Source: Chara braunii
Lineage: Eukaryota > Plantae > Charophyceae
DNA: 61,321 bases
Direction: 5' to 3'
Assembly (NCBI GenBank): GCA_003427395.1
Contig: BFEA01000041.1
Span: 2,003,811-2,065,131 of the forward strand
Shown: one piece after another, positions 1 through 61,321 of the stretch
Layout of the letters: every line of letters starts with the position of its first letter
Position numbering within the stretch: the stretch's first letter is position 1
Notes under the pieces: generated by a model
The model's input: only the letters and a program-made list of their open reading frames with translations
The model's database searches: none
What the model was told of the DNA's origin: nothing
Made by a program: the position numbers and the translations under genes

Positions 1-1769
1 CGTACTCGAAGACACTACTATTTTTCTTTTTACTTTTGACTGAATCTGGCCAAATCTGGGCACTAGATCCATCCAGCCCAAGGAACTATAGTACAACTTT
101 TAAAAAAAGAGAAACGGGGCTGCTAAATAATAATAATAATAATAATAAATAAAAAAACTAGGACTTGGCGTGGCAACACCTTCGTGGGCTTTTTCTTCAG
201 ATCGAACTCCAATCTACACCCCAACAGCCCACGAGTGTGCCAGCCGAACTGGGCTCGGTGGTTAAGGCTAGTAATGCTGCAGCCCCCACCAGGATCCCTC
301 CTGTCTGTTGTGCCCGACCGTAACCCCCCTACTACCTCCCCTAACAGGCATGCTCATTCTGCAGGCCGTGCTAGCTTCTATCGTTTGTTTGGCTGGTCAA
401 CCACAACCTCGGAACAACCCAAACTGAGCGCACCTCCCCTGAATCTATACCAGATTCACTAGTGGGGAACTTTGCACAGTGACCACGCCTGTCTTCTCTA
501 TATCGCTCTAATTTTAACGGATGTCCCGAAGGACTGTACCACGGTAGTGGTAGCCCAGTGGGTGTATCCACTGAATGATGTTGCTGGGCTTTTCTGCAGG
601 TCCCGGCACTAGTACAGGACCTCACTCCCAGATAGAAAAAGTAGCAATGGGAAAGTAAAAAAAGTAAAAAAACAAAAAAAAACAAAAAAAAACGTATATA
701 TAAAAAATTCAAACTCAAAAATAAAATAAAATAAAAGGGTAACTTGAAGAACCGGATGCGGGAGAGGACCGTTGGTACCTGGTCCTCGGCCTCACCTCGC
801 GGGCCCGCGGTCGAAACCCCCCGAAAAAAATGCCAAGGGGGATAGTCCCACGAGACCCTCAACCCCTCGGCTCACTCCATAGTGCTCCTCCGTCGCTCCG
901 CTGCTCCGCTCTGGCCTCGATCCCGAGATCCATCTGCTGAGAACTCAATGACGTAACCTATAGGACTAAGCCCCAGCCTGGTTGCAGCAGGCGTAGCCCT
1001 CCATATGAAGAGTATCTGCTGCATGCCCAGGCCCATATGGTGTGCCACGGCCACCACTTGGCTTATTCCCCAAACCCACGACTTTGTGAGGTCGTGTTCC
1101 GCTGCCTCCAAGGCAGCCGTTGCGCGGCTCACCACTCGCATTGCCCCTTCATGTCGCGGGCGAGGTTCGAGGTTCTAATAGCCTGCCGCGACCAGCCCTT
1201 TTATCACTGCCTTGCTGAAACCCCCGACTTTTGTTCCTACTAGATCCTGTTCGCACTTCATCCCTCGGACCTCTCTGATGAGTCCAACCCCCGGTAATAC
1301 CCCGTCACCTTAGTGTGTTCCATACTATGTGACCTCAACAACTGCCACCCATAGGGCCTGGCTCCGTCCACGACTGCCAACCTCCCGCATCTACCACGCG
1401 AAAGTCACCGCTTGCGTTCTACTTTCTCTCGCACATCCCAATTACTACTCAAAGCAACGCCACTTCGCATGCCGTATGAACGCAGATGCACCATGGTCGC
1501 TTCAATAAAAGAAAAACTATTCCTGTCTTAATCAAAGCAAAAAATTTTGCCGGCGGAAACGCCGACTCTATAACATCAAGAATAAAAATCATCATGCGCG
1601 CCTCGAAACTGCGCGCCCACATACTCTTTACTCCCCGTCAACCACTCAGTCAACGCGAACCAAACACAACCGCAACTTCGCACAGTATACTCAAGTTCTG
1701 AACAAACCTTATTTTTCGTCGCTTACAAAAAACAGGGCGGATACCCTTGTAAGGGTATTCACGCCGACA
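1..1769 (-). repeat. 3' LTR of element A (partial)
   Basis: Direct repeat of 12610-14372. Homology ends exactly at ...CGCCGACA (1769 / 14372). Confidence 0.88.
472..534 (-). pseudogene. U6: U6 snRNA 5' fragment inside 3' LTR of A
   Basis: Minus strand reads GTCCTTCGGGACATCCGTTAAAATTAGAGCGATATAGAGAAGACAGGCGTGGTCACTGTGCAA, matching the first ~63 nt of plant-type U6 with a degenerate ACAGAGA box. Confidence 0.85.
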
Positions 1770-2235
1770 ACTTACCGGACCCTATTAAGCGACGTCCCCG
1801 TCGCGTCGGATAATAAAAAAAAACTATCAATTGAACTACAACTCCAAATGCTGACGAGAAAATAACCAATCTGATTGGTCGACTGACTCCGTTCGAGTGT
1901 TTAACAGACAATACCCAATATGTCTTGCTGTTGCCAGGGTCTTACTCTGGGCCTCCTGCGCGCAGGTGTAGTAGATCAGTACTACAACATAAAGTTCATG
2001 CTGGGTAGTTGTTGATAATCCTCTCCCTTTGTCCTAGACATCTGTCGGTTCATCGTTGCGTGTCCTGTTTAGTCATCGTTCTGCGTGCAGGGTCATAACT
2101 TAGGACGCGGGCCCTAACCGGGACCTTTTAAGGGCACCATCGCCTTTGTCACACAATATTCATATAAATATATATATAACTTGTAGCACAGACCTCTCTT
2201 GCAGTCTAGTACTGAAGAGTCAGATCTCCATCTTG

Positions 2236-2330
2236 GCCCACCATAACCTGGTTGATCGAGCCAGGTCTACGGCCCATTGCGTTGTTACTTTAGCAACGGT
2301 ACCCTCGTTGGTTGCGCAACGATGAGCGAT
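2236..2330 (-). ncRNA. Conserved multi-stem cis-acting RNA element in 3' UTR of element A
   Basis: Three hairpins plus a closing stem, with compensatory changes relative to the homolog at 34268-34365. Confidence 0.6.
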
Positions 2331-3906
2331 TCTCTTGATAAATCATAGTATCAGGACTCACAAAAAATACGACTCGACTCTTATCCCTCCGACATCCCGA
2401 GGGAATAAGACTCTCTGAGGCGGCCACACCCCTCAAGCCTTACCCTTTGGTGAGACGTGGGCCGGCTGACAGGTTGCGCCGGTCAGCAGCCAACACTAGG
2501 GGTTGTGCCCTAGTGATACCAGATTAACCCCTAACTGGGTCTCACTTATATGTCTTAAGATTAGCATCCTAGTGGCTGGACGGTGTGTCGCAATAACCTC
2601 AGGTCTACTGCGGGACTACGCAAAGGTCTGACTCACTCAAAGGCACATCGCCCTCTAAAAATCCACAAAAAAACCACCGCCAGATTCACTGGGCCGTGAC
2701 CTTCCACTTGATCAGAGTAAAGCAGACCTCACATCTTATGGACATCTCTCAACTTTCATCAATTTGCGACCTTCCAAAATTTCACCAAAATAATCTCTCT
2801 TGGTCTTTCTCGTCGGACTTTATCATTCCAACATGCCTTTCATGCCAGTTCAATCATTTAACCACCTTCCACTTTTGAAGGGGACTTACTTATATAGTCG
2901 CATCACCACCTCCCACACGGAGGAAAACCAACCATAAATTCTCATCACCACCTCCCACATGGAGGGGAATCAACCATAAATACTAATTACTGAGAGACCA
3001 ACTTGTGAGTCCTCGTCTCAACTCATCAAATAACATTCGACATGGACAAGCATTTGAGCCTCAAAAGACTCATAAGTCCTTTGGGACTTTTCACACCCTT
3101 CCCCCAAACAACTGTGCTTCTCTTTCTTATACTCGAGCCTATTGTTTGTCTGTAGGCAGAGTGCGCGAGTATACCAAAGAGTAGACAGTTTACACATTTC
3201 ACATTCACAAGAATGCACGAGGTGCATCCTGCACACCTCTTACACAAAAAAATCACCATACATCAGGATAAATCCGCATATGTGAGAGTGATAGTGATCG
3301 CCACATAGAGAGATAGTCTTAAGTCGTTATTATACATATGGTCGGGATATTCCAAAAAAAAATAGCCTTAAGGTCCCTCATGTATTCAGAGTTAAACTAC
3401 CTCAACTCAGAGATACGCAGGGTAATCCCTACGTCACTAATATACTCACCGTTGGTCCAAAAAAGGAAACAGAAATAACCACAATATTACATAGTATCAC
3501 ACAGAAGCGTCACGGCCTTGATAGCCGAAATAAAAAAAAAAGGAGCTTAATCCGCATACTATCACAGAGGTCTCTTCAAAGAACCGCTCAGGCTTGATTC
3601 GTAAATCATACGTATCATGAAGTCAGTATTTATTTAAACCCAATCGAATTAGACTTCAACATCACCCTAATCCTTGCAGTTACAGGCACCTAATCTGACC
3701 ACACCATCTGAATCAGTCTCGCCTGGTCAGATTCTTACCGGACCTTATTGCTAAATCCTCAGTCCCTCTTTACCCCTAATGACGGCCATACAGATGGACC
3801 CTCTTACTTATGAATACAACTTATTCAATTCTTCAATCTTTCTTATACAACCCTCACACCCCTCTACCGTAATCAAGCGGATATGCTTGACACTTTAACT
3901 TCTCTT

Positions 3907-5082
3907 TCACAGTTGTTTCCACATATGGTCTCGTTGACCCTTATCGCGACCTTCAGTACCTCGTCTGCCTCCTTCACGGCCTTCATTGCCACCACGTCTG
4001 CCATTCCCGCGACCTCTTCCAATACCTTGCCCTCGCCCTCCCTTGCTTGCCGCACTGCCTTGTGACGTTCGTTGTGCTGGTGGATGGGGCGACCCAAAAG
4101 CTGGGCTTGGTTTGTAGGAAATCCTGGCGGTATCAAGCTCATTAGCGGTTTGACGTGAGGTCCATATCGGCTTATAGGGTCCTGACCACCTAGTGTACAT
4201 GGCATACACAAAGATCACGGAATCATTGGATCGCATGGCGGCCACCACCTACATAATGCCGGCCCGATCGGAGGGAGCGTGGTCGGTGCAAGACTACTTC
4301 CTTGCCCTTGTGGAGCAGCCGTCATATGTTGTGAACACTGCCCTTTTCCAGTACCTTGACCCCCCTGGGCCAGGTTTCTCACCTTCCGTTGGGCCTTCGT
4401 CAGCTTGGGAGGGTTATGTTTCTCTTCTTCCTTAGCTATCTCCTTACTTTCTCCCTTCTCCTGCACGTCTGACTGCCGTTTCTGGACCTTCATAAGGTGG
4501 GAAGGGTCTTGGTTGCCATCTACCCTCTCCTTTCCTTTTCCACTAATTGGCTCACTTGACGTTCTTTCCGAGATTTTCTGCTTGCCCTTCCTGGCCTCTT
4601 CTAGTCGCGTCATCCTTTTTTCTAATATCCCCATTTGTCTCTGTATACCGCCTAGTTCGCCTTGTATCTGCGCATTCTCTGTTACTTGCACAGGGTTAGC
4701 ACGATGTTGACTCTCATCTCCATCCTCTGGAAACCTTAACCTTAAAGAACTCTCAAACTCGTTCCAGGTTCGCGACTTCCACATGAGGGTATATATCTCC
4801 TCACTTAACTCCTCACCCACGAATAATGGCAACATATTGCACATTGCTTCCTCGTCCCATATCTTCATGCGACTAAAGTTATGGTAGTCGTGCAGGAAGA
4901 CGGACAAATTTCTTCCTCGAAACAGCAGGGCCTGGAGATCTGGGGCCATCGAGTCGTGCACCGACTTATGCAGCAGAACCTTCGTGAGGCATGAGCTCCT
5001 CCAGAGCAGGATCTTGGTCAAACCACTCTCTTCAGCCATATATATGACAAACAACGGAACATCAGGCTGTAGTCTGACATGC
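3907..5082 (-). pseudogene. Degenerate gag-like ORF of element A (capsid-like N-terminus, coiled coil, RGG-rich tail)
   Basis: ORF 4215-5054 has FRGRNLSVFLHDY...W...TWNEFESSLRLRF, a retrotransposon Gag capsid-type pattern. A frameshifted continuation reads GGRGQGIGRGRGNGRRGG. It is preceded by the acceptor-like TTTGTTTTTCTTAG. Confidence 0.65.
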
Positions 5083-5461
5083 TAAGAAAAACAAAACAAG
5101 GACAACTAGCATTGTCCATACTAAATCCCATTAGCCCTTTCATTGCTCGTCTGACAAGGATTCCACTTATCCTTATACATAAAATCTTAAAACAAGTTAT
5201 AGATTGATAGCAGAAGTTGTCACACTGCCACTAGTCATTGCGCCCGTACTCGTTAGTAATACAACTATGAACGAGCCCCTAAGAATCCCAATGAGGTGAT
5301 GCACGTACTTGCTAATTTTCGCGGCATCCTCTATCTGCATGCTGCTGCTCGAAGCTCATCCCAACCTTCAGCCTTTTCATCCGGCTCATGGGAGCAGGCA
5401 TAGGCGTCCACAATAATTGCTATATTTCGGAGCCTTTGACCAGGGGGTGAAAACCTAAGGT

Positions 5462-5971
5462 CTAAGTACAGATCAATTCGCATGTATAACGCGCATACCC
5501 CCATCCTTGCACTCTCATAGCTGCCTCTACTGCCGCCTCTATCCTCGCTTGTCCCCCAAAAAAATCTTCTACGAGGAACCTGGGTAGGATGGCGCGTAAC
5601 GGCGCCAACGGAAGCACAAACTCTCTGGTGGACTTGACCTCTATATGAGTAGACACATGCTCTTCTCCTTCATAAGACCTTTCTCTTGCCCATTTCGTCG
5701 CAGCCGCTTCAACTACCCTTAAAGGTCTTGCGAGGAGGCTCCCGTGTCCAAGCATCAGCTTAACCCAATGTTTTACCCAAAATGATGATGATGCGTATAG
5801 GGTTACTCTCACGATCGCACCGTCTTGATCATCATTAAAGCCGGATTCAATCCGGACAAAGATATCAGTACCTAGCAATACGCCCCACCAGGGAGAGATG
5901 TATTCTCCTTCCTTGACTCGCCTTGACAATGACATCTCGAGTCCCTCATCCTTTTCAACTGGCCGAGCCAC
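5462..5971 (-). CDS. Accessory ORF of element A, unknown function (probably decayed)
   Basis: 169-codon open frame with protein-like composition, between the PBS leader and the gag-like ORF. No recognisable domain. Confidence 0.35.
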   Translation of the reverse strand: MARPVEKDEGLEMSLSRRVKEGEYISPWWGVLLGTDIFVRIESGFNDDQDGAIVRVTLYASSSFWVKHWVKLMLGHGSLLARPLRVVEAAATKWARERSYEGEEHVSTHIEVKSTREFVLPLAPLRAILPRFLVEDFFGGQARIEAAVEAAMRVQGWGYARYTCELICT

Positions 5972-7626
5972 AGTTGGATCCTCCTCAGCCTACGACATGT
6001 TGACTTGCCTTAGCTTTGTCCGGATTCTGCCCATCACAGTCGAACGTCCAACATATGTTCTTCGTTACTATGCTAAAACCCTCATTTTGCAATTCTAATT
6101 GCACTGTGAGGTCCTTACCGGACCATATTGTCGAAACCTACTCAGAGATAACCATAATGGATAAATAAGTAAAACACTTTTTATAACATTAACGCCTCAA
6201 CAATTTATAAATTATATATACATGCGTAATGAAAGCCTATAACCACAATAAATAATAAACACATCATGGTCCAAAAATACAATTTGCCAATAATAAGTAC
6301 CTTCAGATGCAGAAATAATGAGAGTGCTACATTCTACTCCCCAGCCTTGACAGAAGTATATTGTGTCGAGGGGCAATGTAATCCTTTTCAAGATGGATAA
6401 CATCTTAAATTCTTGAGCCCCGCTCAAGGATCAAGCCTCACTTCATCTCCCTCCGATTCCAACACTCGCACCTTGTAGACCCTTGCCAATAAGGTAGTCA
6501 ACCTCACCATGCATACTCCAGGATACGTTGTCCCTTCGCAGTCAGATGAACCCACTCGACACAAAAAATAGTTGGGGATTCACCCCCTACCTCTCTGTGG
6601 CAGGTAGTAGCTGCCTCCCTCAATGGTCATGGTTTGACAAGGTTCAAACACTTTCCTCCTATTAAGTAGTAATGTAGTCATCTCACCACAAGGGATTAGA
6701 TGGCAACACCCCACTATGGACCAGGAACATAGTTCCGATGTGGGTCTTACTACTACCTTCAAGACTAGTTTATAACTTCTTCAAAGTCATATCTAAGGAA
6801 AATAATAACATAGGGTTGCAACTTTCTTAGGTTAGACTTCACACATTGACCATTTCCTTGTGAAATTTACTCTCCCAAGGACTTGGTCACTCCATTCACC
6901 CCCGAATCCGCCTCAGACGTGGATTTTATGCAACATTTATAACCCCTTTTAAAAGATCAACCCATGCATATAGAAGAAAAAAAAACGGATATGTATGAAT
7001 AATTCAGATAAGGCAGCTCCAAGCTCCAATGGGTTATACATAGTCAAAATGAACTCAGATAGATAGCTCACGTAAATAGTAATGAATGAATAAGGCTCAG
7101 ATAAATAACATCAAGCACATAGTCTTATATAAGTCGATATTTAAATATGCTTACTTAGATGAAATTTTAAATGCAGATTGGTGAATTTCACAGACTGAAA
7201 AGTATAATCTCAAAATGATAACTCAAATGCTTGAATAGACAGAATGTTAAATGACTTTTTCTTACAAGAATCCTTAGAAAATACCTCTTTCTTAGCCAAA
7301 CTATTTCTTATTGCTAGCGTACCGTTATACGGCCATAACTATTTAGGCAGCTCATTGACTATGTAAAGGTATCAAAGATCCTTTCTTGGGTAACCGAATA
7401 TACAGAGTCGCACCTAAGGCGAACGATGATCAGTTTATGGCATTAGATATGCAAAATATCGTCCTTATTACTCTGCGACACCTCGATCCACAAATATATA
7501 AACTGCACTTGCTTCTACTCACCACCCACTTACTTAACGTCATTAACAAATTTTGTCGTTTTGCCTGGATCATCAGCCTGCATTTAACCTGGGTCCGTTA
7601 TCTTAAGGACCCCGATAGGCAGCTGA

Positions 7627-7646
7627 GATCCCCGGCAACGGCGCCA
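7627..7646 (-). promoter_or_regulatory. Primer binding site, tRNA-Asp(GUC)
   Basis: Minus strand TGGCGCCGTTGCCGGGGATC lies 2 nt after the LTR end. It is complementary to the 3' end of plant tRNA-Asp, the primer known from Athila elements. Confidence 0.93.
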
Positions 7647-9715
7647 CCTGTCGAGCGCATCGGTCCTGCACGGGGACCCTCCCGGTAGCGTCACGCAGGA
7701 TTATGCAGGACTTGTCGCGGAGAGCATTTGCCGCTCCGCCCGAGTGCGTCAGCCGTACCTCTCGCGAGTCCCTACAACAGGACAGAGTCACGCAAGACAC
7801 CGCTACCTCCACCTGCGGGAGTTGTCACCATCCCTTAGGTGGGCGTATCCCTGCCGAGCTACTGAACCACATGCGAAAGCTTTTCGTATGCAATTGCAGA
7901 GGTGGCCCAGCCGAGGGCGTTTCTCGTTCGTTGTAGCATAGGGGGTACGCGCGGTCGAACGCCCGAAATCGAACCCGTACGAGAGTCGTCGTACTGGGGG
8001 GCTGAAGTCCCAAACGCGACTCGACGCCGGTCGACTAGGACGCACTACACACACCACGCGTTACACCACAACACTCGCATCTACCACTCATAACTCATGG
8101 AACACACGTAAAACAAACACCGCAAACAACGCCACAACAATACTCCTAGTCCCTTCAGTACCCAACCCATAACTCTCTGAGTCAAAATTTGGTTAGGCGT
8201 CGCGCATAGAACTTAGTATAAAATTGTGCGGACGTAGGGCCTTCTCATATAGACTCCCGATGCATGAGTACGCAAACAATCACAACAATTGGAGTACTAT
8301 GTGGTACTTATAATCATGCGATCCTTGTTAATCGAGAGGGTGGCATTCGACACTGAAGTGTCGGCTGACACACGCCTTGAGGGTTAATCTCTCGACGCTG
8401 GACAACCGCCAAGTGTGGTTGAAGACTACACCCTCTTCTGCACCCTGCGCAGAGGGGTTGAGTAGACAACTTAAAGTTGTTGTGGCGACCAGAGATCAAG
8501 GGGTTTGACTTTGAGGGTTGCCACGGACTGCAACGTTCAACCATAATAACTCTAAAAAGTAAAAGGTCAAAGAGGATCCTCCTTTTCTCTTAGTGCAAAA
8601 CTTACTTAATCACTATGCACGGCCTCAACGGGTCGAGCGAACACAAGAAACATGATATAAAAGTTATGACATAGGAGACGATCACTCTCACAATCACGGT
8701 GCGGCTTCCTTCAAATATATATACATATATAATCATATGCAAAATCAAGTCTGGATTCAACTCACAAAACATACCTGCACTCACATCAAAGATCCACATC
8801 AACAAAACACACACTACACGGGGTCAACTTCAACCATTCTCTGCGCTCACACCCCTCGCTTTGGTCATACAAACCTCACTTTTTGCCTTTAGGTTGAGTG
8901 GCAAGAGTGAATTAGAGTTGAGTCGGAAACCGACCTGTTATCAGTGATAACAGAAAATTGGTTCTTTGGAAGGAGTAGGCTGACCAGATCAAGCCTTCAA
9001 GTGAAAACACTGAAACCTGCATCATAGTATAGATCAAAGAAAAAGTACTATTTATGTTGAGGGGAAAACATCCTCCTAGTCGTAACCTAACTCCTCTACT
9101 AGTACCAAGTCACTGGATATCTCCTCTAATCATGATAGATCTACCAAGTAACTCCTGGCTGAAAAATATTCTAACTCCCCGAAAATATTCTAACTCCCCG
9201 AATTCTACGAAATTTCGGCAGCTCTTCCCATAGGAAAAATGCATTTTCATAATTTCTATAAGCTCAAAAATGACTAACTCTTTTAGATTTGTAGAAATTT
9301 CGGCAGCGCTTCCCGTAGGCACAGGAGGCTGTCAAGATTTATACGAAGCTGAAAAGATAAAAAGACAAAGCAAACTATACTTGGGACTATCTTCTGACAC
9401 CCGCTTGATGATTCAGAATCACTGATAGCCTGCACGACCTCTAGATGAGATTGTGGGTTAGCATTGATCCTAACTCCTAGCAGGGTCAGCCTATCTTCAC
9501 CCCAAGTTCTCCCTCCCATCATCCATTTTATCTCCCTATGGCTCGAGCACTTGGCGAGCATCTAAAGCAACTAACCTACCGAAAGGACGCCCCAAAGTGA
9601 GAGCCCACAGGCAAGCATAAACATGCATCGCTCACAATCCCACATCAATTTGCCTAAGTAGTTCATTAGATCATTCGGTTCTTCCCTTTTTTTTAAAAAA
9701 CTCACTTATGGCATA

Positions 9716-10790
9716 GGATTAGACAAGGCCCTAACTTAAGGGTATGCCCAACCTGCCTAAGTAAACAAGTAAGAGTACGCACAACTGGACTGCCCTAACT
9801 TAACGGTATGCCCAACTCCAAATAAACTCTAGTCATAAAACATGTGACCAGACCGCCCAAACTTAAAGGTACGCATGGCTTCTGTTTAAACAGACGACAT
9901 GAAGCGTGAGACTAGACTGCCCTAACTTAAGGGTATGTCTAGCCAGCCTTACACAAAGTTACATAGGGCATAGGATTAGGCTGCCCCAACTTAGGGGTGT
10001 GCCTAACCTGCCTAAAACAAGTACGAACGACGAATTGTCAGACCGCCCTAACTTAAGGGTACGTCCAACCTACATAACATCAACGACAAGAGCATAACAC
10101 TAGGCCGCCCTAACTGAAGGGTATGCCTAGCTAACTTAAACAGTATAGTTACATAAGACAGAATCTGTCTGAAGTAAGTACAACGACGTATGACTAAGCC
10201 GCCCTAACTTAAGGGTACACTTAGCCTCCGTAACGACAATATAGAAGAAGAACCATTGATACTGGCACAAACTTTATATGTTTCTCTCTTATTAGGCAGA
10301 GGATCAGACCTACCCAACTTAGGGAGACATCCAATCCTGCCTTGTGTTTAGAAGGGAAAATAAAACATGTTTATACTAACTCTCTGCTCCTTTGTATTGT
10401 CACGAGCATAGGATCGAATTGCCCTAACTTAGGGGTACGCTCAGCCTGTCCAGATTACCTTCATTATATTCTTCATAGCTTTCCTCCTCTTCTTGTTCTT
10501 CCTGACTTACTGACTGACTTTCCCAACTTACGGTGTCCGGTCTGTCAGATAGTATAAGTTCGTATAATATATATCAAATTTGTATACTTTTGGTTGACCC
10601 TTATGTTCATGGCTTATGACTGAGCCGCCCTAACTTAAGGGTACGCTCAGCCTTATACCTGTGTTCCCCTTAGAAGAAACACACAAAACTGGGTCCACGC
10701 AACTTAGAGTATTCCCAGTTCTGTTTTCAGCAACCCACAAAAGAAACACCAGGATTCTGGGACCTCCCAACTTAGGACGCTCATCCTCCT
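9716..10790 (+). repeat. Array of 14 interspaced ~32-nt hairpin repeats (consensus CTAGRCYGCCCTAACTTAAGGGTAYGYCTAG)
   Basis: AACTTA loop cores at 9733, 9797, 9860, 9924, 9988, 10050, 10112, 10206, 10316, 10426, 10525, 10632, 10701 and 10769. The first seven units have a 62-64 nt period with ~30-nt A-rich spacers. Confidence 0.9.
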
Positions 10791-10796
10791 GTGCAG

Positions 10797-11558
10797 AAAC
10801 CCCATGCAGATTTGTACTACATCATTAACGGCCAGGTAAGACCCCCTCGACGCCTTTTCTCCCTCTCGTCCCCTTCCCCTCTCTCTCTCTCGATTGTATT
10901 GGGCCGTCTTACACGGCCAGGTCCATCCGTATACGGCGTTTTCCCTCATGCAGAAGGACGACCGCCGACGTAGTGTGCCCCTGCCTGCAGAACTGGCCCG
11001 TGTGATCTCCCTTCCCAGGCAAACGCTGGCTTCCAACTTCCTCCCTTATTCCTCACAACCACCCAACGGTAAGCGTGCTTCCTCTCCCTTCTCCCATTTC
11101 AGTGGCGTGCTTGTCCAAGTGTGTCGCTCCACGGCGATTCTTTAGGTACACATGTATCCGGTCACTCGACTGGCCAGGTTCACCCGTGACTGATATGCTC
11201 CTACTATAGGAAGAGACAAGCCCCCTGCGGTCAGAAGTTGCTGGGCGGGGATCCTACCGCGGCTTCGAGAGGATACGCTCCCACCGCGGATATGTGAAAG
11301 AGCCCCACGATGGCGAAGGAAACCATGATGTGGACGAAGATGGTTGACGGGACTGAGCTCCCTTCTCCTGTCCGTGATGATAGGCAGTTCGTCCGTGATG
11401 CTCGCTCCCACGTCCTACTACCCGTCAGCTGCACAATGATGCCGAACGGACTTCCCCATAGGCCAATTCATCCCTCGCTCCCACTCACCTCCGCGCAGCT
11501 CCGTTCCCACGTAGCACACAATCTACTCACTAAGTCCGAAATCCGGGCACACCACTGA
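10797..11558 (+). pseudogene. Spliced antisense gene remnant inside LTR A (exons 10797-10835, 10921-11068, 11146-11558)
   Basis: Canonical junctions TGCAG|, CAG|GTAAG, CAG|, G|GTAAG and TTTAG|. The exons splice in frame (KPHADLYYIINGQ|VHPYTAF...PPNG|THVSGH...EIRAHH*) with two internal TGA stops. Confidence 0.65.
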
Positions 11559-13074
11559 CTTCGCCCTGCAAAAAAAAAAACGGATCCGGTCCTTCCCTCA
11601 CTCAATTTCCCAAAGAGACGAGTGAGTTATATGTTCTTCCCTCTCTCGCCACCAGCTATCTCCACCATCCCCTCAGTCGCCGACTGTATCTGGCGAGAAT
11701 TTTCGTCTACATTCCTACGCTCCCCCTTTGCCTGGTGACTGCTTCTACTCTTGTGGCTGCTGCTGTCCCTTGGCTTACCAACGCACCTAGCTGCCCGCTA
11801 CATCAAGTTCGCTCAAACTTCGACCATCGAACGTCGTGGGTGGGAAAAAAGATCCGAGAAGATGACCGTAGTCCGTATTACCAACCCTCCTCACTATGAA
11901 GATCGCAGCAATAGAGAGGACGGGAGAGCCNCAATCAAGCCGAACACAAGTGGGTGGGGCCCACCCCACTTACTACAAAAAATAAAAAAATAAAAAAATG
12001 TGAGTGAATCTTCCGCTAGAAGGTGGAAAGATGCACTCACTCCCCGCTTGGCTCTTCCCCCCCCCTTCTTATACCGCGCATGCCCTCCTCTTCATAACGC
12101 GAAACCTACCATTCCTCGGCTAAATCTAACTCCACCAATCCATTCGTAGCGCCCCAAAACCCCTATTTAGCTTCTTTTTTCACCCGATTCTATGGAGGAA
12201 CAAGAGAGATAGACACTTTTAACTCTTACTCTCCCTCCTACCTTCGACATCGTCGCACACTGATTTTTCCATCTAGCTTCACTTCTACTAATTCTCTGTC
12301 GAAACTGACCATAAACTCGAGTTCACCCACCCTCAAAAGCTCAAGTTAGCAGTCTAGTCTGACAAGGCTCATCAAGGAACAGCAAGGTCGGACTAGTTTC
12401 CCTTTCTTCCCTCCATATCTGCCTTCCTTCGTCGTCGTGTCCTCCCCTTTCCCTTCTTCTTCCTCACTACTCCACGAGCCTCCCCCTCCAGCCAGAGTAC
12501 ACCCGCACGGTCAGCAGTCTTGAGCATCCTACTGAAAGTAAGCTCCTGATCCCCGGACCTCTCTGTCTTATATAGCCCAGAATGGCATGCCTGCCCAACT
12601 CACCCATGCCGTACTCGAAGACACTACTATTTTTCTTTTTACTTTTGACTGAATCTGGCCAAATCTGGGCACTAGATCCATCCAGCCCAAGGAACTATAG
12701 TACAGCTCATAAAAAAAGACAAACGGGGCTGCTAAATAATAATAATAATAAATAAAAAAACTTGGACTTGGCGTGGCAACACGTTTGTGGGCTTTTTCTT
12801 CAGATCGAACTCCGATCTACACCCCAACAGCCCACGAGTGTGCCAGCCGAACTGGGCTTGGTGGTAAAGGCTAGTAATGCTGCAGCCCCCACCAGGATCC
12901 CTCCTGTTTGTTGTGCCCGGCCGTAACTCCCCTACTACCTCCCCTAACAGGCATGCTCATTCTGTAGGCCGTGCTAGCTTCTATTGTTTGTTTGGCTGGT
13001 CAACCACAACCTCGGAACAACCCAAACTGAGCGCACCTCCCATGAATCTATACCAGATTCACTAGTGGGGAACT

Positions 13075-13137
13075 CTGCACAGTGACCACGCCTGTCTTCC
13101 GTATATCGCTCTAATTTTAACAGATGTCCCGAAGGAC
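13075..13137 (-). pseudogene. U6: U6 snRNA 5' fragment inside 5' LTR of A
   Basis: Second LTR copy of 472-534: GTCCTTCGGGACATCTGTTAAAATTAGAGCGATATACGGAAGACAGGCGTGG. Confidence 0.85.
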
Positions 13138-14372
13138 TGTACCACGGTAGTGGTAGCATAGCAGTTCATGGGTGTATCTACTGAACGATGCTGCTGGGCT
13201 TTTTTGCAGGTCCCGGCACTAGTACAGGACCTCATTCCCAGATAGAAAAAGTAGCAATGGGAAAGTAAAAAAAGTATATAAAAAAAAAAATTAAAAAAAT
13301 ACATATATATAAAAAATTCAAACTCAAAAATAAAATAAAATAAAAGGGTAAGAACCGAATGCGGGAGAGGACCGTTGGTACCTGGTCCTCGGCCTTACCT
13401 CGCGGGCCCGAGGTCGGACCCCCCCGAAAAAAAAGCCAAGGGGGATAGTCCCACGGGACCCTCAACCCCTCGGCTCACTCCATAGTGCTCCTCCGCCGCT
13501 TCGCTGCTCCGCTCTGGCCTCGATCCCGAGATCCATCTGCTAAGAACTCAATGACGTAACCTATAGGACTAAGCCCCAGCCTGGTTACAGCAGGCGCAGT
13601 CCTCCATATGAAGGGTATCTGCTGCATGCCCAGGCCCATATGGTGTGCCAAGGCCACCACTTGGCTTATTCCCCAAACCCACGACTTTGTGAGGTCGTGT
13701 TCCGCTGCCTCCAAGGCAGCCGTTGTGCGGCTCACCACTCGCATTGCCCCTTCATGCCGCGGGCGCGGTTCGAGGCTCTAATAGCCTGCCGCGACCAGCC
13801 ATTTTATCGCTGCCTTGCCGAAACCCCCGACTTTTGTTCCTACTACATCCTGTTCGCACTTCATCCCTCGGATCTCTCTGATGAGTCCAACCCGCGGTAA
13901 TACCCCGTCACCTTAGTGTGTTGCATACTATGTGACCTCAACAACTGCCACCCATAGGGCCTGGCTCCGTCCACGACTGCCAACCTCCCGCATCTACCAC
14001 GCGAAGGTCACCGCTTGCGTTCTACTTTCTCTCGCACATCCCAATTACTACTCAAAGCAACGCCACTTCGCATGTCGTATGAACGCAGATGCACCATGGT
14101 CGCTTCAATAAAAGAAAAACTCTTCCTGTCTTAATCAAAGCTAAAAATTTTGCCGGTGGAAATGCCGACTCTATAACATCAAGAATAAAAATCATCACGC
14201 GCGGCTCGAAATTGCGCGCCCACACACTCTTTACTCCCCGTCAACCACTTTGTCAACGCGAACCAAACACAACCGCAACTTCGCACAGTATACTCAAGTT
14301 CTGAACAAACCTTATTTTCCGTCGCTTACAAAAAACAGGGCGGATACCCTTGTAAGGGTATTCGCGCCGACA

Positions 14373-15462
14373 ACGGGTCCTACCGGACCCGACATAGGGG
14401 TAGAAGGACATAGTAGGGCCAAAGGCCCGACCTTGGGGGGAACTACAGGCCGTAAAGGCCTCACCTTGGACCAGACCCGACGGGCAGGCCCAAACAACAT
14501 TACCGTTTGGGCCTGGCGGCGCTCTTGAGGCTGCCGCCCGCCGGTTGGGGCTGAACCGTCCATGTGGACGGTTGAGGGCATGGCCTGGCCTCGCAGCATT
14601 GAGGCCGGCCTCTGCCCCACCGGTACAAAGAACCGGTACAGCCTCAGTCGAAGGGATCGACCTACCGGCACTCTACCGGTACGGTATGGTACAGCGCACA
14701 TTAGCGCTGGCGCTATCTTTAGCGCAGGAGCAGCGAGGAGCAGCGAGGAGCAGCGCAGCAGCGGCGAGCGGAGCAGCAGCAGGGCGACTGAGGCAGACCG
14801 GCGGCCATCGCCGCCTGAGGTATTAGGGAGCCGGAAGGTTCTCTCCTCCCTCCCATCGTCAGTCCCCTCTCTCTCTCTCTCTCCTCCTCGCCTCCTTCTT
14901 CTTCTTCTTCTTCTTCTTCTTCTTCTTCTTCTTCTTCTTCTACTTCTTCAAATTGGAGACTTATACTAGTTGGACAGAGATCAGTGTTGGACTTCGGTGG
15001 TATGAGACTGTGGTACTTACCGGACTGGAGACTTGGAGATTGTTGGGGTTGATACTTGGCGGCATCACAGTTCGGACACCGGTTACATTTGGATTCTGTA
15101 TTTCCGACATTGGTGACTGATTGTCCTCGACATTTTGATCTTGTTGGATGATATTTTGGACTACCATATCGGTGACCTATCGGATTCTATTTCGATGACC
15201 TACCGGTGTTGTCTACCTCCCCCACCTCCTTCGTCTCTCCTCCCACCTTTCATCTGTGTATGAGTGTATGGGATCTGGGCATCGTCCATGCTTGGCCCAG
15301 ACCCCACCATCTCACGATTGTATGTGTGTGGAGTGATTCTTGAGTCAGTCTATGTGAGTCAGTCTATGTGAGTCAGTCCGTTTATAAAACTTCCGCCGCC
15401 TACATGCTCATCCTACATTGGTTGATCTTTGGTTATGCCCATACTCATTGAAGTATGTAAAA
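14373..15462 (+). repeat. 5' LTR of chromovirus (first ~20 nt displaced by element A)
   Basis: Direct repeat of 22376-23598. Ends ATGTAAAA (mutated ATGTAACA). Confidence 0.92.
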
Positions 15463-15466
15463 GTTT

Positions 15467-15478
15467 TGGTATCGGAGC
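15467..15478 (+). promoter_or_regulatory. Primer binding site, initiator tRNA-Met type
   Basis: TGGTATCGGAGC lies 4 nt after the LTR end; the canonical form is TGGTATCAGAGC. Confidence 0.85.
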
Positions 15479-15503
15479 AGACCAATTACGGATCTGCTCA
15501 CCA

Positions 15504-16477
15504 GGTAAGACTGATTTAGGAATTAGATTGTTCTTCAATCTTCCAAATCAGCGCTGAAGTACTATCAAGTTCAAAGTTGCAATTTTTTTTATTTTTTTTT
15601 CGGTATTCTGTTTATTTCGGCACTTCTGTTTCAATTCAGTATTCGAACTTATTATTCTGATTTCTGTTTTCGCCGGTATGCTGTTTCATTAGGTTCCGAT
15701 AAATTGATTCTAATCCAACATTCTGTTTGATTCGGATTTCTGGTTAGTAATTCGTAATTAGGGTTAAATCAGTTTTCTGTTGATTTCGGCATTCTGATTT
15801 TCTTTCGGTATTCCATTTTTATTTCGGCATTCTGATTTTTAATCCGGTATTTCGTTTTACAAATCGGCATTTCCGTTTTATCGGAGTAGTGAAAATTAGG
15901 GTTACGCAATCTTTGGTTTTAGATCAACTTGGGGAATTCGAACGTTTTGGGGACTGTAAATCCGGAAATTCCGTTGAAATGCGAAAAATTAGGGTTGGGA
16001 CCGAAATTTTCGCGAATTTTTTTCTTTCAATCCCCTTGTTTGAGAAATTCCGAAAACAGGTTTAGGCCTTTAAAAATCGGATTTTGATGGAGGAATTTCC
16101 CGAAAATTCACGTTTGTAAAAATTCGAGTGTTTTTTCCTAACTTTTTCCGAAACTTTTTTTTGGGCAAACTAATCCGAAGCTAACCCTCAAAGTTGCAAC
16201 TTCCGGGTTTCACTCATTAACGGTGAATTCCCGGACCATAGATGATCTCAACGGATACCTCATCTTGATAAAATTCAAATTCGTTTATCATCATTATTGC
16301 AAAATTGTTTATTGCGGATTATCTTTATTCTAAACATTGCTTATTGATGATCATTAAGAATTATTATTTCGTTATTTATCATTAAATAAGTTTTATTGAT
16401 TAAATAATTCGTTAACTCTAATTCTTATTACGAATTGTTGAATTGTTTACATGAATCTATATTTCTGTTTTGATTAG
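15504..16477 (+). other. Putative intron in the chromovirus 5' leader
   Basis: CAG|GTAAGA donor just after the PBS, a T-rich body with ~20-nt TTCGGCATTCTG-type tandem repeats, and a TTTCTGTTTTGATTAG| acceptor before gag. Confidence 0.55.
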
Positions 16478-16612
16478 GTGTCTACAGTCCATCAGTGGGA
16501 TAGGGGACTGTATGTGCATTGTATGATTGTTCTACCCCTGTTTCCTTTCTCTCTACCCTCCCCGTATTATGTGACCATCGGGACCTCTCAAGTACCGCAC
16601 CAGTTCACACTG

Positions 16613-18403
16613 ATGTCAATGGAACAGGACACCGGGGCACTGCCACGGCGCAGTGCCAGGCTCGCAGTTCGTGCCCGCCCTGCGGTACCTCCAAGACCCA
16701 AGAGACTTAGCAAGCGGAAGACTCCAGCAACATCAAGTACAGCATTGGCGGTACCGGACACCACCGGAGTTCTTCCCGCGTGCCTGGTTCGAGGGGCCAG
16801 TGAGCCGGTGGCTGACTATCTTGGGCGACTACAGGTATTTACAGATGTCGTAGCTGCCGCCAAGGCTTGGCAAGAGGCAGCAGAGGCAGAACGTCAGCGG
16901 CTGGCCAATGAGGCAGCAGCCCAAGCTCAGCAGACGGCTGAGGCCGACGCAGCGGCACGAGACCAACGGAATGCCGCCAGCTCGGAATCCCTGATTCGTA
17001 ATGAGAATCAGTGGACAACGAGCCTCGAGGGCATGATCTTTGTGTCTTTGGAAGAGCAGGCAGATCCAACACCGGCGGAGGCAGAGAGGACTCACCTGGC
17101 TAACGTGATGTTGACGATGATGCGAGCGATCATGTGGAACAATACGATGTTAGCGGTGCAAATACACGAGGGCAGACAACTGCGACAGATTCAGCAGAAG
17201 GATTCTGCAGCCTTATCAGTTGTTGTTCGCACTACCGCCACATATCAGCAACAACAGCAACAACAGCAACAACTGTTGAACACCACCACCGCACGCGTCA
17301 GCAGCATCGAGGCTAAGACCTCAGCAGCGCCAGGCTGCACGACAGACGAGACGAAGCAGCTCAATGGGCGCATCGATCACGTCGTCAATCTCATCGGCGA
17401 CATAGGTGTTTTCAATGGGCCGGACACGATCAGTAGCACGGTGACCGCCATCAAGACGGACATCACCAAGCTGCAGACGAGACCGGACGCCACTACGAAG
17501 AACTACAAGATGCCGCACTTCGACATCAACAAGTTCGACGACCACAACAAGACGGACGCTTTGGCATAGTGGCAACGTTTCCTCACGGAAGCATCATGTC
17601 GCACTGTCCCAGATGACTATCTGATGAAGGCGTTATACTTACAGCTGATTGGAGGAGCGCAGGCATGGATGAACCATCTGGCGGCTACCCACACATGCAC
17701 CATCGCCGAACTTCACACGCACATTACGTGNAAGGATTTCGAGAAGCTATGGTTCACCCGTTTCATGGTCCGCAACGTCGTGAAGGCGGCCATGAACGAA
17801 GTGTATACCTGCTCTCAAGGGAATATGCCAACTCGAGACTGGACAACCAAGTGGCAGAAGATAGTGACCACGCCAGGATTCGATTTGAGTTTTACCAATC
17901 AACGATCCGAGTTCTTCTCGCGATCGTGCGCAGGACTACGATCGGCACTCGGCAACGAGTACGATTACGATTCATTATAGGCCATTCAAGATCGCGCAAA
18001 CTTGGTCATCCAAACGGATGACAAGGCTGCAAACGAACGGCAGTCCCAGCCGCATTATGTGGCTAAGCATGGCTATCAACGTCCGACACATAACAATGTC
18101 GTGATTTCGGAAGAAACAAACGATCTCCACGCTGTAGCAGCATCCTCGAGTGATGGAGGAATTGTAGCAGCGCTCCCGCCAAAGCGTCCCAAGAGAGTTC
18201 GGAAGAACAAGAAGACACAAGACACGGCATCGACGGGAACTGGGCCGCAACCATGGACAGCTTACAAGATAACCAAGGATGTCTATGACCTCCGTCAAAA
18301 GTACGCATACTGCCTTTGGTGCAACGGCGTCATGCACTTGACCGCACAATGCCCCGAAAAGGGCAAGACATGCGTATCCCGTCCAGCAAACTCGGGAAAC
18401 TAA
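16613..18403 (+). pseudogene. gag: Chromovirus gag (two in-frame TAG stops)
   Basis: One reading frame across ORFs 16478-17569, 17624-17980 and 18002-18403. Capsid-like KMPHFDINKF...AQAWMNHL...FEKLWFTRF and zinc knuckle CLWCNGVMHLTAQC. Confidence 0.88.
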
Positions 18404-18443
18404 GTTACGCAAGGAGAGGGGCGACGTCTCTCCTCACTCCGCC
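18394..18443 (+). promoter_or_regulatory. Putative -1 ribosomal frameshift signal (G GGA AAC plus pseudoknot)
   Basis: Slippery heptamer immediately before the gag TAA; pol is in the -1 frame. Stem AGGAGAG/CTCTCCT with loop GGCG able to pair with downstream CGCC. Confidence 0.7.
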
Positions 18444-21400
18444 GGAACCGGTTGCCTTGCTAGCAATCGATGTCACTACCGGGAAGCATGCGTTAGTCGC
18501 TGATTCTCGTGCCACGTACGAGGATTATGCCGCCCAGCATTTACCACCACTAGACCAGCCAAGCCACGTGCACTTAGAGTGCGTATGCGCAGCCTGTACA
18601 CCGTCGGCAAGTGATCCGGTTAGTTCGCCACTGATTTCCAAGGACTCGACGGCGTGGTCAAGACTTGAGGAGCTTGACCCGCTTACGAGAGAGGACTTCG
18701 CTTGGATGCCTCTACCCTCGACCGAAACCTTGCCAAGGCCGCATTGCAACGCCTTGATGGCAACTCTACGCTCCTATTTGCACGCTACAGTACCAGCTCC
18801 GTTGACGGACGACGGAGTAGCTGTTGTCGATCTCCGCTCCTATCTTGCGAAGATTGACCGCGAGTACGCCACCCAAAGGTACGCCGAAACCGATGCACCT
18901 TTGCTCTATATCCGCATTCAAATCGGAAAGGCAGCCTGTAGTGCCTTGATTGATTGCGGAGCGTCTCGTAACTTTATGAGCCAAGCCTTTATGGCCCGCG
19001 CAGGTCTTGGCCCGCACGTTCGAGGGAAGACGCAACCTACGCAAGTTACACTCGCGGACGGCCGCACGCAAAAGTCAATTGACCGATGCGTTGACGGCGT
19101 TCCGGTCTACTTTGCGCCACTTGCGTGCGAGCCGGCGTCTTTTGACATCCTCGACACCAAGTTCGATATGATTCTAGGCATGTCTTGGTTGCGTAGTGTC
19201 GATCATCCGGTGAACTTCCATGACCGAACCGTTCACATCCGTGATCGGAACGGAGTGTTAGTCCCATATACAGTCGCGACCCCTCACACTTCGATTGCTT
19301 GTCACGTGGTTTCCGTTGCGAGAATTCGCGACTCCATTGCTCAGAATGACGTCGAGGAGATGANCCTTATATTCTTGCATGCTCTCCCCTCGCCGGACGG
19401 ACCAGCCGCGTCACCGCCGGACCCACGCATCACTCACCTCTTGAACGAGTATGGAGACGTCTTCGAGGCGCCCACCGAAACGGTTCCAGATCGGCCCATA
19501 CGTCACAGGATCACTCTCGAGGCGGGCGCCGTCCCTCCGCGTGGATGTATCTACCGCATGAGCGAAGAGGAACTCGAAGTGCTTCGCGCACAACTCGATG
19601 ACCTTTTTGACAAGGGCTGGATTCGCCCTAGTTGCTCGCCATACGGAGCACCTGTTCTCTTCGTCCGGAAGAAGAACAAAGATCTACGGTTATGCATCGA
19701 CTATCGCGAACTTAACGCACAAACCGTAAAGAACGTCGGCGCTCTCCCTCGGATTGATGATCTCCTTGAGCGGTTAGGCGGCGCGATGTACTTCTCGAAG
19801 TTGGACTTGAAGTCAGGTTACCACCAGATTGAAATCCAGCCTCAAGATCAGTATAAGACCGCATTCAAGACGCGGTACGGGTATTTTGAGTGGGTTGTCA
19901 TGCCCTTTGGCCTCACCAATGCCCCCGCAACTTTTCAAGCAGCTATGACGACTGAGTTTCACGACTTGCTCGATCGCAGCGTCCTCATCTACCTCGATGA
20001 CATCTTGGTCTATAGCAGGACGTTGGATGAGCACATCGCACACCTTCTCGTTGTTTTGAATCGTTTGTGATTGGCCAAGTACAAAGCGAACCGCGACAAG
20101 TGCGAGTTCGCCAAGCAAGAGCTTGAGTATTTGGGCCACTATGTTACGCTGAAAGGCATTCGTCCCTTAGCGGACAAGATCCAAGCCATCGTGGATTGGC
20201 CGGAACCCCGTTGCACGACGGACGTACGCTCTTTCATGGGATTGGCTGGATATTATCAGCGATTCGTTGATTCATACTCGAAAGTGGCAGCTCCTTTGTC
20301 GAGACTTCAGTCCCCGAAGGTGCCCTTCGAGTTCGACGATGCAGCCCGTGGAGCGTTCACTAGGTTGAAGGCAGTGATGCAAGCCGCACCTGCCCTCCGT
20401 ATATACGACCCCACCCTACCCACCCAAGTGACTACGGACGCTTCGGGATACGGGATTGGTGCGGTGTTGGAACAGTGTCACGAGGACGGTTGGCATCCGG
20501 TCGAGTATTTCTCCCAAAAGGTGCCTCTCGTAAACACTCTCGACGACGCTAGGAAGAAAGAGCTACTCGCATTCGTCACCGTTCTCAAACGGTGGCGACA
20601 CTTTCTTCTCGATCGTCGACGTTTTAAATGGAATACGGACAACAATTTGTTGACCTTTTACAAAACGCAGGATACGGTCACTAGTACGGGGATGTATTAC
20701 ATCGACCAGTTCGACTTTGACCCGTGCCACATTCCCGGTCCCGCCAATCGAGTTGCGGACGCCCTCTCACGACGGCCCGACTTTTGTGCCATTGTGACCA
20801 CGGCATTCGACCTCGATGACGATCTGCAACCGCATTTCGTCAAAGGCTACAANTCNGATCNGACTTANTCTACGCTNTACGCGGAGCTTTCATCGGATCA
20901 CCCGCCGGCTAGCCACTATCGGATTGCAGACGGGTTCCTTCTCCTTCACACGAGAGGAAAGGACTTGTTAGTTGTGCCCCAAGATCGCATTTTACGAACT
21001 CGTCTTCTCGGCGAATTCCACGACGCACGACTTTCGGCACACCTTGGCGTGAACCCCACTGGCCCGACGTCCTTCATGACGTCACGAGGTACATTGAGTC
21101 ATGTGCAGTTTGCCACCGTAACAAGGGTCAATCTCGTTTCCCCTTCGGCAAACTGAAACCTTTGTCGATCCCTCGGGCACCACGCCTCTTCATTGCTATG
21201 GACATGACAGGCCCGTTTCCCCGCGATCGCCACGGCCATGACGGTATTCTCACGGTCGTTGATCGTTTGAGCAAGTATGCTGGCTTCCTTCCTTGCAAGT
21301 ATCATGCTGCAGCACCCGAGCTCGCAAGACTCTTGCACACCGGTTGGATTACCAACCAGGGTGTTCCGGAAGACATATTGAACGACCGAGATACTCGCTT

Positions 21401-22331
21401 CATGTCAACCTTTTGAACTTCCCTCATGGCTGAGTCCGGTACGACAATGAAGCCGAGCTTAGCTCGGCACCCGCAGACGGATGGCAAGACGGAGCGAGCG
21501 CACCAGACCGCTCAGATGATGTTGCGTACGCTCATCCGTCCCGATCAGAAAGATTGAGTTGACCGGTTTCCCGATATCGAGTTCACCTATAACACTTCGG
21601 TGCAGCCGGCGATCTGCATCACACCATTCGAGCTACATCATGGTGGAGAGAAAGCACTGATCTTCGCTGATCTCCTTCTGCCACAGGCTGCCGACATAGA
21701 CGCCCCTTGCTCTCCCGCTTCCGTTCGGAAGTACCGGGACTTGCTGATCAAAGCCCACGCAAATATGCAAAAGACTCAGATCCGCATGCAGCAGCAGGCT
21801 AACCGATGTCGACTTCCATGTCCTTTCCGCGAGGGAGACCTTGTTTGGGTCCTCTCCGAGGAATTTGCGCTCGAGCAGGACGTTTCGTGCAAACTCCTTC
21901 CGAAGTGGTTCGGACCTTGGAAAGTCACTTCTCCCATTGGAGACGACCCCGCAGGTCCTTCCTTCGTGATCAACATTCGACCGCACCTTACAGTGCATCG
22001 GGTCTGCCACGCATCGAAGCTGGCCATCTACACGCCACCTTCAGTGGACGACTTTCCCGGACGTCGATCACAAGATCCGCCTTCCATGGACGGACATCAG
22101 GAAGTGGACCGTGTCATCACGCACCGCAAGTATGGCAACAAGCCAATNCAGTACAAAGTCACATTCAAGCAATGTGCGCCTGACGACACTCAGTGGATCT
22201 CTAGTGCAGACTTGCAGACTTCTGCACCCCTTATCTTCGCCAACTATGAGAAGACACGACTTGCCAAGGCAGCAGCTCGTCCCACCCGACCTATCCCGGT
22301 ATCGGACAGACAACTCCGCCCTCGCAAGTAG
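18394..22331 (+). pseudogene. pol: Chromovirus pol: protease, RT, RNase H, integrase, chromodomain (stops, frameshifts)
   Basis: ALIDCGASRNF (protease), RLCIDYRELN / MPFGLTNAPATFQ / YLDD (RT), TDASGYGIGAVL (RNase H), MDMTGPFP...VVDRLSKY (integrase), LPKWFGPW (GPF-like motif), QEVDRVITHR...YKVTFK...TQWIS (chromodomain). Confidence 0.95.
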
Positions 22332-22342
22332 CTCGGTCTTTT

Positions 22343-22353
22343 AAGAGGGGGAG
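22343..22353 (+). promoter_or_regulatory. Polypurine tract
   Basis: AAGAGGGGGAG, 2 nt before the 3' LTR. Confidence 0.9.
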
Positions 22354-22355
22354 TG

Positions 22356-23598
22356 TGTTACATCTTCGACGCCACACGGGTCCTACCGGACCCGACATAG
22401 GGGTAGAAGGACACAGTAGGGCCAAAGGCCCGACCTTGGGGGGAACTACAGGCCGTAAAGGCCTCACCTTGGACCAGACCCGACGGGCAGGCCCAAACGA
22501 CATTACCATTTGGGCCTGGCGGCGCTCTTGAGGCTGCCGCCCGCCGGTTGGGGCTGAACCGTCCATCTGGACGATTCAGGGCACGGCCAGGCCTCGCAGC
22601 ATTGAGGCCGGCCTCTGCCCCACCGGTATAAAGAACCGGACCAGCCTCAGTCGAAGGGATCGACCTACCGGCACTCTACCGGTACGGTATGGTACAGAGC
22701 ACATTAGCGTTGGCGCTATCTTTAGCGCAGGAGCAGCAGCAGGGCGACTGAGCCAGANNNNNNNNNNNNNNNNNNNNNNNNNNNNNNNNNNNNNNNNNNN
22801 NNNNNNNNNNNNNNNNNNNNNNNNNNNNNNNNNNNNNNNNNNNNNNNNNNNNNNNNNNNNNNNNNNNNNNNNNNNNNNNNNNNNNNNNNNNNNNNNNNNN
22901 NNNNNNNNNNNNNNNNNNNNNNNNNNNNNNNNNNNNNNNNNNNNNNNNNNNNNNNNNNNNNNNNNNNNNNNNNGCTCCTTCTTCTTCTTCTTCTTCTTCT
23001 TCTTCTTCTTCTTCTTCTTCTTCTTCTTCTTCAGACTCCATCTTCTTCTTTTTCTTCTTCTTCTTCTTCTTCTTCTTCTTCTTCTTCTTCTTCTTCTTCA
23101 GATTGGAGACTTATACTAGTTGGACAGAGATCAGTGTTGGACTTCGGTGGTATGAGACTGTGGTACTTACCGGACTGGAGACTTGGAGATTGTTGGGGTT
23201 GATACTTGGTGGCATCACAGTTCGGACACCGGTTACATTTGGACTCTGTATCTCCGACATTGGTGACTGATTGTCCTCGACATTTTGATCTTGTTGGATG
23301 ACATTTTGGACTACCATATCGGTGACCTATCGGATTCTATTTCGATGACCTACCGGTGCTGTCTACCTCCCCCACCTCCTTCGTCTCTCCTCCCACCTTT
23401 CATCTGTGTATGAGTGTACGGGATCTGGGCATCGTCCATGCTTGGCCAAGACCCCACCATCTCACGATTGTATGTGTGTGGAGTGATTCTTGAGTCAGTC
23501 TATGTGAGTCAGTCCGTTTATCAGACTTCCGCTGCATACATGCTCATCCTACATTGGTTGATCTTTGGTTCTGCCCTTACTCATTGAAGTATGTAACA
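22356..23598 (+). repeat. 3' LTR of chromovirus (contains an assembly gap)
   Basis: TGTTACAT...ATGTAACA 8-bp inverted termini; direct repeat of 14373-15462. Confidence 0.95.
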
Positions 23599-24099
23599 CT
23601 TATTGTGCTGAGTCAGCGGTACCAGTCCCAGTCGTACCTAGTCCAGTCAGCAAGTACCATGAGGGACTGTGTGCACTAAGGGCCCGGTGGGATAGAGGCA
23701 GACCAGGGTCCTACAAAAGTATAAATCAAGATGCCGCGTCCAACCATTCATTCATTTGTTGCGTAAACCATGCGGAAGCGCTGCTACAGCGTCTTGTGCA
23801 CAGAGGTTTGCAGCAAGCCCGGAGGACGCAGTGGGCGAGAGGAAGGGGTGTAGTCATAGGATAGCAGTAGTGCAGTGTTCAGAGTTACGCGTGTGGGATA
23901 TACATGGTGATCCGGTGTATGCGAACAAAGAGTTGTTTGGGCGCTGAGTCGCCATTGCCAATTGGAAGTGAACTCGTATCTGGGTTGTGTTCCTGGCTAC
24001 CATATCTCTGAGAATTGAGTGGGTCATTCTGCCAATTTGCTGTGCTACTGTTTACATACATGAAAAATGTGAACGAGAACGAGTCTGATTGCAAAAAAA

Positions 24100-24136
<37 letters not shown>

Positions 24137-24150
24137 TAATAATAATAATA

Positions 24151-24195
<45 letters not shown>

Positions 24196-24234
24196 CTAAT
24201 CAATCTAAGAATGATAATCAAAAATAATAACAAA

Positions 24235-24557
24235 AAATGCAAGGAAAATGAGTGATAGCGTACTTTAGAAATCAAACAGCATCATGCATTTGAGACCAGA
24301 TAGTCTTGACCCCGAACCAACAGCAGAATTGCATCACGAGATTCACCAGATAAGAACACACGAAGAGTTAATAATTGACAATGCTGTAATAGTCCCATCA
24401 TCATCATCAACGAAGAACCAGAGTTGATGTCCTATCTGGCGCTCGGCGCTCAAGCAGATCCTTATCTAGCCTGTTGCCTACAATGTCGCGGATGACGTCA
24501 CCAGCTCCCTGAAGTACGAGCAGATCTTTGGACAACGCCGTCACCTGAAGCACCAAG
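24235..24557 (+). pseudogene. Degenerate exon-like repeat (homologs at 38423-38750, 39371-39505, 40838-41165 on minus)
   Basis: Alignable by eye (...GATGACGTCA..CTCCC.GAAGTAC.GCAGATCT...ACCAG|GTA), with each copy ending in a 5' splice site. Multiple stops. Confidence 0.55.
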
Positions 24558-25113
24558 TATGTCTCTCACATTACTCACAACCTTGTTCCCCAACTCTCAG
24601 ATACCACTTGCACCCAAGGACCACCATTCACCCATCTAGCATACAGCAGCGCAACTTGGAATTGGCGGCCTGCTCCTTCCAGCTCGCCATGGAGCTCGTC
24701 TATGTCTGTATGCCAATGTTTATCTGACCGTAGATTAGTCAGTTAGTCCATCTGTCTCTGCTTGTCCGTCTGTTCGTACCTGTCCGTGTCTGTTCTGCTA
24801 GTTTGACGCTATCTATTTGGCTGCCTATACCCGGTTTCTCGTTTAGAGGCTTGGAGCCGTATGTCTGCCAGCCCACTCGCTTCTGTTTGTGACTGCCTGT
24901 GTCAGTCTTTATTGTATCTGTCTGTAGCCGCCTGTTTTGTCTGGCTATAACTGTCTGTCAGACCGCCTGTGTCGGCCTTTTGTGACGGTCTGTGTCTCAC
25001 GCGCACACAGCCACGCGTGTGGTAGTGTATATTTCCATGTTCTAGCAGCGGATGCATTCGACTCCTACTTCTCTTATCGATGGAAGTATCATGAGCCGGC
25101 CGCATGACTCACA

Positions 25114-25162
<49 letters not shown>

Positions 25163-25306
25163 TCCATCGATAGGATGAGCAAAAAAAGGGAATAATCTTC
25201 TGCTGAAATGTGGAAATATACACTGTCACTTTTTGATTTGCTCATTCTATCGATCCAAGTAGTGTGCGGCGAGGAGACTTAGCTGTTGGCCAAGGTTGGA
25301 GACTTA

Positions 25307-25307
<1 letters not shown>

Positions 25308-25397
<90 letters not shown>

Positions 25398-25398
25398 N

Positions 25399-25476
<78 letters not shown>

Positions 25477-25492
25477 CACACACACACACACA
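25308..25492. repeat. (CT)n/(CA)n microsatellite; similar tracts at 14895, 22977, 24100, 38860, 41609, 49443, 50106, 57873
   Basis: Simple repeats are visible directly. Confidence 0.95.
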
Positions 25493-25997
25493 TATTTAGT
25501 AGTGAATCTTTCAACATTCTAGCGAAAGATTCGATCGATTTTGTTCACCCTCTTTCGATGGGAGTTGCGCGAACCCAGCCCGCAACCTTGGATTGATCAG
25601 AACACTCACACACACACACACACATAGTAGTACACTCAACACACACACACAGATGCACTAACACACGTACACCTACATGCGGCAATGTATACTTCCACAT
25701 TTTAATGGAAGATTCATTTGATTTTATTTATTTATTTATTTTATTTTATTTATTTATTTATTTATTTATCTTATTTTATTTATCCTTTCGATACCTCGAG
25801 GTAAGCTACCCGATCGACGATTTACTTGTTCCCTCTCTTCCAACGTTGCTGCCGTCACCGTCGCCTTCCGAGCCGCCCTCGTCGGTCGCCAGGTAAGTAT
25901 TCGTTCCCCTCCTCCTTCTTTCCTTTCTCCTTCTACTCCTTCTTCTTCTTCTTTGTCTCCTTCTCCTTCTCCTTCTTCTTCCTCTTCTCCTTCACTT

Positions 25998-26222
25998 TCT
26001 TCCTCTAAATGATAAGTTCCACGAACCTTTTCACAGCATTCCCAGCGTCAACCCGCCAAGATCACCGCTATCCTGACGCTTCATCGGACCATTCAATCGG
26101 TAGGAGCGATGGGCGGTGTGTACAAAGGGTAGGGACGTAATCAGCGCGAGCTGATGACTCGCGTTTACTTGTCATTCCTCGTTCAAGATCGATAATTACA
26201 ACAGTCACGGTCTACCCCCGTC
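25998..26222 (-). pseudogene. 18S rRNA 3'-region fragment inside LTR C
   Basis: Minus strand contains GAGTCATCAGCTCGCGCTGATTACGTCCCTACCCTTTGTACACACCGCCCATCGCTCCTACCGATTGAATGGTCCG and CTTATCATTTAGAGGAAG, both universal SSU rRNA motifs. Confidence 0.92.
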
Positions 26223-26716
26223 GCTACGAACCCCCTTCCCTTCTCCCTCTTCTTCTTCTTCTTCTTCTTCTTCTTCTTCTTCTTCTTCTTCGTCTTCGTC
26301 TTCTTCTTCTTCTTCTTCTTCTTCTTCACCATCACCGCGAGATCGTATACGTCCTGCGCTTCCATATTCTCATTGCGCATGTTCCTCCCAACCTCCGTGC
26401 GTCCATCTCCTTCGCGAGAGTCTCCCTCCCGCTCAACTTCGTGGTGCTCAAGTCTCCTCGCATCGCTCGCTCGCTGATTGCTTCCTGCGTGCGGTGCCCG
26501 ATCTTCTCTGCGCCGTAGGTAGGCCCAACATACTCGGGATCGCGTCAAGGCCTTGCCACAATCGGGAAGTCCCCATTTCGTTTTCACTGAATCTGCCATG
26601 GTTGCATAGGCAGATTCACTTAAGTGAATCTATTGAGAGTGGACACAGGATCAGAAAGAAAATAAGGAATAGTAACTAATAGAAACGACTCTAATCTCGA
26701 ATGAATAAATAAATAA

Positions 26717-26750
<34 letters not shown>

Positions 26751-28303
26751 TAAAAATAAAAAATCCAACTACGAACTACTTACACAGGCCAATTGTCGGG
26801 CCCCTGCTACTCGGCTCCCTCTGGCACGTTTCGATCTTGGACAGCGACGGGGACTTCGGGGAAATCCCGGGAATGAATCTGCCCGGAATCTCTCGGCAGA
26901 TTCATCGAAAAAACTGTAGGCCTTAGATACGGGAACGGTGAAAAGAAATAAGAAAACAAGAATTAGAAAAATAAGAAATAAGAAAATTAAGAACGAAGAA
27001 ATAAATAAATAAAAGAAAAAGCAAAATCTAACAGCCTAACTTCCCTCACCTGCCGGGCAGACCAACTAATTAGCTAACATCCTCTAATCCCAACCCTGAG
27101 GTCACGGGTTCGAGTACCACCTACCGGATGTGTCTTGAAAAAGCGGCTCTCGAAGGGCTGGCCTCGGGCAAAAAGGAGCTAGCCCCGAGGCAAGGTGGAT
27201 TCGTTCCCTAAATCTATCAGTCAATAATCTCCACCCGAACCTATTGCGCTAGCTCCTACTTCGAGTTCAAAAGGAGCAGTCCAGGTATAAGAATAAAAGC
27301 GGGGCTTGGTCCGCCTAGTGACCGAGCCCAATTCTAAGTTTGTATGCGTGCACGCTTTCCGGCCGGCATGCCTGCCTAAGTGCTTGTCGGCTCGAGCGCG
27401 TGTGTGTGTGACCTGCAAGGCCACTTGGTTGGTAGACGGCCCGACGGACCGGTACTCACCCGCGGTCGTGGTATTAAGGGTTACGGTGGGGAGATGGTGG
27501 GGAAAGACGCTTGCGGCACTAAAGAGCCGCCTAAAACACTCAAGTAACAGGTGGCCGATATTACCCAAATAGTGGTAGATGTATGGGGAACCGGTCGCCG
27601 AGCAGAAAAAGACAAAAGTTAGCACTTTTTAGAGGCCCGGTAGCGGTAGGTAGGCAGATACCAGTCTAAGTAGTCTGAGTCTAATGCCTGTACGAACGAT
27701 ATCAAGATCCGTAATGATGTTTCCCTCCTAAAGGGAGGAGACACCGGTTTGCTCGCGTGGTCGAGCGACTATAAAGTTTTCCGCCCAGGAGGGATGCGTC
27801 CCACTTCAAATGGGAGGTTGAGATAGGGTCTTACCCTCGCTTGCGGTATACGAGTAAGGACGGAAGATACCCCGTCGAGCATGTGCTAGCAATCAAGGTG
27901 CTACGGCAAGCCGATGATCACACCGTTCTAATTGCTCCAGCCGTACGGTCGGGGCGTATATTAATTTATTATGACTAATGTACTGACGATTAAGTCTCTG
28001 TGCGTGTCATAGATCTTACCGACACAATATTAACCCAACTGACCCTTCGACCTCTTTTGTCGACGGGTATTACTATTGATCATAATCATCACGGCTCGCG
28101 TCATAATAACGCGCACTCATACTCTCGAAATTTCCTCGCCGATTCGCCTCGGCCTCATTGGCCGAGGAATTCGGTTCGAACATCACGCTCAGGCGTGCAC
28201 ACCCTTTCCATTCTCGACTGGCTCCATCATGGTAGCCGATACCGTCACCATGTCGAATGCAAAAACATGGCCAAATACCCTTGTAAGGGTATTTGGTCTG
28301 ACA

Positions 28304-28533
28304 ACGCTCACCGAAGGAAGGTGACAACTCTTGTTAGGTGGACGTAAGTCGGGCCTCGCGTAAGCTCTATCCTGTCGTAGGGGCTCGCGAGAGGTATGGC
28401 TGGCGCACTCGGCTGGAGCGGCTTGCGGAAGCTCCATGTATATTCGCGATAAAGGATTTAAACCAACTTCTGCGTGACAAAGACGGGAGGGTCTCGCGCT
28501 GCCCTGTGCGGTGCCGGACCGATGCGCTCGACA
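28304..28533 (+). repeat. LTR D: 3' end of another family LTR, inserted in pol of element B
   Basis: Homologous to the reverse complement of 7649-7845 and ends GATGCGCTCGACA. It is followed by pol coding sequence, not a PBS. Confidence 0.8.
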
Positions 28534-30670
28534 TTGTGCTGGGGGTTCCGGACTATGAAGCCGTTATAGAGCGACCCTTCATCATAAGAACTGATGTCGG
28601 ACCCACTGCCTTGGGAGGAGTTTTGATACAGGCAGATATTGAAGGGAAGGAAAAACCTTTGCGTTTTGAAAGTCGAACCCTCAATACTATCGAACAAAAC
28701 TACTCTCAATTAAAAAAGGAGGCCTTGGCAGTACTACACTGCCTACTTGTTTTTAGACACTACCTCTACGAGAGAAGATTTGTCCTTAGGATAGATTTAA
28801 CTGCCCTTATGTATTCCCTCAATAATTTTTCACCCACGGATCCTACAATCACCAGATGGCTCACATACATCTGGATGTTCGATTTTCTGTTGGAGCATAT
28901 CCCAGGGAAATAGAATAGGGTTGATTGGTTAAGCGGGATAGAATGGGAAAAGCCTGGAGATGCCAAGGAAGAAACGTCACCAGTAGATGGGTTCATGAAC
29001 GAAGACGATATGCAACTCCATGTTAACTCATGGGAGCTAAGTGTCAATGATAAGGAAGCAAGGAAAGAAAAACCTATGTTTTTTGCGCCAACAACTTTTG
29101 TAAAGATCGAAGGGTTGGTGTTGAAACCTTTCGTTGAAGACGATCCATGGGGAGAAAGGAATGGAGAATCGATGGCGGAGCTGGCTTTAGCAGAAAGCTA
29201 CAGGTTGACAGATGATCCAGTTACAATTGAGGCAGGTAAAAGGCAAGTGGATCAACACTTATTGACGATGGGGAGAGTACATTACCTTGGAAACTCTCTC
29301 CTGCAAGTCCAGACTGAAAATGAAGGAAAGATAGTAAAGGCGGATGAGATAGTGTTGGGCGACGACCCTGAGTTTAATGAAGAGATGGAAGGAGAAGAAT
29401 TTGAGCAGGGTGAGATCTCGGATGATTTCCGGGAAGAAGGATAGGATGGGTTTCATCTAGAAATGAGACTTCTTCTCTCCGGCGACAAACGAGAAAGGGA
29501 AGTTAGTGAAAAGACTTTTCGCATGAGAGACCACTACGCAGTAAGGGGAGGTCATCTTTTCATTAGGGATAAAAGGGGTCTCCTAGGAGGGTCATTTGTG
29601 GCAGAAATCGGCAAATTGACGTCATAGCAGCCCTCCATGATGGACCCGTAGGTGGTCACATGAGTTTTGTCACTACTATCAAAAAAATGACCGAACTGTA
29701 CTTTTAGGATGGTATGTACGAGATGATTTGAAAGTACTGTGAATCGTGCATACCTTGCCAGGTTAGATCTCCGATCAGATATAAGGAGCCCCTACACCCA
29801 AGTTATATCAAAGGTGTCGAAGCGGTGATCCACTTGGATCTTCTAGCAATGCCGCTGGAACTTGAAGGATCTAATTATATTTTTGATCCTAGAGATAACC
29901 TTACGGGGTTTGTTGATGGGAAAGTTCCGAACCAAGACTGGGGCAGTCTTGGCAAATTGCATCAAAGAATATTACCTTCGATATTCCTTCATAATAGAGT
30001 TTACAATGAGCAGAGGGTCGGAATTCACGTGTAGAGAAGTGAAGGAATTATTGAATTATCTTGGGGTAATCGCAAAATATATAACCAGGGCACATCCTCA
30101 GGCCAACGCACCAGTGGAGAGAGGACACAACACCATCACGAATTTACTGACCAAATGGACAGCTGGGAAGCCGAATCTCTGACCAAAATTCCTGCGAACT
30201 GTATTCTTCGTTGAAAACGTCACGGACAGGAGAACCACAAGTTACGCATGTCCAACGTTGTGGTATGGAAGACATGTCACATTTCCGATAGAAAGCTTCC
30301 TGAAAACCTGGAGGAGACAGGATCTTGAAAATAATCAGTCACTTGAAGAACTACTTGACATCAAAGCAAGACAATTCAGTGTTACGGAAGAAAGGATTCA
30401 AGAAGCAGTCGGGAAGGTGACTAACAGTCGGGATGAGACTGACTTCCTCGTGTAAGAAGCAAACCATTGGCAACCGGGGACGAGGTAGTATTATACGATT
30501 CATACCTGGAGAAGCAATGGTCGAGGAAGTTGGACAAGAGATGGTAGGGACCCTACAGAGTCAGGCGTCAGGGAAGTCACAGGGCCTATGAGCTAGAAGA
30601 AGTGAATGGAACACCAAGACGAGACTAGGTTTCTGGGTCCAGGCTGAAGAAATTTCGAATGAGACAGGAG
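28534..30670 (+). pseudogene. pol: Element B pol remnant: RNase H and integrase
   Basis: PDYEAVIERPFIIRTDVGPTALGGVLIQ...NYSQLKKEALAV...RWLTYIWMFDF (RNase H); HDGPVGGH...CESCIPC, HLDLL, HPQANAPVERGH (integrase). Many stops and frameshifts. Confidence 0.92.
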
Positions 30671-30840
30671 GTGAGTAAGAACTTGAAGCTAGGATAAAAC
30701 AACTTGATCCTCTTAAAACACCTTGTACTAGCATCATTACGAATCTGACATTGTTACCTAACTGCTTACACTTCTTTGCTTCTGTCATCCTCTTTTTCCT
30801 TTTCTCTGTGTGCAGGCATAATCCTGTGAGAGGAGCAGCA

Positions 30841-32989
30841 ATGACACAGAAGGGAGGTATGGCGGGGACTTTCAGGCCAACTCCTAGCAGGGAAGGACGG
30901 CAAAGGTTGCAGCGGGTGACAAATGATTCTTATGAAATGCCAGTTTACAAGAAAGGAGATAATTTGAGGATGTTCCTGAGGGAGTTAAAGGAGTATGCAT
31001 TCAGGAGGGAATGAGATGCTCAAATCATGTTACTTAAAGTGACCGGATTGGGAGAATAACGAAAGGAGATGGACGAGATTGCCTCGGATTGTCTGTGGTG
31101 GATTACTTTTAAAGTCGAAATGTGGGCTAAGTATGGGGATTTGAAAAGGGATGAGATCGATGATTTCAGGTACGAATTTGGAGGACTTTGAGGATATTAT
31201 CGATCTTTGTGCAGAGAAAAGGAGGGGGGGAGAAGAAGAGAAGTTGGAACAGGTGATGAAGAGGGTAATACCAAAGGAATATGAAGCAGTGAAAGAGATC
31301 AAGAAAGGGTCAAACACCTGGGGAGGATTCCTTGTTAAGTTGAGGAAGGTTTATCCCCTGGATGTACACCAACAGAAGAAAAAACGGTTGTTTTTCAGGA
31401 ATTGGGACTATGGATAAGAAAGAGAGGATAAATGATGGATAGAAGAATCCGACAGAAGAACAAAAAACACGACATGTCTCCCCAGCAAGGAGATGATGAG
31501 GCAAGGAGGAGGACACTGGATGACAGTGGCTTAGTGAAGGAGGCTAAAATGCAAAGAAAAAGAAAGTGCGTCGAAAAAGAGATGGAGAAAAGTGACACAT
31601 CTCCAAAAGAAAAGAAGGGAAGTGAGAGAATGAAAGGAGGGAAAGAAAAAGAAAAAGGCAAGGAGAAAGCAAGTGAGGCAGGACCATCAGAAGATGTTAA
31701 AGCAACTGCCTCAAAAGAACCTCCTAAGGAACAAGGATCAAGAAGGTTGACTGAGAAGGAGAGGCAGAAAATGGAGGAAACAACAAAGAATGAAGAAATC
31801 ACGTTGTTGCCTTGTTAAGAGAAAATGAGTAGCCTTTGGACGTGCCCTGGAGCCTGAAGCTGAAAAAAATACTGCTCTCTGAAATTGTGGTCAACTCCAA
31901 ACTGACCTCTGATGTGAACAGATTGATCCGACTACATGAGATTCTCAGCGAGGATTGTGAATGGCTCCTTGAAGGAGAAGCGAATGTGGCCGATAAGTTG
32001 GAAAAGGTGGAAGGAGGAAGGAAGGAAAAGAAAAGGGATTGAAAATCCCTATACAAAAACTCCAAGACAGGATAAAAGAAAATATGGAGTTGCTCACGTA
32101 AGGGGCGGCAAGCCACGTCCCTGAAATTCTGAAAGAGATTCAGAGATTAAGGACGAGGGAAGACAAAAGGAAAATGCAATGGACAAGGATGAAAAGGGAA
32201 GTGAAAAGTTTAAAAGATGAGGTAGGGAAGGCAAAAATTGAACAAGTAAAATTGGAGTTAAAGGTAAAGGCACTAAGCATTGCTCTTAACAACAAGAGCA
32301 AGGAGATGGAGACGGAGAAAATGGAAAGAGAAAGGTTGGAAAAAGACGTTGGCAAATTAGAGGTAAGACTCAGTGAACATGGTAAGACAATTGAGTCTGA
32401 AAATAATGAAAGGAAACGAGAGAATGAGAAATTGGAAAAGAGATGGGAAGAGATGAAAGAGGCACTGAAAAAATCCAAAGTGAATATCCAGGCAAGGGAC
32501 GAAACGGGAGACATTGGGGAGGTTGAGGACGAAGAGAAAAATCCAAGAAAGGAAAAATGATTGGTTAGACTTGACGCTAGAAAAGATGAAGAGTCAGTTG
32601 TTAGAGTCCTTACCCTGTCTAGTGGAAATGCTGAAGAAATAGGAGAATCCCCGCTGACAAGGAACGAGGAAGAAAAGAGTAGGAAAAAATAATGTCTTGA
32701 AATGTTAACTTCAAAGGAAGAAGAGGGAGAAATCGGGACGACATCTCATAACCTTCCACCACCTGCAAAAATGACAAAGGAGGAGGATAGGAAATTGTGT
32801 TAGTATTGTATGAATGGGATCCACAAGAAGGGTGAGTGTCCTGGATTTAAGATAGATAAGACTAAGGGATTAGTTGACCTTGATGAGAACAACAGACTCA
32901 TCGATGAAAGAGGGAACTTGATTAAGAGAACCAAGGAAGGGTTCGAAATCCAATTATATGAACAGTTCGGGCTCACCTTAGAAGATTAA
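30841..32989 (+). pseudogene. Gag-like ORF downstream of pol in element B (capsid-like, coiled coil, CCHC knuckle)
   Basis: PVYKKGDNLRMFLRELKEYA and GTNLEDF...TWGGFLVKLRKVY are capsid-like segments. An E/K coiled coil lies at 32174-32560 and C*YCMNGIHKKGEC at 32798-32839. Preceded by GAG|GTGAGT...TGTGCAG|. Confidence 0.7.
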
Positions 32990-34267
32990 GGTAAAACATT
33001 CTCGAGATTTCTCTTAAGCAGTTGAGATAGGATGCTTAAATTGTTCGTTTCTCCAGATAAGGCATTGTATATTAGATTGAGGGTAGAGAGAAAAGTATGG
33101 TGAGTATGTTATTCACTCTTCTTAGATATAACATTTGGGTAGGGTGTTTTGATCAGTCATAGAGAGTGTGCTCCATTATTCTTGTTTATTCGGCTTATAA
33201 GATTTTGTTGGGTCCCTCGTATTTTTTGACTCAGCATTTGTACTCTAGTAGTAGAGGATAGGTGAGACGAGTGACTCATTTTGACCATGAGGCTCCATGC
33301 TTCAGTTGAGTGTTGAGTTATTTTGGTTTTATATTTGTATACAGCTAAGTTTTTTTTTTACTAAGTTCATCTATGAGGTATACCTATGGTGAATGGGCAC
33401 TTTCACTTTCACAATTGAGGTGATCCGGTGTCTGGTTTCGATTGATGTATCTTGGATATGTATGTCAACTATGCTATCAAGTCTTGAACTAGGATGCTCA
33501 GAAAAACGCCTAAGTGTTCGAGAATAATAAGATGAAATGTGACTTGTACAGTCTGAAAATACCTTGCTTTGTTCTCAGTTTTTCCATATTTTGTCCTATA
33601 TGATTATTTTTTAAAAAGATCATAAAAAAGGAATGTGAAAAGGTCGAAATTTTTGATACGTCTGAGAAACCCTATGAGTCAAGGGAATGTATGTTATGAA
33701 TAAAATTGATGTTTTTTTTCTGCCTTCTGACAAGACAAAGAGTCAAACAAATATTTTTCATATTTTTTTTTATGAATATTTTGGTTGGTTTTCCTGTTGG
33801 CAAAAGATCCCCGAGACGTGTGTCTGTCCAGCTTGAGATCGAGGTATGGGAGGCACGGCCCCTAAGTGGTTGTGACGATGCCCCTTGATCAGTAAAAATA
33901 TGACAATCATGTTAAATCATTCTTATTTATGATTTTTTTTTTTTCCATATATACATTCGACAACTGATGAGGGGAGAAAAAAATTCTGGTCAAATTGATT
34001 TTCATATGTATATTTTTAAATGATCATCACTCATCCACTTTAGGAGGTCAATCTGAGGGACTTAAAACTACCAAGCCTATGGTGGAAAATTGACATCGTT
34101 GGGACGTAACTCCCAGCGTGGGCTGATGACCAAGTACAACTAGGCAGCGGGCCTTCCGATTACGGACTGGAGCTGAGACCTGAAGGGAGTCTCCTTGATG
34201 ATGGGATTGGTTCAGGTAGATATCGGAGGGATCAAGAGTCATGTCTAGATATTTTGATAGGAGAACT

Positions 34268-34365
34268 TTTATCCCGTATTGCGTAACCAATACAGGTACC
34301 ACCGTTAGAATAACAAAACGGTGGGCCGCAGATCCGCCCTGATCAACCGACTATGGTGGGTTGAG
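34268..34365 (+). ncRNA. Conserved multi-stem RNA element in 3' UTR of element B
   Basis: Homolog of 2236-2330, at a similar distance (~450 nt) from the 3' LTR. Confidence 0.6.
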
Positions 34366-34811
34366 ACCAAGGTCGTCGATCCCCTCGCATTAGACTTCGG
34401 GTGGGACGGTAAAACCTGACTAAGGTTAAGGCCCGCGTCCAAAAGGTGGGATTCAATCCTGATTCCTAACTCCTCGGACACCCAACGAGATCCTGACAAA
34501 TAAAGTCTAAAGTTGTGAAGAGGGGTTATCATTGTTTTCCATGGTGACCTCCGTTACTTTAGTACGGATCCAGTATCCTCACTTGGAGTCATATGGAACG
34601 AACTTTTATTTGGTATTACAACTTTTTGGATAAGTGGGAGACCTAGGTTAAAATTCTGGCAGTATGGACGCACCAAGAGGGGCAGTGAGGGTCTTCAAAC
34701 CGCAACTCCGTGCAGGAAATCGGATTTTGACAACTTGTCGCGTCAGAAGATCTTTGTTTGCATTTAGATTCCCTAGCGACGAGGACGTCTCTCAATGGGT
34801 TCTGGGAAGAC

Positions 34812-37800
34812 TATCGGAGCGAACACCCTTACACGGGTATTTGCTCATGATTTTGCATTCGATAGAGTATCGACGTTGGTCGCCGTGCCAGAGACAGTCT
34901 GGAGTAGAAAGTGAGAAATGTTTGGCATAGCGCCGTGAAGCAACTTCTCAACCATTGAAGGCGAGATTTCTAGGCGATCATACTCAGTGATACGACGCAT
35001 ACGACAACAGGTAAGGGTTAGTAAAAATTAAAAATTTTTGGCTACGAGGGCCGAAGGGTTGGAAGAGAACGAGAAAAGATCGCGCGGGATACGGCGACTA
35101 CGATCTAAATTTCTCAAAGGCTCAGGCGGTACGACAAAAATGAATGAGAACAAGTGACGGGGCGTCGGACCAGCCGGTATGGGAAAGTCGATGAACATGC
35201 CGCCATAAAATATAAAGACGAAATGAAAAATTAATATAACCCCGGCCATGAGGCCGGGTCAGCCAAAAGAAAACACGTTGACGACCATAATAGGTAACGG
35301 CATTCGACGCATTTGTCCTTACTCGTATGTCGTGAGCAAGGTTGAGGCTTCTGCTCAGCCTCCCGTATGTAGAGGAAGTTCCCTCTTGAGTGGCGACTCT
35401 CTGACCACGTGGCCACCGAAACAACCGGTGCTTTCGTCCCTTTGCTGAGGGAGACGTTGTTTCAAGCTCTGATATCGTCCGCACAGGGTCTAGACTCAGG
35501 CTACTTGACCTAGTATCCGCCTATTTACCGGTACCGAGTCCCTAAAAATGTCAACTTTTGTCTTCTTTTGCTCAGCCTCCAGTACCCGATACCTTTACCC
35601 CTACTCAGTGTTGAATAGGTTTACCCGCCGCTTGAGTGATTTCCCTGCCTCAACCCTCGATGTCATGGCCTTAGTCAATTACTGGCCTTCGGGCCTTCAG
35701 ATGAATCAAGTGCCCTTGCGGGTCACACACACACTCAAGCCAACAAGCACTAAGACAGATATGCAGATCGGCGAATATGCATGCACACAGACTTAGAAAA
35801 CAGGTTCAGTTAAGCCCCAAATATCGGACATATATCTGGGTTGCTCCACTTCTATTCGAAGAAGGAGCTAGCTCAATAGGTTTACATCCGCAATATTTTC
35901 GTCCGCGCTCAGGCAATCGGGGCTCAAACCCGCGACCTTCGTACTAGAAATAAGTTACAGGATAGTTCATTAGAAACCAAGTAGAGTGGGCCGACATTTG
36001 GTAGGTTAGGACAGTTAACCATTTGATTTTGTTTAGTTTTTGTTTTTTTTTTATTTTCTCTTTTGAGTTTAATTCATTTGTTTTCACGATTTACTTACCG
36101 CGAGAAAAGTACCTTGATGGATCTACCCACAATATTGGGGCTCTTTCATTCGAATGTTACCAGCAGTAAGTGCCCGCCCCGATTGCTGCCCAGCCGAGCC
36201 TCGCCACGGGCAAAGCATTGTGGTCGAGGGGCGTGGCGTATTCCATAGTAAAGAGGGGAGTAGAGAGAGCGGGGAGTGGCGCAAGGAAAGAGAAAAGTGC
36301 ATGTTAGTTGGCGGGGTTTGATGCGCAGAAGAAGGAGAAAGAAGAGCGTTAGGAGGAAAGAGAAACACGAGACGTGCATGCACAATTGAAAGATCGGAGA
36401 ACGGGCGTAATAGCCAGGGGGGGTCAAGTTGCGCAGGACGATTGCGGGCTTGCGAGAGAAGAAGAAGAAGAAGAAGAAGAAGGGGGGTGGGGTCGCGAAG
36501 TACATCGCACCCGCCTTTCTAAGCTACATCTGACCGAAAACGTGGACCATTTGCGTTATGGGTGATCGAAGAGAAAAAGGACAAGCGAAGAGGAGGAGAG
36601 AAAAGAAGTACGAAGAGAAAAGGGAGGAAGTATCGAGGAAAGGATCGGCGGACTAGAAGAAGGGCAGGAGCATACTCGCAGGAACCCACCTATTGATCAA
36701 GGAAATCATCCTATCAGCTGACAAACAGCTACTCTGAGGGTCGTGGTGATCGACTCTCGTGCGATTATACTAAGGTAAGCCTGTTCTCCTTATTATCATC
36801 CCTTAACTTTTCTTTGCAAGATTATTTGAATCGCTATTAATACATATATATATATATATATATACACATATATGTATATACAAATATATATATATATATA
36901 CATGTATATAGATATATCGCTGTAGGTTGTAGCTAAGTTCACGAAGATGATCGTGTCCAAGGTTTCAGTATGAGAGAAAGGTTTGTCTGTCCAGCTAATG
37001 TATATGTGCGTGAAAATGAGAGAGATCATTTGAAGGATGATGATCGTAAGAAAGAGTAGAAGGAAAGTCACAAATGTAGAATCGATAGTTATAAAAATGA
37101 GGAAGGTGGGATTGCAAGAAAAATGAGTGAGTGACAACTACAAAATGAAGAATGTGGGAGAAGAGCGAACAATTAAATGCTCATAAAAGAGGAAGAGGGA
37201 GGACAAACCTCCCGTTACTTCCTTCGATAGGATGAGCAAAATAGTGTATATCCTCCGCAACAACCTTACGCTACTCTTCGTCGATTGGATGTGGTACATT
37301 GGGTGGCCGACTCACGCTACTTCTGTCAAATAGGATGAGCAAAATCGGACATATCTATTGCTAGATCATGAAAATATACACTACTACGCATATGTATGTG
37401 TGTGTGAGAGAGAGAAAGGGGGAGACAACAGACAAATCTCCAACCCCGCGGCTAATTCAAGCTACTCCATCGTTGGGCTGAGCGAAATCGATTGAATCTA
37501 CCACTAGAACATGGAATTTTACACTATTACACGTGTATGTATATGTGTGTGTGTGTGTGTATGTGAGTGTGAGTGAGAGAAAGAGCAGCTACCCTCGTAC
37601 GCCAGATATACTTGTTCCGCCCGCTCGAGCATTGCTAGGTGCGGGTGGTTGGAGCTGCCTTGATCGTTCACTAGCAAACAAGTTGGCGAGAGAGTTGATG
37701 CGCTCTGTCGTCAAGGACCACCGTTCAGTGACTAAACCCGGTCTACCGAGATTAGGAAGATGGGAAAGATCATGATTGTCCTTCAACAAGACCGGGACTT

Positions 37801-38859
37801 AGTGTCATTAGGCTGATAACTTTGTTCTTAGTGTGTTACTATTAGTATTATTATTATCGTTGTCGATAATATTATTCTTATTATTATTACTATTAGTAGT
37901 AGTAGTAGTAGTAGTAGTAGTCGTAGTAGTAGTATCATTATTATAATGATTTACACAGTCCCGCCTCTGCTACTTATCATATAAAAGGAATGAAGAAGTG
38001 CGGGATGTGTGCTTGCATCCGCTGGCGGTGTCGTGAGGTGGGGGCCGTCATCCGCCCAACTTGTTGGAATGCTCGTCTGTGTAGGCTGCACTTTCGTGGC
38101 AGGGTCGTGTTGTGAAGAGGTTCCGCTGCGTTTAGAATGTAGGTTGCGAAGGCTATTGACCTTTGTCTCTTGGGTTTCACCTGCGTCTGGTTTTGTTGGC
38201 AACAACAAGCGCATGTGGATCCACAGAGGGGTGTTCCTTTTTGCACCCTCATGCACAGTGGGAAGCTTTCGGTCCATCTGAGCATGAAGGGTGCATGGTG
38301 CATTCGTTTTTCTCATGCTTCTAGATGCAGGGACGAGACGGTGCACTTCGCCCTTGATGTGTCGGGCAGATGGTTGCTTCTGTGTGGGGGATCGAGGTTG
38401 ATGAGTGATGCGTGAAACTTACCTGGTATTGGAGGCAAACGACGTTGGCCGAGATCTGCCGTACTTCGGGGAGTTGTTGACGTCATCAATGACATTTTAG
38501 ATTGGCTAGATAGAATCTGCCATTCGTGGCCTGGGCGTTGAGCGCCGGATAGGAGTTCGACTTTGGTTCTTTGTTGATGATAATGAGACTACTCCAACAT
38601 TATCACTTATGAGTTTTTTGTTGTGCTCCTATTTGGTGGAACTTACGATGCAATTCTACTTTTGGTTCGAGATCACGATTGTCTAGTTTCATATGGATGA
38701 TGCTACTTGGTCATCTGGAATTCGTCATTGCTCATATTCCTTGCAATATGAAGTAATAGTAAGGGGGGTGGGGGGAGGCACCATTGCCCCATAATATAAC
38801 CCATCCCAACATCCCCACGTCGGACCAGAAAGTTGGCTTGTATACATTCGTTATGAGAC

Positions 38860-38931
<72 letters not shown>

Positions 38932-41500
38932 CAGTATTGTAAGAAGGAGGAAAAAGAGAAGAGATAGATACACACAGATACATCCCGACACGTACACACC
39001 GTGACGGACAGAAATATGCAGACAGATAAAGACGAACAAATGCAGAAAGACAGGCACACAAGACAAATAGACAAACCGACACTAAGAGACAGAGAAAGAG
39101 CAAGGGGGGGGGAGGTTGCGGTCAAAAATCATGTCTGGTAGCCATAAGTCATATCCCGCGGGCGAGAGTCACAACCCACACAGATGAAGAGCCGTGACTC
39201 ACATATTAAAGCAGCAACACACCAACGAAATTTCACGAAGAGTACCAGGCCTGGACATTTTGAAGCAGGCAGGTCGTGGGCGTGCAGTACCGGGTCCAAA
39301 TCAAGACGAAGGAAAGACAGACAGACAGGCAAGCGCGAGAAAAGAAATAGAAAGGGGTAGGTAATACGTACCTGGGTCTGGCCATGGTCATAAGAACTAC
39401 ATCTGCTTGTACTTCGGTGGTGGCTGCTGACGTCAACAGTCGCTTCACAGTTAGGTTAGACTAGATATTGTGTGGTCGTGGTCTGGGCGTTGAGTGTCAG
39501 TCAGAGGGCCGAACCTGATAATTTGCCCAGGCTGCAGTAGATTGATGGGTAAGGGTGCACCAGATTGTACCAGATTGCCCCAGGTCAACGCTACCTGAGA
39601 AAAGTGGTAGACTTTATTCACACCTACCCTTGACAGACTTTCGGTCTAGACCCCTGACAAGGAAGGCCGTATGGTTCGAAGGACTAATCTAGCACTATGG
39701 ATGTGAGTCTGTGCAAGTATGTGTAGACTATAGGTGTGAATCTGTGTCTGTGTATACAACGCCTATGATAAGTGGGACGCCTGTGTTCTGTGACTGTGTC
39801 CAAACCAGTGTGTTATACCTTAGTTCTGTGACTGTGATAAAGCCTGTGTGTTATATATGTGTGATGCAACTATGCTAAGCTTGTATGATGTATCTATGTT
39901 ATGAGAATGTGCTATGTCTGTGCTATTGTTGTGTCTATGTTATGGCTGTATCTGGGTGCTATGTCTATATTCGGCGATTGTGTCTAAGTTTGTGTGCGAA
40001 ATCTGCACTCCAAGATTGAGCTATGCCTATGTTCTGTGTCTAAGTTATCTCCGTTGTGCTGCGTCTGGGTCTATGCCATGCCTGCGTACATGCTATGCCC
40101 GTGTCAATGCTATCACTAGTACCTGCCTCTTACCGCTAACTAGCAACTAAGACCGCTTCCCACCCTCGCTCAACCTGCGGGACTCCATGCACGAGTCACT
40201 CAGGCGACACTTCCGCATAGTAGCCAGCTAAAATGCGTGTATGACTGTTTTTCTATTTTTACTTTGACTTGGTTCGCTGGCCCAGGCACGGACGTGCATT
40301 GGTCGCCTTTCGCATTGCTGACTGGACTGACCGGCCACTGGACTGAGGACTAACGACTGTGTTGAGCCTGTCCCCAGCACCGCTTTTTGTTGACTGTGTT
40401 ACGCATGCCTCTCTGCACCCACACACTGGTCTAGATGGATGCACGACTTTAAACAAAAGAAAGCAGAAGAATCTTTCACGAAGATTTGCCTAGGACCCTA
40501 CCTACGACAACTAGCCTATGAGCCTAAAATTTGAACCCACTTGACCATGTTATGTACGGGCGAGCAGAAGTACAACCTTTGGGGTGCAAGTCACGGGAGC
40601 GATCTTAGGCACCTACACGTGCTATGTACAAGGGAAAGACCGAGGGATCGGGTATGGGATCTACAAACCGTTGCTGGTGCGGTACAAAGCTTTTCACTAT
40701 GATTACCATGCTTTAATCATGGTCATAATTACTACTGTAAAGACTCGGGGAAAAATGAACAGAAGCAGCGGGAGAACAAAGGGAGACGAGAGAGAGAGAG
40801 AGAGATGATGATGATGATGATGATGTGAGGGCACATACCTGGTATTGGCGATGGCCTGCATTGGTCGACGTCTTCAAGTACCTCGCCGACTGCTGACGTC
40901 GACAGTTGCATTGTCAATTAGTAGGCAGATGTTAGTTGTGTAGGGAGAAGGTTGGGCACGGGGATCCAAGTAGGGGAAAAAGCCTAGATACCTATGATGG
41001 TGGCGGCGATAGCAAACTCTCATTAACATTGGGTTTTCAGCGTTACGATTCTCTATTGGTGTTATATTGGTGCAGTGCTACTTTTTGGACATTGTGATAC
41101 GATCTGGCTTTCAATGTGAGTGTGCAGTCTGAATACTGTCATCTCGCTATTGCTCATTTTTCTTTGCAGTAAAGAGAGAAGAGAGAGAAAAAAGACAGAC
41201 CAACTGACAAACATACACGGACAAAGTGAACAGGTAGACAGACACAAACAAACTGACAGACAACCAGACGTACAAACAGTCGGACATGACAAACGAACAG
41301 ATAACTTGACACAAAACAGACAGAAGTAAGCAAAGGATCAGCCAGACACAGTGTCAGACAGGTAGACGGATACAACCAGACAAATAAACAATCATGAACA
41401 GACAGACGAAACAAACTGACAGATGGACAGACAAATGGAGACAAACAAGTGAACATACAGACGGAGAGACACATTTACAGTGACACGAACAGACAACAGG
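34812..41500 (+). mobile_element. 3' LTR of element B (right end not found; boundary approximate)
   Basis: Starts TATCGGAGCG (mutated TGTCGG) plus the terminal hairpin. The upstream flank is homologous to A 1770-1810, and there is inverted homology to LTR C. Confidence 0.5.
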
Positions 41501-41606
41501 CATACACAGATACTGTGACACACACTTTTGTTATTTTGATAAAGGCGACATGATTCCATATGTGGTGGGACTGCGTGTTTCTAATTCATGTCACAACGAT
41601 ACAAAC

Positions 41607-41667
<61 letters not shown>

Positions 41668-41714
41668 GATAGAGGAAAAAAAACACACTTGAAATGTAGA
41701 GACGAGGAATGTGG

Positions 41715-42580
41715 AGAGAGTCAAAATGTTTCTCAAAGAATAACTAAAGTTCAAGGTACCGATAATATAGCATGGTCTCTTGCAGAAAAAATGAGTTAGT
41801 GTCGAAGAGAGAGAAATAGTTCAGTATTGGGTACCACATTTTTTTGCCAACGGTGTATTAATGTGATTATATGGCCCCAAGTATAGAATCACAACAGAAA
41901 AATTCCCGCGAAAAATGAAAGTTGAAAAAACATCCATAAAAAAAAAATCCTTCATATTTATAAATTATCATTCCAATGTTTGTCCAATTCTAAAATTTCC
42001 AGTTTTATTTGATAAGTCCCCGTCTAAATATGAGTTTTCCCTTCCAACTACATCTATTTGTTCAAGTTGGAATGAAAGTCTGGACGAGTTTATGAAATGT
42101 TTTAATTAAACTTTCATTCTACTACAACAAATATCTTCTAATTTAGATTGTATTAACCTATTTATGACTGGAAATCCTTACTTAGAATGACAGTCCAATT
42201 AAAATATTTCATGAACTCATCCAGACTTTCATTCCATCTCTAGCATGCAGTTCAAATAAGAAGAGATACCCCATTCTTGAAAGGAAAGTTCTCAAGTAAG
42301 ATGAGAAATTTAAAAATTGGAATGACATTTTTTAAGATGGAATAAAAATTTAAAATTTAGAATGTAATTTTACTATAGAACGAATATTTAATTCTGGAAA
42401 AATTTTCTGTTGTGGGGGATATTTAATCACATTAAGGTACAGTTGTCGTAAAAGGGTGACACCTAGTACTCAACTCTTTGTCCCCCAGCCGCACTAATAT
42501 TTTGTTATCGCATGATATCATGCTATACTATTACTATCATAAACTTTCATTATTATTGGAGAAACATGTTAACTCTTTCA
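41715..42580. mobile_element. Foldback / long-TIR non-autonomous DNA element
   Basis: The arms are degenerate reverse complements throughout, e.g. TTAATGTGATT/AATCACATTAA, CACAACAGAAAA/TTTTCTGTTGTG and TGGAATGAAAGTCTGGA/TCCAGACTTTCATTCCA. Confidence 0.75.
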
Positions 42581-45500
42581 AGATATATTATTTTCACACT
42601 TTAAAGTTTTCTGTAACTTTTCCACACTCTATCTTTCTCTATCTCTCTCTCTCTCTCTCCTCGATAAACAAGTTTCACTTTGTTTTCCTTTAGGTCACAG
42701 ATGACCACTTCCAGTCATATGATAATATAAATAGAGAGAAAGGGGGGGGGAGAGAAGGGAATGAACTGCAAAGAAATGAGAAAGTCATACTCGTGTATTT
42801 CATAAGTGCATAAATTTTGACATAACCCTTTATCCTCACTTATTGTCATGGTCATAGCGAGCATGTATATATGATGTCTACTTAAAAAATGTGTACGAGA
42901 GTGTCAGTCCAATCGAAGTGTGTATTAAGTGTTATCCATTAGGGTATGCGGGGAATAGATCGCCTGCATTGTTTTTTTTTTTTTTTACCCACAAACTATG
43001 TTTTTTAAATATTATATAACTTATATTATTCCAATTGAAGTGTGTATTAAGTGTTATCCATTAGGGTATGCGATCACTTATAAAAACAATCAATCGTTAC
43101 TCAAACAATATTAAAGCACTAAAACGTTGTTATGGATAATGACGTTTTTTCTATTTGGACCCATCCTCTCCAACGGCTAAACATAGGTCTCACAATAGAT
43201 CAATAATAGTGAGGCAATAGTATATACGTGTGTTCGAAATTATTAATACATCACAAAAAAGTGTAGATTATGGTCCTCTGTTATCCTCAAAGCATTGCAG
43301 TACCGGCATGTGATAAAACATACAGTCTGTGATGAATACATATTTGCGAAAAGTGTTTTCTTAACTCTATCGGTGTCAGTTCTTACACGCAATACAAGTG
43401 CATATCACATCATATGGGGGGGGACTCAACACATTCAATGCACATTGCAACCTCCGTAGCACCGTGTTCGCGTTCGGATGGGAACCCGAACATAGTCACC
43501 CGAACACGAACTAGCGCCAAAAACTCTCAAAACGATAACATAAAACAAAAAAGTCTCTGAAAACTATGAAAAAATATATGTTATGTAAAACAACGATACT
43601 AGTAAGATTTGTCTTGAAGTCATGTCAAAACTCGTAGTCAGATGTAAGTTAAAAATTAAAAACTAATTTTTAAATTTTTATTTTTTACGAAAAAAATATA
43701 TTTGCCCGAACACGTTGGCGAGCTATTCATACAAACGTGGAGGGATGAAAACACATTTGTCGTGCTACTCTAATTGGAACGAACAAAAGGTATAAAAAAA
43801 CCCAAGTGAGATATGACGTTGCAAACCCCAATACTCTTCTATGTAGATCAACACACGCATGCATTAATATCAATCAGTAACCACCTCATCAGACGTCCAC
43901 CATCATTCCATCATATCTCTATCACAAATTCATCATAATGCTATCACAATTTTATCACTATTTTAACATGATCTTCAATATGAAGTCATGTGATGAATTG
44001 TTGATAAACATAGTATCAACAGATTATCAACAATTTACCAACACAGACTTCAACAATTGAACTGTTGATCAACATAATATAACAGATTATCAACATTTGT
44101 TCAACACAAAGTTCAACTGTTTAACCTGTCACTTCATGTGGACTATATAACTGACAAACATTGGTTTTCGTTACTTCCTATTGAGTATGAAGAATATGTC
44201 AGGATAAACAGTTGATAAACAATTTTTAAATAGTTTAAAATGGGGGAGACTCAAAAAAAAAAAAAACCGATAATTTTTATGTTGTAGCTACTTAGCAGTA
44301 ATGCCCTTGACTATGAAACATTCTTTATAATAAATTTGATTGAGCGGTTCATTCAATGGGGAGTCAAACCAAGAGCGTGGAAACTACGTTCTGTCTAAAC
44401 TTTATAATTGCATTATAATTTTTTTTTTTTTTTTTAAATCCAACAACAAATATTTAGGCGGACCTACGAACCCTGCTTATGGGTTGTATCATTCTGACAT
44501 TTAGGCGAGTTGGAATAAAACTGCTTACCTTACTCTCAAAATTGTAGATTCGGTAAGTGTCACATCAATCGTGGTTGTTGATAATTCCAGTAATTCATTT
44601 GCAAATTGTGAGGCCATGATCATTACCCTTTGGGTGGTCATGACTATTATGACTGATATTAAAAAAAATTTGATGTTCATTTTATTTCTCCCAAGTATTA
44701 CAATCAACTTCGCCATTGACAACTTCGTTGGTAGGGTGAATCTTTTATTAGTTTCGGTTGGAATGGTAGAAGGACAAAGTGGGTAGGGTCCTTATCATCA
44801 CTATGCGTCGTTTATTGGTCAACTGTTATATGACAACGGAATCCATATCCACTGATTTTTCCTCCTCATCCGTCATAGACTTCGTTCGTATGAAGCATCA
44901 ACAAAACTTTATTTATTTTCTTCTGTCCCTTTCAATAGAGAGGCCCCTTTGGAGCCCCCCAAAGTTCACCCCATTGCCACCCCTCTTGTTTGTTTTTTCC
45001 TTTTTTTCTCCATGTCCAATTTTTCTGCTTCCTTCTTCGATTTAGCGGCTCCTGTTGTCGAACGCTTTGTTTCATTCATACCTTCGTTTTTTGCTGAATT
45101 ATATTATTTACCCTTTCTTTCGTGGGTTTTCCCTTTCTCATTTATATCGTTTCGACCACCTCAATAGGATTGGGCTCAACCTTTTGGCTATTTTCTTTGT
45201 TCTGTGATTTGTTGTTGCGGGTAAAGAAAACTCAAAATTCATTAATGAGAGTCAATTTTTATATTAGGACAAAATATGAAAATGAGGATTCCCTTGACTT
45301 TGTCGTGGGCTAAGCAAACGGGTTCACTTCCTTCAGTGAACATTCATACTCCATTTTCAAATGATAGAATCATAGAAGGTTCGACGGGCAAGACACCATG
45401 GAGTTTATGCGGATCTTACTTCAAAGCAATAATCCTCTCGATTAGGGATGCTTGATACTAGACGAGGTCGAATCGAGACCCGTGCTGCCAGTTCAAGGTC

Positions 45501-46756
45501 AGATATGAAGTTGCCTAGTTAAGGGTCTTCGTTTTTCTGTTCCGTATGGTAAACTTTCGCCACGCTACCAAACGTATTTTCAATAGTCGCTTGTAAAGTT
45601 AACATCGACTGCAAGGGAACACAAGAACATCTAATCTAGCATATCTACAAACCTACGTCTTTTAAGATTCTCATTTTTGCAAGTGTCATCCAAGGAAAAA
45701 ACTAAACGTGGTATTCATCTCATCGAGGGTTATTTGATTATTCTTCTTATGAAGCATCCGTTGGATAATCTGAGTGATGCATGGGACAAAGGAAAGTGTT
45801 TTTTTACCTTCACTTCAATAACACCCTCGTTTCACCGAATCAATGATAAAACCTATATCATACCGAGCGTTTTTGTATACCCTAACCAACTTATTTTTCA
45901 AACTTTTTGAGAGGGTTGTTGTTTTTTGTTAATGAACATAATCGTTACTGAAGGTTTCTACAACGAACAAATGTTAATTTCAAAAAATTGTTCATTGACG
46001 TTAAATCAAACAATATCGTCAATTATTTTAGCAACCTATGCATTTAAGCCCGTTAGAAAATTTTCGTCTTTAAAATAAGCTTTGAGTAAAAAAATAATCT
46101 TTCATTTTCCCTCTGCTATGTGAACATGCGTTTGACCAGTTTGAGCGAGTTGGTTTCCCTCTATCTCCAAAGCGATGCTAGAAATTAGTTAGTTTTTACC
46201 TTGATACTTTGATGAATTAATCCTTCATCACAGTGGACTTATTCATGAGTGTCAATTTGAGGATTCCAGTTGAGAAAGTTGTATCTGCCAACTATTACGT
46301 CTCCAATTCGCTATTAGTCCCCAACATGGGGAAGTACCTTTGTTAAACTTGCACGCCTTCGTTAATAAAATTATTATCGGTCAACACATCATAGTGTACC
46401 TTTTACGTGAGCAAATGGGTATTCGAGCGATGGGTTCTTCTTAGGAGCTGCCCGACCTTAAAAGAGGTCGTGAGTGAGTGATGCTGAATAAATCATGACA
46501 TTCCATCCCGAACCACCATAGACAAGCTATGACGGGTGAGCGACTTTACTGCCACCTTGAAAATAACCAAAAGTCACTGTGCGCTCGGGAGAGCCGCTGA
46601 GAGTTGTGTGGCGTGCGCTAAGCAACACGTGGCCGACCTTACCTTCCCCCTCTACTCACCACTTTTTCGACTAAGCTATAAACGTGATTGATGTTAGATA
46701 CGTCCAGAGCACATACCACACTGCAACCAGATACATTCGAAAAAGCGTTGGTATTA

Positions 46757-48112
46757 GGCTTGTACTCCACTGCCGACTCCTCAAATAATTCCTTTTCTTA
46801 GCTTAAGAACGACGCACTTACCGTAATAATTTGTGGGGCTCCATTTGCGGTGTTGGGCGCGCCTATTGACAAAACTCCTGCCACCCTGTGAGAACTTGTC
46901 GGGATGGCATGGTCCACTGACAAAAAACTGGACCTTTCCAAGGCCTAGTAACGGATCTACCGAAGAGGCTGTGTGACAACGGGAATCTGCCATGTACTCA
47001 ATGCAACTGACAGAAAGAAAAAAAAAAAAAAAGCAGGCGGTGTATTTTCCCATGTTACAGCGGATGATTCATTCCCTTCCTACCTCGAACCTGACAATGC
47101 ACTTCGATGCCAATGGAGGCGTTGGGATGCCTGGAGAACACCTTCAGGGGTGGACCCCACTGGGCGGCGGTCGGAAACTGGTATTGGCCACAAAAAACGG
47201 CCGACCGTGGTTGGAAAAAACTTGATGCGTTTTGAAGGGACCCCACCGCAGACCGATAGTTCGGCACTAGGAAAGGCATGGCGTACCCGAATAGGAAACC
47301 GTCGAAGGTTGTTTCCCGAAAAGGCAAGTCGAGCGGGTGCTGTGGACCATGGCCTGGTACCCCACTGCTCTTGGGAATACCGTGCGACACCACGGGAAAG
47401 TACGAAGGTCCGCCACGGCCTCTGGGTACACAAAACGGTCCACGGCGAGGGTGCATGGTCCACGCCATGAAGCCCGCGTCTGGAAACTGATGGACATCCC
47501 CCCCCCCCCTGCTCAACTGGCCGCCTCCGTGGAAAGGGTCTGGAAACTGGTCGGTGTCAAATTTCCAGACCGCGGACCATGTAGAAACGCCCCGTCACCA
47601 TTTCCACAACCTCTTTCCAAGCGCAGTGGGGTCTGGAATTCCTTTCCGGGCCGGCTTTCCACACCGGTTTCCAGACCGAGTGGGGTCTGGAAAACACCCC
47701 GGCGCCCAAACTTTTCCAGGCCGCTGGCCAGTGGGGTCCACACCTCACTCTTGGCTGGACCATCTGCAGGAAGCCCTGGCCTTAGAAAATTCTTGGCCAG
47801 CGATAGCAGAGGAACGCCGCCAACACAGGAGAACTTCAGTTTTCATTCTCAGAAATAAGGGCCAGATCCCACTGGCAAAGAGGATTGGAATGAGTGTCTG
47901 AATCTGGATGTCTTTGTTGCGAGGTGCAGAAAACTGTGATGGATCTGCTTTTCTGCATCTCTGCGTGGAACACGTCCAGATTACAATCGTCCTTGCCAGT
48001 GGGATCTGGCCCTAAGTGGCTAACTTCCCGATAGTGAAGAAATGTGGAAACCGCAGCGGAGCCCACCATTCTCTGAGGAATTGCTCGATGAATAGGCAGT
48101 GGCGCACAACCC
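46757..48112. mobile_element. Non-autonomous PIF/Harbinger-like DNA transposon
   Basis: TTA on both sides; ~36-bp imperfect TIRs (GGCTTGTACTCCACTGCCGACTC... vs GGGTTGTGCGCCACTGCCTATTC...); internal GGGTCTGGAAA repeats. Confidence 0.75.
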
Positions 48113-48115
48113 TTA

Positions 48116-48258
48116 GGGCATACTCACACTAGGCCCCCTCAAAATCGCAAAATCCCAAAATGAGCGGCCAGATCTAGGTAGTCCTTCCTTTATGAGGACT
48201 CGATCTGGCCGCTCATTTTGCGATTTTGAGAGTTTGAGGGCCTAGCTCACGCATGCTC
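48116..48258. mobile_element. Tourist-like palindromic MITE
   Basis: Near-perfect hairpin CTAGGCCC...CAAAATGAGCGGCCAGATC / GATCTGGCCGCTCATTTTG...GGGCCTAG, flanked by TTA and TTG. Confidence 0.65.
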
Positions 48259-49436
48259 TTGGCATAGCGCCACCCCCCATCAAAACGGAAGAAAAAAAGC
48301 GTAAGAGTGCCGAGTTGAGCGCGTTCCCAACAGAAGAAAGTGACAAGCCGCCTCTTATAAACAGTCTCCCTCCCTATAAATAAAAAAAGAAACAGTGGTC
48401 CTCGCTCCCCTGCTCAACGAATGTGCAAAATGAAAACGAGTCTTCCGCTAGAACGTGGAAAGATACACCGCCCACCATTTGATTTTCTTTTTCTTTTTCT
48501 TTGGTATCCGGTCGTTATTATTAGTTATTAGTTATTATTATTTCCTTCGGGGACACTGTTTTTATTTATGAGGCTCCCGCGGACGGTGGATCGCTCAAGT
48601 GCACTAACAGTTGAACGGCCGCCGGCGCCCGTTGGTTGTCTCTCTTTTCTATTTTTATTTTTTATTTTTTAGTTTTTCTGTTTGGGACCGCTGCTGGCCC
48701 CAGGAGGCAACAGTATTTCCCCGCTGCTGCTGGGCACGACGAGACAGAGGCGGGGGGGGAGAGGGGGTTGACAGCGGGGGGTGGGGGCATGGAACCGTGG
48801 AAGCATGGGAACGGGAGCGGGCGGTACCACCATAGCCGATTTTAGGGATGCAGTGGGCAAGTGGCGCCGGTTACATTTCCCGTTTCCGAGTAAATCGGCA
48901 GCGCTGGCGCCGAGCCGTCGCCGTCGGTGGGTGCGCGGGGGGATCTGCTTTCTCCGCCGGGTCGTTGGTGCGTTGTAATAACACCACCACCTCAAGTGAG
49001 GCTGGCAGGCAGAGGGAGAGGGAGGGGGAGGAAAGGGAGGGATGACATTGCATGGCCTGGCCGGGTTGGCCACGTGGAAATCGGTTTTTCTCGGGTTTGC
49101 CGGGGGCAGTGAGTGAATCCGTAGCGCGGGGCGCGCAAGAGAGAGGAGAACGCGGCGGCAAGCAAAAAGATCACTGCTGACGGCGCCTCCCAAATCGAGA
49201 TCGTACTGTAGCACCCCGCGCATTCCAGTGCCTCCCCCTGCGCAGACGCCCCAACCCTGAACCCCCTCCCACCCCCCCCTTCCTCCCCACCCCGGCCCCT
49301 CCTCCCCCCCCACTACAGGGGGCATAACCCCACGGATACGGACGAGTGATGAACAATCCCGCACACGCGCGAAAGCAGACGGACTCACACGTACTCGCGG
49401 CGATCGAGCACAACACACGCACGCACACGCAGTGTC

Positions 49437-49484
<48 letters not shown>

Positions 49485-50103
49485 AGAGAGAGATACGTGA
49501 TCTGGTCTGCGTGTGTTCGCAGCAGAGGTATTACTGCGGTGATCTCATGTGCCTCTGTCGTCAGAATCAGGGTGGCCCCGTGTGTGAGGAGCAGCAAAGC
49601 AGGGAGTGCCTGAAGTGAGGAACAGGAGGACGATGAAGGGATCCGGTCTAATAGTTTAATCAGATCTGACCTGACGTCGACATTGATCTCATCTCCATCG
49701 AGCAGTGTCTGAGTTGTTGGTTGTCGTTGCCGTCACTCTCTTCGAGAGAGTGGCTGCATTGTCCCGTTGTCGTTTCCTGACACGTCCGTGCTGAGATTGG
49801 CACACTGTAGCTGCTGCGTCGCACGTCGAAAGACTTTTTTCACGCACCGCTGCTGCCTGCGTACCTCACAGCTGCGGGTGTGCCTTTTCTGCGTATCTCC
49901 GCTCCCTTTCACTTGTCTGCCTCCGCTGCATTCACCACTGAGTGCCTTCATGACCTGTGCTCATTCTCTACGTCTGCGCTTTTCTCGCACTGAGTTTCAC
50001 ACGTCTTCCTTTTGTCCGACATAGTCTGGCCTTCCGCGCATTCACGACGCTGTCCTACGTACGCGCAGAGCCCCCGCTCCATCACCGCAACCTGCTCCAG
50101 CTG

Positions 50104-50139
<36 letters not shown>

Positions 50140-50144
50140 NNNNN

Positions 50145-50225
<81 letters not shown>

Positions 50226-50778
50226 CGGGTCGTATAGTGTATCAGTGCAATGAGATCTGATTGTGCGCGAAGCAGAGTCATGTGCGGCGGGTTTGTTTGA
50301 ATGGAATGACAGTCGTGGTGGGGACCACTATCAGGTGTAGTTAGTACATTGTCTGTACTCTGCGAATCCCATCAGGGTCTGTAGGCAACGACTATACGTA
50401 TGTCCGTGTTTACGTAGGCTGTGAATCTCATTAGAGCTGGACATTGATAGGTGAAGGAGAATAGATGAGGAGGTAGGTAGTCTTCACCGAATCGGCAGCC
50501 TGTTTGGGGCCTTGGAAGGATTGCCGCAATCCTGGAAAGCGAGAAGCAGATGTGGACGTCGTGGTGGGGACCACAGCAAGCAAGTGGCGGAGTTGGGAAA
50601 TAGAAGAGAGTGCACTGAGGAAAGAAGAAGAAGAAGAAGAAGAAGAAGAAGAAGGACGAAGGAGAAGAAGAAGAAGAAGAAGGAGAGGGAGAAGATCGTA
50701 AGGAGGAGGGGGTTTGGTGAGGTGTGATTGTCTGTGGAAGGTTTTTGTGTTGGCGGTCGGCCAGTGGTTGATGTCATC

Positions 50779-51095
50779 ATGGCTCGGCTGGGCGCATGTG
50801 TGTTGATCTGTCTCTGCCTGCTTGTTTGGCCCGCGGTGTCTCGAGCGGACAGGCGGCAGTTGTTGTCGGGATCGGGTTCATTAAAGACTGCAGGCCAAGG
50901 GGGAGGGCCATCTGTTACCTTCTCCCTTGGAAGCCTCCACGTGTCAGGTTATCAGGAGTACAACCGCTGGAGTATGATTAGGCGGCGAACGAGGCAACTA
51001 AGGGAGAAGTCGAATAATGAGGACGCGACAGAGGTCAATGGACATCGAGCAAAGCCAGCGCCTTCGACGTTAGGCGGGAGCATGTTCCCTGACGG
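50779..51095 (+). CDS. First coding exon of a secreted protein, likely A1 aspartic protease (nucellin/APCB1-like)
   Basis: Signal peptide MARLGACVLICLCLLVWPAVSRA and a basic prosegment. It ends LGGSMFPDG|GTAAG, matching the L-x-G-x-x-[YF]-P-D-G motif that precedes the first DTG site in plant nucellin-like proteases. The catalytic exon is not found in the window. Confidence 0.6.
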
Positions 51096-53569
51096 GTAAG
51101 GGCACATCGTCTCTCACTCTTGCTGACCTCAGCTCTAGCTTTAGGGCACATATAGTACGCAAGAGGTTCTGAACAGGGTGAGTTGTAAGGAAGATTAAAA
51201 ACGAATTCAGTTTTTCTTGTTTTCCTTGTGTTTTTTTTTTTCTGTTTTTCGCGTTGGCGCTCTGATATCATGCGACAATATATCTATATCTGTATATCTA
51301 TATATACTCGCACTACTGGGTTCCCCTGAATACAACGCGCCCTCGTAATGGCTGTAGCGGACCGGAAAGATAGCTTGTATACCTTCTTCGTTATCAGGGT
51401 GCGTTGTGTTCGGGGTAAGAGGGTAGGGACTTTTTGCCACTTCGCTCTGGGCGTGATTACGGTCAGATTCATCCAGGGTTGGATGGAATTGCGGTCGGAT
51501 GCATGTAGAGAAGTGGTGGTAGTGTCTCAGTAGCTTTTTCATTAGTTCCTTCCTATCTCTTCCTCTCTCCTCTTCTTTCTCTTCTTTTTTTTTCTTCCCT
51601 CCTCTCCTCTCTTCTCCGCTCCTCTCCTCTGCTCTCCTCGCCTGTCTCTGGGCTACGACGCTCTGGACGTGATTACGGTCAGATTCATCCAATCATCGCG
51701 GAGAGGGCCATCGCCAGACCACTCGAGAAATGTGAGAAAGACAAAAATATGGCGGATGCATCTGGCCATATTTTTGTGAGAAAAACAGAGGAGCGCTCTT
51801 TTGTTTGATTGAGAGAATTCCTGACCTCGCGCAAAGTCTCTGAGGATCCCGAAAAGCTCGGCGGTCGCTGGCTAGGGCGAGCGGCCGTACTTGGTCGTGT
51901 TTTAGCGGGAAGTTCATTCTCATTTGCACATTTCGAGAGTGGTGTGGCGATGACCTCTCTCTCTGATTATTATCGGATTTTTTGTGGGCCTCGCTCCACT
52001 ACTGTCGTCATCCACAAAAGCCGAAAAATGAGGCGGTGCATCTTTCCCTGTTTTAGCAGAATCATTCTCATTTTGCACATTTGGAGAGTAGTGGAGCGAG
52101 GCCCTGTTTTTCGATTTGTCACCCCTCAGCATTGTTCAGATGTCGTTTCCTCTCTCTCTCTCTCAGGGCATACTCACAACTAGGACCTTCATGGCTGTAT
52201 ATGGCTGCTTTTCCAGCCCGGCATGGATGCACCTGACCACAATTACGTCCACAGAGAACTGGAAAAACTCGCATTGTGAGTATATGCCCTCAAATTCCCT
52301 TTTTCTCTTCTGTAATCTCTTTGTCTCTCGGACTGGTGTGTTTCCCACCTTGTCGTTTTTCCACCTTAAAAGTTTTCCTTCGTCTTTTTTTTTGTTTCTT
52401 TCGTTAACTTTTCCGTTGTCGTCGGATTCCGTTACGATCTTCCATCTCGGGTCGTACTCACAATAGCTCTATTTTTTAAGTGTATCTGACCCCATTTACG
52501 GCCGGACCTAATGCATTTGGCCGCCATTCCGTCCCGAAATACTAAGTAGGTCCCGAAATGCTAATGTAAGTATTTCTTTGTCTTTTTGCTGTCCGATTTC
52601 ACGACAGTTCTTCATTTTTTTTTATTTTTTTTTTTCAATTTGTTGTCCGTCTGTGCGGGGTGCTGTCCGATTTCACGTCAGTTCTTCTTTTTTTCCCCCC
52701 CTCAATTTGTTGTCCGTCTCTGCGGTTCCCTCTCCCCCTCCTCCTCCCCCTCTTCGATGTGTGTTTGCCTTCCGAATGCACTGGATGTAGTGTCTTATTA
52801 GGCCGACATTCGACACGTACGTGGACTGTTTTATGGACGAGATGCGGACTGATCGGACATTTGAACCGCATTGGGACACAGCTTCCAGCTCCAAATCCAT
52901 TCATTTACAATCTTGTGCTGTGGAGAAAGGCCCAGTGTCCGTGAAGGAGGGGCACTGACACAACACACACGGATTGTGGAAAAGACGAAAACAATAGCGG
53001 GTGTATGTAACTCTATGTTACTGCGGAAGATTCATTCTCCATTTTGCATTTTCCAGGAGTAACGAGCCGAGGCCCAGGGACAGATATGATGCTCTTGTGA
53101 GGAGGGCTGACGGCGATGTCAATTTCCGACGAGAGCCTTATGATTCGTCGTGGGATTCGTACTCTACATCGATTGTTTTTGAGGATGAATTTTGTACAGA
53201 AAGAGGTGCAAATTCGGTCAGGGAAAATCGCATTTCAAGTATGATGCTCGCACACAAGAGATGTACGTGCGTAATGACTCGCACATCAGGACATTTCAAT
53301 TGCGCAGGGAACTGCCGGGATGCCTGGACTATGTAAGGGACTAGAGGCCTAGCTCCAGCACTGACCACATGCAGGAAAGACAAAATTATGGCGATGTATT
53401 TTCATGTACTAGAGGAAGATTGTCTCTTTTGGCGCGTTTGGTGAGTGATGAAGCGAGGCCATTAGTTCATGCGTAGGTTATAGACTCAGTAATTCAATTG
53501 CGTGAACTATAAGCTAAAGGCTCATATCTCTGGTAGGATGCGTAGACCACAGAGACTCTGATGGGACGC

Positions 53570-54020
53570 AAAAACTATTAGGCCTTTAACTCTGCAGGCT
53601 ATATAGATAGGTGGACTACAGGCTATATAGACTACATAGACTATGATGGGATGGACTAAAGACTAAAGACTAAAGACTCGATGAGATGCGTAAACTGAAG
53701 ACTATAGACTCAGATGAGATGCGTAAACTAAAGACTAAAGACTCAGATGGGTTGTGTAGACTAAAAGACTGAAGTTTCAGAAGATGGGATGCACTAAAGA
53801 CTATAGACTCAGAAGATGGGATGCGTAGAATGTAAGGGTATAGATGTTGGGCGTACTCAACAGTCGCGCTCTTTCGTACGTAACTAGGAACTTTGGACTA
53901 CAGATTCTAATGGTATGCACCGACTATTGGCTGCGAACTCTGATGGCATGCGTAGACAGTCTATAGCGTATGATGGGATGCATAGACTACAGACTAAAGA
54001 CTAGATGGAATGCGTCCATG
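53570..54020. repeat. Degenerate ~30-bp minisatellite (GACTAWAGACTCAGATGGGATGCGTA)
   Basis: Repeated units are visible directly. Confidence 0.8.
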
Positions 54021-54767
54021 ATAGGTGTAGGTAACGTGGGCGTACTGAACATTTGAACGTAAGTCGGACGAATGATCTACATGCAATGTATGTGCACTCT
54101 TTTCAGGGGCAGGTTCAAGATCTGTTGACGAATGATCTACATGCAATGTATGTGCACTCTTTTCAGGGGTAGGTTCAAGAATTGTTGGTTTTCTTAAATC
54201 AACCTTCTCCCCCATGAGAATGTACGTGTTAGACGGGTTCAGTGTAATCGAAGCGTAGTAGTATAGGCGGTGGGCAGGTTGGTAATCTTTTCCTTTCTTT
54301 TTTTTTTTTTTGCGTTCATTTTGTTTTAGTACGAGAATAATCTAATCTTTTNNNNNNNNNNNNNNNNNNNNNNNNNNNNNNNNNNNNNNNNNNNNNNNNN
54401 NNNNNNNNNNNNNNNNNNNNNNNNNNNNNNNNNNNNNNNNNNNNNNNNNNNNNNNNNNNNNNNNNNNNNNNNNNNNNNNNNNNNNNNNNNNNNNNNNNNN
54501 NNNNNNNNNNNNNNNNNNNNNNNNNNNNNNNNNNNNNNNNNNNNNNNNNNNNNNNNNNNNNNNNNNNNNNNNNNNNNNNNNNNNNNNNNNNNNNNNNNNN
54601 NNNNNNNNNNNNNNNNNNNNNNNNNNNNNNNNNNNNNNNNNNNNNNNNNNNNNNNNNNNNNNNNNNNNNNNNNNNNNNNNNNNNNNNNNNNNNNNNNNNN
54701 NNNNNNNNNNNNNNNNNNNNNNNNNNNNNNNNNNNNNNNNNNNNNNNNNNNNNNNNNNNNNNNNNNA

Positions 54768-55400
54768 GTGTAGCACAAAGAATATAGTACAGCATGTATG
54801 TAGTGCACATATGTACATTGTGTTGTCTAGAACTTAGTATGCAACGTATAGTTAGTGTAATAGACTATAGTGTAGCACAAAGAATATAGTACAGCATGTA
54901 TGTAGTGCACATATGTACACATCTATAATGCGTAAGTAGTACACATAATGTTGTAGGTTGAATCGTCTAGATTCTAGGACTTATCATGAAACGTAAGTTC
55001 ATTTAATAGACTATAGGATAGCACGAAAAATATAGTACAGCATGCATGTACCGCATATATGTACACAGCTATAATGCGTAAGTAGTATACATAATGTTGT
55101 AGGTATTATTGTCTAGAACTTAGTATGCAACGTATAGTTCGTGTGATAGCTGATAGTATAGCACGAGATCGTATAGTAGAAGGTCGTATAGTCGAAGATC
55201 GTATATAGTACCTAGTGAGATATAATACCTATAGTAGAAGATCGTATAGTAGAAGACCGTATGATAGCTGATAGTATAGCACAAGATCGTATAGTAGAAG
55301 ATCGTATAGTAGAAGATCGTATAGTCGAAGATCGTATATAGTACCTAGTGAGATATAATACCTATAGTAGAAGATCGTATAGTAGAAGACCGTATATAGT
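54768..55400. repeat. Tandem repeats including the 15-bp ATCGTATAGTAGAAG unit
   Basis: Direct repeats adjacent to the N gap. Confidence 0.85.
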
Positions 55401-57828
55401 ACGTTCCATGTGAGATATGATGGTTCAAACACGCAGTCGTACGTAGTATAGAACATGGAGCAAGGCGCACAGGCGGGTATTCATAGCTCAAGACGTAGTA
55501 CGACACAGGAGATGGGCAGTTGTATAGACGTAGTAGTGCATAGCGCAGACAGTCGCATGTGTGTACTAAGTCTGAGCACCTGTAGACGCCGTCTGCATGC
55601 GACCGACATGTCGGCATTATTCACACTACATACGTATGTAGAAAATAAATATACATAATACATGCCTTTCTATTGAAAATTTAAAGCACATAAAATGTAT
55701 GTGTACTAAGTCTGAGCACGTGCATACAGTCTGCATGTGACCGACTTATGGGCACTATACACAGGCGATATACGCAAGTAAAAACCGAGAGTATGGTTTG
55801 TGAAGTTTAAGTTCATTTTATGATCTTCCCCCCCCAAAAAAGGAAAAAAAGTCAAGAGTACATATCCGCCGCAGATCTACACACGCACGTCGTGCTGAGT
55901 ACGGAGTGCATTGTATTCTTTTCTTTTCTTTGTATTTTGTTTTTTACAATACCAGATTTCGACATTTATTACGCCCACTGCATTCTCGGTCCCCCGGTCA
56001 GTATAGATCTTCAAATAGAAGACATACGCGCTCTAGTAGGTCTCAACAATAATATTTGCTCACACCGCCCAGATGGCGCCGACAAAACGATGCATGCAAT
56101 GGAATGGAACATCTTATCTTTTTTTTTTCCCCCTTCTTTTTTTTTTTTTTACGTGACAGCATTGAGATATTATCGCGGGACTCACCTTTTTTTTTTTTCC
56201 TTTTTTTTTCACCTGCTCTAGGTAATTGAGGATTTTTTGTTCATGTGGTTCAATATGCGGATTCGGACTCAGGTTTGCATTTTAACATTTTGTGGGTGTA
56301 CAAACTGAGCTAAGCCCGTTGGTATCTATATATATTTTTTTTGAGATCTTCTTTTTGTAAGATCTCTATTCTTACGCCGCTCGCGTAACTGTACCACGCA
56401 CCAAATGCATAAAAGACGAAATTATGGCCATGCATCTTTCCATTTTCTGGGGGAATATTGATGCATAAAAGACAGATTATTGCCATGCATCTTTCCGTTT
56501 TCTGGCGGAATATTCATTCTAGCGTTTTGTACATTAAATTTGACGATTAGGTGCGGCGATACTTTACGGCTGGGTGATAACCGGAGACGGGGATTCCCAG
56601 TTCGCCCATCATCAAGGCGTGCGACTTTACTTGCCATTTTCCATTCGAAATTTGTTAAAAAAAAGCATCTTGATTTTTTAATAATCCGTCCATTAAAAGA
56701 AAAACAACGAAAAATAATCCCACCATTTTGTTTTTGGAGTGTAGTGCACGAACTGGCAATTGTTGAAAGTCTCTACGAGCGGAGAGAGTGTTTTTTTTTT
56801 CCTTTTTTTTTTTTTTTGGCTTAAAATCTGGCGGCCGGGCCTCTGACAGGAGGTGTTATGGGCGACTCGCCTGATTGCGTAGCTTGTTACGAATGATCTG
56901 ATTATTGGAATGATTTCCCTTATGTAAAAAAATAAAAATAAAAAAATAAAAATAAAAAATTAAAATTAGAAAATAAAAAGTATTAATTAGAAATAAACAT
57001 AAAAATAAAAATGATCAGATTACGTCGAGATTTGCCATGGGCGATGTGGAGATACGAATACTGCGGTCGTCTGTATCTTCAAGCCGACTGCCCGCATGTA
57101 GTCAAGAGCCCTGCATCGTCAGGCGCAGATGCCATGTATACTATCGTTTCACGCTCACAGGCCGGATTGTTCGAGTCAGGGCATACTGACATCAGGACTT
57201 TGTACGAAGCTCTGGACGTGATTACGGTCAGATTCGTCGTTGTCTGGCCGTAACTGCGGTCAGATACGTTTACGGAAGCGTTAGTGTGAGTTTACCCTCA
57301 GTCTTACTTACCAGACTGACGTACAGTATAGGGAGTCGCAAGCATTGCCGTATACAAGATTCCTTGCATACATATATATGTAAGAGGTGATGAACAGGTG
57401 GGGCTTTCCTTCCTGCTTTTTTTGGCCTTCGCGCTCTGTTTCACAGTGACAACATGTATGTGTGTGTATGTATGTATGTATGTATATATCTAGTAATGTC
57501 TATGTGTATATCCCCATTGTTTTTTTTTTTTGACAGTGTAGTGACGCATTCGCTTGCAAACCGCATTGCTCGGTTGGTGCCTCTGTACACGTGAACTGTC
57601 GGGTAATTGCTTATATAATGGGGCATCATTGGAAAATCCTTTGTTTTTTGTTTTTTTTTCATCGGAAACCTCAAGAGAGCGATTAACTCAATTCGGTTTG
57701 TCTTTTTTTGTTTTAACCTCAAGAGAACGATGAACTCGATGTGAGCAACAAACGAGAGGGAGGGGCTGTGGCAGACTGTTTCGTCTTTCCCCGTAAATCG
57801 TAGACAGAGGGAGAAGAAGACTACAAAC

Positions 57829-57869
57829 GAGGGGCTGTGACAGACTGTTTCGTCGGAGTTTCACAGACT

Positions 57870-57870
<1 letters not shown>
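57829..57870 (-). ncRNA. Truncated hammerhead-ribozyme-like relic
   Basis: GAGTCTGTGAAACTCCGACGAAACAGTCTGTCACAGCCCC; homolog of 61215-61262. Confidence 0.45.
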
Positions 57871-57923
<53 letters not shown>

Positions 57924-57935
57924 GAGAGAGAGAGG

Positions 57936-57970
<35 letters not shown>

Positions 57971-58273
57971 AAAGTAAGACGGCTCTCTTGTCGTTGTCAT
58001 TTGTGAGAAGGCTTTCGGGAATGAAGGCGTGGATGAGGTAATGGCATTGTAGTTTAGCGTCCAGCGATTATATCTTTCGTTCTTTCTTTCTTTTTTTTTT
58101 TTTTTTTNNNNNNNNNNNNNNNNNNNNNNNNNNNNNNNNNNNNNNTTTTTTTTTTTTTTTTTTTTTTTTTTTGATCCGTCGATTATATCAGGTTTTGTAC
58201 ACCGTGATTGGATTGGTTGAACGTACCGATGTTCTCGTGAATAATGCACTCGATACGCGCATTTTTTTAATCT

Positions 58274-58345
58274 AAGTTTAACGGGAATCGAACCCATATC
58301 CCCTCTGCTTGGAAGGCAGACAATTTACCATTGATCTATCGTGAA
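58274..58345 (-). pseudogene. tRNA-Gly(TCC)-like pseudogene / SINE head
   Basis: TAGATCAATGGTAAA (D arm), CTGC-CTTCCAA-GCAG (anticodon arm), GGGTTCGATTCCC (T arm). The acceptor stem is poor. Confidence 0.7.
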
Positions 58346-58954
58346 AAACGGAAGACGATTCTCTGATGAAAAGGGTAGATCGAGTTAAGAATTTCTGCAA
58401 TGAATCCGTTTTTTTTTTGTTTTTTGTTTTTTAATTAATTTCCCCCTCCGTTTCTGAGCTTCGTCTACGGCGCGTGCCCGCATCGGGTTCTCTGAGTTAC
58501 GGATGATTTCTCTTTTCGTTTTCTCTCATTTCTCTCACTATCAGTCAGTCTTTTCGTTCGTTCGACTTTTCACTTCCCCCCCCTTCCCCCCCCCCCCCCC
58601 CCAAAAAAAAAAGGACCCAAAAAAAAAGAAAAAAAAAAGGTATTGAACTCTCGTTTGCACGTGCGTCTTAGAATAAGCACTTGTTGCCGAAACGCGGATG
58701 GGTTTGTTTTTTTTTTTCTGATTTTTTCTGAATTACGCACTGTACTTTTGTGAAATTCTGTCCCCTCATTGGTGCGAAAAGTTATGATTGGGGGGGAACT
58801 AATTACGCACTGATTTCTCCTCCCACCAGTGAGGAGGATGTTGTGATTTTTTCCTTTTTGGGGGGGAACTAATTACGACGAAAAAGAACGCACTCTCTCA
58901 GGTATGTTTTAGTTTGTTTGTATGGGGATTTTTTTTTCCTTATTATTTTATTTT

Positions 58955-59058
58955 AATTCAGACTATGTCTCGATTTTTGCTGTCATCCTTTTCGCCCAGG
59001 GGCCATGCTAATTTTATTTCTATGTTTTGTTTCAATTTTAACGGATGTCTCGAAGGAC
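58955..59058 (-). pseudogene. U6: Full-length degenerate U6 snRNA copy
   Basis: GTCCTTCGAGACATCCGTTAAAATTG...ATTAGCATGGCCCCTGGGCGAAAAGGATGACAGCAAAAATCGAGA; the ACAGAGA box is destroyed. Confidence 0.88.
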
Positions 59059-59100
59059 TGTTTTTTTTGTTTTAATGTATATATATATATATATATTTTT

Positions 59101-59160
59101 GGCCATGCTAATCTTCTGTATCGTTCTAATTTTAACGGATGACATTGTCCCGAAGAGGAC
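59101..59160 (-). pseudogene. U6: U6 snRNA 5'-half copy
   Basis: GTCCTCTTCGGGAC...ATCCGTTAAAATTAGAACGATACAGAAGATTAGCATGGCC. Confidence 0.88.
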
Positions 59161-61214
59161 TGTGTATTTGTTTTTTTCGTAAAATGCCTATTGTAATTTC
59201 GGTGCCTTTTTTTCCCTATAAAATTTGAATTATATTTTACTTTCATGTACTTATTCTTTAGTATGTATGAATAAAATTTGAATTTCATTTCACTTTTGCA
59301 TTTACTCATTCTTTAGTATATATATTTATGAGCGTCATTATCAAGTAGGTAGAGTAGGCTTAGGGTCTACCACTTAACGGGTGGAAAAAACTTTCCAACT
59401 TGGGCGGGTGGTTCTTAACGGAAGGGAAAAAACAAAACTTTCCTATCTGGACGGGTGCCGTTAACGGACATTAACGGAAGGAAGGAAAGCCTCGTCAATT
59501 TGGGCGCGTCTTCTTAACGGGGACCTTAACGGAAGGAAAAGCTGGTCATTTGCATGCGCGTGATGACCCATCTCTTCTCTCCGGGTGGCTGGGACACCTG
59601 GCATTTGCCTTTTTCTGCTTCTTTTCCTCTGTTTTTTTTTGTTTTTTTTTTCCTTTTCTGTTCTTTTCCTCGCCTTGCTCTTTGGTCTTCGACTTGTCGT
59701 CTCTTACTCTTTCCGACTTTGCCATAGATCCGCTTCTCGGCCTATTCTCTTTCTTATCCCTGCCGTTCTCTTCTCGTGCTCTTGGAGTTGTCTTCTCTCT
59801 CTCTTCCATTGCAGTGTTCTTTTTCCCATTTTTTTCGTTATGTTTCTAGTGTTTCTTCTGTATACTTTTTTCTGCTTTCCCTCTTTTTCTCTTTCCTTCT
59901 TTTTCTTTCTTCCTTAGCTCCCCTCCTCGGCCTGTTCTCTCATTTTTTCCGTGCCGCTGTTTTTCTCAGTATTATTGAGTTAGGATTTGTATTATTCAAA
60001 AAAAAAAAACAACATTGTTTTGAATAAAATGCATAAGTCAAAACTTCATAAATAGACTTAGTGATTCGATGAAATCTTTATGTGAAAAAGAGAATTGACT
60101 CTCTCATTTTTTCCGTGACGCTGTTTTTCTCCTCTCCATTATCTTCGTCTTCCGTCACTTTTTTTTTCCCTCATTTTTTTCCTCATTTTTTTTTCGTTTG
60201 TTTTCTATTTTTTTTTCTGTTTCCGCTCATTTTATTTTTCAGCCTCAGCGTTGGTGTGAACCACTGCGAGCTGGACATGAATCTCGGTCGTTTGACCTTT
60301 TCTAGCTAGTTTTCCAAATTTATATATATGTATATTTTTTTTCAAATTAGTGTGACAATATTTTTTTTTAATTACAGGCCACAGACTCCTGTCCTCTCGA
60401 AGAGTCTTCTGCACCTTCCGCGTCCTTGAGGAGGTGCCAGGTGCCATCATCAAACTGACGCTCCTAAGGTAGTTCCTTTTATTTCGGAGATAATTTATTC
60501 ATCTGATTCGACGAGCAACATTCGACCGCAGTTCTGTTGTCCTCCGGGATATCCGTCGAAATTATTTTGAACGACAACAATTTTTTTTATTTTTTTTTTT
60601 TAGCTGTCTTCTTTTCCGCTTTTTTCTATTGTTTCTTTTAGTTCTATTTTTTTTTAAACTCTGTTTATCATCAGTTCATTGGGCAGGTGTCATTCAGCGA
60701 CCTGTGTCTGCTATTTGTCCTGCATTTCTCTGTGCTTATTTTACGATTTCTTGCTTGTGTAGGCTTATTTATTTTGTTCATGTTAATATTATATTGCTGC
60801 CGATTTATTATTGCATAGCAGTCTCTTTTTTTTTCAAGTTGTTGTTTAATATTATAGGGAAAAAACACTCGAGAAGTCTTTTTTTTAGTTGTTGGTGTTT
60901 TATTGCCTTTTCTTTTCGTTTGCCTCCTTTGTGGCGTACTTTCTATCTTATATGTATCTGACCGCATTTACAGCCACCCCTGGATGTGCCGTATTCTCTA
61001 TCTTATATGTATCTGACCGCATTCACGGCGACACCTGGATGTATCTGATCGCAATTACGTACCTGATGAATTCGGAAATTCCTACGGTTAGTATTCTTAC
61101 TGAAGAAGTAACATTATTACTTCTGTTTTTTTTCACTCACGATCTGCCCTATTATTATGTAGGAATATATGTGATTCTGTGTAATGTCTATACGTATATA
61201 ATATACGTAGTCAT

Positions 61215-61262
61215 ATGATGAGTCGGTGAAACTCTGACGAAACAGTTTGTCACAGCCCCTCG
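61215..61262 (+). ncRNA. Minimal type I hammerhead-ribozyme relic
   Basis: (A)TGATGA-GTCGG/tgaaact/CTGAC-GAAA-CA/gtt/TG-TC. The core C3 and the 5' strand of stem I are missing. Confidence 0.55.
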
Positions 61263-61321
61263 TTTGCTTCTCTTCTCCCTCTTGTCTCTCTCTGCTTAAG
61301 TAACATTATTACTTCTGTTTT

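Follow-up and report, generated by a model that had tools for sequence, protein, structure and literature searches.

A duplication-grown array of covarying sense-strand RNA hairpins in the LTR of a pol-less Chara braunii retrotransposon, a possible set of docking sites for a Gag-type protein

HIV and SIV carry TAR and RRE, structured RNAs that lie within or close to the LTR, TAR being composed of a lower stem, an internal loop, a 4-bp stem and a hexaloop. The packaging signals of many single-stranded RNA viruses are short structured repeats, represented by the UUYCGU hairpins of coronavirus SL5 and by the packaging signal of MHV, i.e. genome-sense hairpins with the same loop and variable stems (accessible part of PMC8206606). 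Among the Ty3/gypsy non-chromovirus retrotransposons, Ogre, Retand and Tat are very large and combine very long LTRs, up to about 5 kb, with tandem arrays grown by duplication (accessible parts of PMC6317226 and PMC11963269). In Retand the arrays, which are of unknown function, separate pol from the 3' LTR; the words 'hairpin', 'stem' and 'secondary structure' occur nowhere in the accessible text of PMC11963269. The non-autonomous TR-GAG and LARD elements possess LTRs and a primer-binding site (PBS) and have no pol; TR-GAG elements code for gag only and are under 4 kb long, LARDs are free of internal coding regions, and no significant leader structure was found in TR-GAG1 (PMC4350172, accessible part). 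Retrozymes are non-autonomous plant LTR elements whose structured RNA motif is a single hammerhead in each of the LTRs, which measure about 350 bp, and whose interior is non-coding (PMC4918200, accessible part), while a survey of sugar-beet non-autonomous elements nowhere mentions 'hairpin' or 'secondary structure' in its accessible text (10.64898/2026.03.01.708851). Our literature search, with supplements, Repbase and most subscription papers outside its scope, found no description of the array reported here or of any LTR that contains an array of covarying hairpins.

The window analysed (61,321 nt of Chara braunii contig BFEA01000041.1, positions 2,003,811 to 2,065,131) consists of LTR retrotransposons nested in one another; the features of the element that carries the array are collected in Table 1, with positions counted from the start of the window. 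Judged by its sequence features, the carrier is a minus-strand, pol-less LTR retrotransposon of Chara with a gag-like ORF. A previous sequence-only reading had placed the array inside an LTR, and the boundaries agree with this location: segment 12610–14372 matches 1–1769 at 94.8%, with a minus-strand TG start at both 14372 and 1769, the LTR end is followed by a PBS-like motif, and 164 contigs of the DNA run X1 have loose ends before 7649 (agreement 0.35). The PBS at 7646, which we take to be of the tRNA-Asp type, as in Athila/Tat elements, was picked by recognition from the 48 sites in 1800–12700 that have the form 'CA then TGG'. The interior measures 5879 bp and the whole element ~19 kb. The array lies in the 5' LTR, 2.1–3.1 kb upstream of the PBS. 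The 3' LTR continues beyond the left end of the window, and the array copy belonging to it falls outside.

For the ORF at 4218–5078 (minus), 10 of 475 candidates proved homologous, each a hypothetical protein of C. braunii (best 76% identical). The Atlas features of the gag-like ORF lie at 0.87–0.90 to the DUF7041 and Retrotrans_gag clusters, which is a lead only; the Pfam search identified no gag family in this ORF and no family in the ORF remnant upstream of it. Comparison of 60 pol-region pieces with the element gave a best E-value of 0.002 over 45 aa, and Pfam detected no pol either. Because it has no pol, the element would need cis signals and proteins supplied in trans. The carrier resembles TR-GAG and LARD in its LTRs, PBS and apparent lack of pol, and TR-GAG also in a gag-like ORF whose gag identity is a lead only, but it is far longer than TR-GAG and contains a second ORF remnant, and unlike LARD it keeps ORFs (3910–5998) with conserved homologues (cf. 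the accessible part of PMC4350172). With Ogre, Retand and Tat it shares the very large size, the very long LTR and an internal array grown by duplication, but here the array resides in the LTR rather than between pol and the 3' LTR, is conserved in structure rather than in sequence, and is too diverged for Tandem Repeats Finder, whose output for the window does not contain it. As in retrozymes, a structured RNA motif is located in the LTR of a non-autonomous element; Rfam revealed no ribozyme family in 1–15000 at E ≤ 5.

Table 1. Features of the hairpin array and its carrier element in the window
Feature	Position	Strand	Basis or remark
Hairpin array, 14 units	9716..10790	minus	loop positions, folds, alignment of units
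Units 1–7, regular block	9717..10132	minus	period 62–64
Units 8–14	10192..10789	minus	spacing longer (68–110), more diverged
5' LTR of carrier, 6724 bp, TG...CA	7649..14372	minus	repeat match, PBS-like motif, loose contig ends
3' LTR start	1..1769	minus	match to 5' LTR; extends past left window edge
Primer-binding site, 2 nt past LTR end	7629..7646	minus	CA end at 7649, then PBS-like motif
Gag-like ORF, Arg/Gly-rich tail	3910..5039	minus	protein homologues, tblastn; frame change near 4135 vs P0001
Upstream ORF remnant, putative	5334..5998	minus	conserved in P0003, P0008, P0009, P0010
TATA-like box, one of several candidates	12568..12574	minus	consensus match only
Candidate intron across array, donor-like 11488, acceptor-like 9349	9349..11488	minus	consensus scan

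Several further observations concern the carrier and its surroundings. The carrier is inserted ~20 nt into the 5' LTR of a chromovirus-type Ty3/gypsy element (14373–23598, plus) with protease, RT, RNase H and chromodomain. The carrier's LTR end is found again, in another context, at 28304–28533 (plus), where the 3' end of a same-family LTR (80–95% to 7650–7846) adjoins a region coding for pol and has in turn been interrupted by a further element. A piece of the 3' region of 18S rRNA (25994–26109, minus, E 3e-4) is embedded in a long repeat related to 34812–38745. In the carrier interior a 9-nt motif, whose minus reading resembles a splice donor, occurs three times (1773, 3736, 6116), one copy lying directly before the 3' LTR, at the place expected for a polypurine tract. 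Both carrier LTRs contain a U6 snRNA-like piece (440–534 and 13042–13137, both minus; E 1.3e-4 and 0.1, under the Rfam gathering score), and further U6-like pieces are present at 58952–59058 and 59101–59160. The LTR pieces recall the small-RNA-derived LTRs of Cassandra, Helenus and Ajax; 'snRNA' is nowhere mentioned in the accessible part of PMC10886601.

The loops of units 1–7 are located at 9733, 9797, 9860, 9924, 9988, 10050 and 10112, and those of units 8–14 at 10206, 10316, 10426, 10525, 10632, 10701 and 10769. The 13 unit-to-unit periods (64, 63, 64, 64, 62, 62, 94, 110, 110, 99, 107, 69 and 68) are exactly those claimed by the sequence-only reading, and the spacers range from 25 to 73 nt. 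Units 11, 13 and 14, and likewise unit 1, require a register shift to be aligned. Four of the 78 spacer pairs are homologous at p ≤ 0.01: 1 and 5, 4 and 7, and 5 and 7, whose likeness had been pointed out before, and additionally 12 and 13. Moreover, 9698–9880 repeats 9955–10132 at 73% in a higher-order duplication, and a block of ~255 nt recurs within the carrier copy at 73%. As the earlier reading had supposed, the array has grown by duplication and not by spacer acquisition. A model made from the units recovers 14/14 of them, all on the minus strand, as its construction implies, and has no further hit below E 2.4 anywhere in the window; the remaining long repeats yielded no additional units with this model, and Rfam gave no match across 9716–10790 at E ≤ 5. 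Two core-pattern matches found elsewhere were dismissed as chance: one in metagenome contigs agrees with the 21-nt core only, and one in viral contigs is devoid of the conserved outer stem and lies, by eye, in an apparently unrelated coding region. A two-copy tandem repeat of 63 nt in AT-rich DNA (43994–44125), each copy of which holds inverted arms flanking a short A-rich loop, has the period of the array and does not match it in sequence.

On the minus strand each unit is predicted to form a variable stem of 7–8 bp, a 3x2 internal loop (RYA/CR), a 4-bp stem (CCCU/AGGG) and a UAAGUU loop, and the near-invariance of the hexaloop reported earlier is confirmed by its identity in 13 of the 14 units. 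The loop-closing pair is U-A in seven units and C-G in four, altered in these on both sides together; unit 5, in which this switch had first been seen, is one of the four. Pairwise identity between units, calculated for the nine gap-free ones (2–8, 10 and 12), is highest in the loop (0.96) and falls through the inner stem (0.85), the internal loop (0.73) and the outer stem (0.59) to the flanks (0.43 and 0.32), while the mean column identity of the unit alignment is 67%; this order points to a recognised tip on a free stem. The best conserved stretch of the unit is the 14-bp core CCCTAACTTAAGGG. With the HIV TAR hairpin the unit shares its general geometry, but it occurs in 14 copies and has a 3x2 internal loop and another loop sequence. 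A short hairpin near the 5' end of the LTR, conserved in related elements (14340–14365, 1738–1762, 28261–28293, 34814–34840), has the CCCU/AGGG stem in common with the array unit; as a speculation, it might be the ancestor of the unit or a site for the same protein.

The choice of strand is based on folding energies and pair types. RNAalifold distinguishes the minus strand, with an 11-pair hairpin of -9.26 kcal/mol, from the plus strand, with only a 4-pair side helix of -0.71 kcal/mol and no loop-closing hairpin; the energy is lower on the minus strand for 13/14 units with 16-nt flanks and for 11/14 with 26-nt flanks. When the register of the outer stems was set from Watson-Crick pairs alone, the 14 units x 7 pairs on the minus strand were Watson-Crick in 67 cases, G·U in 23, A·C in 4 and of another kind in 4. 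The sequence-only reading had assigned the working G·U wobbles to the plus strand and regarded the RNA as antisense to the element; both assignments are reversed here. Its bulged 5-bp stem is a plus-strand view resting on one near-invariant column (G·U on plus, A·C on minus, in 10/14 units), and what persists on the minus strand is a 4-bp stem. The minus strand is G+U-rich, with an expected G·U share of ~0.61, and in one column G·U is the ancestral pair; if this column is dropped, the G·U excess is 15/19 (p=0.07 at 0.6). An excess as large as that observed arose in 3–23 of 2000 simulated star runs and in 60–89 of 2000 Yule runs, and the G·U excess becomes weaker once the non-independence of the units is counted. 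The minus strand is that of the PBS and the gag-like ORF, i.e. the sense strand of the carrier, and for this reason the hairpin RNA is not antisense. Plus-strand folding was rejected on the grounds of energies, pair counts and the missing consensus hairpin. The likeness to the geometry of the iron-responsive element was likewise abandoned: that element has a CAGUGN loop with a C bulge, the loop here is UAAGUU (AACUUA on the plus strand), and Rfam gave no match at E ≤ 5. Inspection also led us to set aside a kissing-loop role, UAAGUU being not self-complementary and the palindrome that straddles it being lost in the units closed by C-G.

CRISPR arrays, like the Chara array, consist of palindromic repeats and dissimilar spacers at a regular period, but the Chara repeats diverge by covariation and belong to a eukaryotic retrotransposon. 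A CRISPR-like or small-RNA precursor array cut to unit length, or an antisense structured RNA, would account for the repeat-spacer look with its period of 62–64 in units 1–7, for the RNA reads in both orientations (see below) and for a strong donor-like site on the plus strand after the array (10836). We nevertheless regard this explanation as highly improbable: the spacers are copied from each other and uneven in length, the repeats are not near-identical in their outer stems, and no consensus hairpin forms on the plus strand. Comparison with viruses, suggested earlier for the spacers, gave no array match by BLAST in 50,697 phage records, and in agreement with the previous statement that no cas-like gene is present, the Pfam scan of 18 of the window's 127 ORFs of at least 100 aa found no cas family. 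The likeness to CRISPR does not extend beyond appearance, and the CRISPR interpretation was rejected. For Dicer-like enzymes, stems of 11–12 bp are short as a substrate.

The covariation of the outer stems, noticed in the sequence-only reading, withstood quantification. In the 14-unit alignment 9 of the 12 pairs show change on both sides; 81.5% of the 168 cells are paired, compared to 72.2 +/- 1.8 in shuffles (as high in 0/500), and 23 cells are changed on both sides, compared to 9.1 +/- 3.1, with 0/500 shuffles reaching the covariation score. In slid controls the paired share drops to 24–54%. The count of further pair types gave no such signal, since shuffles match or exceed it in 262/500. 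As related sequences can beat shuffles, neutral duplication was simulated from a fully paired ancestor unit on star and Yule trees with three transition biases and the observed stem identity matched; units 1, 11, 13 and 14 were omitted owing to their register shift, template switching was left out, and the structure tested came from the same units. In units 2–10 and 12, 67 of the 70 outer-stem cells are paired on the minus strand, whereas the simulated maximum was 64, 67 being reached in 0/12,000 runs; the observed loop identity was reached in 1/12,000. These results support selection on stem pairing and loop while the spacers drift, as the sequence-only reading had proposed. Selection on the sense-strand hairpin is well supported, and we infer that it folds in the cell.

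The same simulation bears on the view that the array is a palindromic minisatellite in neutral decay, in which template switching at the reverse-transcription step maintains the complementarity of the arms. Growth by duplication and a unit number that varies among copies agree with this view, the simulation did not include template switching, and tandem arrays of unknown function are common in large non-chromovirus elements (accessible parts of PMC6317226 and PMC11963269). Such an origin of the conservation is nonetheless very unlikely, because the loop identity so greatly exceeds that of the flanks and was matched by a single neutral run, because an asymmetric internal loop has been kept that palindrome correction would erase, and because G·U pairs, beyond the Watson-Crick ones, are retained on one strand.

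Other genomic copies provide a further view of the family. In X1 contigs the summed word depth, which is not to be equated with copy number, is 8,000–23,000 over the array and 24–51 at 10929–11883. The 3' part of the LTR (about 7650–10900, including the array) has many genomic copies and the part at 10929–13000 few, which shows that the array and the LTR end are common to many loci and that the LTR further upstream is nearly private. The segment 10929–11883 is nearly single-copy, with a depth of thousands to hundreds of thousands in the LTR 3' part, and on a side reading it is a swapped or captured module; the array segment may itself be nested in origin within the LTR. The best-supported 40 of 1009 differences between the carrier copy and the others were considered; these were picked as private to the carrier copy and say nothing on rates. 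Among the 13 of the 40 that fall in the array, six (9804, 10036, 10414, 10419, 10432 and 10531) are positions where a pair broken in the carrier copy is restored in other copies, one (10545, unit 11) turns A-U into G·U on the minus strand in other copies, two (10420 and 10536) concern the internal loop and four fall outside the stems, while 0/13 break a pair in other copies. The differences show that the family state was well paired and that the carrier copy has decayed since its insertion. DNA joints within the array, e.g. 10114>10267, 10520>10679, 9941>10017 and 10646>10144, imply that units have been lost and gained among copies; the comparison of unit number across copies, recommended earlier, is answered in part by these joints.

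RNA reads were taken from two oligo-dT runs, X8 and X9 (101-nt reads; 6% and 12% of the runs used), of uncalibrated library orientation, and were compared with the part of the LTR up to 13000. X9 covers the array 10–22-fold in each orientation, in balance (83.8 vs 92.3, six bins), and 7873–9591 at ~1:2 by orientation (221 vs 450). Only 46 of 3354 X9 reads are at least 99% identical to the carrier copy, and the array reads therefore come mostly from other copies; the X9 profile largely tracks DNA depth. The depth of X8 over the array is ≤2. No clustered read starts or ends were found in X8 or X9. These reads are of interest for a DNA-level reading, in which the array lies in U3 and supplies transcription factor, insulator or anti-silencing sites with the core CCCTAACTTAAGGG, the palindromic arms being secondary or, as part of the same reading, forming hairpins of single-stranded DNA while the element is reverse-transcribed. 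LTRs commonly bear tandem enhancer motifs, the 14-bp core is better conserved than any other stretch of the unit, and the X9 strand bias starts only downstream of the array, which on one reading puts the array upstream of the transcription start. We consider this role unlikely: a double-stranded site needs neither covarying outer arms nor a G·U excess on one strand, the closing pair is altered on both sides in four units, and the strand bias comes from a library whose orientation is uncalibrated.

A less remote function, and the main rival of the one favoured below, although still rather unlikely, is that of a regulatory platform analogous to TAR or RRE, in which the sense hairpins would be bound by a protein of the element or of the host and would bring about more transcription, or export or stability of the unspliced RNA. 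Covariation, folding and simulations fit this function equally well. The array is located in the LTR, downstream of the TATA-like box (12574) and between the donor-like and acceptor-like sites of the candidate intron, its units resemble TAR in geometry, and the element carries an extra ORF and an Arg/Gly-rich tail. On the other hand, the TATA-like box and the splice sites are consensus matches, the plus strand has equally many splice-like sites, the donor-like site sits in the low-copy part of the LTR, and none of the 15 RNA joints listed of 404 corresponds to the candidate intron.

The role that we tentatively favour, as a serious possibility just short of an even chance, is that the array provides multivalent docking sites for a Gag-type protein that packages the sense RNA. 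It is favoured because of the analogous repeated structural motifs in viral packaging signals (accessible part of PMC8206606); as in those motifs, same-loop hairpins with covarying stems are repeated here, and the strand predicted to fold is the genome-sense strand. The Chara array differs from them in its 14 tandem units, its growth by duplication, its variable copy number, its position in an LTR and its loop (cf. PMC8206606, accessible part). In the proposed mechanism, 14 hairpins with the same loop would fold in the cell on the sense RNA of the pol-less element; a protein would read the 4-bp stem with its UAAGUU loop and also the internal loop, the lower stem would have only to pair, and the ~30-nt spacers would serve as linkers. 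More units would give more avidity. The docked protein would be Gag, either the element's own or that of a helper element, and its capture by the hairpins would bring the element RNA into particles. A point against packaging is that retroviral core packaging signals are mostly located downstream of the PBS, and the Chara array is upstream of it. The X9 reads over the array, balanced in orientation and derived mostly from other copies, likewise count against it, as do the weakened G·U excess and the count of further pair types. Where the sequence-only reading had left a choice between a multivalent protein-binding array and a processing array, our analysis supports protein binding as the likely role.

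A broader proposal, which we regard as possible but doubtful, is that the array is an equivalent in nature of engineered stem-loop cassettes of the MS2/PP7 type, expandable and coded by its loop, that it is present in the LTRs of many Chara elements, and that the unit number tunes the capture of Gag; pol-less elements would in this way compete for particles, and such arrays would constitute a general, undescribed class of cis-signals of LTR retrotransposons. How RNA is marked for packaging in LTR retrotransposons of the plant lineage, above all in the non-autonomous ones, is largely an open question. The array offers a concrete 35-nt motif with a defined strand and with variable and invariant positions, which makes it directly testable by mutants. 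Arrays of this kind slip past tandem-repeat finders, and many may have gone unnoticed. Should the motif be bound by a protein, the two together would represent a new natural RNA-tagging module.
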